From the IMG/VR virus record IMGVR_UViG_3300037634_004666, positions 1-60,955 of that record: a stretch of DNA of 60,955 nucleotides. One strand, written 5' to 3'. Shown in pieces: positions 1-60,955 of this stretch; the first letter of the stretch is position 1, and each line of letters begins with the position of its first letter. The notes beneath the pieces are model-generated. The model searched no databases. It was not told where the DNA came from and saw only the letters and a program-made list of their open reading frames with translations. This DNA is from a virus. Its lineage: Duplodnaviria > Caudoviricetes. A program made the translations under genes and the position numbers.

Positions 1-266
1 CCCTTAGCTAATATTTTTTTTTGTATATCAAGAAGCATTTGCCTAGCTTCTTTTCTGCCTAATTCCATACCAGAGAGATCTTTAATAAGGGCTCCATCCT
101 TATCTCTTGCTAATGTTCCATCACTATTCTTTACATATTGAGTCTTCAGCTTGGTTGCTAAGCTAGACTGAGTCCCAGAAGATGACTGCTGTCTAGCGTC
201 TGAAAATGATATATTCTTAAATCTTTTTGCTAAATCTGAATTGTTTGCTAATTGACTTACAAATAA
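1..266. repeat. Terminal direct repeat / circular overlap, copy 1
   Basis: 1-266 matches 60690-60955 except at positions 128, 129 and 153. Confidence 0.95.
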
Positions 267-1370
267 ATGGAGAGAATCCCAAGTCATGCTATCGTCTTTT
301 ATTATTGAATTAGAAGGAAGCTTGTTTATAGCTGCTTGAAAAACCTGCATGGTTTCTCTTATACTTGATCTGTGTTGGAATAAGTGAAAATTGTCAACAT
401 AAAACTGCTTTTTATTTAAAGAAACATCTATCGAAGAAACATCAAATTTAATAGTACTTCCCTTGCCACCGAACGATCTTGCGGATTCTGGAACATTGTC
501 AAGTTTCATTTCTACTTGGTATCTTGTATGACCCTTTTCCCAAATATTTCTATGTTCATCCTTCATTCTATCAGACCAATGAGAATATCTAGGATCCATC
601 TTAGTGTCAATTTGTTTAGGTACTTCGTTCTTTGTTATGCTAAGGGATACATTGTTTTTACCCCTCTTAAACTTAAATTTAGTTGAGATCTCGGTTCTAT
701 CTTTCATATTTTTAAATATATCATCTGAGAGCTTTATATCATCAAGAGAGCGATCTTTAAAATAGCCTGTTACCTCTTCCGTCCATTTCTTGGTATCTGC
801 TCCGAGGTGTAAATTGCTGAATTTTACATTTTCATCAGCAAGATGAAATTTATTTTTTGATTTTTTAATGGCAGCAACATCAGGGGTAATAACATCTTCT
901 TTAATGGCAGGAACATCAGGGGTATCTATTTTATTAAGATTAACAGCATTAAGGTCTACTTTTGAAACTTTACCGGCATCAGCTATAGCTCCAGCTCCAA
1001 CTAGATCTAAGCCTAAGCCTGCATAATCAAGGATACTATACTCCCCAGTGTCTAAATTACCAACTCCAGGTATAAAATTAGCTATAGTTTTAGCATCTGG
1101 AATATACTCATCAAACGGAGTTGTAGGGAGAATATAGTCTGCCTGGTCTGCTAAAATACCTATCCCTTGACTTATTTCTGATAAACCAGCAGCGTAACCT
1201 CTAGGTTTAGTTGCCCAATTCCAAGCTTCTTTTAAAGGATTTATAAGAGTAGCATCAACTGCTCCACTTAAATCTTCCATATCCTCATTAAAATCCGAAA
1301 ATTTAGTATTTGGCATATCTTCTAATTTTGGTGAACCTACTCCAATAGAATTTCCTACTTTATTCGGCAT
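1..1370 (-). CDS. 5' part of an ~539-aa protein spanning the circular junction (continues 60689..60440); pre-toxin-TG-like segment in the N-terminal part
   Basis: ATG at 1370 (MPNKVGNSIG...), 4 nt after the TerS stop. Hand translation is open to base 1 and in frame with track ORF 60440..60757. Contains FIPGVGNLDTGEYSILDYAGLGLDLVGAG. Confidence 0.85.
   Translation of the reverse strand, partial: MPNKVGNSIGVGSPKLEDMPNTKFSDFNEDMEDLSGAVDATLINPLKEAWNWATKPRGYAAGLSEISQGIGILADQADYILPTTPFDEYIPDAKTIANFIPGVGNLDTGEYSILDYAGLGLDLVGAGAIADAGKVSKVDLNAVNLNKIDTPDVPAIKEDVITPDVAAIKKSKNKFHLADENVKFSNLHLGADTKKWTEEVTGYFKDRSLDDIKLSDDIFKNMKDRTEISTKFKFKRGKNNVSLSITKNEVPKQIDTKMDPRYSHWSDRMKDEHRNIWEKGHTRYQVEMKLDNVPESARSFGGKGSTIKFDVSSIDVSLNKKQFYVDNFHLFQHRSSIRETMQVFQAAINKLPSNSIIKDDSMTWDSLHLFVSQLANNSDLAKRFKNISFSDARQQSSSGTQSSLATKLKTQYVKNSDGTLARDKDGALIKDLSGMELGRKEARQMLLDIQKKILAK
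864..924. repeat. 25-bp intragenic direct repeat, period 36 (TPDVPAIK / TPDVAAIK)
   Basis: tttaatggcagcaacatcaggggta at 864 and tttaatggcaggaacatcaggggta at 900. Confidence 0.85.
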
Positions 1371-1374
1371 AATA

Positions 1375-2172
1375 TTACTCTTCTAACTCTTTAGTTACTT
1401 TTTTAGTTACTTTTTTAGTTACTTTTTCAGATATTGCTTCTTCTAATGTATTACCCTTAAATCCTTGAAAACCTATCATAGCAACTCCTGTTTGCTTAGT
1501 TCCTTTATCTTCTATTTCCATAATATCAGATAATTTAATTAATGCTTTTAGCTTTTCTCCATCTTGTCTAGCTGTTAGGGCTACATTACGTATTCCCTTT
1601 AATATAAACTCTTCGTCTATACCTAATTCTGTCAATATAGGTTTAATTTCTTCCTTCACAGCCTTTTTTATCCTTTCTGTCTTAAGTAGTAATTTAACCT
1701 TTCCTTCAGCATATTTCCTATTATTAGTTTTGTATACCTTAGTATAGGCATCTACCGCATCTATACCTTGTGCTATATATAATGCAAAGAGTTCTTCTCT
1801 ACTATTAGTACTCTCTCTTTCAAATAGTTGTTTACTAGAGGTATTAGTACCTCCAAAACTGTATATATTATGCCGTTTTTCCGTATCCATTACACTAGTA
1901 GGATTTATCATAAATGTGCCTGTACATGTACCTACATACTCTCTAGCGTGTTTTACATTCTTTCTATGTGGTTTCATACTCTTTCTACGTAGTATCTGGA
2001 TAAAGCAACCATCATCTGCTTTTACCCAGTCGCCTACCTGTCCTTCTTTCCAGTTATCTTTGTATATAAATCCGTTAGGACACTCGTCTTCATCTTCATA
2101 TACATAGTTTATAATTCCGTTTATCGTATAGTCTCTCACAGTTAGTCCTCTTTTTGTTTTTAGTTTTGTCAT
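1375..2172 (-). CDS. terS: Terminase small subunit with an N-terminal extension
   Basis: C-terminal half has the TerS-type HTH/oligomerisation pattern (ELFALYIAQGIDAVDAYTKVY...LLKTERIKKAVKEEI...GIDEEFIL...KLKALIKL). It is upstream of TerL on the circular map. Confidence 0.7.
   Translation of the reverse strand: MTKLKTKRGLTVRDYTINGIINYVYEDEDECPNGFIYKDNWKEGQVGDWVKADDGCFIQILRRKSMKPHRKNVKHAREYVGTCTGTFMINPTSVMDTEKRHNIYSFGGTNTSSKQLFERESTNSREELFALYIAQGIDAVDAYTKVYKTNNRKYAEGKVKLLLKTERIKKAVKEEIKPILTELGIDEEFILKGIRNVALTARQDGEKLKALIKLSDIMEIEDKGTKQTGVAMIGFQGFKGNTLEEAISEKVTKKVTKKVTKELEE
1390..1426. repeat. 12-bp tandem repeat x3 encoding KVTKKVTKKVTK
   Basis: tttagttacttt repeated at the 3' end of terS. 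Confidence 0.85.
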
Positions 2173-2469
2173 ACTTTTTTAAAAGTATGTTATACATAAC
2201 GAGTTCTAATTCTTTAATTAATCTTGTGTGCTCAGAAGCCTTTAGAGTGTATGCGCTCTAAATCAAAGAAAAAGTATAACTTTTGCAGTTATTTCTCTAT
2301 GTTGTATAGGCTTACGATCCTACATAATTTCTACGATTCAGAGAAGTTTGGTCTGGACAGCTTACGCACGCTATTACCTCATGCTTGCCCCCCTCTGACA
2401 TCCTACGGCCCCTTGATAGGCTATAACTAATAAGCGGCAAGATAGTTTTGGAGATTTTTCCTTAACAGT

Positions 2470-2502
2470 ATAATATAGAAGTATTGTGTGACACTCTCCA
2501 AA
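2470..2502 (-). promoter_or_regulatory. Putative leftward promoter resembling the Bacteroidota-type TTTG-N21-TAnnTT
   Basis: Minus strand TTTG (2502-2499), 21 nt, TATATTAT (2477-2470), upstream of the packaging/structural arm. Confidence 0.35.
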
Positions 2503-2577
2503 AAAAATATATTTTAATTTTGAAGTCGACTTTTAAAAAATGGAGGATTTGAATGCTTGGTCTTATTACTCTATAGT

Positions 2578-2594
2578 ACCCCTTTAAAAGGGGT
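2578..2594. other. Inverted repeat at the strand-switch point
   Basis: ACCCCTTTAAAAGGGGT hairpin, followed by CGTAA-tacga-TTTACG. Confidence 0.6.
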
Positions 2595-2660
2595 TTTCGT
2601 AATACGATTTACGTTATTTATTGATTTATTATTTTTTGGTTAAATGAAAGGATAACTATT

Positions 2661-2942
2661 TTGGATAAGAATGTAAAGAGGACGCTGGCTAAATTAGCCG
2701 GGAACCTACAGTTCGGGGATGTAGAGATGTCTCAGAAAGGCATGAAACAGAATGAGTTGATAGCTTTAGCACACCTAGCTGCTGGGAATCTAGAAGCGTA
2801 TACCGTCGCATTGGGTACGCAGACTAAGATGAATAGTAAAGAAGAGCTAGAGGCTAGTATGAAAGATGCTATTTCAGAAGGTTTAAAAGAAGGGTTTAAA
2901 GCTCTCGCTATTGGTTTAAAAGGTGATAAAGATACTACTTAA
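2661..2942 (+). CDS. Hypothetical early protein
   Basis: TTG start with AAAGGA upstream; first gene of the + arm. Confidence 0.75.
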   Translation: MDKNVKRTLAKLAGNLQFGDVEMSQKGMKQNELIALAHLAAGNLEAYTVALGTQTKMNSKEELEASMKDAISEGLKEGFKALAIGLKGDKDTT

Positions 2943-3733
2943 TTGTAGTATTTTTATTTATTAATACAATAGTAAGGAATATCAATGAATGATCTTATTA
3001 TTATTATTAATACTATACTAATACTGTATATAATCAGGTGATAGAGAGAGTATATGGTATTGGTATCTGTATTAGTATGAGGAATAGATCAAGCATACAT
3101 CATTCTTTAAATAAAGTAATAAACATAACAGTAGACTTACAAAACCTATCACCTGAAAAAAAGAAGGTCCAAATACCTTTATCAATGCTATCAACCATAG
3201 TAATTATAAATTTTGGTTTCTATCTATTAAATAACCATAGAGAGTGTAAATATTTGTCCCGTTGGACAGTTGATGTTATAAAGCTTTGAGGAGGTTGACT
3301 CAGTTTATTAATGAAGTTTATCCTCATAAATCTATGTATTTATGAATGGGATTTATAGTTAATAATTTTTTCAGGACACACATTGATTCCTTGACATTAA
3401 TGTGCTCCGGTTGGTATTGTAAGAGAAAAAGTCAAGGTAACGCTTAAAGGTGGTGATCTTAAGTATTTGAGAGTAGAGCGACCAATGAATAATGATAAGC
3501 GGCAATTGACGGCAACCTATTATTCTTTTTACGATAATCCGAGGTTAAATCATAAGTCGTGTGTAGTAGATACGGTGTCAATGATTGTTTTGGATGAGGT
3601 GTTAATCACGAGGGATAATTTGAGGCTGACTACAGTATGTATATAATTATCGTGTAAGATTATTGTAATTTTGTCCATATTCTTAATGGGACCGTTAAAC
3701 ATTATTAAGAAGATTAAATAAGGAGTTTAATTT

Positions 3734-3922
3734 ATGTGGATTAAAACTAATACTTATATAATAGCTGTAAGTCATATTACAGACATTAGACATGCTAGAG
3801 GTGGAACCCAAGTATCATTAGTTAGTGGTAGACAATTATTTCTTACTTGTTCATTAAAGAGTTTTCGTAAAGCTTTAATGGAAAGTTTAACTACACAAGT
3901 AGTTATAGTTGAGTATGAATAA
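3734..3922 (+). CDS. Small hypothetical protein (beta-rich, LytTR/FlbD-like pattern)
   Basis: AAGGAG SD; stop overlaps the next start (TAATG). Confidence 0.75.
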   Translation: MWIKTNTYIIAVSHITDIRHARGGTQVSLVSGRQLFLTCSLKSFRKALMESLTTQVVIVEYE

Positions 3923-4128
3923 TGAAGAGTATTGTACAAATTTCAACCCTCTTATTAGAGATAGTAGGAGGGATATTAATGATAATGGGTATAACTGTAG
4001 TATGGATATATTTAGGGAGCATTAATTGTTCTTTTATTAGTTATATTATTATATGTATACCATTAATACTAAGTTTTATATTTTATATCAATACAACAAC
4101 ATACATTAGTATGTTAATAGAGGAGTGA
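3922..4128 (+). CDS. Small membrane protein (2 TM)
   Basis: Two hydrophobic stretches; translationally coupled. Confidence 0.65.
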   Translation: MKSIVQISTLLLEIVGGILMIMGITVVWIYLGSINCSFISYIIICIPLILSFIFYINTTTYISMLIEE

Positions 4129-4129
4129 A

Positions 4130-4501
4130 ATGACTGATGATTTAAAGAAAGTATTAAATAATAGCGTATCTACAATTTCTCCTTATAAAAAGGTTGGAAT
4201 GTGGATGTATGATGATGACAAGCTTAACATTAAAGAAGAATTATTTATTGCAGGAGCTGATATATTTTTAGATATTGTATCTAAAGGTGAAAATTCTTGT
4301 AAAATAATATTTAGTGACCTTCCATTCCCTGATTATGATTATTCTTTAATTAGAGAAAGTAAAATAGGTGGTGGTTATAATTATAATGTATTTTATAAAG
4401 AAGATACAGAGAAATTAATAACTGCTTGGTTATGTGATGTAACAACACGATATTTCAATGGTAAGCATCCTGAAGCATTATTTGTTAAAGCTGTTAATTA
4501 A
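4130..4501 (+). CDS. DUF6717-like hypothetical protein
   Basis: PYK..G.W..DD...EELF.AGAD..LD...F...FP...GG.Y...WLC....YF...PE pattern; GAGGAG SD. Confidence 0.7.
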   Translation: MTDDLKKVLNNSVSTISPYKKVGMWMYDDDKLNIKEELFIAGADIFLDIVSKGENSCKIIFSDLPFPDYDYSLIRESKIGGGYNYNVFYKEDTEKLITAWLCDVTTRYFNGKHPEALFVKAVN

Positions 4502-4504
4502 TAA

Positions 4505-5285
4505 AATCCCTCTTAATTGAGGGTTGGACTAATACATACTTCGGTATGGACCTGAAAATCGATGGTTTAATTAGTATCGCGGCTGCATATAGTCGTCAAA
4601 TAAACTCAGTAATGAGGATAAAGTTAACATTGGGTTAAGATTTAACAACCGATGTAGCGCTGTAGTAATGCAGTTAAGTATGCAATAGAGGTACCACTGA
4701 CGACCTAATGGTAAATGCTAAAGGTTGAGGTGATGAGCGTGGGATGCTTATTGAGGTTAATAGCCAATAGGAGAACTCTAAGGAATTATGCAGTGACTAT
4801 GGTGGTTTGTTGCGTATTCCAGTAACTTTAAGGATTGTCTTCTAGTAATAGAAGGGAGTGTTAAACTTACCGTATAAACTTTGTCACCAGCAAAGAATAT
4901 ATCAAGGCGTGAAGTATTTCGTATGAAAATGCGAAGCTTCAATCCAATGTGTCGTCTTGAATTTACCTGAATCTTATTTAGACGTTGAATACGTTTTACC
5001 TAAAGATAAGTAAAATAGCATGGACGCTTGAGAGCATAGGTGCCTCTTGTCGGCTGAAATAGGTCGAGTTACAAAGCTCACAAGGTTTTGTAATTGTAAT
5101 GAACGTATCGTAGGTCTGGGCACAGGTCTATAGTATTATTAATTGCAAAGACAACTTAAGCGTTACGAGTGATGAGTGTAACTCATTGGCATTGGTAGTT
5201 ACATCTTTGATAAAAGGGTGTGGATAATTCGGCTAACAAATAAGGCTGGAGAAAGACTACTATTAATAACTGTATTCTCAGGTTA
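4505..5285 (+). ncRNA. Large structured non-coding RNA (~780 nt), GOLLD-like
   Basis: No track ORF. Many hairpins with UUCG/GNRA tetraloops and G-U pairs on the + strand (4535, 4605, 4660, 4839, 4918, 5111). 3' end GAAAGACUAC...AAUAAC...UCUCAGG resembles GOLLD as I recall it; family not verified. Confidence 0.6.
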
Positions 5286-5552
5286 TTTTCAAATTTCCGT
5301 GTTGTTTATTAATGTGATATAAAACTATATGCTGCCCTTAATGTTCAATTGATCATTAGAGGATCCGAAAGAGCATACATTAATAAAATAATTATATGGT
5401 GGATGACGGTGGAAAGTAGTGGAAACAACGATTTTTATAAAACTCTAACAAGCTTGAGATGAGATAGTTTGTCGGCCTTTTTTAGATATTTGTATAGAAA
5501 GAGGGAGCAGTGTGTTACCTGCTTTAAATTTTTAAATAAAATAAGGAATTAT

Positions 5553-5903
5553 ATGGAGTTATTACAAAGTTTAGAACAAAAACAAAGTAAAATAAAGGTA
5601 TCTTCAGCTGTATTACTATCTAATATGGTAGATAATAATGAAGGTAGTATCAAATTATGGGCAATTCCTACTATTATAGAAAAAGTTATTATATGGAATT
5701 TACATGCTTATCATAGATACCGATTTAGTCCTGAACCTTTCAGAAGTACATCTTTAGTTATTACAGATAGAAATTTACAAACTATAATAGAGAAGTTTTC
5801 AAAGATTACTTTTCCGGAATGGGAGAAAAGATTAAAGCAAGCTGATTCGTTAGTATTGCAATGTGAGGAGTTTAAAGATAAAGAGCCTGAATCTGTAGGT
5901 TAA
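5553..5903 (+). CDS. Hypothetical protein
   Basis: ATG 5553 with AAGGA SD is preferred over TTG 5469. Confidence 0.7.
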   Translation: MELLQSLEQKQSKIKVSSAVLLSNMVDNNEGSIKLWAIPTIIEKVIIWNLHAYHRYRFSPEPFRSTSLVITDRNLQTIIEKFSKITFPEWEKRLKQADSLVLQCEEFKDKEPESVG

Positions 5904-5908
5904 ATTTA

Positions 5909-5961
5909 AGAGCAACATAAGATCGTGTAATTTTAGACTCCTGTTGTGCGATAGTTGCTCT
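5909..5961 (+). other. Long intergenic stem-loop (processing site or terminator)
   Basis: AGAGCAAC...ATCGTGTA / TGTGCGAT...GTTGCTCT. Confidence 0.5.
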
Positions 5962-5986
5962 GTTATTAATAATAAAAAGGAATAGT

Positions 5987-6121
5987 ATGAAAATAAGAAA
6001 TAGTGTAAAAGCTAGAGTTGCTGCTTTTAAACTTGTCAGAAAGTTTAAGAAATTTAAAGTACCTATCGTAAGAGTTCAAATTACTAAAAATGGTATGAGA
6101 GGAGTAAGTCATAGTGGATAA
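5987..6121 (+). CDS. Small basic protein (44 aa)
   Basis: AAAAGGA SD, then MKIRNSVKARVAAFKLVRKFKKFK...; overlaps the next start. Confidence 0.6.
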   Translation: MKIRNSVKARVAAFKLVRKFKKFKVPIVRVQITKNGMRGVSHSG

Positions 6122-6323
6122 ATTTTGGGAAATTGTAGAATATATAGATGTATATATATTAGGTAAAATTTTATTAATCCTAGGCCTCATAGGTGCCATA
6201 ATAACTATATATTGGATATTGCATTCTGGTTGGATTGAGGCAGGAATAATAGGCATAGGTAGTGCTATGCTTATCTTCCTTGGGTTCGAGCATAAACAAT
6301 TTCATAATAATAAAGATTATTAA
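6114..6323 (+). CDS. Small membrane protein (2 TM)
   Basis: GAGGAG upstream of GTG; two hydrophobic helices. Confidence 0.65.
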   Translation: MDKFWEIVEYIDVYILGKILLILGLIGAIITIYWILHSGWIEAGIIGIGSAMLIFLGFEHKQFHNNKDY

Positions 6324-6860
6324 GGTAATTAAGTAAGCATATTTCAATAGTAGCATTTATCCGCTAGAGCCTTTGTATTACGCTGAAAAAGGATTACCTT
6401 ATGAAGTCCTCTCGCTTGTAAAAGCGTATGCATCCTACCCAAGGGTCCTATGGTATAGTTGGGGGTGGCGAGAGGCAAGATGTACAATGAGAATGTTTCT
6501 TCCGATCTGCGCCACTTATTTACGAAATGATATGTTACTGTACTTAAGTTAATGTGACGGACATTAGAGACACTTTATATATAGAGAGATGTAGAGTCTG
6601 CAGGCATGCCGTTAAAGATAACATAAAGGAAACTGTTATTACGCTTCTCTCTATATTCATTGTATTAATTTAAATACTATTGCATGTATCAAGCTATGCT
6701 GTTCTAAGTCCGGAGAAGCTTGACTAAGTTGATTTCCAGGGCACTCTACTATTTAACTGCAGAAATAGAAAAGAAATATGAGTCACTGAGTTCAGTTGAT
6801 ATAAAAGCATGTATAGTATTTATAATATTTAAACTAAATAAAAAAAAGGAAACACATCAA

Positions 6861-8825
6861 ATGAATGAAATATTAAATATATTTAAGGATGGTGTAAGAC
6901 AAGAAATACCTGAAGATTTAGATAGATTTAAACCTATTTCTTTTACAGAAAGAGGAAGACTTATCTTTAAAGTAAATATAATAAAACGACTTTTAAATAT
7001 TATATTGGGCTGGGATACACAAAGAACTAATTATGATAGAGATCATCCTTCTGCACATGAAATAGTTGGATTAAAAATTACTGATGGTTTTAGATTTGCA
7101 CCAAAAGAAAATGATAGGTTGAGAGAAAGAATAGAATTAATGACTCAATTTAATTTATCAAGTATTTATTGGCATGGTTGGAATAGTAGACCTCAATATA
7201 ATGAAGATTTAAAATCTCAATCTAAAAATCTAAATACTTTATTAACAAAATACAAGACTATTAGAAGTAAAAATAATTATAATACTTGTCTTGATATTAC
7301 TATAAGTACGTTTGTAATGAATTGCATGCATGAATGTAGTGGAGATGCAGAGTTATGGGATAAACTTGCAGATTTAATAAATAATAATTCTAATCGAGAT
7401 TGGTGGAATCAAAGATCTGTTACATGTTTTCTAATAGGTAGAAATAGAGGTGGTTTATCAGATATTAGAGATTTTCCAACTTCTGAAAATAATACAAGTG
7501 ATAGAGAAAATCCTAGAAATTTTTCTATAATTACAAATCCAATGTCATTAGCTTGTGATTTTATAGTATTAATAAGATATTTGTTAAAACAAATTAAATT
7601 ATGTCCATTAACTAATGATGAATTTCAATTCCCTGCTTTAGAAGATTATATAGAGGGTGAATTTCAATCTTTTGAAGATTCTAAGGATAAAATTTCAAAT
7701 ATTAATATAACTGATGCACTTATCTTGAAAGAGCCAAATTCTTTAAGATCAATTACAAAGATTCATTTTAAAGAATTAGATGCATATTTATGGCACCCAA
7801 ATGGAAAAGAGCTAACTCCAGTAATTAGATCGTTTAAAGATATTCATAATAATCATTATGGTATGTATTTTTATGCTGTTAAAACTTTACGCTTTTGTAC
7901 TAATAGAGAAGATGGAGAGTTAAAAATTATTGATGTTAAAAATTATGCTCATAGTGATTTAAATAATCATTCAGTATTCTATTGTACATCTGCTTTAAAT
8001 GATCAAGTAGGTCGAGATTCTGAAAAATTATTCAATGAAGAAAGGGATTATATTCCAGCTATGAATACTTGCTTTAATTCTTATGGTAGTAATATTACAA
8101 GTGGAATGCAACAAAGAAGTTATTTACCATTATTTACTCATGTAAAATCGTGGTTAATTAATTATATTTGTACTAAAACTTCACCTTATAAACATCCTCG
8201 AGATGTATTCTATGGATTACCTATAAATATACCTAAATGGTATGAAAATTTACATGATGCTTCTTCAAGTGCATGTATGGCTAATTTATATCGTCATTCA
8301 ATAGAAATACAGCAGAGAGATCAGGAAATAAATACAAATGCTATAGAGCCAGGGCATGAAATAAGGCCTTCAATGCAACATAAATTAAATCATGTAAGTG
8401 ATGTTGATTTAACAGCATTATTAGATAATAAATGTTCAGATTGTCAATTAATCTCTACATGTTATTTAAATAAGTATGCACATGAAGCTTTACCTTCATA
8501 TTATGATGATAAAAAGGCTTGTGCATTACCTGGTATAGCTCCTGAAAAGTTTGATATGCCTGGAGTTTGTCGACCTACTGTGTCGGCTGTAGAAAGTATT
8601 CTAGCTGAAGGGAGAGTAACCGATGAAGGTATAGAACCTGTATTTGAAATTATAGAAGATGTACCTTTAGAGGTACCACTTGATCCTAATATAATAACTA
8701 CAGAAAATACAAGAGATTCAGAAAGAACTCCTCTTATTGAAGAAGTCGTAGATTACACAATAGAAGAAGCAGAAAGAAGAAGGGATATTATGCAAGAAAT
8801 GAGTAGTTGGGCTATAACAAGATGA
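6861..8825 (+). CDS. Large protein with a candidate prokaryotic E2-like (Ubl-conjugating) domain and a Cys-rich C-terminus
   Basis: ATG 6861 with AAAGGA SD. NTCFNSYGSNI...LFTHVKSWLINY...SPY resembles the post-catalytic-Cys helices of E2-like proteins; also CSDCQLISTC. First gene of the JAB-E1-Ubl operon. The CDS is secure; the E2 call is tentative. Confidence 0.5.
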   Translation: MNEILNIFKDGVRQEIPEDLDRFKPISFTERGRLIFKVNIIKRLLNIILGWDTQRTNYDRDHPSAHEIVGLKITDGFRFAPKENDRLRERIELMTQFNLSSIYWHGWNSRPQYNEDLKSQSKNLNTLLTKYKTIRSKNNYNTCLDITISTFVMNCMHECSGDAELWDKLADLINNNSNRDWWNQRSVTCFLIGRNRGGLSDIRDFPTSENNTSDRENPRNFSIITNPMSLACDFIVLIRYLLKQIKLCPLTNDEFQFPALEDYIEGEFQSFEDSKDKISNINITDALILKEPNSLRSITKIHFKELDAYLWHPNGKELTPVIRSFKDIHNNHYGMYFYAVKTLRFCTNREDGELKIIDVKNYAHSDLNNHSVFYCTSALNDQVGRDSEKLFNEERDYIPAMNTCFNSYGSNITSGMQQRSYLPLFTHVKSWLINYICTKTSPYKHPRDVFYGLPINIPKWYENLHDASSSACMANLYRHSIEIQQRDQEINTNAIEPGHEIRPSMQHKLNHVSDVDLTALLDNKCSDCQLISTCYLNKYAHEALPSYYDDKKACALPGIAPEKFDMPGVCRPTVSAVESILAEGRVTDEGIEPVFEIIEDVPLEVPLDPNIITTENTRDSERTPLIEEVVDYTIEEAERRRDIMQEMSSWAITR

Positions 8826-9001
8826 ATAGCTTAAAACAACTCCGAAAGGAACAAGCTGTTGAAAGACAGGCAGCTAGAGATAAAAGATCTATACTTCAAC
8901 AATTAGAGCTTATTAAATCTAGAAGAGGTAATTCTAAGAGAGAAGTAGCAAGGTTAACAGCTTTGCTACACTCTCAAAATAATAAAAACAGGAAGAAATA
9001 A
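8822..9001 (+). CDS. Small basic helical protein
   Basis: ATGA overlap upstream and TAATG overlap downstream; R/K-rich. Confidence 0.7.
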   Translation: MNSLKQLRKEQAVERQAARDKRSILQQLELIKSRRGNSKREVARLTALLHSQNNKNRKK

Positions 9002-9912
9002 TGGTTAAAATTGACATTAAAGACTGGAATAAACTTCAAGGATATGCAAAAATGGCGTATAATGGAGTAGAAGGGCATGATATTTCTAAATGTGAAATTA
9101 GTGGAATACTAATAGCATTTAAAGAAGACAATGATATAATATTAAAACATCCTTGCATTCTTGAACAAACAGTAAGTGGAGGTAACTGTATTTTAGATAA
9201 AGCTGCTTTAGCTCAATACTATACAGAATCTTGTATGAAATATGGTACTGATATTAGATTTGTTTGGTGGCATTCTCATCATATGATGAGTGCATTTTGG
9301 TCAAGTACTGATTTGACAGCTATTGAAGAATTTAATTTAGGTGATTATAGTATGAGTTTAGTTATAAACTTAAAAGAAGAGTATAAGTTTAGAATAAATT
9401 GGTGGAAACCAGCTGCAGCTCATATAGATACTGAATTAAAAATAATCAAGACTGAACAACCTATAACTACAGAAATGATAGCTGATTTTAAATCATTAGT
9501 TACCAAGATAGTAGTTCCTGAAACTAAAGCTCTAAGTAGGTTTAATAGTTGGGCTGGTAGATATAAACAACCTAATAATTATGGACCTGGATTAGTAGAT
9601 GCAACACTTATGGACACTGAAGATACAATTTATGATAAGTATTTAGATATAGCTGATGATTGTTTAGAAGAAATATATGGAGATCTTGCTAAAGAGTATG
9701 AAATGTTCTTAGGAGAATGGAAAAAGATTCAAAATAGTGCTATTAAAGATGGTATAGAAATTTTGGATATAAATGAGAAAGAATTTAATCTTTTAAAAGG
9801 AAGTAGATATGCTAATGCAACAGAATACGTTAAGCCGGCCTCTGGTAGCCAACAAGATCTTTGGCGCAGCGGGAATCAATACCCGGTATCAGGGGATTTG
9901 TGGAGAGTTTAA
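9001..9912 (+). CDS. JAB/MPN+ (JAMM) metallo-isopeptidase
   Basis: Catalytic Glu in CEISG plus WWHSHHMMSAFWSSTD (HxHx7Sx2D). Confidence 0.9.
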   Translation: MVKIDIKDWNKLQGYAKMAYNGVEGHDISKCEISGILIAFKEDNDIILKHPCILEQTVSGGNCILDKAALAQYYTESCMKYGTDIRFVWWHSHHMMSAFWSSTDLTAIEEFNLGDYSMSLVINLKEEYKFRINWWKPAAAHIDTELKIIKTEQPITTEMIADFKSLVTKIVVPETKALSRFNSWAGRYKQPNNYGPGLVDATLMDTEDTIYDKYLDIADDCLEEIYGDLAKEYEMFLGEWKKIQNSAIKDGIEILDINEKEFNLLKGSRYANATEYVKPASGSQQDLWRSGNQYPVSGDLWRV

Positions 9913-10555
9913 TCAATATCATTATCATATCTTTGGTTGCGGAGCTATTGGAAGCTTCGCAGCTATTGGTATAGCTATGATGGATGGTAAAGATTTTACC
10001 CTTTATGATATGGATACAATATGCATGGAAAATGTAGGTATAAGTGCATATACTTTAAGTGATTTAGATGATACAAAAACCTTTGCCTTAAAGCAAAAAT
10101 TAATAGATAATGATGCTAAGTCAATATGTATTAATGATGGATATGTAGATATAGATACTAAGTTAAACTTAAGTATAAAAAAAGAAAATATAGCTATATT
10201 ATGTTTTGATAGTATGCATAGCAGATTAGAACTCGCTGAAGTATGTTTTAAAGCTGGTATTAAAATAGTAATAGATGCCCGAATGGGTGGTGAACAAATG
10301 CAAATATATACTCATAATAATTTAAAGGATTATAAAGATTGTTGGTATTCTGATGCAGAAGGTTCTACAGAAACATGCACCACTAAAGGTACAAGTTATT
10401 GTTCTCTTGTAGTAGGAGGGATAATCACAAGTCAAATCAAGAAAGTGATAAATGGTGATCCATATTCAAGAGAAATAGTTTTTCACATTCCATCTATGGG
10501 GATGGCGTGTACAACCATGGTTAAACCCATAAATAATAAAGAAAGGGAAGCATAA
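9809..10555 (+). CDS. E1-like ThiF/MoeB-family adenylyltransferase
   Basis: IFGCGAIGS, YDMDTICMENVG, CFDS, IDARMGG, candidate catalytic Cys in ETCTTKG. Confidence 0.9.
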   Translation: MLMQQNTLSRPLVANKIFGAAGINTRYQGICGEFNQYHYHIFGCGAIGSFAAIGIAMMDGKDFTLYDMDTICMENVGISAYTLSDLDDTKTFALKQKLIDNDAKSICINDGYVDIDTKLNLSIKKENIAILCFDSMHSRLELAEVCFKAGIKIVIDARMGGEQMQIYTHNNLKDYKDCWYSDAEGSTETCTTKGTSYCSLVVGGIITSQIKKVINGDPYSREIVFHIPSMGMACTTMVKPINNKEREA

Positions 10556-10556
10556 A

Positions 10557-10763
10557 ATGGATATTCATTTAATGTTTAATACAGCTTCGTTTGTTTTAAC
10601 GAACACAGATGCCACTACTGTTGGTGGTTTAATTGAGGAATTAGATATTCCTTCCAGCTCTACAGTTCAAGTAAATATTGACGGCGTTGTAGTTGGTCAT
10701 GATACTCCATTAGTTGCAAATGCTATTGTAGCAGTAGTAGCTAAAGACAAAGTTGGTGGCTAA
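10557..10763 (+). CDS. Ubiquitin-like beta-grasp protein (ThiS/MoaD/Ubl) ending in GG
   Basis: 68 aa, TTVGGLIEELDI...VNIDG...TPL...IVAVV..KVGG-stop; directly after E1. Confidence 0.85.
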   Translation: MDIHLMFNTASFVLTNTDATTVGGLIEELDIPSSSTVQVNIDGVVVGHDTPLVANAIVAVVAKDKVGG

Positions 10764-10790
10764 ATAACAACTTCTGAGTAACAAAAGATT

Positions 10791-10819
10791 AAAGGGGAGA
10801 GATTAGGCTCCCCTTTTTT
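10791..10819 (+). terminator. Intrinsic terminator closing the Ubl operon
   Basis: AAAGGGGAG-loop-CTCCCCTTTTTT. Confidence 0.8.
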
Positions 10820-10830
10820 CTTAAAAATGA

Positions 10831-11064
10831 TTGGAAAATATGTTAGAAGTAAAAAAAGATATACCAAGAACAATAGAGTATCCTATAATTGGAAAAGTTT
10901 ATGATGTAACTACCAATCAAGGTAATATTCATAAGCATATTCAATTCCAAGGATATAGTAATGGAGTGGCTAAGCCTAAATATATATTTAAAGAATTAAA
11001 CGGACAAAGAATCAGCATAAATCCTTCTTATGAAGTAGAAATGGCTGAGGTTTTAACGTTATAA
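10831..11064 (+). CDS. Small hypothetical protein
   Basis: ORF track; fills the gap before the replication genes. Confidence 0.65.
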   Translation: MENMLEVKKDIPRTIEYPIIGKVYDVTTNQGNIHKHIQFQGYSNGVAKPKYIFKELNGQRISINPSYEVEMAEVLTL

Positions 11065-11121
11065 TTTCGTATATTTATACCTTCGCCCTGAAGAAATTTA
11101 ACACAATAGAGAAGGGACATT

Positions 11122-11817
11122 ATGTCTATCAAAATAGAAAAAAGGACTAAGCCGTTAACAGTAAATCCATCATTAACATTGTTATATGGTAGTAGAAAAG
11201 CAGGTAAAACTACTATGTTAGGTAAATTAGCTGAAGGTTTAGTTATAGATACAGAACGAGGAGCAAACTTTATAACTGGGGATATAGTATCAGTAAATTC
11301 TCTAGTAGATCTAAGAGATCTAGTAACTACTCTTTTAGATAATAAAGAAAATGGAAATGAATATAAGTATATATCTATAGATACTATTAATAAAATAGTA
11401 GAATGGATAGAAGAATCTATAGTTGAAGTACACAATGATAATAATAATGATAAAATAGCGTATTTCGGTGATTTAGCATTTGGTAAAGGTCATGGGATGG
11501 TAAGAGAGAAAGTCAATAAGTTGATAGATACTTTTAGCAAACTTACACCACACTTAATACTTATAGGTCATAATAAATTAGCGTCAGCTATAAGTGATAA
11601 TAGTACTATTGTAGATCCTGCATCATTAAATTTAACAGGTAAGTTAAAGAATATGATAATGGCTAAATGTGATAGTATTGGTTATGTGTTTAGGGACGGA
11701 ATAGATGATTCACTACAAGTTTCTTTTAAAGCTAATAATGCATTAGAAGCTGGTAGTAGATGTGAACATTTAAAAGGTAAAATAATACCATTTGAATGGA
11801 AAAATATCTTTAAATAA
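11122..11817 (+). CDS. Sak4-like (AAA_24) P-loop ATPase / ssDNA-annealing protein
   Basis: LLYGSRKAGKTT Walker A, IDTERG, ISIDTI, LILIGH, CDSIGY. Confidence 0.8.
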   Translation: MSIKIEKRTKPLTVNPSLTLLYGSRKAGKTTMLGKLAEGLVIDTERGANFITGDIVSVNSLVDLRDLVTTLLDNKENGNEYKYISIDTINKIVEWIEESIVEVHNDNNNDKIAYFGDLAFGKGHGMVREKVNKLIDTFSKLTPHLILIGHNKLASAISDNSTIVDPASLNLTGKLKNMIMAKCDSIGYVFRDGIDDSLQVSFKANNALEAGSRCEHLKGKIIPFEWKNIFK

Positions 11818-11829
11818 AAAGGGGAGTAT

Positions 11830-12423
11830 ATGTTAGATATACCAACACAACGAGCAGGCACAGGAGGCGGTGGACCGTTATATGTTAATAGCGCAATCGT
11901 TACTGATGTTAAAGCTGAAAAAGGTAAATTCTCAGAAATATCTTTAATAGTAGAAGCTGTTATGGATAATGAGCAGAAATGGGAACGAAAATTCTTCTTT
12001 AATGGAGGATGGGAACGAGATCAAGCTGGTAATATTATTGGCTGGGGAGCAATGCAAAGAGAAATCTTACCATTCTTCAAAGCTGTAGGTGTTCCAGAAG
12101 GAACTTTAAAGAAAATGGACGAAACAGGTGTAACAGGCTGTATAGCTGATTGTTTACAAAAAGGGTTTAAGTTTATATCTTATTTAAATGAAGATAATAA
12201 AAGTAGAACTTCTAAAATAATTGGCAGTATGGAAGAAGATGATGATGTATTGATTGAAAAATTTCAAGAACAACATAATTATTGGAATAAGAGAGCTAAA
12301 AAGAAAATGTGGTGGCCTAAAGACTTTAAAGGATTTTCAAACAGTGATAAAGCTGATTTTGAAATGAATAGTAGTTTTACAAACCCTACAGAAACTAAAA
12401 GCGCATCGACTGTACCATTTTAA
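11830..12423 (+). CDS. Putative single-stranded DNA-binding protein
   Basis: Follows the Sak4-like gene; flexible tail ending VPF. Confidence 0.55.
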   Translation: MLDIPTQRAGTGGGGPLYVNSAIVTDVKAEKGKFSEISLIVEAVMDNEQKWERKFFFNGGWERDQAGNIIGWGAMQREILPFFKAVGVPEGTLKKMDETGVTGCIADCLQKGFKFISYLNEDNKSRTSKIIGSMEEDDDVLIEKFQEQHNYWNKRAKKKMWWPKDFKGFSNSDKADFEMNSSFTNPTETKSASTVPF

Positions 12424-12437
12424 TAAATAGTTAATAT

Positions 12438-12494
12438 ATAGCGTTATTTATGTAGAGGTTTTGTTGACATTTTCCTGTATGTATTTAACGCTAT
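12438..12494 (+). other. Long intergenic stem-loop before the primase-helicase gene
   Basis: ATAGCGTTA (12438) / TAACGCTAT (12486) enclosing further pairing. Confidence 0.5.
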
Positions 12495-12519
12495 TTTATT
12501 TAAAATTACAGGAGTATTT

Positions 12520-14358
12520 ATGGAAGTATATAAAGAGTTTGTTAGTGGTCAAATTAGACATACTGCTGATATAATAAAACTCAGTGATGTAGCACAAAAA
12601 GCACAAGTTGCCAATGGAGAAGCTATGTTTATGTCTGTATATGATTTTACAAAAGATTATAAAGATTATGCAGAAGAAAAGAAGTCTATAGCAGGTTATG
12701 ATGGATCTGTTTCCATATCTAAACTATTCTTTGATATAGATCTAGGAAAAGGTGAAGAAGCTATAACAGATGAGATGTGTTTAAATAGAGCTAGACAATT
12801 AGTAGTAGAATTACAAACTAGATGGGGATTAGAAGATAAATATATACAACCTTGGTTCAGTGGACGAGGATACCATATTATAACACCTGATTTCTTTGGC
12901 TTTGGAATAGGAGATGATGTTCCTACGAAAGTAAAGGCTACTCTTACACATTATTTTAAGGATATTGACCCAGTAGTCTATGACAAGACCCGGCTCCTTA
13001 GAATGGGTAATAGTAAACATCCTATTAGTAATTTATTTAAAATACCATTAAGGATTTCAGAACTTAATGATTTAAATCCTATAGGGATACAAGGTTTAGC
13101 TAAAGAAAAAAGAATACATAATGATTTTATAGTAGATTGGTCTGATTATAAACCATATTATATGGATAAAATTAAGACTAAAGTAGTTATAGCTACTCAA
13201 GACCCATTAGCTTTAATTCATACACCTAGAACTGAATTTGCTCCTCCTTCAGCATTTGTAACATGTTGTCAAAAGATCTTTAATCAAGGTCCAATTAAAG
13301 GAAATAGACATAAAACAATTTTAGTATTAGCATCCTGGTTAAGAAGAGCTGGTATAGCTCAAGAATTAGCTGGATGGATGTTAGTACATTGGTTAAGAGC
13401 AGAAATAGCTGATCCTAACGATAGAATGACTAAATCTGAAGTATTAAGGCCAGCTAATCAAGTTTATGAGAAACCATATCATTATTGGTGTAATAATCTA
13501 ATTATGAAAGAATATTGTTCTGATAAATGTGTATATTATAATCAAAGAGATGATATGTCTCATTTTAAAGACAATGCAGAAGTTTCAGCTGAATTTATTG
13601 ATTGGTATGTAGGATTTAATCACGATAAAAGCTTAGATATTGGAACTTTCTGTGGTGATAATAAACCTTGGTGGGCTAATCCTTCTGAATTAATAGTATT
13701 AAGTGGAGATTCTGGTGCAGGTAAAAGTGCATTTATGCAAAATCTTATGATGCATAGTGGATTAAAAACAGCATACTATCAAATGGAAATGGGTGAAGAA
13801 TTAGATCGATTAAGATTTAATAAAATGTATTTTAAGAAAGATGATGATGAATTAAAAGAATATTTCTCTAGCATGTCACGAGAAGAACTTATAGAGAGTC
13901 AAAAAGTATTTGATAATATCTATTTTAAATCAGCGTCACCTAATATACATAAAATTAAGTCAGAGTTATCACTTATAAATCCTGAATTGGTAGTTATAGA
14001 TACTATGGATATGATTCAAAGTAGGGCTAGAAATAGATTAGATCAACAACGAGAGATTGTAATAAATCTAAAGAAGTTAGCTATAGAAATGGATGTTATT
14101 GTGGTTGCAATAGCACATAAAACTAAGTCATCTTCAGATACACATAGTGATTTTTACAATAACGATAACAATGCAATAGCAGGAGATGGAGCTATCTTTC
14201 AAAAAGCAGATAAAATATTATTTGTTACTACACCTCATGGACAATCAGGTCGAGAAAGACATATAATTTCTTCTAAAAATAGGAATGAAGGACTTTTAGA
14301 TCAAAGTATGATGTTTATAGGTGAAAAGATGCTTTATAAACCGACAAAGGAAGAGTAA
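12520..14358 (+). CDS. AEP primase-polymerase fused to an SF4/RecA-fold helicase
   Basis: LFFDID, FSGRGYH, DKTRLLR; PriCT-like GNRH; SGDSGAGKS Walker A; LVVIDT Walker B; KNR. Confidence 0.85.
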   Translation: MEVYKEFVSGQIRHTADIIKLSDVAQKAQVANGEAMFMSVYDFTKDYKDYAEEKKSIAGYDGSVSISKLFFDIDLGKGEEAITDEMCLNRARQLVVELQTRWGLEDKYIQPWFSGRGYHIITPDFFGFGIGDDVPTKVKATLTHYFKDIDPVVYDKTRLLRMGNSKHPISNLFKIPLRISELNDLNPIGIQGLAKEKRIHNDFIVDWSDYKPYYMDKIKTKVVIATQDPLALIHTPRTEFAPPSAFVTCCQKIFNQGPIKGNRHKTILVLASWLRRAGIAQELAGWMLVHWLRAEIADPNDRMTKSEVLRPANQVYEKPYHYWCNNLIMKEYCSDKCVYYNQRDDMSHFKDNAEVSAEFIDWYVGFNHDKSLDIGTFCGDNKPWWANPSELIVLSGDSGAGKSAFMQNLMMHSGLKTAYYQMEMGEELDRLRFNKMYFKKDDDELKEYFSSMSREELIESQKVFDNIYFKSASPNIHKIKSELSLINPELVVIDTMDMIQSRARNRLDQQREIVINLKKLAIEMDVIVVAIAHKTKSSSDTHSDFYNNDNNAIAGDGAIFQKADKILFVTTPHGQSGRERHIISSKNRNEGLLDQSMMFIGEKMLYKPTKEE

Positions 14359-14525
14359 TGGCTAAAACAATGGATCAAATGATAGCTGAAAAATCCAAAA
14401 AAGCTCTTGTTTCGTTAAGAGTATCTATCTTAAAATTAATAGACAGTCATATAGATAAATATGATATAGAAATTAAAAAAGAGAAGGATACAATTAATGA
14501 TTTACATTGGGATAGATCCAGGTAA
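14358..14525 (+). CDS. Small hypothetical protein (55 aa)
   Basis: TAATG coupling, AAGGA SD; hand translated. Confidence 0.55.
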   Translation: MAKTMDQMIAEKSKKALVSLRVSILKLIDSHIDKYDIEIKKEKDTINDLHWDRSR

Positions 14526-14955
14526 AGGTGGTGGTATTTGTTTTATAAAGGATAGACATACAGCTAAAGCTTATAAATGTCCTGAAACTATAGAAGGAAT
14601 GGCATCACTTGTTAAAAAAGAGACAAGAGGCTATAAAATAAAAGTAGCTACAATAGAACATGTACATAGTATGCCTAGGGATGGTGTCGTAAGTGCTTTC
14701 AGCTTTGGAAGAAACTTCGGATCATGGTTAGGCATATTACATGCATTAAATATAGGCGTAAGCTTAACATCTCCTCAAAAATGGATGAAAAAATATCATC
14801 CCCTTCCTAAGGAAAAAAAATCAAGAAAACATAGATTAAGAGATCTAGCTAAGAATCATTATCCAGGTATTTATTGTACATTAGCAACAGCTGATGCTAT
14901 TTTAATTGCTAAATATGGAGCAGAACTTTCAACAATAGGCGTAAGTTTAAAATGA
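14497..14955 (+). CDS. RuvC-like Holliday junction resolvase
   Basis: IGIDPGKGGG, IEHVH, AFSFG, PQKW, ADAILIA. Confidence 0.85.
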   Translation: MIYIGIDPGKGGGICFIKDRHTAKAYKCPETIEGMASLVKKETRGYKIKVATIEHVHSMPRDGVVSAFSFGRNFGSWLGILHALNIGVSLTSPQKWMKKYHPLPKEKKSRKHRLRDLAKNHYPGIYCTLATADAILIAKYGAELSTIGVSLK

Positions 14956-15128
14956 TTTCTCAAGCTGATAAAATTAATAGAACTTTAGAACAATGGATAG
15001 CTAAAGGATGTATTGATTCTAAGACAGAATTAATGTGTCAAGCTATGGTATCTGTAATTAAAGAACAAGAAAGAACTAACTTATTATTATTGGAGTTATT
15101 AAATCGAACAGTCAAAGACGACGTATAA
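14952..15128 (+). CDS. Small hypothetical protein (58 aa)
   Basis: ATGA overlap; hand translated MISQADKINRTLEQW... Confidence 0.6.
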   Translation: MISQADKINRTLEQWIAKGCIDSKTELMCQAMVSVIKEQERTNLLLLELLNRTVKDDV

Positions 15129-15336
15129 TAGAGAATGTTGGAACTGTGCATTTCAAGCTCTACATAATACTCAATTTTTAGGTAATTGCTTATATTTTAG
15201 AACTATAGGAGAAGAACCTAAATCAATACCAGCACATATAGTAGATAAGGGTTGTGATTTTCATAAACCTTTCACAAGGGAACGACACCCCTTATTTAAA
15301 GATGTAATTAAAACATTTAAAGGAACACTAATATGA
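15103..15336 (+). CDS. Cys-rich small protein (77 aa) with a probable ATC start
   Basis: GGAG 7 nt upstream of ATC; CWNC...GNC...KGC; stop overlaps the next ATG; no ATG/GTG/TTG in frame. Confidence 0.6.
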   Translation: MEQSKTTYNRECWNCAFQALHNTQFLGNCLYFRTIGEEPKSIPAHIVDKGCDFHKPFTRERHPLFKDVIKTFKGTLI

Positions 15337-16064
15337 TAGATTTTGAAAATGTATATCAAGAATGGATAGATCATGAAAATGAAAAAAATAGAATTGAAAG
15401 ATACGAAGGTAATGAGAGGTGGTACGGAGCTTCTAGTAGCGGTAGTTGTCGTAGGAAGTTATATTATAAGTGCATTGACCGTGCTAAGCCTACTAACCCT
15501 ATTAGTAATGAATCTTACCGTAAAATGAGATTAGGTACTATTTTCCATGATGATATGGAAAAAGCTTTAAAACTTTATAATACAAAAGAAGATAGAGCTG
15601 TAAAATTCTATTATGAAGAAGAATTACAGATGCCTGATTATAATGTTAGAGGTTTCTTTGATTGTGTTATGGAATGTGAAGACGGGAGTATTCATTTATA
15701 TGATTTCAAGACTACTAATAGTAACTCTTGGAGATATAAAATAGGTACTAAAACTAAACCTATAACAAAAGAAGACCCACGATATTCTATGCAATTAGGA
15801 ATGTATGCTGTTGGTATAGAACAGAAGTTTAACAGAATAGACAGTATGGGCTTAGTCTATTACAATAAAGATACATCAGCAATGAAAGTTATAGATGTTC
15901 CCTTATATTGGATGGCTAGAGCTAAAGAATGGTGGGCTCAAACAAATAAAACACACGCACAAGGGTTACCACCTTTGAGTCCAGGAGATAGTCCTTCTGA
16001 AGGCTGGGAGTGTAATTATTGTGAGTGGAAAGACCACTGTTTAGGTATATTTTACGGATTTTAA
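15333..16064 (+). CDS. Cas4-like PD-(D/E)xK exonuclease
   Basis: SCRRK...GTIFH...GFFD...DFKT...QLGMY...WECNYCEWKDHC (Fe-S-type cysteines). Confidence 0.85.
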   Translation: MIDFENVYQEWIDHENEKNRIERYEGNERWYGASSSGSCRRKLYYKCIDRAKPTNPISNESYRKMRLGTIFHDDMEKALKLYNTKEDRAVKFYYEEELQMPDYNVRGFFDCVMECEDGSIHLYDFKTTNSNSWRYKIGTKTKPITKEDPRYSMQLGMYAVGIEQKFNRIDSMGLVYYNKDTSAMKVIDVPLYWMARAKEWWAQTNKTHAQGLPPLSPGDSPSEGWECNYCEWKDHCLGIFYGF

Positions 16065-16080
16065 AATACAAGGAAATAAA

Positions 16081-16233
16081 ATGAAAGATTGGACAGAGAG
16101 AGTAGAGGAATTAAATCCAGATGAACAAAAATATAAATGCTCAAATTGTGATAATAAGTATTATAATGATCATTTTGATTTAGATGAAGATGGAGAAATT
16201 TGTAATGAATGTTTTAAAGAAAAGGAAGTATAA
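16081..16233 (+). CDS. Small zinc-ribbon protein (50 aa)
   Basis: AAGGA SD; CSNC...CNEC. Confidence 0.65.
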   Translation: MKDWTERVEELNPDEQKYKCSNCDNKYYNDHFDLDEDGEICNECFKEKEV

Positions 16234-16467
16234 ATGATTAGAGAAAAAGGTGAGAATATACAGGATCATGTAGATGAAGAAATCTCAGAATTAGATAATT
16301 TATTATTTGCAATTGATAATGTAGTTACTACTTATAAAAAGTCAGGTATTCAAATTGAGGCTATTGATAATCTAGAAGTATCTTTAGATAGATTTAATAC
16401 ACATCGAAATAAAGTAAATAATATAAATATAGATTGGAATGTACATAGTTGGAGGAATGAATGTTAG
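16234..16467 (+). CDS. Hypothetical protein
   Basis: ORF track, AAGGA SD. Confidence 0.65.
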   Translation: MIREKGENIQDHVDEEISELDNLLFAIDNVVTTYKKSGIQIEAIDNLEVSLDRFNTHRNKVNNINIDWNVHSWRNEC

Positions 16468-16533
16468 ATAGTATATTAATATTTAGTTCACCTTTTATAT
16501 TATTAGGTATATTGGTCTATTTATTTTATAAAT

Positions 16534-16776
16534 ATGGAGAAGAGTAAAATGCAAGAATATGAAGATTGGTGGGCAGTAAAAGGAGATGATATTAGGAATA
16601 AAAAACTTATTCAGCCTAATACAAAAAATTTCCCAGTTAAATTATGTACTGAATGTAATAAGGTTTGGGAAAAAAGTGGTAAAATAACCTTAATACATTT
16701 AGATTTTCCAACTTATGGATTAAAAAGAGAAACATGTACATATTGTACAGAGAAAGAGAGTGAAAGTAATGTTTAA
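16534..16776 (+). CDS. Small zinc-finger protein
   Basis: CTEC..VWE...DFPTYGL.RETCTYC. Confidence 0.7.
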   Translation: MEKSKMQEYEDWWAVKGDDIRNKKLIQPNTKNFPVKLCTECNKVWEKSGKITLIHLDFPTYGLKRETCTYCTEKESESNV

Positions 16777-17056
16777 AAAAATAATTAATAGAGCAAAAAA
16801 GTATAACTTGAGGGATTTGATAGAGCAATTAAATATAGCTGGAGTTATAAATACTAATACTGCTAGTCAAGAAGTATTTGCTAGTTATTCTGTAAAAAAT
16901 TTACAAAACAGAGTGAAATATTTAGAGAAACATTTATCAGGTTTATTAAATCATTTAAAAATAAAGCCTAAATCAAGCATGATTTTTAATGAATTGCCAG
17001 AAGGAGAGACTAACCATCTTTCATATTTTGAAGATGATGAACAATTACCATTTTAA
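16760..17056 (+). CDS. Hypothetical protein with an acidic LPF tail
   Basis: ORF track; ends EDDEQLPF. Confidence 0.65.
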   Translation: MKVMFKKIINRAKKYNLRDLIEQLNIAGVINTNTASQEVFASYSVKNLQNRVKYLEKHLSGLLNHLKIKPKSSMIFNELPEGETNHLSYFEDDEQLPF

Positions 17057-17067
17057 AAGGAAAAGCT

Positions 17068-17364
17068 ATGTTAACAAATGTAAGGGATACTAGTTTAATG
17101 GCATATAAAGATATTAATGCTAATGGACAAGTAGGCACTCAAAAAGAGCAAATATGCTCTAAAATGATTGTAGGGGTAGATTATTCTTTAAGAGAATTAA
17201 AAGATCACATTGGAACTATGGAAATGAGCTCTATATGTGGAAGAGTAAATTCTTTAAAGAAAGAAGGTAAGCTGTTAGAAGTTGAAAAGAGAAGATGTAC
17301 TATTAGTGGAAGACTTATTACCCCTGTAGTTTTATCAACTATTAATAGTGAATTAGAACTATGA
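17068..17364 (+). CDS. Winged-HTH DNA-binding protein
   Basis: TSLMAY...SLRELKD...SSICGRVNSLKKEG...RRCTISG. Confidence 0.7.
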   Translation: MLTNVRDTSLMAYKDINANGQVGTQKEQICSKMIVGVDYSLRELKDHIGTMEMSSICGRVNSLKKEGKLLEVEKRRCTISGRLITPVVLSTINSELEL

Positions 17365-17672
17365 ATCAAGTTGAATATATTGAATTTTTAACTAAAGTTG
17401 TTAATCCTGCTGTGTCTAAGATGCGGCAGGAAGGACAGAAAGAATATGCACAAGATGATGAAAATATCTTTGCAAATTTTGAAAGAGTAGGAAGTAGGTT
17501 AAATATCGATCGTAAGAAGGCTTTAATGGTTTATCTGCTAAAACATATAGATGGTATTAGTTCCTTCGTTAACGGTCATGTGTCGCAGCGAGAAGCTATA
17601 GGTGGAAGAATAACTGATTCTATTGTATATCTTAATTTACTCTGGGCTATGATAAATGAAAATGGGGAGTAA
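17361..17672 (+). CDS. DUF1599/Nmad-like all-alpha nucleotide pyrophosphatase-fold protein
   Basis: KEYA...NFER...LLKHIDGI...RITDSIVYL. Confidence 0.6.
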   Translation: MNQVEYIEFLTKVVNPAVSKMRQEGQKEYAQDDENIFANFERVGSRLNIDRKKALMVYLLKHIDGISSFVNGHVSQREAIGGRITDSIVYLNLLWAMINENGE

Positions 17673-17703
17673 AATGAGAACTTTTGGGAACAAATGGGGG
17701 TAA

Positions 17704-17910
17704 ATGGGGGTGAGCATTATAAAAAATAGACTTTTAGAGGATATGATGATATATCCTGAATTATATAACTTAATAAAAAGGGAAGAATGTGAAAGACAAG
17801 AAAAAAGAAAGTCCTCTAAAGACTTATCGGATAACTTATTGGGACGAGTTGCAAGACGACAACATGTGGGTAGAAATAAAAGCCCCGTCGGAAAAGATAG
17901 CAACCAATAG
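17704..17910 (+). CDS. Hypothetical protein
   Basis: ORF track only. Confidence 0.4.
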   Translation: MGVSIIKNRLLEDMMIYPELYNLIKREECERQEKRKSSKDLSDNLLGRVARRQHVGRNKSPVGKDSNQ

Positions 17911-17949
17911 AATAAGAGGAAGACAAATCTTAAGAATAGAGGAGGTTAA

Positions 17950-18183
17950 GTGAGTAAATGGCTAGTCAGTATAGAAGTGCAAGGCTGCAGTAAAGAAGTA
18001 GAGGCTGATTCCCTGGTTGAGGCTGGGGATAAGGTCGCTAAATGGGCTGAAGATCGTTATGGTCTTTGGAATTGGTTAAGTCTAAATGGACGAGTTGAAA
18101 TAGCTAAAAATGTAAAGGAAAAGAAAAAGAATGATAAATCCAAATCAAAAGTTAGAGGTAGTGACTCTAAGATCAAAAACTGA
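17950..18183 (+). CDS. Hypothetical protein
   Basis: GAGGAGG SD before GTG. Confidence 0.65.
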   Translation: MSKWLVSIEVQGCSKEVEADSLVEAGDKVAKWAEDRYGLWNWLSLNGRVEIAKNVKEKKKNDKSKSKVRGSDSKIKN

Positions 18184-18361
18184 AATAAGACATCCTAGAT
18201 GGGAAGGAAGATCTGTAGCTTCTAAAAAAGACATGCTTAATTTATATACAACTATATTAGACAAAAAAGGTGTATATTTTCACCTAACTAAATCCTGCTT
18301 AGATGTTATATATAGACGATATAAAGAGTTAGGTGGTGCTAAAGAGTACAGTTTTGCATGA
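18131..18361 (+). CDS. Hypothetical protein
   Basis: ORF track. Confidence 0.6.
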   Translation: MINPNQKLEVVTLRSKTEIRHPRWEGRSVASKKDMLNLYTTILDKKGVYFHLTKSCLDVIYRRYKELGGAKEYSFA

Positions 18362-18365
18362 GAAG

Positions 18366-18533
18366 ATGCAACCATGTGCTAAGTGTGGAATGCTAATTAA
18401 TTTAAATAGATGCCATGAGTGTCCTAATTGCGGATATGAGGATGATTGAGGCGCCTTAGTTTATCACAGGAGTGATAATGAGATTAAAACAAGAAATATT
18501 AAAAGAGATAGAGGATACAAATATGACGATTGA
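18366..18533 (+). CDS. Small zinc-ribbon protein with an in-frame UGA at 18447 (possible selenocysteine)
   Basis: MQPCAKCG...CHECPNCGYEDD-UGA-GALVYHRS...; SECIS-like hairpin 11 nt after the UGA. Confidence 0.5.
18461..18478 (+). promoter_or_regulatory. Candidate bacterial SECIS / SD-sequestering hairpin
   Basis: TTATCAC-AGGA-GTGATAA, perfect 7-bp stem. Confidence 0.45.
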
Positions 18534-18642
18534 AAAAATGAGATTAACTGGAGTAAAAGAAGAAGAATTAGATTACTTTATAGGGTGGAATCAAGCCTTA
18601 GCTTGGATACTTACTACTGATCAAGTTGAGGCTGATGCATGA
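18478..18642 (+). CDS. Small hypothetical protein (54 aa)
   Basis: AGGAG SD; ...YFIGWNQALAWIL... Confidence 0.65.
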   Translation: MRLKQEILKEIEDTNMTIEKMRLTGVKEEELDYFIGWNQALAWILTTDQVEADA

Positions 18643-18803
18643 AAACAGAAACTAAAAACAAAGCTATATTGGGAGAGTTAATAATAACTATTATGCAAAT
18701 ATATAAATCTAATATAGATAGTCTAACGCCTTATGAAATTATATCACTTATAAACAGTAAAGTTTATTATGCTAAAATCCGTATTGAGCGACATCGGATT
18801 TAA
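18639..18803 (+). CDS. Small hypothetical protein (54 aa), last gene of the + arm
   Basis: ATGA overlap; its stop overlaps the convergent stop at 18800. Confidence 0.5.
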   Translation: MKTETKNKAILGELIITIMQIYKSNIDSLTPYEIISLINSKVYYAKIRIERHRI

Positions 18804-21800
18804 GCTCCTTTGAATAACCGCAAGTTAGTCAGTGTAGCATAAGCCTGATTCCTTATATCTCGCTGACTAACATTTTTCTTTCTCTTTTCTTTTTTTCCTA
18901 TTTGTACATCAGGTAAACCTGCCACAGAGTTATAAAAGTCAGCACCTTTAGCGATAAGAGGTCTTTCCATTCCAAACCATTTTTTTATATATTTAGGATA
19001 ATATGTTCCAGTCATTAAGCGTTGAACTTGCTCCCAATCCCCTTTAAATACTGCTGGCGCTATTTGCATACCCCATCTAGCCCCTGCAATTGAAAATGTT
19101 CTAGCTACATTATAATTCCAATCAGGATCGCCTGGATCAAAGTTTAAATTTCTTAAATCTCTATATTCATCAGGGTTTAATTTTAAAAAATCAAATAATT
19201 GCGCATATGACATTAAATCACCTACACCTGGGCCTCCAAGTAAATGTGCCAATAAGCCTTTACCATAAGTCGCATTATAATGTTTGAGCATTTCTTCTTC
19301 ACTGGCATCAGGATCATTCATAAAATAATCAGCTAAAACTTTTACATCTTGTAATACAGGATCATCTATTAAGCCACTACTTGAGTTTCCAAGTAAACCA
19401 GGGATACCCCCAAAATCAAGCCCAAACCCTACAGCTGTAATTAGTGGAATTATTGTATTAACAAAACTAGCTCTTATTATTCGATCTATTGTAGGATTTA
19501 ATATTTTATTTCCAGAGACAGGATCTATAACAATATGATCACCTATCATTATATCGGTACCACCTTCTTTTATTAAATTATACATCATATCGAAATATGC
19601 AAATTTAAAATGTTTAAATTGGCCAAAGACCTTTCCACCTCTAGACTGTAATACTTTTGCCTTTGACCATCTATTATAATCATAATGAATTGTCTTTACC
19701 ATATTAGCAGCGATATTACCAGAAGCAGCCTCTATTTTATCATAAACCTGTCTATCTGAAATTTCATAAGGTTCTACAATCTTACCTTCAGCAGATTTAG
19801 ATTTAGCTATCTGACCTCTATGCCATTCCATTTTTTCTTTAGTTGCCTCACCTAAAAAAGCATTAGCAAAGGATGTTTTAAAAGTACTTTCTCTGTTTTT
19901 ATTCTCAGCCCAAGCCATCATTTTAGCTGGTCCCCAAATTTTACCGAGAGTCTTTTTTATCATAGCAGGGGTAGCATTAGGCATAGCATCAGCTAATTTT
20001 TCAGCAGAAGCAAAAGCCCCTAAACCTGAAGCTAAAGCTTGAGTATATGTAGGGTCATTAGATCTAATTAACTCCCCTTTTGCATCTATTTCCATTCCTT
20101 TAAATGTTAATATTGTATCTAAGGATCCAGCGGTAGCTGCACTTAAAGAAGCTCCAGCTTGATTCTCCCCTATTTTTAATCCAAATCTACGCATTTGACG
20201 AGTCATCATCATTGCATTATTAATATTTTCACCTTTAGCGCTAAGTCTTGATGTTGTAGCATAAAACTCTTTAGCTCTCCTTAAACCTCTTTTTCCAAAC
20301 CACATCCAATTCTGATATTCCCATAGCCTATTCTTTATACCAGATTTTATTCCCCACCCTAATTTAGCAATATATTCCCAAGCATTGACTACTTGGATAG
20401 CTCTATCGAGCTCTGTTATCTCACCTCTATTCTGATTTAAAACAGATTCTTTTAGTTCTTGTAGTACATTTAATTTATATTGAGCATATTCATTTAAAAC
20501 TCCTCCATTTCTAATCATTTTATGCATCCCAGCTATACTGTCTAAATAAGCCTCAGACACATGAGCTCTGAAATTAGCATTAGATACATCATTTACGTAT
20601 TTAGGTAGATAAAAAGAAGGATCCATTGTAACCCAATGTTGATGGTCCCCTTTAGGAGTTAATCTATCAGTGATAGTATAAGGTTGTACTGATTTTTCCA
20701 GCTGATTTATAAATTCCGTTTTAGTTAGTGGATTTTGTTCAGCTTTTACCCAGTTAGAAGAATTGCTTAATGTAAATTCTTGAATCTTTCTTAAGGAAGA
20801 AGCTAACCCTATTACATATTCAGGAGCGAATTTTTTAACCCCTTTTGCTATTACATATTCCCCAGTTTCATAATCATAAACTTTGTATGGCATATTTTTT
20901 CTTGACTTATGATCGTAAACCATTAAAGTACCGTCTTTATCTTTAAATATAGAGTTAGAATCTATTTTAGTTTGCACTAATAAAGTATCTATAGCTCCTG
21001 TAATTTTATCTAGTATAGGTTTAAAACTAGTAACATCAGCTGTGCTGGCATATTTTAGTATAATCCTTTTAGTTGTTTGAGCTGTATTCAGCAAATCTTT
21101 AGCCGTACTAACTCTTAGTATGTTATATTCGTTAACAATACCTCTCTCTAATTCAGTTTCAGGAGTTTTGTTACCTATTAATAGATCATTAAAATCTTTT
21201 AGTACTTTACTGGACTTAGTTTCATTTCCATTTCCAGTAGATTGGCCAGTGTAATCCATAAGCTCGGCTAAAGCAATAGCTCTCTGGGTTTTATTAGTAG
21301 CCTTAGCAAGATTAGCCTCTAATTTTTTAAATTCAGAAAATTCAGCTTTACTAAAACCCCTATCTCCAAACATTTGAAACATATCATCTAATAGTTTATT
21401 TACATGTAGAGATCCTTGGCCTGTTCTTCTCTCACTAAAACTTTGAGCATTCTCAAGGTCTTTATAAAACTTAGCCCCTTCTTTCCATTTATCAAATATA
21501 CGCTTAGGAAGTTTGAAATAATTAGAAAACTTAGAGCCAGTAACTCCAAAATTACTATCGATATGATTGCTTACGTATTTTTTAAATCTTTTCATATCAT
21601 ATTTATTAACATCCCAATCTTTAGATAATTCTTTCCCTCTGTTTGCGTTTTTCCACATCCAGTTAACAAGGCCAACAAGTTCTTTTCTATTAGATGGATC
21701 CTTCATAGGACCTATAAAATCTATAACCTTTTTATTTTTTTCCAATTCAGCTGTAATTTCTACTATACCTCTTTTGAAATCATCAGATGTTGAATTTCTA

Positions 21801-21823
21801 CCTGTACATATATTTGCAAACAT
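18800..21823 (-). CDS. Large internal virion/ejected protein (1007 aa)
   Basis: Helical; last of four large genes after the nozzle gene; AAGGAG SD. Confidence 0.6.
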   Translation of the reverse strand: MFANICTGRNSTSDDFKRGIVEITAELEKNKKVIDFIGPMKDPSNRKELVGLVNWMWKNANRGKELSKDWDVNKYDMKRFKKYVSNHIDSNFGVTGSKFSNYFKLPKRIFDKWKEGAKFYKDLENAQSFSERRTGQGSLHVNKLLDDMFQMFGDRGFSKAEFSEFKKLEANLAKATNKTQRAIALAELMDYTGQSTGNGNETKSSKVLKDFNDLLIGNKTPETELERGIVNEYNILRVSTAKDLLNTAQTTKRIILKYASTADVTSFKPILDKITGAIDTLLVQTKIDSNSIFKDKDGTLMVYDHKSRKNMPYKVYDYETGEYVIAKGVKKFAPEYVIGLASSLRKIQEFTLSNSSNWVKAEQNPLTKTEFINQLEKSVQPYTITDRLTPKGDHQHWVTMDPSFYLPKYVNDVSNANFRAHVSEAYLDSIAGMHKMIRNGGVLNEYAQYKLNVLQELKESVLNQNRGEITELDRAIQVVNAWEYIAKLGWGIKSGIKNRLWEYQNWMWFGKRGLRRAKEFYATTSRLSAKGENINNAMMMTRQMRRFGLKIGENQAGASLSAATAGSLDTILTFKGMEIDAKGELIRSNDPTYTQALASGLGAFASAEKLADAMPNATPAMIKKTLGKIWGPAKMMAWAENKNRESTFKTSFANAFLGEATKEKMEWHRGQIAKSKSAEGKIVEPYEISDRQVYDKIEAASGNIAANMVKTIHYDYNRWSKAKVLQSRGGKVFGQFKHFKFAYFDMMYNLIKEGGTDIMIGDHIVIDPVSGNKILNPTIDRIIRASFVNTIIPLITAVGFGLDFGGIPGLLGNSSSGLIDDPVLQDVKVLADYFMNDPDASEEEMLKHYNATYGKGLLAHLLGGPGVGDLMSYAQLFDFLKLNPDEYRDLRNLNFDPGDPDWNYNVARTFSIAGARWGMQIAPAVFKGDWEQVQRLMTGTYYPKYIKKWFGMERPLIAKGADFYNSVAGLPDVQIGKKEKRKKNVSQRDIRNQAYATLTNLRLFKGA

Positions 21824-21831
21824 ATTTCTCC

Positions 21832-24800
21832 TTAATAATGACAGTTAAATAGCTGTTCTTTTATTGATTCTGCAGCTGTTTTATTTTTTAAGTTCTCAGA
21901 GCCAAGTCTACCAGCTTCACTAAAAGTTACTCCCGTAGATTCAAATATTCCATTAACTCCCACTGATTTCTTTTCAGAGCCTCTCCATAACCTATTATGG
22001 ATTATATGAGCCTGATTTGATTCAGATAATGGTTTATTATTCATCACAGTTGTAAGTCGGTAAACCTCAATAGGATTTAAAATATTTTCACCAGTTAAAT
22101 ATCCAGTCATAATCTCTCTAGCATGTTCATTTAACCCATCGGCTGTTAAAAATTCAGGCTTATTTCTTCCAGGAGCAATTCTATTCTTCCCTAAAATAGG
22201 ACTTCTAGCCTCTTCAAATGATTCAAAATTAACAAAATTACCAGCCTTAAATTCCTTACGAGCTCTTTCATTAAATTCTATAGCCCAGCCTTTTTTACTT
22301 TCTGTAAGAACATGTTTACTCCACTCTTCACCTAAAGCTCTGCTTATTTCTGGAAACGTACCATTCCTAGCTTTATCTAAGAATCCTATAGCTGTTATTT
22401 CATTGCCGTTCTTTTTAAAAGCTACACTTTTAATCATATCTGTATTATTAATACTCCATATACCCCATGTATTTTTTTCAACATTAGGAGCCAGCATGTA
22501 TCTTAAAAACTGCAGAGCTGAATCTGAGCCTCTATTTTTAAGTAGGCCTGTCACTTCGTTTAAAACATCATAAGTCATAGCCTCATACATTGAAGCCTTA
22601 GAGTCTTTAGATTGAAATTCACTACTTGTTGTAAACTTTTTTCGTGTGTCTTTTGAGGCTTGTATAAAATTTATATATCTTCCATAAATATATTGCGCTT
22701 CTTGAGCAGATAAGGATTTTAATCTACCAGCAAATGCACGAGATTGACCTCTAAATATTTTCTGTTCACCACTATTCATTGCTACATATTCAGTAGGGTT
22801 CTCTATAACTATATCCCCTTCCTTGACTTCATATTTTTTCCCTTCCTTATATTTAATAGTGTTAGATGGTTTCTTTGTAGTCTTGTCAAATTTAATTACA
22901 TGAACTGGGCCATTATAGGCTGTCCTTGTACCAGCAAATCTAACTATATCCTGACTAGTTGGTTTTTCTTGATCATATAACATTTTTGTATGAAAATAAT
23001 TACTAGCTTCAATATATAACTTATTTAGTCTAGCTTGTAAAGCTTCTAGTTTTTTATATTGAGAAGTCTCTTTTTTCTTAAAATTCTCAAATTCCACCAT
23101 TCTATCGCCAACCTTCTCTAGGTCATATTTAATTCTAGATACAGTCATATGTAGATTCTCACTACTTTTTATTTCATTTATTGCCTGAGTATATGCATAA
23201 CCATCTCCTGATTTTGTAGCCTTATCATAAACATAAGCTAATACACCTGAAGAAGCAGGGGTACTATTATAACCTATTAAACTTTTCTCTGCAGCCTCCA
23301 TAGATTTTAAACCCTGTATTAGAGGATGATTAGATTCTCCATACTCAGTGCCGCTATATACCTTATTACCAATCCAATTTAATATATTTTCAGATAATCC
23401 AGCATATGCATTTTCTACCCATTCCTTTTTTTCAAAATCCCAACGTCCACCACTATTCTTTATCTTGTATTTAATTTTATTATAAGCCTTAACTAAGTCA
23501 TGTCTTGTCATAGGAATAGAAGACCCATCACTTAATGTTTCTGTTCTATTAGCTAAATTAAACAGACTATTTAAAGGTTTTATTATATTATTAGTAATAT
23601 GCATTCTGGCATCTCTCGCAGCCTGATCACTACTCCATCCGACAACCTTATCTTTCCTGAGCAGCTGTAAAATAGGTAGAACATTCCCATCATTTGATCC
23701 AAACCAAACTAAACCTTCAAGATCGATACCATTTAAGTTTTGCTGCGTTTTATATATATCAATAGTAGATTTTATCATACGTTTCATATACTGAGTTGTG
23801 CTAATTAAATCAGACCCCGCAGCTAAACGTATATTATATAAGTCATTCCCGCTTTTAAATGACATTAAATTCGTTGTGTTGTAACCCACCCCTACTTCTG
23901 CTGATCTACCACCCTTTTCAGCGGACATTTCCATCTGAATATCCATATCCCTTGCTTCTCTAGGCCAATACTTACCTTTACTACTCTTTCCTGTCATTTG
24001 ATATAGCAAACTCATTGTGTTCATATTTCTAATCAGCGGGGCTCTTTTTCTCTCTATAACAGCTAAGGCAGCAGCGTAATCTTTAATCCCGTCGCTAGAA
24101 AATACAAACTCTTTCAGCATTTCTTCGGCAAAACTTTCAGAAGCTGGAGACTCAAAACCTTGAAGGTCATATATATCTTCCATAGCTCTTGAGCTTAAGT
24201 TAGTAAAATTTGCAGATTTATCTAAGTCAAAATCTGCATCTTGAGGTTCTAATACATCCATAAAATTCATTTCAGACACAGGCCCTTTCGTTTCGCCCAT
24301 AATCTTTTCAATCTTAGTAATAACTCTATCATTTACACCTGCCATAGGAGTTCTAACATTTACTTCAGAGAAATAAACACCTTGGTAATGATTCCCATTT
24401 TCACCGAGCAATGTATGGTCATATTCCCGCTCTCTAGTAAAATCTTCTCCTTTAACGCCTTTTAAAAATTCTAAACTTCCTCTTTTTGTCAGTAATACAT
24501 CATTTGATCCTTTCGGTGAAGAGGCACCTGCAAGTCTATTATTCATTATTAGACGCATTGCCCCAGGAGTGTTTAAAGCAGGAATAGATTCTCCAAATGC
24601 TAATTCTATAATAGCGTCATTAAAAGATCCAATGTTTCTTTTAGAAAGATTCTTCTGTATAGTTCTAAAATCTTCCAATATAATTTTTTTAGCCTTATCT
24701 ATATTTCCTTGCAAAGGCATTCCAGTCTCTTTATACATTCGAGGGTCGTTAATACCCTTTATTGTACCATTTGTTAAAACTAAGAGCTCTATGCCTCTTT

Positions 24801-27800
24801 TTAAATTAGTTTTATCAGACAAAGCTTTTCCTACTCGGAAGATCATATGATGGCCATTATCGCCTCCCCCTAATTGCCCGTCTATAGAAGTTGTACCAGC
24901 CTGAAAATTCATACCAGAACCTCCAAATCTAAGTTTACTTGCTCTCTCTATTTGCGGAATGGATAAATCTGACCCTGGAACCATAACTGGATACCTTCCA
25001 AAACCTGTTTGTGCTGTTGTGAAATTTCTATTTCCTAAATATTCTGATACTACTATTTTATCAAGTTGAGCTAACATATTAGAGAAAAGAGGTATGCCTC
25101 CTGATGTAACAGCCCAATCTAATCCTATTAATTCAGTCATAGAATTTCCATCTTGAGCGCCTATATTTCTTAAATGATCAGCTAATTTTATAGAGTATAA
25201 TGGATTATTTTTTAAATTATTTATATGACTATTCATAGTAGAGACGTTACCCTGAGTCCCCATTTGAGTAGAGATACTATTAACAGCTCCATCAGATAAC
25301 CAGTTATACATACCTGTAGTAACAGTAGCATTATGCTCTGAAGCTGTAGACTTTATAAATATGTTATTTCTATCAAGTTCTACAATTGGTATTGATTTAA
25401 TATCTGCATCACTTAATTTTGTTATATGTTCTATTAGACTATGATCCCAGGCCTCATTAGCATTATTTTTAGCCAAATCAACCATGTTCTCTGATACATC
25501 CCATGAAGGCCTTTTATACTCTTCTCCAAAACCTGTTTTATTTTGATTTAATTTACTAGAGCTTTCAAATGATATTGCATCTACACCTAATCTTTCCATA
25601 ACCTTATCAAACACAGGATTATAGGTATATGCAGTCTTAGCTATATATACAGATACTTCTCCAGTTTGTGAGTTTATCTTTGTCTGAAAAGCTATAGGCT
25701 TAACAGCATTATTAAATCCTATTATATTGCCCGCTTTATTAGTAATAAACATATCCTCGCTAGCACCTTGACCTACTAAAGTTGAAATCATTTCTTTTAA
25801 GCTTATAAATTTAGCTCCATTAGTAACGGAAGCCTTTACACTTTCCAGCTTTTCTGTCATCTGGTCAGCAGCTTCGTTTATTCTTGATTCATTAACACTT
25901 CCATCATTATTACGATACCCATCTCTCTCAGCTAATAACATCTCTCGATACAAAGCTTTTGCTCTTGTATGTGAGTCGAAGAATATTTCTCCATTACCAC
26001 TTTCATCGTATATATCTAGAATGCGTTGAGTTGGTCTATCTTTCCTATGCTGTAAAGCGATACCTAAAGCTTTACTACTAACCTCAGGTAAGTTATCCTT
26101 TTGAGCGTCAAAAAAGGCCTGAGTGAAGTCATATAATTTATCACTTAGTGGCATTCCTGTTCTTGGAGCATCTAGCTTTAAGTATTTTAGCAACTTTAAT
26201 GTGGCAGGGGTATCGCCAGCCCCTCGATCCATTATCAGTTCTCTAGTCTTATGAGCTCCAGATCTTAAAACTCTAGTAAGTAATACTAACTCTTGTACAT
26301 GGTTAACTTCAGAGTTTTCATGAGTAGATTTCAAACCATTTAAGTAATCATTTACCATATCAATAGCTTCAGCTTTATTGATAGTTCTTGCCCCACTTCC
26401 ATCTTTAGCAGGCATACTTGCAGATATAACAGCAGTAAGATCAGCTCTTAAAGATCCAGGCTCATTACTTGAACGTTCCCATGCGCCTATTATTTTATCA
26501 AAGGCTGAACTATGTACCATAATGCCAGTCTTCTCATCTAATTGAACATGTGAAAATACTGACCTTGTAGATTGATCACTTAGAATAAGGGCTTTATATT
26601 TGTCCATTAATGATTGTTCAGTAGGACTTAATAGCTTATGAGTAGTTAATTCAACATCAATTCCCTGACCTGACTTAGTTATTATATCATTTATCATCTC
26701 AAGAGTGAAAAAAGATCTAGCTTTTCCATCAACTACGCCTGTACCAGAAAGAAGAGAAATAGCATGAGGTTCATTTTCTAAGCCAAAATCAGTAATCATT
26801 GAATTTATACTCTTATCCCATCGAGATATTGAGCTTTCTTTTATATGGAATGTTCCATCTCTAAATTCCATAGTTGGTATTTTTTTAGAGTTTAGACCTC
26901 TAGATAATAAAGCAAATGTATCTCTTACAAATAATTTATAGTCCCCAGTTGCAGGATTACTTTCAATGAGAACCCTTTGTGATTCCATCATTGGAGAAAC
27001 AACTGAGTTCATAAAACTCTCCAATGTAAAACCTTCCACTTTTCCTGACTCTGATTGAACCAGCTGGTCTAACATATCATTGACTTTTATATTCCCTACC
27101 GCTTTTTTTAATTTACCTAAAGCTTCATTAGTCAAACCCTTAAAAGCGTCAGGCATAGAATCTTTAATAAGCTCCAAAGATTGACCTTTTAAAATACTAA
27201 CAAAAGCATCATTAAGCCCCCATCTAGATTTATATTTAGCGTCAGATATTGAAACGGTATTAGCATGAGGTCTAGCTGTTCTATCCATAGAGAAGGCAGT
27301 TTGATTTGATATATCTTCTATAAATGAGTTTAACTCATCCTCTGAGCCTAAAAAGATATGCTTAGAATAATCTTCTTTAACCTTACTCATAATATCATTA
27401 ATTTTCTCTCTTATCTTTTCAATACTTGCAGATGATTTTATAGAGAGATTTTCTCTTATTTCATTTCTTACCTCAGCTATTTTTTCATGTTGCCCAGCTA
27501 AAATTCTCAAACCAGCAGCATCATTTGTTTCTTGATAATATTTAAATCTATTTACAAAAGTAGAATAATCATCAAATAAGGAGTTAAAAGACTCTCTTAA
27601 TTTACTATCAGCTGCACTTAACTCGCCTTTTGTTATATCTTGATATATATCAAGAGAAGTTCTTGCATTATCTAACCCAAGTTTACCTTGAGATATATCT
27701 CCAACTACAGCATTAAAATTTTCAGCTATATTAGCGTCTAACATATTGGTAATTTCTATAATCTCTTGTTTGACTTCATTTAATGAAAATCTATCGCTAT

Positions 27801-30800
27801 TAATACCAATACGATCACCTGCAAATTCAATTCTCCCTCCACCACGTAAAGCTTTAATTATAGGCTTTTGAAATAAGTTCTCATATTGATCTATAACTTG
27901 ACTGATTGTTTTTACATCGGAGCCGTCAAGAGATCCATCAGATAATAGTTCTCGAAGTCTCTCAGCTTTTATTATGATTATCCTGTCTTTTAATTTAGTT
28001 CCTATTTTAGAGTTGCCATCCATTATATTTGATAATGCTCTTTTTATAGGGACACTTATATTAGTATCAGAAGTTAGCCTATCGATAAATTCAACATTCA
28101 TAGAATTTTTAAGCTCCGATACTCTAGCAGTATTTTCTAATAAATCTCCAAACTCTCTATTAAATTCCTCCCGTAAAGACTCAATCTTAGGTACTGAAAC
28201 TTTAACCTTACCTTTTGTAGCCTTAAAGGTATTAAAACCTGAAACTATATCAGAGATACTTTTAGCAAATATAGCTCCTTCAGGTGAAAGTGTGCTTTTT
28301 CCGTCAGCCTCAACCTCTATTTCTACAGCGCCTCCCATGAAGTTTCTAAGCTTCCCTTTAATCGTGTCAATATCCTGGCTCTCGCCCTCTCCAGCGAATA
28401 ATTCAAAAGCCCTACTATGTCTTTTATGATCAAAATTTGTTTGTATTCCATTCCATATAGAGGCGCTATTTAATATATTGCTATCTAGGTATTCTCCAGG
28501 TTTTACACCTGTATATGACTCTTCTCTCCATCTAGCATTACTTGCACCTTTTTCACCTAATGCATATGCATGCATGCTTTCAGTGTGAATATCATAGGCC
28601 TTTTTAAAATTACTAGCATGGTCAGCTGTAATAGTATGTCCTTCATAACCACCTTTACTTTCAGCAACCTTAATAAGGCCGGAGTTCATTCCTTTATTAA
28701 TAGCGCCTGTAAGCACTTCTCTCTCTAAATAGAAATCCCCGTCGACTCCACTAATTTCACTAATAACCTCTTCATAGTTTCTAGGTAATGCCAATTTTCC
28801 ATCAGCACCTATTTCAACATTTAGTCCTAAGGCTTTCATTGAATCTTGGATGTAGCGCATATGCTGGTCTTTTAATTGTTCCGCAACTCTTATAGATCCA
28901 TTTCTTAAGGTCTTCTTCACAATAGTAGCTACATTGTTAACTCGTAAGGTTTTACCACCAACTTCCTTAGATGTAATTGATTCTAAGAAATTCACAGCTT
29001 CAGATTCATTCATTAAGGATAATACAGTATTTCTTTTTCTTATAACAGGGTTAAGTATAGATTCTATTTCCTGAGCTATCATTAATTTACTATCTAATAC
29101 TGAAGCCTCATCATGCTTACCTTCAGCCTTTAATGCTCTAACTTTTTCAGCTATTTTGCTAGCCCACGGCATATATAAGTCTTGGATACCCCCTGAATCT
29201 ACTATTTCAATATTTCTTTCTAATCTTTTAGCATTACTTTGCAGAGTTGTTTTATTCTGGTCAAATACATCATTAATATGTACTAATCCTTCATCCATCT
29301 CTAAAGACTGTCTTATAACACTATCTTTTATAACTTCTGATAAGCTTGGATTAAGTTGAGCTAACGCTTCAAGATATTTCCCACTAGCTCCCATTTCCTT
29401 CATAGCATTTAATAGTTTGAGAGTTTCTCCTGACTCTCCAGTTTTTAAACCTTTTTCGTCAAAGAAGTTTATTTGACGTCTATAAGCAGGTTCATCTACC
29501 CCTGTTTTAAACCCAACTCGTCTTCTTTTCATATATAACATACCTACAAAATGATCAACAGATGCTTGGGACCAAGGATAATCTTCTGTGCCTATTTCTC
29601 CATCATCATATCGCTGTAAATATCCAGCCCAGTTCATCAATAAAGATCCAACTGTAGCTCTAAAGAACGAGTCTTTACCATCTTTAGCTATTTCTCCTAT
29701 CATTCTTTTTACAAAAGATCCAGAAATATCATTTTTTACAATCTTTAAGATTTCATCAACACCCTGTACTAATTGTTTTGTTTTTTTACCTTCATCTAAC
29801 ATTTCTTGTGTAATACTAGTCTTAAAAATCTTACCTGCGTCGTCACGTAAAGCGTAAAACATAGTTCTAGTTGCGGCTAATTTCTTATCCCAAGACAGTT
29901 TATTTAAGTTTCTAAATCTAACCTTTGCAGCCAACCCTATAGATTTTAAATCAGCAACCATGCCACTTTTCCCAAACGCAACATCCTTTCCACCAGGAAG
30001 ACCTCTTACAGCTGCAAATAATCCACCCATAGTCATACCATGCATAGCTCTATCACTAATACTTTTTCTTTCCCACCGCTTCTCGTCCATATTATTATAA
30101 TTAGCGAAAAGATCACCAGCTTCTCCAGTTAGTACATCAAAGGCAGCTAATGTCAATCCTTCGTGAACAGCAGCCACTAAATATTGCCCTATAGCCTCAC
30201 CTTTAAAAGCTTTACCTAACGCTGTATGAGCATATTGCAAAGCTAATTCTTTATCTATATTTTTAGGCCCATATTTAGATATAGTTGTAACAATATTTTT
30301 CACTAAATCCTTTGGTAAATCAGCCCTACCTGTAATCTTTATAAGTTTTTCAGTAATAGCTTTTGTAGTAGCTACCCCAATTGCCTCATGAGAGGCAGGG
30401 TTCATCATTATAGTATTTATTTTCCCACTTCTACCCCACCAGTGTCTGGCATTTCCCCAAACACCACCTGGCCCAGCTTCATTTTTTACAGCTTTAATCG
30501 CTGTATCTGACGCTTTTGTTATAATTTTATGTCCAAACCCGACAACATCATCTATTTCTCTTTTAGATATTTGTTTTAATGTAGATTTACCAAGTAATTC
30601 TGTAACCTCTTCAATTGCCTGTTTTTTTAATTTTGAACCTTGCCATTTTACAAGGCCTTTAGCTGCTGTTCTTAATAATGGTTTACCAACTAACCCTGCA
30701 ATTTTTCCTGCGGCTCCGAATCCAGTAAATACACCGAGTGTTGTCCCTACTAAATAACCAGCTCTTCCAGCCCAACTTTCATCTTTCCACTCTTGAGACC

Positions 30801-31068
30801 CAAATTCTTCAGCTAAATTCTCAGTTTGCATTCCCCATACATTAATTCCACCTTCTTTTGTCTGAGAGACTATATCTATTAATGTTGGAACTATAAATGT
30901 CTCCATTCCTCCCCAAATAAGATTTCCAGCAAAATCAGTAATTGCATAGTTATCAGGATGAAAACCTTCAGTAGCCTTTATACTGCTAGTAGTAGGGGTA
31001 GTAGTAGTTGGTTCGGATAAACTACGTAATTCTTTTAATATATCAGCTTGATTTAATCGTTTTGCCAT
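21832..31068 (-). CDS. Giant virion protein carrying a two-barrel RNA polymerase (crAss-type vRNAP-like)
   Basis: 3078 aa; QDADFDLDK at 24240-24220, preceded by VRTP; lies in the ejected-protein block. Confidence 0.7.
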   Translation of the reverse strand: MAKRLNQADILKELRSLSEPTTTTPTTSSIKATEGFHPDNYAITDFAGNLIWGGMETFIVPTLIDIVSQTKEGGINVWGMQTENLAEEFGSQEWKDESWAGRAGYLVGTTLGVFTGFGAAGKIAGLVGKPLLRTAAKGLVKWQGSKLKKQAIEEVTELLGKSTLKQISKREIDDVVGFGHKIITKASDTAIKAVKNEAGPGGVWGNARHWWGRSGKINTIMMNPASHEAIGVATTKAITEKLIKITGRADLPKDLVKNIVTTISKYGPKNIDKELALQYAHTALGKAFKGEAIGQYLVAAVHEGLTLAAFDVLTGEAGDLFANYNNMDEKRWERKSISDRAMHGMTMGGLFAAVRGLPGGKDVAFGKSGMVADLKSIGLAAKVRFRNLNKLSWDKKLAATRTMFYALRDDAGKIFKTSITQEMLDEGKKTKQLVQGVDEILKIVKNDISGSFVKRMIGEIAKDGKDSFFRATVGSLLMNWAGYLQRYDDGEIGTEDYPWSQASVDHFVGMLYMKRRRVGFKTGVDEPAYRRQINFFDEKGLKTGESGETLKLLNAMKEMGASGKYLEALAQLNPSLSEVIKDSVIRQSLEMDEGLVHINDVFDQNKTTLQSNAKRLERNIEIVDSGGIQDLYMPWASKIAEKVRALKAEGKHDEASVLDSKLMIAQEIESILNPVIRKRNTVLSLMNESEAVNFLESITSKEVGGKTLRVNNVATIVKKTLRNGSIRVAEQLKDQHMRYIQDSMKALGLNVEIGADGKLALPRNYEEVISEISGVDGDFYLEREVLTGAINKGMNSGLIKVAESKGGYEGHTITADHASNFKKAYDIHTESMHAYALGEKGASNARWREESYTGVKPGEYLDSNILNSASIWNGIQTNFDHKRHSRAFELFAGEGESQDIDTIKGKLRNFMGGAVEIEVEADGKSTLSPEGAIFAKSISDIVSGFNTFKATKGKVKVSVPKIESLREEFNREFGDLLENTARVSELKNSMNVEFIDRLTSDTNISVPIKRALSNIMDGNSKIGTKLKDRIIIIKAERLRELLSDGSLDGSDVKTISQVIDQYENLFQKPIIKALRGGGRIEFAGDRIGINSDRFSLNEVKQEIIEITNMLDANIAENFNAVVGDISQGKLGLDNARTSLDIYQDITKGELSAADSKLRESFNSLFDDYSTFVNRFKYYQETNDAAGLRILAGQHEKIAEVRNEIRENLSIKSSASIEKIREKINDIMSKVKEDYSKHIFLGSEDELNSFIEDISNQTAFSMDRTARPHANTVSISDAKYKSRWGLNDAFVSILKGQSLELIKDSMPDAFKGLTNEALGKLKKAVGNIKVNDMLDQLVQSESGKVEGFTLESFMNSVVSPMMESQRVLIESNPATGDYKLFVRDTFALLSRGLNSKKIPTMEFRDGTFHIKESSISRWDKSINSMITDFGLENEPHAISLLSGTGVVDGKARSFFTLEMINDIITKSGQGIDVELTTHKLLSPTEQSLMDKYKALILSDQSTRSVFSHVQLDEKTGIMVHSSAFDKIIGAWERSSNEPGSLRADLTAVISASMPAKDGSGARTINKAEAIDMVNDYLNGLKSTHENSEVNHVQELVLLTRVLRSGAHKTRELIMDRGAGDTPATLKLLKYLKLDAPRTGMPLSDKLYDFTQAFFDAQKDNLPEVSSKALGIALQHRKDRPTQRILDIYDESGNGEIFFDSHTRAKALYREMLLAERDGYRNNDGSVNESRINEAADQMTEKLESVKASVTNGAKFISLKEMISTLVGQGASEDMFITNKAGNIIGFNNAVKPIAFQTKINSQTGEVSVYIAKTAYTYNPVFDKVMERLGVDAISFESSSKLNQNKTGFGEEYKRPSWDVSENMVDLAKNNANEAWDHSLIEHITKLSDADIKSIPIVELDRNNIFIKSTASEHNATVTTGMYNWLSDGAVNSISTQMGTQGNVSTMNSHINNLKNNPLYSIKLADHLRNIGAQDGNSMTELIGLDWAVTSGGIPLFSNMLAQLDKIVVSEYLGNRNFTTAQTGFGRYPVMVPGSDLSIPQIERASKLRFGGSGMNFQAGTTSIDGQLGGGDNGHHMIFRVGKALSDKTNLKRGIELLVLTNGTIKGINDPRMYKETGMPLQGNIDKAKKIILEDFRTIQKNLSKRNIGSFNDAIIELAFGESIPALNTPGAMRLIMNNRLAGASSPKGSNDVLLTKRGSLEFLKGVKGEDFTREREYDHTLLGENGNHYQGVYFSEVNVRTPMAGVNDRVITKIEKIMGETKGPVSEMNFMDVLEPQDADFDLDKSANFTNLSSRAMEDIYDLQGFESPASESFAEEMLKEFVFSSDGIKDYAAALAVIERKRAPLIRNMNTMSLLYQMTGKSSKGKYWPREARDMDIQMEMSAEKGGRSAEVGVGYNTTNLMSFKSGNDLYNIRLAAGSDLISTTQYMKRMIKSTIDIYKTQQNLNGIDLEGLVWFGSNDGNVLPILQLLRKDKVVGWSSDQAARDARMHITNNIIKPLNSLFNLANRTETLSDGSSIPMTRHDLVKAYNKIKYKIKNSGGRWDFEKKEWVENAYAGLSENILNWIGNKVYSGTEYGESNHPLIQGLKSMEAAEKSLIGYNSTPASSGVLAYVYDKATKSGDGYAYTQAINEIKSSENLHMTVSRIKYDLEKVGDRMVEFENFKKKETSQYKKLEALQARLNKLYIEASNYFHTKMLYDQEKPTSQDIVRFAGTRTAYNGPVHVIKFDKTTKKPSNTIKYKEGKKYEVKEGDIVIENPTEYVAMNSGEQKIFRGQSRAFAGRLKSLSAQEAQYIYGRYINFIQASKDTRKKFTTSSEFQSKDSKASMYEAMTYDVLNEVTGLLKNRGSDSALQFLRYMLAPNVEKNTWGIWSINNTDMIKSVAFKKNGNEITAIGFLDKARNGTFPEISRALGEEWSKHVLTESKKGWAIEFNERARKEFKAGNFVNFESFEEARSPILGKNRIAPGRNKPEFLTADGLNEHAREIMTGYLTGENILNPIEVYRLTTVMNNKPLSESNQAHIIHNRLWRGSEKKSVGVNGIFESTGVTFSEAGRLGSENLKNKTAAESIKEQLFNCHY

Positions 31069-33254
31069 TAGGATAACCCTTTCGTATCGCTACCAATCTT
31101 TTTTAAATAATATATTTTTTGAGGTATAGACATATTTTGAAACTCTTCAGGAGCATATTTTGACCAGTTATGCAAAGCTGCGTCTAGAGATTCTAATTTG
31201 TCTGGAGATGCCGCTTTAGAAAATAAATCATATTGGATTTCTATTTCTTCAAGAGAATTTAATTGTAAAAATTTCTTTAATTCGACATCTTTTATAACTA
31301 TATGAGGGGTTAAATACCATATCTCTCGTTTTATTTTTTTATGATCTATATTGTAATTCAAATTATCTTTTTCAGCTAGTGGGTCTTTTAATAAATTTTC
31401 TAATTCAAAATATCTATCCACTATATCTGATCTATTTTTATAATCAGATATATGTTTACCTCCTTTTATAAAATGTTGTGTTGCAGCAAGTTTCCTAACT
31501 CTCGCATTTTCTTTTTTTGTTTTTTCTATAAAGTTCTTAACACCGCCAGTAACAGAATTAAAAACTGAAGTTATGCCACCATAAATATCTTCATCTGTCA
31601 CATTAAACTTTTCATCAAGTTTATTTAAAGCTTCTATTACAGTATTTTTAGTAGAGGTAGAAGTATCTGCAATTGAATTATTATTAATATTGTCAAGGTC
31701 AATTGTTATTTGATTTGTATGGCTAATTGGTCTTGCGTCGTTTACTTGTGGATTTGCGGCGTAGAGAGCTTCAAGTCCAAATAAATCTCCTGAAGATTGA
31801 GAATCATGCAATATCTTTGTATTATCTTGAATATTACCCCACCATGATTCACTCCAGCCTTCATTATCTACATTTATATTATTATCTATTTTAAGCGGGT
31901 CCGAAGAAAGTGGTTTCACCGGAGGTGGTTGGTAGTAGTTAAATTTAGGGTCGAAATCTGTTAACAATGTCGATGTATAATCTAAGTCGCCTATATCATC
32001 TAATTGAATATGAAGCAACTCAGCCGTATAATTATCATACTTATTAATAGCCTCTTTTATTTTATTAAACCCATTTAGACCCATAAAACCTAATTGATTG
32101 TAAATATCTTCATTAAGTTGCCCAGCTTCATCTTTCGGGGTGTAAGCAGACATTATAGATATTAATGATTCGGTAGCTTGGATTATACCTCCAAAGTTTA
32201 CCCCCACCTTATTATCTTTTGAACTTTCCCATATACTAAACCCATCTACAAGTTGTACAGATGCGTTTAATAATTGCTCATAAATTATCTCTCTCTGATT
32301 AACCGCATTTTTCTCTGTACTTGTATTAGTTAATATATCCTTAATTTTATCTGGTAAGAATTGAGCTAATATGCCAATCTTAGTGTTAGTTAATAATGCC
32401 TTTGCATTTAAATCCTCTTCACTGCCTTCTACCCATTTCTCTTTCTCTGTTGTTGCATGATATGCAAGAGCTGCATTTTTTATAGGATTTATCACAGGAT
32501 ATAACGTGTTAGCTACTTTTGCAGTTATGTCTAATAATGTAGTACCTAAGTTCGCTATATCTTTTTCTAATAAAGCTTCGTTTCCATAACCATTTTCATA
32601 ATCTATCATAGACTTATTAGCTGTATTGACAGCTTTATCAGTTACAATCATCGCAGATATAGCATCAAAGGCGGCTTCAGTAGGTTTGAATACTGTATTC
32701 TCATACTCCCCCATCTGTAAACTTTCAAATTCATTTGTCAATGCTATTCTTAAATCATCTTTAGAAACAGTTCTTGGATCTCCATCAAAAGATGCAGTAT
32801 TTGTATTAAGCACAGCTGTGCCCATAGCTCTATAGGTATTTGCACTCTTTATAGCATGAGTGTACTTCTTTGATTGTGTTTTAAGCTGGTCCTCTAATAT
32901 CTCAACTTCCGAACCTAATTGCTCTAATATAGGTGTATTTATATCTCCTAATATAGTTCCAGCATTTCCAGATGCATAAGTTCCAGCTTTATCTAATTCT
33001 TCTAATGCATATCTAGAATAATCATCGCCAAATTGTAATTGTTCTATACTACTCTGTTTTTTATCTAATTGAGTTCTCAATCTATTCATTTTATCAAATT
33101 GAAGTTGAATAAGAGTATTTTGCTCTTGAGTGCTTTTTTCAATTTGCATTTTAAATATATCTTTAGCAAATTTTCTATCCCTATCCCTATCTATCTCTTG
33201 AGATAAGAGTATATCATTTAACCCTTGTAGTAAGTCTGATCCCCTTGTAGCCAT
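31068..33254 (-). CDS. Putative internal virion/ejected protein
   Basis: Likely start ATG 33254 (MATRGSD); N-terminal coiled coil. Confidence 0.6.
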   Translation of the reverse strand: MATRGSDLLQGLNDILLSQEIDRDRDRKFAKDIFKMQIEKSTQEQNTLIQLQFDKMNRLRTQLDKKQSSIEQLQFGDDYSRYALEELDKAGTYASGNAGTILGDINTPILEQLGSEVEILEDQLKTQSKKYTHAIKSANTYRAMGTAVLNTNTASFDGDPRTVSKDDLRIALTNEFESLQMGEYENTVFKPTEAAFDAISAMIVTDKAVNTANKSMIDYENGYGNEALLEKDIANLGTTLLDITAKVANTLYPVINPIKNAALAYHATTEKEKWVEGSEEDLNAKALLTNTKIGILAQFLPDKIKDILTNTSTEKNAVNQREIIYEQLLNASVQLVDGFSIWESSKDNKVGVNFGGIIQATESLISIMSAYTPKDEAGQLNEDIYNQLGFMGLNGFNKIKEAINKYDNYTAELLHIQLDDIGDLDYTSTLLTDFDPKFNYYQPPPVKPLSSDPLKIDNNINVDNEGWSESWWGNIQDNTKILHDSQSSGDLFGLEALYAANPQVNDARPISHTNQITIDLDNINNNSIADTSTSTKNTVIEALNKLDEKFNVTDEDIYGGITSVFNSVTGGVKNFIEKTKKENARVRKLAATQHFIKGGKHISDYKNRSDIVDRYFELENLLKDPLAEKDNLNYNIDHKKIKREIWYLTPHIVIKDVELKKFLQLNSLEEIEIQYDLFSKAASPDKLESLDAALHNWSKYAPEEFQNMSIPQKIYYLKKIGSDTKGLS

Positions 33255-33255
33255 G

Positions 33256-35076
33256 TTAACCCCATTTTTCCATTGTTCCACCAATATTACTTCCAAACAT
33301 CTGCTCTACCATAGAGTCTTGTCCTCGTAAAGTTTTTAATTCATCCTCTACTGAAGCTATTTCGTATCCTATTGATTCTATCTCATCCCTTCCAGACTTA
33401 CCAAGTGTCTCTATCTCACTCGTTACAGCTACATTGGTTTTTTTATTCTGTTCCTTAACATTAGTTGCAATTATTTCAGAAGCATCTGCCAGCACAGTAT
33501 TTGTAGCCCCAACCTCTAATCCTTTTGTACTTCTATTAACTTTATTAATAGCACTCTCAGCATTTTCAAAAGCCATAGATGAAGCCTCTGTGGTGGTATT
33601 TAAGGCAGTAGTAGCATTATCTAATGCATTTTGAGCATCAGCTCCAACTCCTTCTATAGCTTGTTGTTGAGAATTAGCTAATACATCTATACCATCTTCT
33701 AATTTGCCTATCTGTTTTTTAACACCTTTTGCTTTTTGAGCTGATCCATACATCCAATCAGCAGCCATTAATCCAACCCCTAATAGGGGATTTACAGCAA
33801 AAGCAGCAGTTGTAGCTAGATCCATAAAACCTCCTCCAGAACCTTGACCTCCTTTAAGTGAGTCACCTCCTGCATCCCAATTAAAATCAGTCCATGAACC
33901 TGGGGTAGTTTGTTGAGATTTTTTACCGTCCTTATCTTTTTTAGGTAGCCCAGCTATCTTATCTACTATTTCTTGTCCTCTAGGGTGATTATCATATAAA
34001 TCTTTTTCAATAGCATTTACCTTTACTAATGTCCCATCTTTTCTTCTAGTAATTTCCGTATCTACTAATTTACCATTTTTATCTCTTGGCAATTTATGTA
34101 TTAAAGATAAAGTTGAGAACTTTGCCATTTTTTTTGCATCAGATAAACTTACAGATTGAGTATCATACACTTTCCCATCATACTTATATGTTAAGTCTTC
34201 ACCAAATAATCCTTTTAAATTATTGCTTTTCATCCATCTTCGCATATCCTCTTTGCTTTTAAAAACCCCTTCATCAATTTTTTCACTTAAATCTTGCCAT
34301 TGATCTTCATTAAGCATATCAAAGGTTGCATTAGTACCTCCAAAATATTGATCTACTATATATTCCTTACCTATCGTAGCATTAGTATTATCATTATTAT
34401 CTACAACAGTAGCAGGAGATACAGTCTTTGTAATGGTTTTTTTGTTGCCTTTAGTTCTTGCATAGTAACGCTGCCTTGTAGCTTGAAAATCAATTTGGTT
34501 ATCCTTGCCAATTGCCCAGTCACTATCTTCTATTCCAGGGAGATTGTCTATTCTCGATTGATGTTTATCTTTATAAGCTCTAATTAAGTCCGATTTGTGA
34601 AGTTTATTTAATGCTGTCCCAACATCACTTTGATTATCTTCAGTATATAATTGAGGGTATTTTAACTGTTTAGGATTTGCTTTTATTTTATCAAATATTA
34701 CCTTAGGGTCAGTTCCTCCTAATATAAAAAGTCTAGCTGCATCCATTTCTTCATATGATAAAGAAAAGCCCTCAGTATCCCCTTCTTTATTTTTCCTAGT
34801 CCCTGTAATTACAGGTTTTAAATCTTTTTTAAATGGTGAAAAATAATCCTCTCCTTCTTCTAATCCGAAATTATAGCCTTCAATATTTTTTGCAAAATCT
34901 AATATTTTAGCTTTCTCTTCTTTTTTACGATCGCTAGTTGTTTTTAGAGCTGCTAAATTTTGAATCATTAATAGGTTTTCAGACATAGTATCTATATCAA
35001 ATTTTGTTCTTTTCTTTATTTCACTATTATCTCTATAGTAGTTTGATTGAGATTCCCAATTGCTATATTTACCCAT
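33256..35076 (-). CDS. Putative ejection/pilot protein
   Basis: Gly-rich hydrophobic segment GGGFMDLATTAAFAVNPLLGVGLM followed by coiled coil. Confidence 0.6.
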   Translation of the reverse strand: MGKYSNWESQSNYYRDNSEIKKRTKFDIDTMSENLLMIQNLAALKTTSDRKKEEKAKILDFAKNIEGYNFGLEEGEDYFSPFKKDLKPVITGTRKNKEGDTEGFSLSYEEMDAARLFILGGTDPKVIFDKIKANPKQLKYPQLYTEDNQSDVGTALNKLHKSDLIRAYKDKHQSRIDNLPGIEDSDWAIGKDNQIDFQATRQRYYARTKGNKKTITKTVSPATVVDNNDNTNATIGKEYIVDQYFGGTNATFDMLNEDQWQDLSEKIDEGVFKSKEDMRRWMKSNNLKGLFGEDLTYKYDGKVYDTQSVSLSDAKKMAKFSTLSLIHKLPRDKNGKLVDTEITRRKDGTLVKVNAIEKDLYDNHPRGQEIVDKIAGLPKKDKDGKKSQQTTPGSWTDFNWDAGGDSLKGGQGSGGGFMDLATTAAFAVNPLLGVGLMAADWMYGSAQKAKGVKKQIGKLEDGIDVLANSQQQAIEGVGADAQNALDNATTALNTTTEASSMAFENAESAINKVNRSTKGLEVGATNTVLADASEIIATNVKEQNKKTNVAVTSEIETLGKSGRDEIESIGYEIASVEDELKTLRGQDSMVEQMFGSNIGGTMEKWG

Positions 35077-35078
35077 AA

Positions 35079-35264
35079 CTACTCCTTATCTTCACTTAAA
35101 GGGGTGTAATACTTCTGCCCATCTACTTGTGTAGTTTTATATAATTTAGTTCCTTCTTTGATTATAACTTCTGGCCCTCCACCTCTAGGGTTATCATCAA
35201 CTACAGATACTACTGTTTTTAATTGACCTGTATGCAAAGCAGCTCTTTCAGATTTTGTTCTCAT
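35079..35264 (-). CDS. Small hypothetical virion-associated protein
   Basis: TAATG coupling. Confidence 0.65.
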   Translation of the reverse strand: MRTKSERAALHTGQLKTVVSVVDDNPRGGGPEVIIKEGTKLYKTTQVDGQKYYTPLSEDKE

Positions 35265-38140
35265 TATTTTACCGTCTTTTCTCTGTAAATTAAAGTTATA
35301 TCTTCTATTATCATATCAGCTCCAGGGCCGTCTGTTCCTGTATAAGAGCTACTTTCTCCTGTATTATAATGGTCGTATATCCTTAAAGCAATAGCAGTTC
35401 CCTGTTTCCCTACCGTGGCATCATTTATAATTAAATCCACAGTCCCATTAACGATACTGGCCCCTGCAATTTGCCCAGAAGCAGAACTTTCTTCTCGTCC
35501 ATAATTTGCTTGAGCAGAATTTGTGTTTAAATTTTCACCTATAATCCTATAATCCCATTTTAAATATCTAGCGTTAATAACTCGTACTTTAAACTTATAA
35601 AATCTTTTTCTTCTTCCAGGACTACCGCAGTCTATAAAGCCTGTGTATAATCTAAAATCTATATTTGGAGTACTGCTTGAATTTATTCCATCTGTAATAT
35701 CCCCCCATGTTCCTCCTGTAGCTGTTTCTCCTAATACTAATAATTCATTATCAAAAGGGGCATCATTAGCATTATTTGCAAAAGAAAAATAATATGTAAA
35801 TGAACTATCATCTGCAGTTACTGAATTAGTGTTTGGTCTAGAGAGGCCTTGAGGTAATGCAAATTTATTACACCAACTATTAGATCTAAAGCTATACATA
35901 TATCCATAAGAATCACCTCTCCATATTATTAATAGTTTCTTAGGGTGAAAATAAGAAATAGCGTAAGAATCTCCCCACGAATAGTTACTCATTTTTTCAT
36001 CTGTAAGAGTAGTCATCTTTTGACCATCGAAGTAATGCACGCCATTTCCATTGACAAAAGCTAGCCCTTCAGCTATTTTTATTACTTTTCTAGCGTCTCT
36101 TACTCCATAACCGTCCATCGTGGCCTCTAAAAATTCAATATCTTGAGCAACATTAATTATAACTAATCTTGTTTTTGTAAAGACAAACAATCTGTCTCCA
36201 CTAGTTTCCATAACTTTTATTTCTGTACCACCTAATTCAATATCGATAAAACTTTTATCTGAGAACCCCGCAGGTTTATTTATAGGAGCTTTTAATATTT
36301 TAGAAGTATCAAAAGCGCTAGCATTGGTAGGTTGTTTTATATTACCTATATATACTTGCCTGCCCACTACAGCTGAAGCTTTCCATAAAGCATTTAATTC
36401 TGAAGTATCAGATGGGTACCCAGCTTCAATATCATAAGTAGAGGTTAAAGGAGGAACGTCAAATGTTCCAGATGCATAATCTTCATTATCCCCGAAGTCT
36501 GCTAAAACATCTACCGACAGATCATTAGCAAAGGTTATAAAAAGAGGATCAGAGGCATAACTTGAGCTTGGTTTATATTTAGCTAATAACATTTTACTGC
36601 CTATCTCAACCCCATCATCATCAATCTCTTGGTAATAAAAATTACCAAACATATACTTTACATCTTGAGCTGCATCCCCTTTCCAAACCTGAAGTATCAT
36701 TTTTTCAGAGCAACATTCAATTGTAGCGTCTTCAGTTACACCTGTAAAATCATTCTGTACATACTCTCTTGTCAATCCTTCTACCTTATTGTAAGTAAAA
36801 CTTTGGCTTATCTTTAATTTTTTACCATTCCAACCAATCCCTACTCTTGCTTTTATAAAGGCAAATTCTTTACAACTCCACACTTTTCTATTATCACCAT
36901 CACTATGGCCATCTCCAACAGGGATATTAGCTGAATGAGTAGCACCCATCCCTATACGCCTTATATCCCCAGAGTTATAAGAGGACCCAACATGAAAATC
37001 TGAACCTTCAGGGATAATAATTCTTTGATAATCATCAACGCAGCCAGCTTTTACTAGGTCAGCAGTTGAAATAAACCATATTTTTGAATAAGCATCTAAA
37101 GTTGTCTCTGGTGGAAGCCAAAGTTCTTGATCTTCGCCTTGAGCATCAGCCCATATATATATACCATTTAAATTTATAGTCGTATGAAGCTTTATCTCAA
37201 TAGCTATATCCTTCCCATCAATATTAGGAAAGCTGTGTCCAAAATAACCATCAACATAAGTGGATGAGGAAAGTTTTGTCTGCCCTCCCCTAAAAACTAT
37301 ATGATTCTGATCATCAGATTCAGTACTAGTCTCACTTCCAACAGTACGATAACCCACTATACGATCAGCTGTATCTACGCTTACAGAATTTACGGCACTA
37401 TCTAATGCTATTCCAACCCCAGCATTATTTGCTACCTTTATTAATTGAGCAGCACCTGATGACCCATTAACAATTGTATCTGTTATACCAGTTAGATGTG
37501 TTACAAAATAATTATCACCAGAGTTATATACACCATCATCATCACCATCTCCAGCTAACGCCACAATATTTCTCCAATCATCTCTCGTTGGATCTGAAAT
37601 ATTAGTGTTATTTAAGTCTAGTGGCCCATCGTTCCCAGGCTCCCAACACATTTTCCCTCTTCCAAATCCACCTTTAGCTGACTCTCCTAAAAATAAAACA
37701 AGGTCATCCTCCCTTATAGGCTTTAAAGTTATAGTCCTTCCTGCTTCATCATCATCTGGGAGCCAATTAGGGGTTACATTTAATCTTCCCTCTGTGGGAG
37801 TCACGGCTTGATAATCAGTGTTTCCACTCCAATTAACGTCATTCCCAATTGAATACACACCGTCATTCCTATAAGCAATATCATTATTAATGACTAAATC
37901 TACACTTGTAGTACTGTTAGATGCATCTTCCGCTAAGGTAGACGCTATTGGGGAAATAAAAGCGGTAGTTGCCTTGCCTTTATCATCAATATAGCAGTTA
38001 AGTAAACCGTCATTTGTATCTCCGTCTATATTCCCAGGGATTTCATCTTTCCCTTGACCTTCAGATATAATATCATAAGTGGAAGCATCTTTATTTAGAC
38101 CACCAGCAAAACCATTTAATGTTATTGACTTACGAGGCAT
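35264..38140 (-). CDS. Tail nozzle / stabilisation protein (tubular protein B, P22 gp10-like)
   Basis: N-terminal FAGGLN, beta-propeller-like repeats, C-terminal DCGSPGRRKRFYK...ITLIYR. Confidence 0.65.
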   Translation of the reverse strand: MPRKSITLNGFAGGLNKDASTYDIISEGQGKDEIPGNIDGDTNDGLLNCYIDDKGKATTAFISPIASTLAEDASNSTTSVDLVINNDIAYRNDGVYSIGNDVNWSGNTDYQAVTPTEGRLNVTPNWLPDDDEAGRTITLKPIREDDLVLFLGESAKGGFGRGKMCWEPGNDGPLDLNNTNISDPTRDDWRNIVALAGDGDDDGVYNSGDNYFVTHLTGITDTIVNGSSGAAQLIKVANNAGVGIALDSAVNSVSVDTADRIVGYRTVGSETSTESDDQNHIVFRGGQTKLSSSTYVDGYFGHSFPNIDGKDIAIEIKLHTTINLNGIYIWADAQGEDQELWLPPETTLDAYSKIWFISTADLVKAGCVDDYQRIIIPEGSDFHVGSSYNSGDIRRIGMGATHSANIPVGDGHSDGDNRKVWSCKEFAFIKARVGIGWNGKKLKISQSFTYNKVEGLTREYVQNDFTGVTEDATIECCSEKMILQVWKGDAAQDVKYMFGNFYYQEIDDDGVEIGSKMLLAKYKPSSSYASDPLFITFANDLSVDVLADFGDNEDYASGTFDVPPLTSTYDIEAGYPSDTSELNALWKASAVVGRQVYIGNIKQPTNASAFDTSKILKAPINKPAGFSDKSFIDIELGGTEIKVMETSGDRLFVFTKTRLVIINVAQDIEFLEATMDGYGVRDARKVIKIAEGLAFVNGNGVHYFDGQKMTTLTDEKMSNYSWGDSYAISYFHPKKLLIIWRGDSYGYMYSFRSNSWCNKFALPQGLSRPNTNSVTADDSSFTYYFSFANNANDAPFDNELLVLGETATGGTWGDITDGINSSSTPNIDFRLYTGFIDCGSPGRRKRFYKFKVRVINARYLKWDYRIIGENLNTNSAQANYGREESSASGQIAGASIVNGTVDLIINDATVGKQGTAIALRIYDHYNTGESSSYTGTDGPGADMIIEDITLIYREKTVK

Positions 38141-38409
38141 TACTTTTTCTTTTTAGCGTCTTTTAATGCATCACCAAGTTTACTTAACTTAGAACTAAAT
38201 GCTATTCCTGTCCAACCTGCACATAGTAACATTAAAGTATCAAATAATTCAGCATCAATATATCCTATTTGGAATAAAAGTGCAGATACTGCAAATCCAG
38301 CAAATCCAATGTTACGTTTTTTACTATTTTCACCTATAAAAAGATTCGTTACATTTTCTACAGCTTTATTTTTTCCTGCTAATTTCTGTATTAATCCTAA
38401 TAATTTCAT
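38140..38409 (-). CDS. Holin-like membrane protein
   Basis: 2 TM segments, basic C-terminus, lysis cluster. Confidence 0.55.
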   Translation of the reverse strand: MKLLGLIQKLAGKNKAVENVTNLFIGENSKKRNIGFAGFAVSALLFQIGYIDAELFDTLMLLCAGWTGIAFSSKLSKLGDALKDAKKKK

Positions 38410-38419
38410 ATTATTTCCT

Positions 38420-38701
38420 TTATTTATTTAAAAATTTAACTAACATAGACAAATTGCCTTTAATCTCTTCTAATATTAACTGATTCTTTTTAGAATTATT
38501 AATCAGTTCAATAACTATAGAATGGAATACCTTGTGTTCTTCCTCTAATTGTCTTATAGCTTCCATCTCTGCATTATGTCTATCTACAATCTGATTTAAA
38601 AGTTGTTTTTGAATAAACTCTACAGTTTTCCATAATGCAAATGTTAATACAATAACTCCCGTAACAGGAAGCCCATAAGTATCTATTATATTTAAGTCCA
38701 T
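38420..38701 (-). CDS. Holin-like protein (N-terminal TM plus coiled coil)
   Basis: YGLPVTGVIVLTFALW followed by coiled coil. Confidence 0.55.
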   Translation of the reverse strand: MDLNIIDTYGLPVTGVIVLTFALWKTVEFIQKQLLNQIVDRHNAEMEAIRQLEEEHKVFHSIVIELINNSKKNQLILEEIKGNLSMLVKFLNK

Positions 38702-38713
38702 TCACCACCCCCA

Positions 38714-39916
38714 TTATATTACTATTTCCATTATCACTGCGTGAGCCTTGCCTTTATTAGCACTCTTCGCATTATATGCAGCTAAAGACTTATCTATATC
38801 ATACCCGCTGTCTATTGGTGTATTTTGTAAATCTATTTTAATTCCATCCCTATTCCCATCCTCGTAGAATATATAACAATTCTGAGACGCTCTACTACTT
38901 AAATTTAAACCTTTATCACTATAATCATTAGCTCCCGCCAAGCTAGCGGAACGACTATAATTATCCCCGATTGATGCGGAATGTACATGGCCCATGATAA
39001 CATAGTCAACTGTAACTCCTTTCATACTGTATCTACCTATAACTTGATTTATAGACTTTTCTAAAGCTGCATGTCTTATAGAGCAGTTACCATGCATTAA
39101 TAACAGATTCTGACCTGCTACTTTAACTACTAATTCAGTAGGGTCACCCTCTACAAAATTAATAATTGAATCTTTTAATACATATTTTAATATATTAAAG
39201 ATTGTAAAGTCATAGTTATCTGTAGCCATAATTGGACTCCAGCCTGACTCTTTATTAATTCTACCTTCATTACCAGTAACACAAGCTACAGTAACGTTAA
39301 AGTCACTATCTAAATCTCTTAATGCTTGTTGCATTATATCTACAGCTAAGAATGTAGCCTGAGAACGATTTGTAGCCTCGTTTAATAGTTCATCTAACCT
39401 TCTATCAGAGTTCATGAGATCTCCCGTTAGAGCTACCAATACGTTCGTTATTTTATGCATAGTAAAGTATTTAGTAGCTTTAGTGATTAAATGTCTTAAT
39501 CTAGCTGATGCAATACTAAAATCATACTTATTATCTTGTAAATTAATTAATTCATTAAAATGAATATCAGATAGCTGGATTACACCTACAGCTTTATTAT
39601 TTGTTTTAAATTTATTAGAAGAAGAGCTTAGTTTATTATTAGAAAAAACTTTAACTAATTCTTTCGTATATTCTTCTATAGCGTTTTCAACTCTAGCATG
39701 TTCCCTGAAAGATTTATTAGCTATTCGACTTTTGTCTTGTAAAGCTTGTTTTTGTTTAGCCAATCTTACATTTTCAGATATAATATCATCATCTTCACTA
39801 ATTACTCTTGAGTGTTCATTACAACCTATACAAATGTATTTTTGAACTGTCAAGTTATCCTTGTTTACCCATGTTCCATTACGAACCATTGGTTCACCGC
39901 ATGATAAGCATTCCAT
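38714..39916 (-). CDS. Calcineurin-like metallophosphoesterase with an N-terminal Zn ribbon
   Basis: LSDIH, GDL, GNEG, MHG, GHVH; CLSC...CIGC. Confidence 0.85.
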   Translation of the reverse strand: MECLSCGEPMVRNGTWVNKDNLTVQKYICIGCNEHSRVISEDDDIISENVRLAKQKQALQDKSRIANKSFREHARVENAIEEYTKELVKVFSNNKLSSSSNKFKTNNKAVGVIQLSDIHFNELINLQDNKYDFSIASARLRHLITKATKYFTMHKITNVLVALTGDLMNSDRRLDELLNEATNRSQATFLAVDIMQQALRDLDSDFNVTVACVTGNEGRINKESGWSPIMATDNYDFTIFNILKYVLKDSIINFVEGDPTELVVKVAGQNLLLMHGNCSIRHAALEKSINQVIGRYSMKGVTVDYVIMGHVHSASIGDNYSRSASLAGANDYSDKGLNLSSRASQNCYIFYEDGNRDGIKIDLQNTPIDSGYDIDKSLAAYNAKSANKGKAHAVIMEIVI

Positions 39917-39930
39917 ATATAGCCTTTTTT

Positions 39931-40116
39931 TTATTTTATAGCTTTGGCCTCTTTTAGCGTTTTATACGTACTTGCGCATATCTTAGCTATTATAGCTATA
40001 GATGTAAAAGCCCTAAGCCAGAAAGGTATAAACTCTAAATAAGTAACACCTATACCTCCTACTCCTAATGCTACTTTACTAATGGTTGTATCCATCACTT
40101 CTTTAATTATTTCCAT
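39931..40116 (-). CDS. Small membrane protein (holin-like)
   Basis: Hydrophobic; next to the endolysin candidate. Confidence 0.5.
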   Translation of the reverse strand: MEIIKEVMDTTISKVALGVGGIGVTYLEFIPFWLRAFTSIAIIAKICASTYKTLKEAKAIK

Positions 40117-40118
40117 TA

Positions 40119-40565
40119 TTACAATCCCTTATTTGCCTCTAGAAAGTGTTTTACTGTACCTCTTCCTAGTTCAGTGTTATATACCCGTTTCCAATATTCC
40201 GCCATAGCTGCCTTATTTCCCATATCAGGTAACTTATTCGGATCTCTTTTATACTGCAGTCTTGCGAATGCAACTTGTAATGCTATAGAAGCCATTACAG
40301 AGCCAGACATATTTGACTCGTCAAAGCCTAAAGACCATAAATCAGTCTTTATCTCTGGTCTATAAAATACATAATTATCCCATACATCTGCAATAGTATT
40401 TGGCTCAACTTGGAAAAATCCTATAGCAGGCCCTCCTATCTGCTCTAAGACTCTATATCCTGACTCGGCATTTCCTGTTGCAAAGATTAAAGCTCTAGCC
40501 TCTTCTGAGTCCATCGCTAATTTTTTAAGTGTATACTTTATAATTTTTTTAATAGATTTTTTCAT
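40119..40565 (-). CDS. Putative endolysin (lysozyme-like fold)
   Basis: AESG catalytic Glu, GFFQVEP, YWKRVYNT..GRG. Confidence 0.65.
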   Translation of the reverse strand: MKKSIKKIIKYTLKKLAMDSEEARALIFATGNAESGYRVLEQIGGPAIGFFQVEPNTIADVWDNYVFYRPEIKTDLWSLGFDESNMSGSVMASIALQVAFARLQYKRDPNKLPDMGNKAAMAEYWKRVYNTELGRGTVKHFLEANKGL

Positions 40566-40574
40566 TTATTTCCT

Positions 40575-41264
40575 TTAAAAATTTGCTCCCATAAATACTG
40601 CATTATCATGATACTCTATAATTAAATGAGGATCAGAACCAGTACTTGAATACTCCTTATATCTAACTTCAAAGGCAGCAAAAGCTCCCCCCGCTGCTGT
40701 TGGAGTAAAAGTCCCTATATCGTAAAAACCACTAGCAGCTCCTATATAAAAATTAGTACCAAGCTTATCCTGCAAAGCTGCAATACCATCAGAATTAAAC
40801 ACAAACTCATGTAAAGTCCCTGATTCACTAGCTATAACATGAGGTGCTAATATAGTCCCTAAATTTGTTGATGATGTAAAAATATTACCATAGTCAGACT
40901 TATGTATAGCTAAAGATGTTGCTTCTGCTATTTTTACTTTTCTATGAAAAGTACTTGAACCAACTCCAATACTTTTCATCCAGAGGTGAAATGATGCAGA
41001 CTTTATTCTACCGCGCTGACGACCTAAATTAAATTTAAAATAAGACCTTGAGCATCTATAGCTATCCACGTTTCTAAAAAGATCTCTTATAGACTCAATT
41101 CCTGGATAAGTAATGCTTTCATCCTCACTTGAATTAACATAATCACCTGCTGTAGTTGCATCTCCTTTTGTAGAAGTCCAATCACCGCCAGATGATCCAG
41201 TATAGGCTAATTTATAGTGTACGAAAAGGTCATTAGCAGGATATATTGGTTCAGTGAATGACAT
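40575..41264 (-). CDS. Tail-associated beta-sandwich protein (DNRLRE-like)
   Basis: RSYFKFNL...IKSASFHLW...DPHLIIEY. Confidence 0.5.
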   Translation of the reverse strand: MSFTEPIYPANDLFVHYKLAYTGSSGGDWTSTKGDATTAGDYVNSSEDESITYPGIESIRDLFRNVDSYRCSRSYFKFNLGRQRGRIKSASFHLWMKSIGVGSSTFHRKVKIAEATSLAIHKSDYGNIFTSSTNLGTILAPHVIASESGTLHEFVFNSDGIAALQDKLGTNFYIGAASGFYDIGTFTPTAAGGAFAAFEVRYKEYSSTGSDPHLIIEYHDNAVFMGANF

Positions 41265-41817
41265 TATTTATAACCCTTGGAATATAATATCTTGAATCAA
41301 TTTTAGAATAATTATTAGGCTCTGGAGTTATATTTAAATATCCCCATGAGATATTATCGAAATTATATTTATTTTCTTTAGACTGTTCATTATTCCAATA
41401 TGTTATATGAGCATTATTATTAGCATGATCCATAGTAAATTCTTTTAATTTCATGAAATTATCATCTCCATAGGTATCTAAAAAGATACCATCATAAGCA
41501 CTTAGTTCAGAAGTATACCAGTCACCTTCTACTATTATAACATTATCCTTACCAATAACCCACTCCTTTAATTTTTCTATTATTTGAGGATGTATTTCTA
41601 CTATTGTATGCGAATTAACTCCTTGTGCCTGTATATAATCAGAACAAATCCCCATGCCAAATCCTATTTCAAGAATATCACCTTTACTTTGACAGATATA
41701 TTCCGCAGACTTCTCCATTATTGGAGCTTCCCAATCCATCATTACCTCTGTATATCTAACGGTATCTACGATTTTATTATCGTAAAACTTTAATAATCTG
41801 TCTTTAAAATCAGACAT
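41251..41817 (-). CDS. SAM-dependent methyltransferase, RMT2/guanidinoacetate-MT-like
   Basis: VMMDWEAPIM, ILEIGFGMGI, HTIVEIHP, DGIFLDTY. Confidence 0.8.
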   Translation of the reverse strand: MSDFKDRLLKFYDNKIVDTVRYTEVMMDWEAPIMEKSAEYICQSKGDILEIGFGMGICSDYIQAQGVNSHTIVEIHPQIIEKLKEWVIGKDNVIIVEGDWYTSELSAYDGIFLDTYGDDNFMKLKEFTMDHANNNAHITYWNNEQSKENKYNFDNISWGYLNITPEPNNYSKIDSRYYIPRVINNVIH

Positions 41818-44800
41818 TAGGTTTGAAAATCAAAACTAGTAATTCCATAAAAATCAGTACCATTATAATAAAATGATACAATATCTTCTCCTGAATCAGT
41901 TAAACCAGGCGCTTCACCCCCTGGCCATTTAATAGAGTTACTTTCTGCTGCCCAAGCAAGTGATGCCAATCCTCCATTAACAATCCTTAAGAGATAATTT
42001 CCTACTTTTGTATCAGTTTCATCTAATGTAATCGTCATTGTATTATTGGTAAGAGTAACAGCTTGTTTTTGGTTTGTAGAAAAATCTACTGTAAAATCAT
42101 CATCTTTAGAACCTAAACTTTGCTCCTCCTTAAACCCTGCACTTTGAATACCTATTATTTTATTATCATCAGCATCTAATGTAGCTGTTAAAGTGCTTGT
42201 TATATATGCCTGAAGGTCACTTATATCACTTTCAATTATTGCATCAACAGTAATTGCTTGTCCATTAAGAGATATATAACTTCCAGCACCTGACATTGTA
42301 ACAGCTGTTGAATTATCTGTCCCTGCATCGTCTTTAGCATCGTTTAAAGCTGTTCTAGTTTCTAATTTATTAAAAGCCTCTAATATTGTATCGTCAGCTG
42401 CAATAGCTCCACTAGCACCTGTAGCTAGATTTGTTAAGACCTTTGCTGTAACGCCTGTATCACTAAGCTGGGTATCAGTATGAGTAGCCGCTCCAGTATG
42501 GGTAGTTATTAAATCATCAATAGCTTGATCAATAGATTGACCATTTACTAGCTCAGCTGTAATAACATCTTCTACCTCTGATTCACTGAGACCTCCGCTA
42601 CTTGCAACCCATGAAAGAGTACCACTGCTATTTGATTGTAAAAATTTATCACTTGAGGGAGCAGCCGGTGGGAGCGTTAAAGTATATGAAGTTGTTACTG
42701 TAGGGCATTTTAAGGCTACACAGTTGTCACTTGTATTTCGCCCATCATATAACATGATTCTAGAGTCGATGTCTGGATTACCTAATTCTTGTTTAAATAT
42801 TTCTAACCGTCCTCTTAATTGGGTTCTTTCAAGGTTAAGATTAAATAAATCATGATCCTCATTATAAGCAGCAGAATACATACGGACTCCACCGGAAAAT
42901 CCAAGATTAATAAAACCGTTAGGACTTTCCTGTCTAGTATAATAATCACCTGCCCCACCCTGATATGAATTTATATGTACATTTCCTTTTCTCCCATATA
43001 TACCCATAATACTCTCTACAGTGGCTTTCTCCCCTGCCCCAAGTTGAATACCCACAGTAGCATTGGTATCATAAACTGCATCCCAATTTCCATAACTATA
43101 TGTTTGAGGAATTATTTGTAAGAATGCCGATAGATTTTCACCGGACACAATACTATCTTTCCAATCATCAGAAAAAATTTCAGGAAATCTACCGTTATTA
43201 TCAAAAAAAGCACCACTAAAAGATGCATCTGTAATATGTTCATTAATTTTTAATACTGCTCGTGTTTTTGTAGTAGTATTAGTGGTATAATTATCTTCAT
43301 TTAAGTTAGCATTAGCTCCTCTATCCCAATGAAAAATAATCCCTTCAGATTGAGAATCTTCCTTTCCTAAAATTAAAGAACCGCTTTCTATAGTTAGATT
43401 AGTTGTACTATCTCCACTTAAAGTAAGGTTTGTACTTATATCCCCACTTCCATTTATATCTAAATCTGAAGATATTAAAGAATTAGAAGTATTAGTTCCA
43501 ACTATAGTAAGATTGTTTGTTAGATCCCAAGTATCATCAGAGTCATCAAAAATCAAGGAAGCTTGAGTTACACCATCTCCTCTGTAAATACTAATACCAC
43601 TTGTTGGTTCAGTAGCTGTATTAGGACTACCTTGAGTTGTGTTAAGTTGGAGTATATTGTCTTCTACTTCTACAGTAGTAGTATTTATAGTAGTAGTTGT
43701 ACCACTTACAGTAAGATCACCTCCAACAGTTAGAGCTGCAGAGACTGCAACTGTATCAGACGTAAGTTCAATAGTTGCCCCAGTTTTGGGGGCTGAAATT
43801 GTTAATTTATTGTCAGCTCCAGTTGGAGATTGTATAAAAGCTGTATCTGAATCGCCAACAGCGTCAAACTCTAATTTTTTATCCTTAGATATTGCACTAT
43901 TGTTAGTTAATTTGATGCCAGCAAATGAAGGGATTGAAGTAGTAGCTATATCTTGCTCTAAGCCTAGTTTTATTAAGTGTAGTTCGCTTGCATAATCTAC
44001 ATCATTATAATCATAATCCTTTAAAATATTAGCAGATATTTGATTATCTGTTCCTCTGAATTGAAGTAAACCACCATGCTCTACCCACTTTAATCCATCG
44101 CCACCAAGTGCGACTCTTATTGCAAAAGATGTCATTACTCTAGAAACCGATATATTTATACTGGAAGTATTATCAGCAGCTAAAACAGTTGTAAATGTAG
44201 TAGCGTCTAGGATGCTTGTAATTGAGGTACCGGGTACCCCTGTTCTAAATGTTCCACTATTAAATACTACATAAGCTCCAACCTCATAATTTTCGGTGCT
44301 AGCTACCGTGATAGTAGTAGAGCCATCTTCTATTGCAGCAGAAACCTCTATCATATTAGCAGAGTTAGGCTTATACCACGGGGATTGAAATTGGTCTGTA
44401 TCTACAACTTCATCAGTCTTTGAAGCTTGAAGATTATAACTTATACCTTCATCAGAAATAGAGGAAGATACATTTCTTAAAACAGCTAATGTAGTGCTTA
44501 AGTTTTCAGTTATAAATGTACCTTTAAATGGACTAGTAGAATCATTTACAACGACTATACCTTGATTTACAAGTCCATGAATCGTAGGCGTATTCCCATA
44601 TAAATTGGAGCCGGTGCCTTTGCCACTAAATATAACATCATATTTATGAGCCTCAACTAGATTGTCATTTTCATCTAATACTTTTACATCATCAATAAGG
44701 GTGCGTTCAGTGCCCATTGTAATAGTTGCAGTTGCTCCTGAACCTGAATTACTGTAATCTATAATCTGTAAATCAAGACTTATTAACTCAGATCCGTAAT

Positions 44801-45239
44801 GACCAGCATTAGTTATAGCTATACTAGTTATTTTTCCATCTTCAATAGTTGGAGTAAATTGAGCAGGGGTATGTGCGAAAGCACCTATTCCAACAGGGGC
44901 ATCAGTTGTAGTTTTTAGAGCAGCATATGGTAAAGTTACTTGAGTAGCATTACTATTATAATTGTCCCCTTCATCAGTAACAGTTACCGATGTTATCATT
45001 GTACCAGATATAGCAGGGTTTTCAGTGTCATACCTCCAAGCGAAAGCACCAAGAGTTCCATAAGTATAGTTGTCTCCACCTATAGCGATTCTTGACATAG
45101 ATATTTCACCACCAACGTCAATACCTGACCATTCTAAGGTAGATCCGTTATATTTTAAATATTTCCCACTTACAGGATTGTCTGTTAAATCATCAGCATC
45201 TACATTTCCTGAACGTAATAACTTATGCCACTCACCCAT
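41817..45239 (-). CDS. Tail fibre protein
   Basis: T/S/G-rich; fibre motifs (LTVGGDLTVSGTTTTINTT, YTLTLP...LQSNSSGTLSW, IKWPGG...DIVSFY). Confidence 0.8.
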   Translation of the reverse strand: MGEWHKLLRSGNVDADDLTDNPVSGKYLKYNGSTLEWSGIDVGGEISMSRIAIGGDNYTYGTLGAFAWRYDTENPAISGTMITSVTVTDEGDNYNSNATQVTLPYAALKTTTDAPVGIGAFAHTPAQFTPTIEDGKITSIAITNAGHYGSELISLDLQIIDYSNSGSGATATITMGTERTLIDDVKVLDENDNLVEAHKYDVIFSGKGTGSNLYGNTPTIHGLVNQGIVVVNDSTSPFKGTFITENLSTTLAVLRNVSSSISDEGISYNLQASKTDEVVDTDQFQSPWYKPNSANMIEVSAAIEDGSTTITVASTENYEVGAYVVFNSGTFRTGVPGTSITSILDATTFTTVLAADNTSSINISVSRVMTSFAIRVALGGDGLKWVEHGGLLQFRGTDNQISANILKDYDYNDVDYASELHLIKLGLEQDIATTSIPSFAGIKLTNNSAISKDKKLEFDAVGDSDTAFIQSPTGADNKLTISAPKTGATIELTSDTVAVSAALTVGGDLTVSGTTTTINTTTVEVEDNILQLNTTQGSPNTATEPTSGISIYRGDGVTQASLIFDDSDDTWDLTNNLTIVGTNTSNSLISSDLDINGSGDISTNLTLSGDSTTNLTIESGSLILGKEDSQSEGIIFHWDRGANANLNEDNYTTNTTTKTRAVLKINEHITDASFSGAFFDNNGRFPEIFSDDWKDSIVSGENLSAFLQIIPQTYSYGNWDAVYDTNATVGIQLGAGEKATVESIMGIYGRKGNVHINSYQGGAGDYYTRQESPNGFINLGFSGGVRMYSAAYNEDHDLFNLNLERTQLRGRLEIFKQELGNPDIDSRIMLYDGRNTSDNCVALKCPTVTTSYTLTLPPAAPSSDKFLQSNSSGTLSWVASSGGLSESEVEDVITAELVNGQSIDQAIDDLITTHTGAATHTDTQLSDTGVTAKVLTNLATGASGAIAADDTILEAFNKLETRTALNDAKDDAGTDNSTAVTMSGAGSYISLNGQAITVDAIIESDISDLQAYITSTLTATLDADDNKIIGIQSAGFKEEQSLGSKDDDFTVDFSTNQKQAVTLTNNTMTITLDETDTKVGNYLLRIVNGGLASLAWAAESNSIKWPGGEAPGLTDSGEDIVSFYYNGTDFYGITSFDFQT

Positions 45240-45241
45240 TG

Positions 45242-45409
45242 TTATTTAGCCTCTTTTTTCACAGGCTTTAACTCTGTAGATTTCTCCTCTTCTTGTCCTA
45301 TTTGGTGAAGTTTATTTATTAAGCCAGCCATTCCTAAGATTTCTTCTCCCTTGAAATCAGACCTACCTATTATTTGTAATATTGCATTTATCTCTTGTTT
45401 TGTTAACAT
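45242..45409 (-). CDS. Small protein (55 aa), possible fibre chaperone
   Basis: TAATG coupling; MLTKQEINAILQIIGRSDFKGEEI... Confidence 0.65.
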   Translation of the reverse strand: MLTKQEINAILQIIGRSDFKGEEILGMAGLINKLHQIGQEEEKSTELKPVKKEAK

Positions 45410-45609
45410 TATATCCCTTTTATTATATTACTTTTATTTAATAAAAACTCATGAAAAGCTTCGAGTTTATGCATAGTTGTATATGCTTGATGAATTTCAA
45501 CCCCACTTAATTGCGCTCTATTAATCGCAGAAATGATAAAGCTTGTATCTTTAACACTAAGTGCAATTTCGTTTTTTTGAGGCTTAACCCTCTCTTCAAT
45601 AACTCCCAT
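45409..45609 (-). CDS. Small protein, possible fibre chaperone
   Basis: AGGAGG SD; resembles its neighbour. Confidence 0.65.
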   Translation of the reverse strand: MGVIEERVKPQKNEIALSVKDTSFIISAINRAQLSGVEIHQAYTTMHKLEAFHEFLLNKSNIIKGI

Positions 45610-45650
45610 TAGAGTCCTCCTATTTGTTAGTTAAAAATTTATAATACAGA

Positions 45651-47393
45651 TTAAGGTATCCAGATATATGGGTCTCCTAAACTATCACAAGCTATCACAT
45701 TATGAGTCTTATTGGTATCATTAAGTGCAGTGGAAGTTAATGACCCACTTTGCTTCTCTAAATAATATGCATCTGCATGAATAGGTTGAAAATTAGTTAC
45801 TGGTGCGGCAGTGTCTTGACCTGTAACTGAAGGGTAAGAGCCAGCTATAGTCGCACCTTCTCCAAATTCAAATATACTAGATCCACTATTAAATACAAAT
45901 CTTCCAACACCAGCTTCACTATCAGCTGCTCCTGATGAAGTCATAACTATAGTTGGAGTTGTAGTAGCTCCATAACCTCCACCTGAATTTGCAGTATTAA
46001 TATGGAAAACATCATCTTGGATAGCTGTATTTGTTGAATCAATAATAATTGCAGAGCCTTCAAATTGAACACCTTGATTGAATGTCAGTACAGCAAGATC
46101 GGGGGCTGTTGTATACAGAGTAGTATTCCCAGCTAATACCTGAGTAGCAGAAGTATCTTCCCATTCTTGTACTGTTAATGAAAGATCAGCCATGACAGTG
46201 CTATTTATTGTAGTAGTTGATTCTACTGCAAATACAACTGTAATATTATCACTATCTACAGCATATAAAGTATCCCCAGCTGTAAAAGTAGCATTAGCCC
46301 CACTGTTATTAGTAACATCATAAGTAGTCGGCGTTGTACTTGGAGCTGTTCTAGATATGGTTGTTCCGCCGTCAGCTTTAATATCATAACCTGTATCGGG
46401 AGAACCATCTTGAATTGTCATAGCTCCATTAGCTAAGGATGCAGAGCTTCCATTATGGTCAAAATCACCACCTAATGAAAGATTTCCAGCCATAGTTAAA
46501 TCATTCACTCCGATAATATCACCGGCTGTTGCATTATCATAATTCATATCTAAGTCACCAGCAACTTGTAAATCACCATCAGTTGTTAAATTAAATCCAA
46601 ATTTACCAGTGGAAGTGGTTTCTATTAGGCCACTTGTATATAGTGCTCCTGCAACGCCTAATCCTCCAAGTATTTTAATAGCCGCAGCATTATATGCAGT
46701 TGTAGCAGTAGTAGTATCGTTAAATAACACTGCTCCATCGACAGCTAAAGTCCCGCCTATAGCTGTATTACCACTTGCATCGAGTACTGTAAAATTATCG
46801 GCTGTAATACCAGCCTCCGCTGTAAGGAGTCCTGAAAAAGTCCCAGATGTAGAGTTAAGAATTTGAGTCGTAGTATCTCCATTCCCCATCACTTTAAACG
46901 ATTCATTATTTACATCAAGAGCTATATTGGAATTAGTAGATTCGCTTAATACAATATTTTTAGAGCTTAATTGCCCCTCACCAGCATTTATACTCTTGCC
47001 AGTAGTGGAAAAAATATCAGTGGCAAATGTTAACTTACTATTACCTACTGTATAATTGCCAGTAGCAATAGGAATAGTACCATCTGTCATTGTGCTTGGT
47101 GTTCCAGGTATATCTTCCACTAAAACAGAATGCGATTCTGAGCCTCTGCCCCAATATAATTGACCTGTTTCTGCTCCCTCAACAGTACCATCTCCTCTTT
47201 TTAGAACTAGATTAGAGGTATCTGAAACGTTTGCAAAAACACCCGTAGTATCTACCGTTACATCTCCTAAGGCACCACCATCGTTATTTGAATTATAATA
47301 ACTTGGACTTAAATCTACATCTTTTACTCCTTTTTGAGTAGCATCATCAGTTCCACTTTTGTTTGAATATAATATTTTTTTCCAATCACCCAT
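45651..47393 (-). CDS. Tail fibre protein
   Basis: G/T/S-rich beta repeats; N-terminus resembles that of 41817..45239. Confidence 0.75.
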   Translation of the reverse strand: MGDWKKILYSNKSGTDDATQKGVKDVDLSPSYYNSNNDGGALGDVTVDTTGVFANVSDTSNLVLKRGDGTVEGAETGQLYWGRGSESHSVLVEDIPGTPSTMTDGTIPIATGNYTVGNSKLTFATDIFSTTGKSINAGEGQLSSKNIVLSESTNSNIALDVNNESFKVMGNGDTTTQILNSTSGTFSGLLTAEAGITADNFTVLDASGNTAIGGTLAVDGAVLFNDTTTATTAYNAAAIKILGGLGVAGALYTSGLIETTSTGKFGFNLTTDGDLQVAGDLDMNYDNATAGDIIGVNDLTMAGNLSLGGDFDHNGSSASLANGAMTIQDGSPDTGYDIKADGGTTISRTAPSTTPTTYDVTNNSGANATFTAGDTLYAVDSDNITVVFAVESTTTINSTVMADLSLTVQEWEDTSATQVLAGNTTLYTTAPDLAVLTFNQGVQFEGSAIIIDSTNTAIQDDVFHINTANSGGGYGATTTPTIVMTSSGAADSEAGVGRFVFNSGSSIFEFGEGATIAGSYPSVTGQDTAAPVTNFQPIHADAYYLEKQSGSLTSTALNDTNKTHNVIACDSLGDPYIWIP

Positions 47394-47414
47394 CTTACAA
47401 TCTCCTATTTAAAA

Positions 47415-48296
47415 TTAGAATAAATCACTTACTTTTGAATTTACAATAGCTTCGTAATCGGATTCTCTATTCGTATAGTCTCCATAATTCCCACCATTTA
47501 CTGTCTCATCAATTTTTTTTACTTTATACATTTGTTTGCCTATCATAGGCTTTAATACTTCTAAAAATTTTTCTGCATAATCTTTCCCATTATCTGAACC
47601 TGTAGCTTTGAAATTATATACGTTTCCTGCACCTACGAAAAATGGCTTATTGATATAAGCAGCAGGGTTTGCAGTTGTATCCCAATATTGTAAATTTACA
47701 CCATTAAACATAACTTTAGATGGATTTTTACGAATCATCATCTGTAGCCCAATAGGCAGTACATCTAAATTAGTTGTTGTAAAGTTTGTAGAAGAGTTTA
47801 ATGCTGTAGTTACAATAGCATTGTTTTCTTCAGCAATTATTTTATCTACCGCTCCTGTGATAGCTGGCAAATACACTCTGTCTGATATTCTAGATATTCC
47901 ATGAGTCGTTCCCTCTAGAAATAATTCATTAGCAATTTTTGAAAATTCTTTAATCTTTTTTGAACTTTTCTTTAACATACCAAAGGTATCTGTTTGATAT
48001 GTTGTACCACCATTTGAATTAGTAGCTTCTACCTTTACATCACTACCATCTACTCTAAACGGCCCAAGTATATCTTTAATAATACCATCGCCTGAAGAGT
48101 CTATAACAAATCGTTCACGTAAATCCCACGATGAACTACCCAATTGTTTTTCATATACTTTAATCAAATCAGTAGATATAGCGCCTGAATAATCTATTTC
48201 AAAATATTGAGTATCAGAATTGAATTTCATAATTGTATTTCCATCGGGATTACTTCCAGATGAAAAAGGTTTTATAACTTCAAAAGCTAACGCCAT
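47415..48296 (-). CDS. Structural protein, unknown function
   Basis: ORF in the virion block. Confidence 0.55.
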   Translation of the reverse strand: MALAFEVIKPFSSGSNPDGNTIMKFNSDTQYFEIDYSGAISTDLIKVYEKQLGSSSWDLRERFVIDSSGDGIIKDILGPFRVDGSDVKVEATNSNGGTTYQTDTFGMLKKSSKKIKEFSKIANELFLEGTTHGISRISDRVYLPAITGAVDKIIAEENNAIVTTALNSSTNFTTTNLDVLPIGLQMMIRKNPSKVMFNGVNLQYWDTTANPAAYINKPFFVGAGNVYNFKATGSDNGKDYAEKFLEVLKPMIGKQMYKVKKIDETVNGGNYGDYTNRESDYEAIVNSKVSDLF

Positions 48297-48299
48297 ATT

Positions 48300-48695
48300 T
48301 TACTCTCCTATTCCTAAATATAAATTGTTATCATAATAATATACACCGCCTTCTAATGCGGTAGATGTACTTAAATCACTATTAGGGAATTGGAATGCAC
48401 CCCCATTAGTAATGTGAAAAGCTTCATTAGTCGCGTTAGGTAAGTTAATACTTAATCTGTTATTAATACTATCAAAACCTATAGAAAAATCTTTATCCTT
48501 ACCAAAGTGCATATATTCGTTGTCTATTAAGTGGGCAGATACATTAAGTTGATTGATTAAGCCAGTTACTAAACTTGTCTGTGAACCTTCTGAGCCTATT
48601 ACAACTGTACTTTGTTGTGTTACCTCATCTTTTTTCTGCCATATAGTTGTTGTACCTGTAGCAGTACTGCTTTTTGGTTTCCAGACTGTACTCAT
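48300..48695 (-). CDS. Short fibre-like structural protein
   Basis: FGKDKDFSI...EGGVYYYDNNLYLG. Confidence 0.55.
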   Translation of the reverse strand: MSTVWKPKSSTATGTTTIWQKKDEVTQQSTVVIGSEGSQTSLVTGLINQLNVSAHLIDNEYMHFGKDKDFSIGFDSINNRLSINLPNATNEAFHITNGGAFQFPNSDLSTSTALEGGVYYYDNNLYLGIGE

Positions 48696-49150
48696 TATAC
48701 TATACCATGTCTACTAGGTTTAACTACTCTTGGTCCACCCATTCGAGAACCTGCAAATTGAGAAACTCTATCTCTAAATCTTTTCATATAATACTCTCTA
48801 ATTTGAAATTGTGCATGATCTTCAATTAATTGTCCTTTAATATAATCAACTACAGCTTGTATTAAAAAATCTGATATTTCAATATCTGATTGCCCTTGGG
48901 TTATCGTAGATAAATCTTGAACAAACGAATATTCAAACTGCAGGCCTTCTTCTAAGCCTATATCTCCAGTTAAAGCGTCATCATTATCATAGATAGAATC
49001 TTTCCACCCAAAAGGTGGTATATACTGTCCATGTGTTGAGGAACTTGAATCTCGATCTAATTGTAATATTACAACTTTTCTGCCTCTCATAAAATATGCA
49101 AATTCTTCATGTGGTTTATAGACATTATATGTATTATCTGTATGAGCCAT
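48695..49150 (-). CDS. Head-tail adaptor/ring protein-like
   Basis: QAVVDYIKG...EYYMKRF helical C-terminus. Confidence 0.5.
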   Translation of the reverse strand: MAHTDNTYNVYKPHEEFAYFMRGRKVVILQLDRDSSSSTHGQYIPPFGWKDSIYDNDDALTGDIGLEEGLQFEYSFVQDLSTITQGQSDIEISDFLIQAVVDYIKGQLIEDHAQFQIREYYMKRFRDRVSQFAGSRMGGPRVVKPSRHGIV

Positions 49151-49440
49151 TAATCTTCCACAATATTCATATCGTAAGTTCTTTTAATTGGATAATATCT
49201 AACATCATCAGTATCATCATTTTTTACCTTAACAGCTTTTAATTTTATCATACTTAAAGGAGTACCATATTCGCTTTGACCGTTTATTATATCTGTAGTA
49301 AATGAAGCGATATTATCACCTGTAAGTATCTGTATTTCAGCTAGAGCATCTCTTAATAATGCTTTAACATAATTAAATCTACTATCTCCTACTCGTTCCA
49401 TTAATTCTTGCATTGTAATACCTTTAGCATCATAAGCCAT
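49150..49440 (-). CDS. Head-tail adaptor-like protein (resembles an adaptor N-terminal half)
   Basis: TMQELMERV...LLRDALAEI...NGQSEY.TP. Confidence 0.45.
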   Translation of the reverse strand: MAYDAKGITMQELMERVGDSRFNYVKALLRDALAEIQILTGDNIASFTTDIINGQSEYGTPLSMIKLKAVKVKNDDTDDVRYYPIKRTYDMNIVED

Positions 49441-49441
49441 A

Positions 49442-49945
49442 TTATGTCCCTCCTGCTATCATAACATTAACCATAGCTTCTCTCGTTCCATTTGCATAGT
49501 TAGTATCTACTATATCTAAATTAGTTGCAAGTTCACCTGCGCTTAGAGGAATAACAATAGCTTCCCCCGGGGAAAGAGCGGCATGAATTTCAGCCCCAAT
49601 ATACACTTTAATTGTAGTATCAGCCCCTATAGATTGCTTTACATATTCAACAGCTATTACATTTGCAGTTTGGCAGATAGCTCCATCTGTTACGTCTGCT
49701 GCTTCAGTCCAAGCTGAGTCACTTAATCCGGTACTATTACTAACTGAAGTTAAAGATACTATTACATTTTTCCAGTAACATACTTTGTCATCAGAATAAG
49801 CTGGGAGTGTCTTATATTCTCCTCCCCATCTTCTACCATCAGCATTGCCGTCTAAATTTCTATTAACATAAGTTATGCCTTCTACAGTAGTATCGTTATC
49901 CTGTAATATTTCCACTGAAGTTTTAATCCTTATTTCATTTGCCAT
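49442..49945 (-). CDS. Structural protein
   Basis: ORF in the virion block. Confidence 0.55.
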   Translation of the reverse strand: MANEIRIKTSVEILQDNDTTVEGITYVNRNLDGNADGRRWGGEYKTLPAYSDDKVCYWKNVIVSLTSVSNSTGLSDSAWTEAADVTDGAICQTANVIAVEYVKQSIGADTTIKVYIGAEIHAALSPGEAIVIPLSAGELATNLDIVDTNYANGTREAMVNVMIAGGT

Positions 49946-52029
49946 TATGCTGCCGCCTTATTCTCTATAGCCACTTGTTGCTGCTGAGGCTGTGTTAAGC
50001 CAAATATTTCTGAATACATAGCCTTTAAAGCTGTATATTGCTGTATTGCCCAATTATAATGAGTTTGCTTTTCCTGAAATAATAATCCAAAAGCTTGATA
50101 AGCAGCTGTAAATGATTGAGAATCAGCCTGGTATCTTTGTAATAATAATTGATTATTTTGTAATGCTTGTGCCCCTTGAGCTTGGTAAGCTTGAAGTCTT
50201 TGTTGCCAAGCTTGAACTTCATTATTTAGCTCATGGGTAACTTTTGCAGTTGCTCTTTGTATCTGAGCTGTATATCTAGTTGTATCATAACTAGCATCAG
50301 CTTGAAATTTTTGTATTAATGATGTAGTTTCTACTTGATATTTTTGTACGCTAGAAGCTATCTCTGCTGTTACATTTTGTATATCTTGTGCATACACCTG
50401 CACAGCTGCATTGTAATCTTGTTGGTATACTAAGAACTTAACATTCCAAGTACTAGCAGTCCATGCCTGAATAGTAGATGCAACTTCGGCTTGATATGCT
50501 TGGACTTCAGCCCCATATTTTTGAAGTTTTAAAGCTTCTTCTTGATTATCTAATTGTGAATTTTGGATTGCTACTTGGAGCTTTGACTGGTACTCTATAT
50601 TTTCTTTATTAAAAGTATTTAAAGCGTTTGTCATTAAATTTGTATGTTCTTGTAATTCTGTAGTTCTTTTAGTCTGCCATACTTGTACAGTTGAAGCTAG
50701 ATTTTGCTGATATTCTTGAACTTCTGCAGTTACTTCTGCTTGGTATCTCTGTATATTAGCTGAGGCTGCTTGTATTGCTTGAGCTGATTCTTGAGAATCT
50801 AATTGAGCATCTTGTGTTGCTTTTTGAAAGGCTACTTGATATGTCGCATTAGCCTCATTAAAGGCATTTAAAGAACTCTGTATATCTGAATTATATTTTT
50901 GTATTTGAGTCTGTATTACTTGTACAGTAGCTTGACTCATTTCCGGATCTTCTTCGTCTGTTATCCATGTATTTATCGGTGTTGTAAAATCTATATCTAT
51001 GGTAGGAGCTATATACGTAGGTGCTGGCTCATCAAAATAAATATATGCAGTTGACATAGCGGCAGCACTAGGTGCAGACGCTGATATACTTAATGGAGTT
51101 ACAGATATTGAAGATAATGTTAAACTTGGTGCCGTATAAGTTGGAGCCGTTTCACTAAAAGTTACAGATAAACTTTCTAATGTTGGAGGCAAAGATAATA
51201 TTGGTATAGCTAATGTTGCTGGCTCTACCCAATCAGGTACAGATATAGAAGGAGCCTCTATAGTGGGCCATTCAGTCACACTCGATATAAAAGTGCCTAT
51301 GCTCGCAGCAGCATCTGGCAAATCGAAATCTCCATCAGCTAAAAAACCTATATCTATAATATCAGCCAATACATTTGTAATTATATCACTAGATGTAAAT
51401 GATTCCCAGTCTGCCTCTACCACAGCAATAGAATCTAAAGTTGGAAGATTAGTTAATGATGTAGATAAAACTCCACTATTAGCTTCAGTCATATGCATTA
51501 AACATAATAATTGAGCCATATAAATATATAATGCTGATTCATATTTAGGATGTAAAACTGTTGAGCTTGCATGACCCTCTGTAGTTGTAGCACTAGGCAA
51601 ATAACTATCAGGTTTTTTTATTCCATATACTTTTAACATATCTAAAGTTGGAGAAGTAGGGATTGAAGGAAGAATATCAATACCTCCATCTGATATTGTA
51701 TACACAGGATAATCAATATTAGCGGCAGATAAACTATTCTCATCTGAAGCTTTTAAGAAATCTGTATAAGAGACTTCTTTAGCCTCTCTAAATATAGATG
51801 ATTCAGTATCTGCTTGTAATCTACGTACATCAATAACTTTAAGCCAAGAAGTTAAGTCGTCTTCGCCGAAACCACCAGATAAACTGGCAGCTATTAATGG
51901 AATATCTTCTTCTTTATATTCAATTATATCTTTAATAACTTTCTCTATTGCTGATTTTAGCAAAACTAAAAGAGAAGCATCATCCTTCCAGTGAACATAT
52001 TGCTCTATTCTTTCCTTCCAAGTAGCCAT
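49945..52029 (-). CDS. Adaptor-like protein with Pro/Thr linker and long Gln-rich coiled coil
   Basis: PVYTI...ILP adaptor-type N-terminus; internal repeats; Q/A-rich heptads. Confidence 0.6.
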   Translation of the reverse strand: MATWKERIEQYVHWKDDASLLVLLKSAIEKVIKDIIEYKEEDIPLIAASLSGGFGEDDLTSWLKVIDVRRLQADTESSIFREAKEVSYTDFLKASDENSLSAANIDYPVYTISDGGIDILPSIPTSPTLDMLKVYGIKKPDSYLPSATTTEGHASSTVLHPKYESALYIYMAQLLCLMHMTEANSGVLSTSLTNLPTLDSIAVVEADWESFTSSDIITNVLADIIDIGFLADGDFDLPDAAASIGTFISSVTEWPTIEAPSISVPDWVEPATLAIPILSLPPTLESLSVTFSETAPTYTAPSLTLSSISVTPLSISASAPSAAAMSTAYIYFDEPAPTYIAPTIDIDFTTPINTWITDEEDPEMSQATVQVIQTQIQKYNSDIQSSLNAFNEANATYQVAFQKATQDAQLDSQESAQAIQAASANIQRYQAEVTAEVQEYQQNLASTVQVWQTKRTTELQEHTNLMTNALNTFNKENIEYQSKLQVAIQNSQLDNQEEALKLQKYGAEVQAYQAEVASTIQAWTASTWNVKFLVYQQDYNAAVQVYAQDIQNVTAEIASSVQKYQVETTSLIQKFQADASYDTTRYTAQIQRATAKVTHELNNEVQAWQQRLQAYQAQGAQALQNNQLLLQRYQADSQSFTAAYQAFGLLFQEKQTHYNWAIQQYTALKAMYSEIFGLTQPQQQQVAIENKAAA

Positions 52030-52274
52030 TAGTATAAGAGAGCCACATTCATTGTTGTTGAAGCTGTTACTTCCTTTATTCCAAAAGAATAGACACCTTC
52101 AGGGAAATCTATTGGAAGGATTACTTCTGTACCATCGCTAAAAGTAAGTGTTGTGGCATTTGCAATTGCATTAGTTACAATAATTGCTCTAGAAACATCA
52201 TACTCGGTTCCGCTCACTGGAGTTACAACTCGCATGTACGGATTTACTGATTCTTGTGTTTGTAATAATCTCAT
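52029..52274 (-). CDS. Small structural protein (spike-base-like)
   Basis: VVTP...SRAIIV...GVYSFGIKEV...ALLY. Confidence 0.55.
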   Translation of the reverse strand: MRLLQTQESVNPYMRVVTPVSGTEYDVSRAIIVTNAIANATTLTFSDGTEVILPIDFPEGVYSFGIKEVTASTTMNVALLY

Positions 52275-52292
52275 TTAATCTCCATTAAATAA

Positions 52293-52356
52293 AGGCTCGT
52301 CCTTGAGAGAGAGGACAATGCAAACTTTCGTTAGCACAAGAGAAGAGAACGAGCCT
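52293..52356 (-). other. Intergenic structured element
   Basis: AGGCTCGT/ACGAGCCT outer stem enclosing a GAAA-loop hairpin and pyrimidine tracts. Confidence 0.5.
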
Positions 52357-52360
52357 ATAA

Positions 52361-52441
52361 TTAGTTGTAAGTAAGATAACCGACACCTGTCCAACTTGAT
52401 GTCCAATAACCATCAGGTAATGTAATTACTGCTATAATCAT
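52361..52441 (-). CDS. Possible 26-aa peptide
   Basis: ATG directly after TAATA; MIIAVITLPDGYWTSSWTGVGYLTYN. Confidence 0.35.
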   Translation of the reverse strand: MIIAVITLPDGYWTSSWTGVGYLTYN

Positions 52442-52443
52442 TA

Positions 52444-52674
52444 TTAATCAGCAACCATAAGTCCAGCGGCTTTTAATTTATCAAGTAACGAATTAAAATC
52501 TGCTACTAATAAGGCATTGGTGCCAGCGGTAGAAGCTGCTTGATTAGCAACTAAAGTGCTTACACCCTCAGCTAAGTCTTTTAGATTTTCAATTTCTGTC
52601 TCATTTAAACCCGCACCTGGATGTTTACCAATATAATAAGTACTGCCTGTTCCAACTGTTTTAGTTAAAGCCAT
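52444..52674 (-). CDS. Head fibre/decoration protein
   Basis: VANQAASTA...LVADFNSLLDKLKAAGLM; follows the capsid gene. Confidence 0.7.
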   Translation of the reverse strand: MALTKTVGTGSTYYIGKHPGAGLNETEIENLKDLAEGVSTLVANQAASTAGTNALLVADFNSLLDKLKAAGLMVAD

Positions 52675-52694
52675 GTTTATTCCTTTCTTTTAAG

Positions 52695-52714
52695 TTAAAG
52701 GCCCCGAAGGGCCT
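52695..52714 (-). terminator. UUCG hairpin after the major capsid gene (partial terminator)
   Basis: AGGCCC-TTCG-GGGCCT followed by a short U tract. Confidence 0.65.
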
Positions 52715-52731
52715 ATAACATTAGTTATTAT

Positions 52732-54429
52732 TTACAGCCAAACTGCGTGAGTTTCAGGAGCAGAGAACTCAAATCCAATATCACCTTGAATTAAGTCAAC
52801 TCTGTAATCTTCACCTGAGTTCTTAACAGTTTTAACACCAGGATAAACAGTAACATCACGATTTACACCATTACCCACTAAAGGTCTCACTGCACAAGCA
52901 CTCATATTTGCAGCAATCATTTTAACATGCGTTTGATCTAAATGAATGTCTCTAACAAGCTTAATGGAAGTACCATCTACATCGAATGTTCGATATTTAA
53001 CACCAGCCATTTTACCGGTACCTGAGAATTGAACATTATAATTAGGACTAATCTCAGCATTATTTTTCATAAAGCCACCTAATTTAGCATGCCAGTTCCA
53101 GACTTCAGTATTACAGAAGTAAACTTGTTTTTGTTTACCACCAACCATATAACGAGGATCATGATATGCAGATAACTGCTCTAAATAATCGTCTACAGTA
53201 TGACTATCACTCCAGGTAAATGAATTACCATTGTTAAGAATGAAGTTTACAATACCTTCAGTATATGTAATACCATCATCATCTACATATTGCTCTCCAA
53301 AATAACCAGCTTGACCAATTTCCCATGTCATTTCAGTCATCTTATCTTCCCACTCATTCTTCCATGGATTTTCACCAAACTTAAGTTTAGTTGCCATCGC
53401 ACGTCCAGACATCATTGCTGTCTTTTTGAAGATTTGAGTTTGACCATAATCTGTGGTAAAAGGTTGTTGTCTCCAAGTATCCCCGTAACCACTTAATTCA
53501 TGATAAGCAGTACCTGAGATATACGATCTCATTGGTTCTAATTTACCAGCAACCGAAGTAGCTTGAGTCGCACCAGGATTTACATCTGGTAAAGTTGCTG
53601 AACCATGAACATCTTGAATTGATGTTGGAACATCATTTGTTCCATCATTTTTTAGAACTACACAATATAGATCTTGAGCTTCACCTTTAACAACTCCACT
53701 GTTCTCTATACTAACACCGTAAGATGTTAAAACTCTAACCAAGCAATAACCTGAAACATCTCCACCTGGTGATCCTGCAGTGGTTGGTATTCTTACTACT
53801 TGATTCTTTAAAAACCAAGAAGGTCTAGTGTATTGAGCGCCCATTAAAACATTACCATTAGTAGAATCTCTACCTATTTTATTTGTAATATTTCCATGAG
53901 TTTTATAATCACCCATCATTAATAAGTTACATTTCTCACCTACAGCTGGGATTGTAGTTTTAACATAATCCCCTTGGGTACTAGCTAAAGCATCAACTAA
54001 AGCAGCATCACCCCATGATGCTTCCGTAGTAGTTAAAGTAGCATCTGCAGTTAAAGCTGCATCAGAATCAGTATTTACACCCATGCAATAGCCATAACGT
54101 TTAAAGTTTGCAAGTTTACGTTTAATCGCATACTCAAATTTAAAGTCATCGGTTGGTTTCTTTTTAAACTTAGTCAGTAAATGAATAAAAGGATCTCTCT
54201 CGAAAGAAAGATTTGTGTAAGTATTACCGAAGTTATAATTACGTCCTAAGTCTCCGAGCGAGGGGGAGGTTCTATCTCCACCTCTCTGATTGGTATTATC
54301 AATCTTGTAATTATCTTGTCCCCACGGCTGTGTTTGCGTAGGGGCATCAATTGTATGAATAGGTCCCGGTTTTCCTGAAGATCCTGGGTTACCAGTCGTA
54401 GGTTGGGTTATTCCATCATAATCAGCCAT
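52732..54429 (-). CDS. Major capsid protein (HK97 fold, SU10/DUF5309-like)
   Basis: GQTQIFKKT.MMSGRAMAT...EMTWEIGQAGYFG, TEGI, GFEFSAPETHA; follows the scaffold gene. Confidence 0.85.
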   Translation of the reverse strand: MADYDGITQPTTGNPGSSGKPGPIHTIDAPTQTQPWGQDNYKIDNTNQRGGDRTSPSLGDLGRNYNFGNTYTNLSFERDPFIHLLTKFKKKPTDDFKFEYAIKRKLANFKRYGYCMGVNTDSDAALTADATLTTTEASWGDAALVDALASTQGDYVKTTIPAVGEKCNLLMMGDYKTHGNITNKIGRDSTNGNVLMGAQYTRPSWFLKNQVVRIPTTAGSPGGDVSGYCLVRVLTSYGVSIENSGVVKGEAQDLYCVVLKNDGTNDVPTSIQDVHGSATLPDVNPGATQATSVAGKLEPMRSYISGTAYHELSGYGDTWRQQPFTTDYGQTQIFKKTAMMSGRAMATKLKFGENPWKNEWEDKMTEMTWEIGQAGYFGEQYVDDDGITYTEGIVNFILNNGNSFTWSDSHTVDDYLEQLSAYHDPRYMVGGKQKQVYFCNTEVWNWHAKLGGFMKNNAEISPNYNVQFSGTGKMAGVKYRTFDVDGTSIKLVRDIHLDQTHVKMIAANMSACAVRPLVGNGVNRDVTVYPGVKTVKNSGEDYRVDLIQGDIGFEFSAPETHAVWL

Positions 54430-54485
54430 TTATAGCCTCACTTTCATTTTAGTGTTCTAAGGCTATACTAATTTTTTACGTTAGC

Positions 54486-55361
54486 CTAGAACGGGTTATC
54501 ATCATTGCTGAATTGGTCTCCAAACATCTCTTGGAACATTTGTTCTTCAGATGTCATACCTTTTCCAGCATTATTCGTTCCACCAATAGAGGTGGGAATG
54601 TTCCTAACAGCCTGCATTTGATTCATCATATCATTTTGAGTAGATTTTTGAACATTTTGATTTACTTTATCTCTATTCATTAAGAAATAAAGATCATCAT
54701 AAGTCATTGTTTTACTCTTTCCTTGATCAATCAAACTTTGCATTTGTTCTTCATTATACCCCATCCGATCCATAAACTTCTGTTTTTCAGAGTCCATAGC
54801 TTTCTGATGTTGTGCCTGTAAAACCTGCTGTTGTTGTTGGTGCAGTGTTTCTTTTACAACTTTCTGAGCTTTTTGAGTAACCATGTGATTGATTAACTTT
54901 CCGCTATCAGACTCTGGATCTTTTGCGGCTTCGTCCATATCAAAAACAAAGTCTTCTTCTAAGCCTAGCTTTTCTTGCATATTTTGAGGTACTTCTCCAC
55001 CATTTTTTAAATAGTTTTGTAGTACATCCACTGCCCCTGAATCTTCTTTTAAAAAGCCTATTACTGATTTAAAGGGTTGGAGTTCGTCATTCTCTGCCTT
55101 TAATCTTCTAGCTTCATTTGAAGAATCATCATATCGTTTCTTCCAATTTACATCTTCATTAACGATATTTTCATTCCCTTGTTCTCCAGCATCATTGGGG
55201 ATCGCTTCTTGCGATGTTACCTGTTCTGGGTTCGGAGTGGGTTGCTCCGGGTGTTCTACCATTCCTAAACCGTTATCAAGATTATTGAAAAAGTTATCGG
55301 ATTCAGTCAAGTCAGGGCCTTCAAAAGGGTTGCCGCTTGACGCGTTTTCATCAGTAGTCAT
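54486..55361 (-). CDS. Capsid scaffolding protein
   Basis: Acidic, coiled coil (WKKRYDDSSNEARRL); between portal and capsid. Confidence 0.75.
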   Translation of the reverse strand: MTTDENASSGNPFEGPDLTESDNFFNNLDNGLGMVEHPEQPTPNPEQVTSQEAIPNDAGEQGNENIVNEDVNWKKRYDDSSNEARRLKAENDELQPFKSVIGFLKEDSGAVDVLQNYLKNGGEVPQNMQEKLGLEEDFVFDMDEAAKDPESDSGKLINHMVTQKAQKVVKETLHQQQQQVLQAQHQKAMDSEKQKFMDRMGYNEEQMQSLIDQGKSKTMTYDDLYFLMNRDKVNQNVQKSTQNDMMNQMQAVRNIPTSIGGTNNAGKGMTSEEQMFQEMFGDQFSNDDNPF

Positions 55362-55411
55362 ATAAATTTCCTTTTCTTTAAAAAAACTGCCTTGTTACGG
55401 GCTTTTGTAAT

Positions 55412-57706
55412 CTAACTCTCTTTAGTCTTACGTTGCAAATCTTTTTTTACACTATTTAATTCTAAGCCTATTTCTCGTTTTCTAGTTTCAACTTCATTAC
55501 TCATTACATTTCTTAATAATTTTTGTTTACCTTGAGTTTCAATGTATTCTTTGTCCATATTAGCCTTAACATGTTCTTTTTGTTTATTAATCTCAACTTC
55601 AGCTTGCATAACTTTTCCTTTGATTCCAGCTTGAACTAATTGACGCTCTAATGTTTCTATTGTTCCTTCTTTATCTTTCACAGCTTCAGTAAGTTGATTA
55701 ACTTGTCCAGATAGTTGTGCATATAAAGATTTACGCTTCATTATCTGTTCTTTATTCCTTAAATCTGTCTCTGCTAGTACAGCTACATCATCTATAACCC
55801 CTTCCTTCATTAATTCTTTTAGTTCGCCTAAATAAGCCCACCTATTAATAGGAAGCGTTGAACCAGCTATAACTCTTATATCAAATTTAGCTGCTGCGTA
55901 GTCTTTCCATTTACCTACAGCTTCACCCATATCATTATAAATAGGAATATTAATTTCAGACTCTCTGCTTTCTTGTAGAGCGTTAGGTTGTACTATTCTA
56001 AATACCTTATTAGCTGTATATACAGTTTGAGAATATTGTTTTACAACTTCACCCATTTGTTTTAATGCTGGTTCTATAGAATTTTTCATCCAATATTTAA
56101 TTCTTCTAGTCCCGTATTCATCCATAGCAAGCATACCTCTGAATGTTTCATGTTGCTGCTGTGTATCACCTTGCATTGAGGAATAAATTCCTGCGAGATA
56201 TTCCATATCTCCTTTGGCTTGTTGTATGATGCCAAAAAATGCATTGGGTAAAGGCATAGGTTGTACAGGTGTTGGAGGTTGATGACCAGGTCGATATTTT
56301 AACATCGCTCCAGGGGAAGAAGAATACTGTTCCCATTCATCCTCATCTATAGCTCCCTCTTCATACATCCATCTTAAAGAAGAGCCTAATGATGCATTAT
56401 GAACCATTAATTGATGCGCTTTATTTAATTCTTTTTGTTTACCTATTAAAGGAGCTACAGCTGACATAGAATATGGTGTTCCTGTCCACTTGTAATGAAA
56501 TGGAATAATTGGATAATCTACTATTTTTTCTCCCAATATTTTTTCATATAATAGAATATCAGCAGCTACACATGTCTGTTTAATTCGTGTAGTATTATAT
56601 GGAATAGCATTTATAACATTTTTAGCAAATTCTTCATTTTCCATAAGAACATCAAATTCTTTTTTAGATACTACTGTATTTTCTGTTTTAGAAGTAGCTT
56701 CTTGTAATTTAGCCATCATCTCTTGTTCAGCTATTTGTAATTGTGTTTGTGCTTGATCTTGAGCTTTTCTTAATTCTAACTCAGCTCGCTGAGGAATCAT
56801 TTCCCCAGCTTGTACAGCTTGTTGTATTTGTTGCTGTGTCTCTAATAGTTTTACTTCCATTTCTGCCTGCAATGCAGCCATTTCTTTTTGAAGTTGCTGT
56901 TGTATCTGTTTTAGCTGTTCAGGTGAAGGAGGTATCCTATAGAATACTGACATAAATGGTACTTTAATTTTTTCAAATAACTCGTATAATTCTAACATTT
57001 CTTCTGTTTGAGTTGGATTATCTAAATCTACAGGATCTTCCATTCCTTTATATGTAAAATCTTTTTGTTCTCCATCTATTGGTTTTACAGAAGTATCATA
57101 TTCTCCATAATTCATTCCAGAGGCTTTTTGTATCTTTGTTGCTAAAGATGGGAACATTTTTTTGACATGAGATTTAGGGAGAACTTTTCTAATCATTATA
57201 TAAGATGCATCTTTAAAGAGAATATCTCTAGATTTAGGATCTACATATACATCAAATGGATGTGGTTGTATTATTTTAACCTCTCCTAATCCACGATCTT
57301 CATCTGGATCAACTGATACCTGTAAATACCCTATAGACTTAGTAATACAATCATTTATTGCATTTGATAATAAACTAGAGCCGTTAGATTGATACCAGAT
57401 ATAATCTGCAATGTCCGAAAACACAGCGGCTACATCTGAATCCGACCCCTCGGCTCCAACGGCTTGCCACCGAGGATTGTTAGCAGTTGCATAAAAATTT
57501 AACATTTCTATAATAGGAATTATCCTATTAATTGTAAAGGTAGGCATTCCAGCATCTTCTAATGTTTTTTTATCAGCCTTAGTTAATTGATTGTCATTAG
57601 AAAAGTCTTCACCTTTTTGGTTAATAAATTCCCATTGAGTCCTAGTCCCGTTATTAGCTGTATTAAATATCTCTCTAATTCTATCTGCTGCTTTTTTTCT
57701 AGCCAT
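55412..57706 (-). CDS. Portal protein (P22-like)
   Basis: PTFTINRIIP, DVYVDP, QKELNK, C-terminal coiled-coil barrel. Confidence 0.85.
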   Translation of the reverse strand: MARKKAADRIREIFNTANNGTRTQWEFINQKGEDFSNDNQLTKADKKTLEDAGMPTFTINRIIPIIEMLNFYATANNPRWQAVGAEGSDSDVAAVFSDIADYIWYQSNGSSLLSNAINDCITKSIGYLQVSVDPDEDRGLGEVKIIQPHPFDVYVDPKSRDILFKDASYIMIRKVLPKSHVKKMFPSLATKIQKASGMNYGEYDTSVKPIDGEQKDFTYKGMEDPVDLDNPTQTEEMLELYELFEKIKVPFMSVFYRIPPSPEQLKQIQQQLQKEMAALQAEMEVKLLETQQQIQQAVQAGEMIPQRAELELRKAQDQAQTQLQIAEQEMMAKLQEATSKTENTVVSKKEFDVLMENEEFAKNVINAIPYNTTRIKQTCVAADILLYEKILGEKIVDYPIIPFHYKWTGTPYSMSAVAPLIGKQKELNKAHQLMVHNASLGSSLRWMYEEGAIDEDEWEQYSSSPGAMLKYRPGHQPPTPVQPMPLPNAFFGIIQQAKGDMEYLAGIYSSMQGDTQQQHETFRGMLAMDEYGTRRIKYWMKNSIEPALKQMGEVVKQYSQTVYTANKVFRIVQPNALQESRESEINIPIYNDMGEAVGKWKDYAAAKFDIRVIAGSTLPINRWAYLGELKELMKEGVIDDVAVLAETDLRNKEQIMKRKSLYAQLSGQVNQLTEAVKDKEGTIETLERQLVQAGIKGKVMQAEVEINKQKEHVKANMDKEYIETQGKQKLLRNVMSNEVETRKREIGLELNSVKKDLQRKTKES

Positions 57707-57726
57707 TATAACCCTTTAGTTTTTTA

Positions 57727-58134
57727 TTAATTATCGTAAGCTGTTTTTCCATAATAATGAGCTTCATTTTCTTGATTTTTCATATATTCATAATTCATTT
57801 CAGCTTCAAGAAATCTCTGACCTTTTTCTGACCTAGAGCCTTCTCCACTGATATAATGATCTCTCGTTGCTCCTTGAGCCATTTGATTTTTATACCAAGC
57901 TTTTTTATAGTCCCAGATAGACTTATTATCTCCACCTAGACTAATTAATTCCTTTAAACCCTCATCTTTGTCAACATCTAAAAGTCTATTTCCACCTTGC
58001 ATAGGTCTACCATAAGTACCATCATTTACTTTAGTCATAAACTCAGATTTTGCCCATGAAACTGGTTTTGTCTTTTGATTATAGCTAGTTCCCATTATGC
58101 TATCAACTTGAGTGTCATTTAATTCATTTCCCAT
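57727..58134 (-). CDS. Hypothetical protein
   Basis: Likely start ATG 58134 with AAGGA SD. Confidence 0.6.
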   Translation of the reverse strand: MGNELNDTQVDSIMGTSYNQKTKPVSWAKSEFMTKVNDGTYGRPMQGGNRLLDVDKDEGLKELISLGGDNKSIWDYKKAWYKNQMAQGATRDHYISGEGSRSEKGQRFLEAEMNYEYMKNQENEAHYYGKTAYDN

Positions 58135-58157
58135 TTTGTTTTCCTTTTTTTTTCTTA

Positions 58158-58700
58158 TTAATTGCTTACCCAAGAACCATCAACATAACTCCAACCTTCT
58201 GCCTTTGGCGGCTGGTCAATTCCAGGTAATATACCATATTCTTCTAGGTATGATTGTTTATAACGCTCTTGACCGTCTTTACCTAATATATCTTTAACAA
58301 CAGTTTCCCCTTCTTTATCAAAAAGATCATATTTCTTCTCATAATTATTAAACAAATCAACAATGTTTCTCGCAGCTTTAAATGGCGCCCCCTTCGAACT
58401 TTCTCCGTCTTGTCCCCATTCATCTGTATTCGTATATCTATCTCCAATTGCATTGAAAAGATCTGAGGCAATAGGGTCCATTGGCTTCCCTGCAATACTA
58501 TTTATTAAAGTATTACCTATTGCCTTAAAGGCTGAAAATTTATTTACATGAGAAAGTACATCTGGGCCATAAATTTCTTTAATATGGTCTAATGATTTAT
58601 TCACTTCTTCTTTTGTCCAATTATGACCAGTCTTGTCAACCCACTTTTCTTGAGGTATCACTTTTTCTATTGAACCCATAATTTTATTTAAAAAACTCAC
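58158..58700 (-). CDS. Hypothetical protein
   Basis: GTG start with AAGGA upstream. Confidence 0.6.
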   Translation of the reverse strand: MSFLNKIMGSIEKVIPQEKWVDKTGHNWTKEEVNKSLDHIKEIYGPDVLSHVNKFSAFKAIGNTLINSIAGKPMDPIASDLFNAIGDRYTNTDEWGQDGESSKGAPFKAARNIVDLFNNYEKKYDLFDKEGETVVKDILGKDGQERYKQSYLEEYGILPGIDQPPKAEGWSYVDGSWVSN

Positions 58701-58730
58701 TACATCATATCCTTATCATATTCATCAAAA

Positions 58731-60314
58731 TTAAGCCAATTCCCATTTTTTAGCTTTTCTTTTTGTTTTAGCAAATCCATCCTTTCCTTCCTCCAAACCT
58801 TTAGGGGGATAGGCAAATTTACAGGCATATGCCAATGCGTCAATCGTGTCGTCATGGGCCATTCTAGGCCCAAATTGTATAATTTCTCTTTGTAAGTCAT
58901 AATGTGTTTTTTTAATATGGATTTGTCCAACTGCAAATCTCTGTGCAAGTATTTCTTGTATTCTATCTCTTTTAGACATTCTGTTTCCTGGTTTCTCTTC
59001 ACGCCACCTAAGGCTGAAATCGTTCCGTCTAAGGCTCTCTGCTCTAATGGATTGGAAGAGAGGTTTTGACATTGTTGTGTCTTCAACTGTGAATAATCTA
59101 TGATGGTAGATTTTATTTTTTTCATACATGTAGTCAACGATACCCTTCTTGTCACTGCCCGGGATTCCGAGCACAGGAAGAGAACGCTTATGAAGATAAT
59201 CAAGGATATAAATATTGTTATCCATATCAACAGCAATAGTAATGATGACAGAGTAATCACTATCCCTCCTTATCGAATCCGTGGCAGGGTCGACACCGCC
59301 AAAAACAAACACAGGCTTAAGCTCACCATTAATGCTGATATAGCTAACACCACTATCATCGTCGTACCTATAATCACCTTCCCAATACCTGATATGCTCT
59401 CTTGTAAAAATCGCATCATCTTCAGACTGAACCTCCATTAAATATTCTTGATAAAACTTTTGTGGTTGCCCTGAGTCAGCATAAAACTTCTTTTTTCTAT
59501 CTAACTCTTCTTTAGGAAACCATGATGGCCATAGTATCGTACCTTTTTCATCTATAGCCTTTTTAAAAAATACATCCCAACTATAATCTTCTTTTTTCTG
59601 CTTAGCTAATTCATTACCTATAATTAAAGTATTGATGAAACTAGCAAAGTGAACAGGTGTTCCATTAACACGTAAGCGCCCATCAATAGGCTCAAGAGCA
59701 GGAAACACAACAGCAGTAACAAGAGTACTATTCTTATCACGTGCCTCAGGAGTAATTGTATTGTTCTCATCTTCAAAATCATCAAGGACGACCAAGTCGT
59801 ATCTTTTATGGAGCTTGGCTCCTCCTCGAATGCCAGATATATTTGATCTTGAGATGAGTTTTGATCCATCTCTTAATTCAATATCCTGTTCTGTCCATTT
59901 TTTACCCTTTATATCACCAAAGTAATATCTTATCTTTTCATTATACTCTAAGTGATGCTTTACGTAATCCATATTCCCTGTAGCTAGTTTCTGTGTTGCT
60001 GAAACCCATCCATAAAAATATGGTCCACCTGCATCTGTAAAACCCCACTCTTTAGCTTTACCTGAAAATGCAAAATCTCTTACTATGTCTGCTTTTGTAA
60101 ATACTGTTTTACCATGCCCTCTAGACATGATTACAGCTAACTGTCTAATTGTTTTATCATCTATCTTATTAGCTAACTCATAATGAAATGGAGCTGTCTC
60201 CGATCTCATAAAATCTTCTGGTAAAAATAGTTTACCAAAAGCTATAACGTCGTTAAATGCTTCCTTTAATAAGGCCTCTTCTTTAGCGACATTGTGAAAA
60301 TTTATATTAGCGAT
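58731..60314 (-). CDS. terL: Terminase large subunit (probable ATC start at 60314; first ATG at 60209)
   Basis: SRGHGKT Walker A, LVVLDDFE Walker B, GTP, GVDPA and HDDTIDALAY nuclease motifs. Confidence 0.92.
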   Translation of the reverse strand: MANINFHNVAKEEALLKEAFNDVIAFGKLFLPEDFMRSETAPFHYELANKIDDKTIRQLAVIMSRGHGKTVFTKADIVRDFAFSGKAKEWGFTDAGGPYFYGWVSATQKLATGNMDYVKHHLEYNEKIRYYFGDIKGKKWTEQDIELRDGSKLISRSNISGIRGGAKLHKRYDLVVLDDFEDENNTITPEARDKNSTLVTAVVFPALEPIDGRLRVNGTPVHFASFINTLIIGNELAKQKKEDYSWDVFFKKAIDEKGTILWPSWFPKEELDRKKKFYADSGQPQKFYQEYLMEVQSEDDAIFTREHIRYWEGDYRYDDDSGVSYISINGELKPVFVFGGVDPATDSIRRDSDYSVIITIAVDMDNNIYILDYLHKRSLPVLGIPGSDKKGIVDYMYEKNKIYHHRLFTVEDTTMSKPLFQSIRAESLRRNDFSLRWREEKPGNRMSKRDRIQEILAQRFAVGQIHIKKTHYDLQREIIQFGPRMAHDDTIDALAYACKFAYPPKGLEEGKDGFAKTKRKAKKWELA

Positions 60315-60326
60315 AAATCTCTCATA

Positions 60327-60428
60327 TTATTTTTTCTTAGGTTTAGATCCTTTTTTACTATGCTTCGTCCCAACTGGATGAGGCTTTTTATTTTTTGGTC
60401 AAGTATGAGTTTTTTTACGTTTTGTCAT
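60327..60428 (-). CDS. Small basic ORF with an in-frame UGA at codon 10 (recoded or pseudogene)
   Basis: AGGAG SD; MTKRKKTHT-UGA-PKNKKPHPVGTKHSKKGSKPKKK. Confidence 0.4.
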
Positions 60429-60439
60429 TTAATCTCCTA

Positions 60440-60955
60440 TTACTCTTCTGGATATGACCCAAAAGCTTGTTTGAATCGAACTTCCTCATCACTTTTAGGA
60501 GTATTTTTCTTACTATCTATAAAGTTTTGCATTTCATCCCAGCTATCAAACCCGAATAGTCCTGCTATTGCAGGAGTAACTGCATGTAATTGTATTTGAA
60601 ATTTATTATAAGTTACAGTATTTGTTCCACCTTTCGCAGGTGATACTTTAAAATTAAAATCATCTTTAATGGTATTTGGGCTTACCTTTCCCTTAGCTAA
60701 TATTTTTTTTTGTATATCAAGAAGCATTTGCCTAGCTTCTTTTCTGCCTAATTCCATACCAGAGAGATCTTTAATAAGGGCTCCATCCTTATCTCTTGCT
60801 AATGTTCCATCACTATGTTTTACATATTGAGTCTTCAGCTTAGTTGCTAAGCTAGACTGAGTCCCAGAAGATGACTGCTGTCTAGCGTCTGAAAATGATA
60901 TATTCTTAAATCTTTTTGCTAAATCTGAATTGTTTGCTAATTGACTTACAAATAA
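60440..60955 (-). CDS. 3' part of the junction-spanning protein that starts at 1370
   Basis: Same frame as 1..1370 through the terminal repeat; stop at 60440. Confidence 0.85.
   Translation of the reverse strand, partial: LFVSQLANNSDLAKRFKNISFSDARQQSSSGTQSSLATKLKTQYVKHSDGTLARDKDGALIKDLSGMELGRKEARQMLLDIQKKILAKGKVSPNTIKDDFNFKVSPAKGGTNTVTYNKFQIQLHAVTPAIAGLFGFDSWDEMQNFIDSKKNTPKSDEEVRFKQAFGSYPEE
60690..60955. repeat. Terminal direct repeat / circular overlap, copy 2
   Basis: Matches 1-266. Confidence 0.95.

Follow-up and report, generated by a model that had tools for sequence, protein, structure and literature searches.

A candidate E2-like protein encoded beside Ubl, E1, and JAB genes in a phage genome

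RESULTS

A conserved cassette at the head of the replication module

The window analyzed here, the whole 60,955-nt stretch of virus record IMGVR_UViG_3300037634_004666 (Duplodnaviria; Caudoviricetes), is a complete ~61-kb phage genome (CheckV completeness, 100%). Pfam and PHROGs scans of its open reading frames (ORFs) showed that portal, terminase, major capsid protein, and primase-helicase are all encoded by the phage. The replication/recombination module opens with an ORF of 654 aa, which is followed on the same strand by genes for a JAMM/JAB peptidase, a ThiF-type E1, and a ThiS-like Ubl and then by a terminator-like hairpin, which likely marks the end of the transcription unit (Table 1). 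The JAB and E1 ORFs share ~100 nt, with E1 in the +1 frame.

Table 1. Features of the cassette and of the 654-aa protein, in positions of the window
Feature	Coordinates	Strand	Evidence and remarks
654-aa protein, candidate E2-like (E2/E3-hybrid) enzyme	6861..8825	+	ORF, translation, homologues, alignments
Predicted UBC/RWD-like alpha/beta core, residues ~256-451	7626..8213	+	AlphaFold2 models, VIA-align matches
Core elements			Helix 258-275; strands 281-324; extra hairpin ~335-365; helices 382-392, 406-417, 421-433
H312-P313 of conserved HPxG turn past third strand	7794..7799	+	11/11 sequences covering it
Cys404 codon, candidate thioester site	8070..8072	+	Motif N-x-C-[FLMT]-[SGND]-x-[YH]; 12/12 sequences
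Invariant Cys cluster C472...C525-x2-C528-x5-C534	8274..8462	+	With H465 (11/12) and D466 (12/12)
64-aa basic ORF	8807..9001	+	Only in this phage and closest relative L003
JAB/JAMM peptidase, 303 aa	9001..9912	+	Intact E...HxHx7Sx2D motif
ThiF/MoeB-type E1 adenylyltransferase, 248 aa, single domain	9809..10555	+	Pfam ThiF, 5.4e-16
ThiS-like Ubl, 68 aa	10557..10763	+	C terminus ...KVGG-stop; Pfam ThiS, 6.3e-5, over cut-off
Terminator-like hairpin	10791..10816	+	9 pairs, then T-run; 28 nt past Ubl stop; consensus scan only
77-aa conserved small protein	10831..11064	+	Always next after Ubl gene

The order of 654-aa homologue, JAB, and E1 was kept in all 12 sources examined (the window plus relatives L002 to L012), which collapse to 8 distinct viral or metagenomic lineages. 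In 10 of the 12, the Ubl gene and then the 77-aa ORF follow E1; the two remaining contigs (L002 and L008) stop inside E1. In three relatives (L004 to L006), the JAB gene starts 4 nt past the stop of the 654-aa homologue. It is thus strongly indicated that the JAB, E1, Ubl, and 654-aa genes form one conserved unit in all relatives found, while membership of the 77-aa ORF in the Ubl system is uncertain.

The JAB ORF matched Pfam Prok-JAB weakly (E value of 0.0083, under the curated cut-off), and its JAMM motif is intact in 5/5 aligned homologues. The ThiF domain of the E1 spans residues 35 to 233; its best NCBIfam matches were ThiF and MoeB adenylyltransferases (1e-12 to 4e-16, under cut-offs), and the PADLOC E1-E2 models matched its Rossmann region. 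Cys190, in the crossover-loop region, is invariant in 6/6 E1 sequences, a Flavobacterium phage ThiF among them. Of seven Ubl sequences, one ends in GG and six carry a further Lys or Arg (GGK or GGR). Together, these data strongly indicate that the trio downstream consists of a GG-ended ThiS-like Ubl, a loop-Cys ThiF-type E1, and a JAMM protein whose metal residues are intact. The C-terminal half of the JAB protein and the 77-aa ORF were each considered as the site of an E2 and rejected, as neither carries an invariant Cys. No other phage ORF matched the Pfam E2, RWD, or UEV models (16 and 47 ORFs scanned).

The nature of the E1 and Ubl raises the possibility of a sulfur-carrier pathway. In this scheme, the E1 would thiocarboxylate the Ubl, which would then supply sulfur to a thio-modified product, be it a nucleic acid, a cofactor, or a metabolite; Cys404 would let the 654-aa protein accept or transfer the sulfur, and the role of the JAB would be carrier maturation, as known from CysO/Mec-type operons. 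The locus does hold the ThiF/MoeB-type adenylyltransferase and GG-ended beta-grasp carrier of such a pathway: the E1 matches ThiF and MoeB enzymes best and the Ubl matches Pfam ThiS. Sulfur-assimilation operons of JAB, ThiS/MoaD-like, and E1 genes are described in PMC1779556. Against this reading, Pfam scans of 16 and 47 phage ORFs found no rhodanese, cysteine desulfurase, PP-loop ATPase, radical-SAM, ThiG, or MoaE-like protein and no sulfur-using TtuA-like synthase, although these absences weigh little because host enzymes could stand in. Also against it, the predicted fold of the large protein (see below) is UBC-like, unlike known sulfurtransferases. We consider a sulfur-carrier role decidedly unlikely.

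The 654-aa protein defines a family with five invariant cysteines

In the frame of the large protein, the ATG at 6861, with an AAGGA motif upstream, gives 654 aa, and the closest homologue, P0003, likewise starts MNEIL. The initial annotation had called this protein an orphan. In keeping with that term, it matched nothing in Pfam, PHROGs, PADLOC, or NCBIfam, but it is not a singleton: an exhaustive HMMER search returned 11 proteins at an E value of ≤0.001, the window's own product and 10 others, and further homologues sit on viral and metagenomic contigs. Word-index protein searches with the 654-aa protein or its alignment (A1) found only itself. There was no tblastn match in 50,697 phage records and no homologue in one genome per species across 185,579 bacterial and archaeal species. 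A sequence-profile search of the PDB with A1 at an E value of ≤10 gave just weak histidine-kinase helices, and residues 250 to 550 had no usable match in the ESM Atlas.

We aligned 12 sequences, with 20 to 34% identity to the window protein. Five of its 17 cysteines (C404, C472, C525, C528, and C534) are invariant in 12/12 sequences and the other 12 are not; conservation of Cys in this alignment is above chance. C404, the sole invariant Cys beyond the four-Cys cluster, is preceded by N402 in 10/12 sequences and followed by a hydrophobic residue in 11/12 (Thr in one). The strings quoted by the initial annotation are all present in the translation of 6720 to 8825, and the two cysteine features to which it had drawn attention both proved invariant: the Cys at 8070, which is C404 of NTCFNSY (codon 8070-8072), and the cluster containing CSDCQLISTC (residues 525 to 534, 8433 to 8462). 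The cluster is probably a zinc site, and we infer that it may have an E3-like or adaptor role. A protease-like triad of C404, H465, and D466 was considered and rejected: H465 is Thr in one member, and no papain-like chain appeared among the structural matches listed by VIA-align.

The annotation had also proposed an E2-like His in YAHSD (residues 362 to 366), noting its long spacing of ~40 residues from the Cys. The spacing is right, with H364 (codon 7950) 40 residues before C404, but the residue is not conserved, being His in just 1/11 sequences. H370 is His in 3/12. An HPN motif, which in E2s lies ~8 to 10 residues before the Cys, is absent near C404, and the sole conserved His-Pro, H312-P313, lies 92 residues upstream of it.

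Structure predictions place Cys404 in a UBC/RWD-like core

Two AlphaFold2 models, one of the full-length protein and one of residues 221 to 550, were built from an 11-row alignment. Both runs gave the same topology for residues 258 to 433, a helix, a beta-meander, and helices, with block-mean pLDDT over this region of ~65 to 90 (full-length run) and 36 to 82 (domain run); the whole-model means were 64.5 and 67.1. In the models, C404 follows the sheet, whose last residue is ~365, and precedes helix 421-433. The fold begins ~105 residues further upstream than the domain start (~330) given by the initial annotation.

The models were compared with 48,161 chains using VIA-align, a structural search independent of Foldseek. 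Among the 50 matches listed per model, 18 (full model) and 24 (domain model) were E2s by title, at Z scores of 4.7 to 6.1, and most of these span almost the whole E2 chain (e.g., 126 to 127 of 151 residues of 1zdn_A aligned). The listed matches included bacterial BilB (8tyz_C; Z of 6.1, rmsd of 3.2 Å, 103 residues aligned), Cap2 (7to3_A; Z of 5.6, 125 residues aligned), and UBE2O chains (Z of 5.0 to 5.4). The top domain-model matches were noncatalytic RWD domains (Knl1 4nf9_A, Z of 6.5; RWD, Z of 6.2 to 6.5), with Listerin and FANCL also listed. All domain Z scores are ≤6.5, under the tool's stated background of 7 to 8 for models without a Foldseek match. The alignment ranges permit more than one helix register for C404 against the E2 catalytic Cys; C404 lies 46 to 47 residues before the end of the aligned range, a distance that would resemble that in several E2s, although other registers fit.

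Other searches returned no E2 assignment. Foldseek against the PDB gave no match at an E value of ≤0.001 for either model. None of 11 family members matched a Pfam E2 family (UQ_con or Prok-E2_A to Prok-E2_E) at an E value of ≤1, and the 654-aa family matched no Pfam RWD or UEV model. For the window protein, no family in Pfam, NCBIfam, or PADLOC, the last of which includes Cap2 E1-E2 and BilD models, reached an E value of ≤0.01; the other Bil models are presumably in PADLOC as well. In hhalign, residues 250 to 470 scored a Prob of ≤0.3% against alignments that we built from 10 Prok-E2_D ORFs and from the first 200 residues of 4 Prok-E2_B ORFs, a comparison that is uninformative because the positive control, E2_D against E2_B, reached just 0.5%. 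A complex prediction of E1, Ubl, and residues 221 to 550, run without controls, gave ipSAE values of 0.00 and 0.02 (mark, 0.32) and is evidence neither way. The E2-like domain of the initial annotation is thus partly supported: both models, and matches drawn mostly from the UBC superfamily, favor a UBC-like fold, while the empty Foldseek search of the PDB and the Z scores under background do not. Of the two outcomes that would have spoken against such a domain, a lack of any UBC-like fold and an unconserved Cys, neither was obtained.

One alternative explanation for the structural matches would be that they are an artifact of low-depth models and that the protein is merely a conserved neighbor of JAB, E1, and Ubl with an unrelated function, such as that of a structural or replication-module factor carrying a zinc site. 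The background-level Z scores, the Foldseek result, and the shallow alignment fit such an explanation, as does the match of residues 25 to 252 to the thumb helices of family A DNA polymerases (Z of 6.3 to 7.8, 79 to 92 residues aligned), a sign of how readily generic helical matches are obtained. Because palm and fingers are unmatched, we regard that match as a generic helical hairpin, and we rejected an identity as a divergent DNA polymerase, of which the thumb helices alone match. Several observations argue against an unrelated function. Synteny holds in 8/8 distinct lineages at merely 20 to 34% identity to the window protein, JAB begins 4 nt past the stop in L004 to L006, and the terminator after the Ubl gene seems to bound the unit. 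Moreover, the match list is homogeneous (24/50 rows are E2s) and two independent model runs concur. We consider this explanation very unlikely.

A second explanation accepts the fold and not the catalysis: a UBC/RWD-like scaffold in the cassette, serving as an adaptor, a target, or a Ubl-binding platform, with the E1 alone conjugating and Cys404 structural or metal binding. E2-independent conjugation occurs in archaeal SAMP/UbaA-type systems. Consistent with a scaffold, RWD-type nonenzymatic domains (Knl1 4nf9_A at Z of 6.5, Listerin, FANCL) top the domain-model matches, there is neither an HPN-like motif nor an E2 profile match, and the E1 is of the minimal ThiF type, which can work without any E2; synteny favors membership of such a protein in the cassette. 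On the other hand, a lone Cys invariant in 12/12 sequences within a conserved local motif is unusual for a purely structural residue located apart from the four-Cys cluster. A noncatalytic scaffold seems to us unlikely.

DISCUSSION

Our preferred interpretation, to which we assign a probability of roughly 0.45, is that the 654-aa protein serves a phage-encoded Ubl system as its conjugating enzyme, being a divergent E2-like protein and possibly an E2/E3 hybrid. In such a system, the JAB peptidase would remove the one Lys or Arg that lies past GG in the Ubl of most relatives, and it would probably also undo conjugates. The E1 would adenylate the C terminus of the Ubl, which would then be handed on to Cys404 in the UBC-like core. 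Choice of the target could fall to the ~250-residue helical N-terminal region and the Cys4-type cluster, together with the disordered acidic tail and a conserved helix at the C terminus; the 654-aa protein would then be an E2/E3 hybrid without a separate E3, as has likewise been proposed for bacterial Bil E2s. More tentatively, the locus could represent the first phage-encoded self-contained Ubl cascade, in which a Ubl and a JAB protease would work with a minimal ThiF-type E1 and a single-chain E2/E3 hybrid of 650 aa, the latter a new sequence family built on a UBC-like core.

The bacterial defense locus Bil (BilABCD; operon type 6d of Iyer et al., 2006) has the same four parts, Ubl, E2-like protein, JAB, and E1, with the E2 of the phage cassette a candidate. 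PMC10557695, PMC11601596, and PMC1779556 describe a Bil E2-like protein with a conserved Cys and without the classical His, and a JAB that preprocesses the Ubl, exposing its C-terminal Gly, in a system described there without an E3. The classical E2 His is commonly missing in bacterial E2-like proteins, as PMC1779556 reports. According to PMC10557695, BilB, an experimentally shown bacterial E2, also has an insertion between strand beta4 and the catalytic Cys and superimposes on eukaryotic E2s with an rmsd of 3.4 Å over just 93 to 96 residues. The systems differ in several respects: the present cassette is phage encoded, its E1 is a 248-aa lone adenylation domain with loop Cys190 whereas the Bil E1 is an IAD-AAD-CYS enzyme, and the candidate E2 core is one part of a 654-aa chain that also has additional regions on its N- and C-terminal sides and a four-Cys cluster. 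Save for generic ThiF-region matches, the Bil and phage proteins have no model in common in PADLOC, Pfam, or NCBIfam.

Bub (6E/DUF6527) operons contain a diverged E1, E2, Ubl, and JAB set, the E2 of which was long held to be inactive. Their JAB-E1 fusion (BubCD) recalls the JAB/E1 ORF overlap in the phage. Bub proceeds through Ser/Tyr oxyester intermediates with no catalytic cysteines, whereas C190 of the phage E1 and C404 are invariant, and no DUF6527 protein was found in the phage ORF scans. Type II CBASS Cap2/Cap3 likewise combines E2 and E1 activities with a JAB peptidase, as the phage cassette is proposed to do. Cap2 is a fusion of E2 and E1, and the C terminus of the CD-NTase plays the part of the "Ubl"; the phage instead has a free-standing ThiS-like Ubl, and its cassette includes neither a CD-NTase nor an effector. 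Eukaryotic E2/E3 hybrids of the UBE2O type are also big single chains in which a UBC core is flanked by substrate-binding regions. The likeness to the 654-aa protein is one of architecture only, with no detectable sequence relationship; the phage protein lacks an HPN motif, and its partner E1 is of the ThiF type.

Pairs of Ubl and JAB are already known in phages, as described in PMC1779556, in the form of the lambdoid/T1 tail-assembly protein TAPI with JAB-containing TAPK. These lie in a tail-assembly cluster with no E1 or E2-like partner, whereas the present cassette includes an E1 and lies in the replication module. The only cultured-phage relatives of the E1 are those of the Flavobacterium phage FpV4 group (Fipvunavirus; 25.7% identity, E value of 1e-7, 29 records), whose cassette (420 aa, JAB, ThiF, 362 aa) has the same order of unknown protein, JAB-like protein, and ThiF. 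No Ubl gene was identified in that cassette, and neither HMM nor hhalign comparisons related its 420-aa and 362-aa proteins to the 654-aa family. BFVD entry A0A1B0WLX5 (420 aa), which has the same length as the 420-aa FpV ORF and may be that protein, matched our domain model at an E value of 1.5e-3. In the full-text literature, we found no phage-encoded cassette of E1, JAB, Ubl, and E2-like protein; the supplementary tables of Bil/Bub preprints could list some.

Prokaryotic Ubl conjugation has so far been demonstrated in bacterial antiphage systems, namely, type II CBASS, Bil, and Bub. If the locus does represent a self-contained cascade, it would attach covalent tags to proteins of the host or the phage early in infection, which could, for example, disarm host immunity or control replication and recombination. 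The cassette would add a new E2-like family so divergent that sequence profiles miss its core, and the pairing of such a family with the simplest known E1 type would bear on the evolutionary path from sulfur-carrier systems to E1-E2 relays. A complete phage-borne cassette would show that bacterial viruses use protein tagging too, as a virus-side mirror of bacterial Bil, Bub, and CBASS.

A conserved family around the 654-aa protein

We placed the start of the 654-aa protein at the ATG at position 6861 because its nearest homolog also begins with MNEIL; a longer version starting at a TTG at 6720 is unlikely. An earlier description of the protein as an orphan (the initial annotation) holds for curated libraries, since no match was found in Pfam, PHROGs, PADLOC, or NCBIfam, but not overall: HMMER run exhaustively over 1.84 billion representatives (E ≤ 0.001) returned 11 proteins, the window's own and 10 others, at E values from 9e-82 to 6e-4. 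Homologs are also present on viral and metagenomic contigs. No match was found among 50,697 phage records and no homolog among 185,579 prokaryote species (one genome each scanned), and a word-index protein search returned only the protein itself.

Conservation was assessed in an alignment of 12 sequences that share 20 to 34% identity with the window protein. All 12 have M1, Y374, C404, W431, Y435, T440, P442, G452, P458, W460, Y461, D466, C472, C525, C528, and C534; of the 17 cysteines of the window protein, only the five in this list are conserved. The strings quoted in the initial annotation all occur in the translation. The cysteine that it proposed at 8070 is encoded by the codon of the invariant C404, which lies in the motif N(10/12)-x-C-[F/L/M/T]-[S/G/N/D]-x-[Y(6)/H(6)], and the cluster that it noted in CSDCQLISTC (residues 525 to 534) is borne out by the invariance of all three cysteines. 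Its histidine did not stand: H364, in YAHSD (residues 362 to 366), is histidine in 1 of 11 sequences. H370 is histidine in 3 of 12, and the sole conserved His-Pro pair is H312-P313 (HPxG, 11/11), 92 residues ahead of C404. The acidic tail of several homologs carries an extra C-x-H...C-x2-C motif, which the window protein lacks.

Predicted structure of the central region

AlphaFold2 models were built from an 11-row alignment for the whole protein (mean pLDDT 64.5; block means of about 65 to 90 across residues ~225 to 480) and for residues 221 to 550 (domain model; mean pLDDT 67.1). Both contain a helix (258 to 275), four strands (281 to 291, 294 to 303, 307 to 311, and 321 to 324), and, after the strands, three helices (382 to 392, ~406 to 417, and 421 to 433); C404 is predicted to lie in the loop immediately ahead of the second of these. 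An extra hairpin follows the four strands, with strand 335 to 345 present in both models and strand 354 to 365 in the full model only.

Comparison with solved structures gave partial support to the UBC-like fold first suggested for this region. Foldseek searches of the PDB with both models returned nothing at E ≤ 0.001, while VIA-align, a Foldseek-independent structural search of 48,161 chains, gave an E2-rich list for residues ~256 to 451, with Z scores below 8. With the full model, 18 of the 50 matches listed were E2 enzymes by title, including UbcH10 (5a31_Q; Z 6.1, 123 residues aligned), UBE2J2 (Z 5.8), and UBE2S (Z 5.7, 126/151 aligned). With the domain model, 24 of the 50 listed were E2s; matches included a bacterial Bil E2 (8tyz_C; Z 6.1, rmsd 3.2 Å, 103/134) and Cap2 (7to3_A; Z 5.6, 125 aligned). 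The rest of the top full-model matches were thumb helices of family A DNA polymerases (residues 25 to 252; Z 6.3 to 7.8), which we regard as a generic helical hairpin. Since a Z score under about 8 can reflect a common arrangement, these numbers are not compelling alone; we read the fold as E2-like because the list is homogeneous, the E2 chains are covered nearly in full, and the two model runs agree. A spurious fold match in an unrelated neighboring gene, to be weighed with the empty Foldseek searches on one side and with this agreement and the gene order described below on the other, appears very unlikely.

The top domain-model match among those listed was the Knl1 RWD domain (Z 6.5), and about 13 further matches were to chains that we assign to the same superfamily (RWD, UEV, or FANCL type). 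Set beside these matches and the invariance of C404, a noncatalytic UBC/RWD-like scaffold in an E2-independent system seems to us a rather unlikely alternative to an E2-like enzyme. The aligned range extends 46 to 47 residues past C404, presumably near the corresponding length in several E2s, going by the catalytic-cysteine positions of those enzymes and with other helix registers possible. The domain model also matched eight unnamed viral proteins in BFVD at E ≤ 0.001 (best, 8e-10), and the fold family thus extends more widely among uncultured viruses. At the sequence level, Pfam E2 families matched none of the 11 family members at E ≤ 1. Alignment with hhalign to Prok-E2_D and Prok-E2_B alignments from Bacteroidota genomes gave probabilities of ≤0.3%, a test that was powerless because the E2_D versus E2_B control failed too.

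A conserved cassette with JAB, E1, and Ubl genes

An HMM for each cassette gene was run on all loci. The 654-aa gene, the JAB peptidase gene, and the E1 gene occur in this order in all 12 sources (the window and related contigs L002 to L012), which amount to 8 distinct lineages when identical scores and sizes are merged. The Ubl gene and then a conserved 72- to 100-aa ORF follow in 10 of the 12, the exceptions being two contigs that end inside E1. The window version of this ORF, a 77-aa protein, may be either another component or a target. One of seven Ubl sequences has GG at its end and the other six have GGK or GGR, so that most Ubls would be an obvious maturation substrate for the JAB peptidase. 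E1 Cys190, in the crossover-loop region, is invariant in 6/6 sequences, the ThiF of Flavobacterium phage Fpv3 included.

The overlap between the JAB and E1 ORFs measures 83 to 107 nt, and in 5/5 lineages E1 is read in the +1 frame with respect to JAB. Of the two frames, that of JAB is conserved through most of the overlap, yet the invariant E1 residues R26 and Y27 begin inside the overlap. The arrangement may reflect either a long overlap or programmed frameshifting that yields a JAB-E1 fusion, as in BubCD.

The 64-aa ORF product is probably a coiled coil and, compared by eye with that of the closest related phage (L003), is far more conserved than its 654-aa neighbor (about 34%). Contigs L004 to L006 lack this ORF, and their JAB ORF starts 4 nt past the preceding stop.

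Features of the cassette and its surroundings in the window and related sources
Feature	Source	Coordinates	Strand	Remarks
654-aa protein	Window	6861-8825	+	ATG start
64-aa basic ORF	Window	8807-9001	+	Between 654-aa and JAB genes
64-aa ORF	L003	9890-10078		
303-aa JAB protein	Window	9001-9912	+	Complete JAMM motif E...HSH-x7-S-x2-D; Pfam Prok-JAB only E 0.0083
JAB/E1 overlap	Window	9809-9912		
JAB/E1 overlap	L003	10889-10995		
JAB/E1 overlap	L004	10753-10859		
JAB/E1 overlap	L005	10723-10805		
JAB/E1 overlap	L006	10705-10811		
248-aa ThiF-family adenylyltransferase (E1)	Window	9809-10555	+	Pfam 5.4e-16
68-aa ThiS-like protein (Ubl)	Window	10557-10763	+	Ends ...KVGG-stop; Pfam 6.3e-5
Terminator-like hairpin	Window	10791-10816		After Ubl stop; consensus scan only
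77-aa protein	Window	10831-11064	+	Motif NQGNIH...GYSNGVAKPKYIFK...NPSYEVEM; no family match
1007-aa ORF	Window	18800-21823	-	Adjoins 3078-aa ORF; no Pfam or PHROGs match
Giant 3078-aa ORF	Window	21832-31068	-	No Pfam or PHROGs match
GOLLD RNA (Rfam RF02032)	Window	4902-5284	+	153.1 bits; gathering score 150
GOLLD RNA	L003	5933-6324	+	158.9 bits; relative position as in window
Pistol ribozyme	L006	3862-3922		Upstream of cassette; 57.8 bits, gathering score 34.5
Twister-P1-like match	L004	4756-4807		Upstream of cassette; 54.5 bits, under gathering score 67.2
tRNA	L003	6731-6805		Upstream of cassette
tRNA	L006	4791-4864		Upstream of cassette
Fpv3 cassette (KU599879.1)	L001	4473-8634		420-aa unknown, 423-aa JAB-like (HSH...S..D), 228-aa ThiF, 362-aa unknown

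The phage genome

The 60,955-base window is a linear, complete virus record (CheckV completeness, 100%) with a G+C content of about 29 to 37%. Its products include a P22-like portal, an SU10-type major capsid protein, and large and small terminase subunits, as well as a primase-helicase, a Sak4-like ATPase, a RuvC-like resolvase, and a Cas4-like nuclease; the large ORFs of the structural region are mostly unannotatable. Its GOLLD RNA, just over the gathering score, lies ~1.6 kb upstream of the 654-aa gene, and the remainder of this large RNA may lie within 4900 to 6860, where there is no convincing ORF. ARAGORN found no tRNA in the window.

Relation to known systems

In three Bacteroidota genomes (G001 to G003; L018 to L020 with L025, L027, and L028), a ThiF-like gene found with the phage E1 shares a contig with a Prok-E2_D gene (E about 1e-36) ~11 to 13 kb away, possibly as the PRTRC-type cassette of conjugative elements.

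As described in two reports (PMC10557695; PMC11601596), a Bil operon comprises genes for a Ubl, an E2 with a conserved cysteine, a JAB peptidase that exposes the C-terminal glycine of the Ubl, and an E1, with no E3 among the components given there. The same reports describe an extended loop from β4 to the catalytic cysteine of BilB, for which target recognition is proposed, and an rmsd no better than 3.4 Å to eukaryotic E2s over 93 to 96 residues. The classical histidine is missing from several bacterial E2-like families, according to the survey of Iyer et al. (2006, PMC1779556). Because of the BilB loop and these families, neither the absent histidine nor the ~60-residue insert before C404 counts against an E2.

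The present cassette differs from Bil in being phage-borne and in its E1, which is of the minimal single-domain ThiF type, with sulfur-carrier adenylyltransferases as top NCBIfam matches. Its E2 candidate, unlike that of Bil, sits inside a 654-aa protein with an invariant four-Cys cluster, a disordered acidic tail, and a conserved C-terminal helix. Alongside the E1 matches we weighed a sulfur-carrier pathway in which C404 would handle sulfur, and we judge it unlikely; Pfam scans of the window ORFs recognized E2, RWD, rhodanese, or thio-synthase nowhere else in the phage.

Among cultured phages, the E1 has its nearest relatives in the FpV4 group of Flavobacterium phages (29 records, 25.7% identity). 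These phages have an analogous arrangement of an unknown 420-aa protein, a JAB-like protein, and ThiF, but no similarity between their 420-aa or 362-aa protein and the 654-aa family was detected at the sequence level. The Fpv3-type ThiF is annotated as a thiamine biosynthesis protein and nothing more.

We found no description of a phage-encoded cassette of E1, JAB, Ubl, and E2-like genes in the literature listings searched. As the likeliest of the readings weighed, with a probability of about 45%, we tentatively propose a divergent E2-like enzyme of conjugation for the 654-aa protein, one that probably unites E2 activity with target selection, in a phage-encoded Ubl-E1-JAB cassette. The FpV4-group cassette may represent an analogous Ubl-type system in a growable phage.
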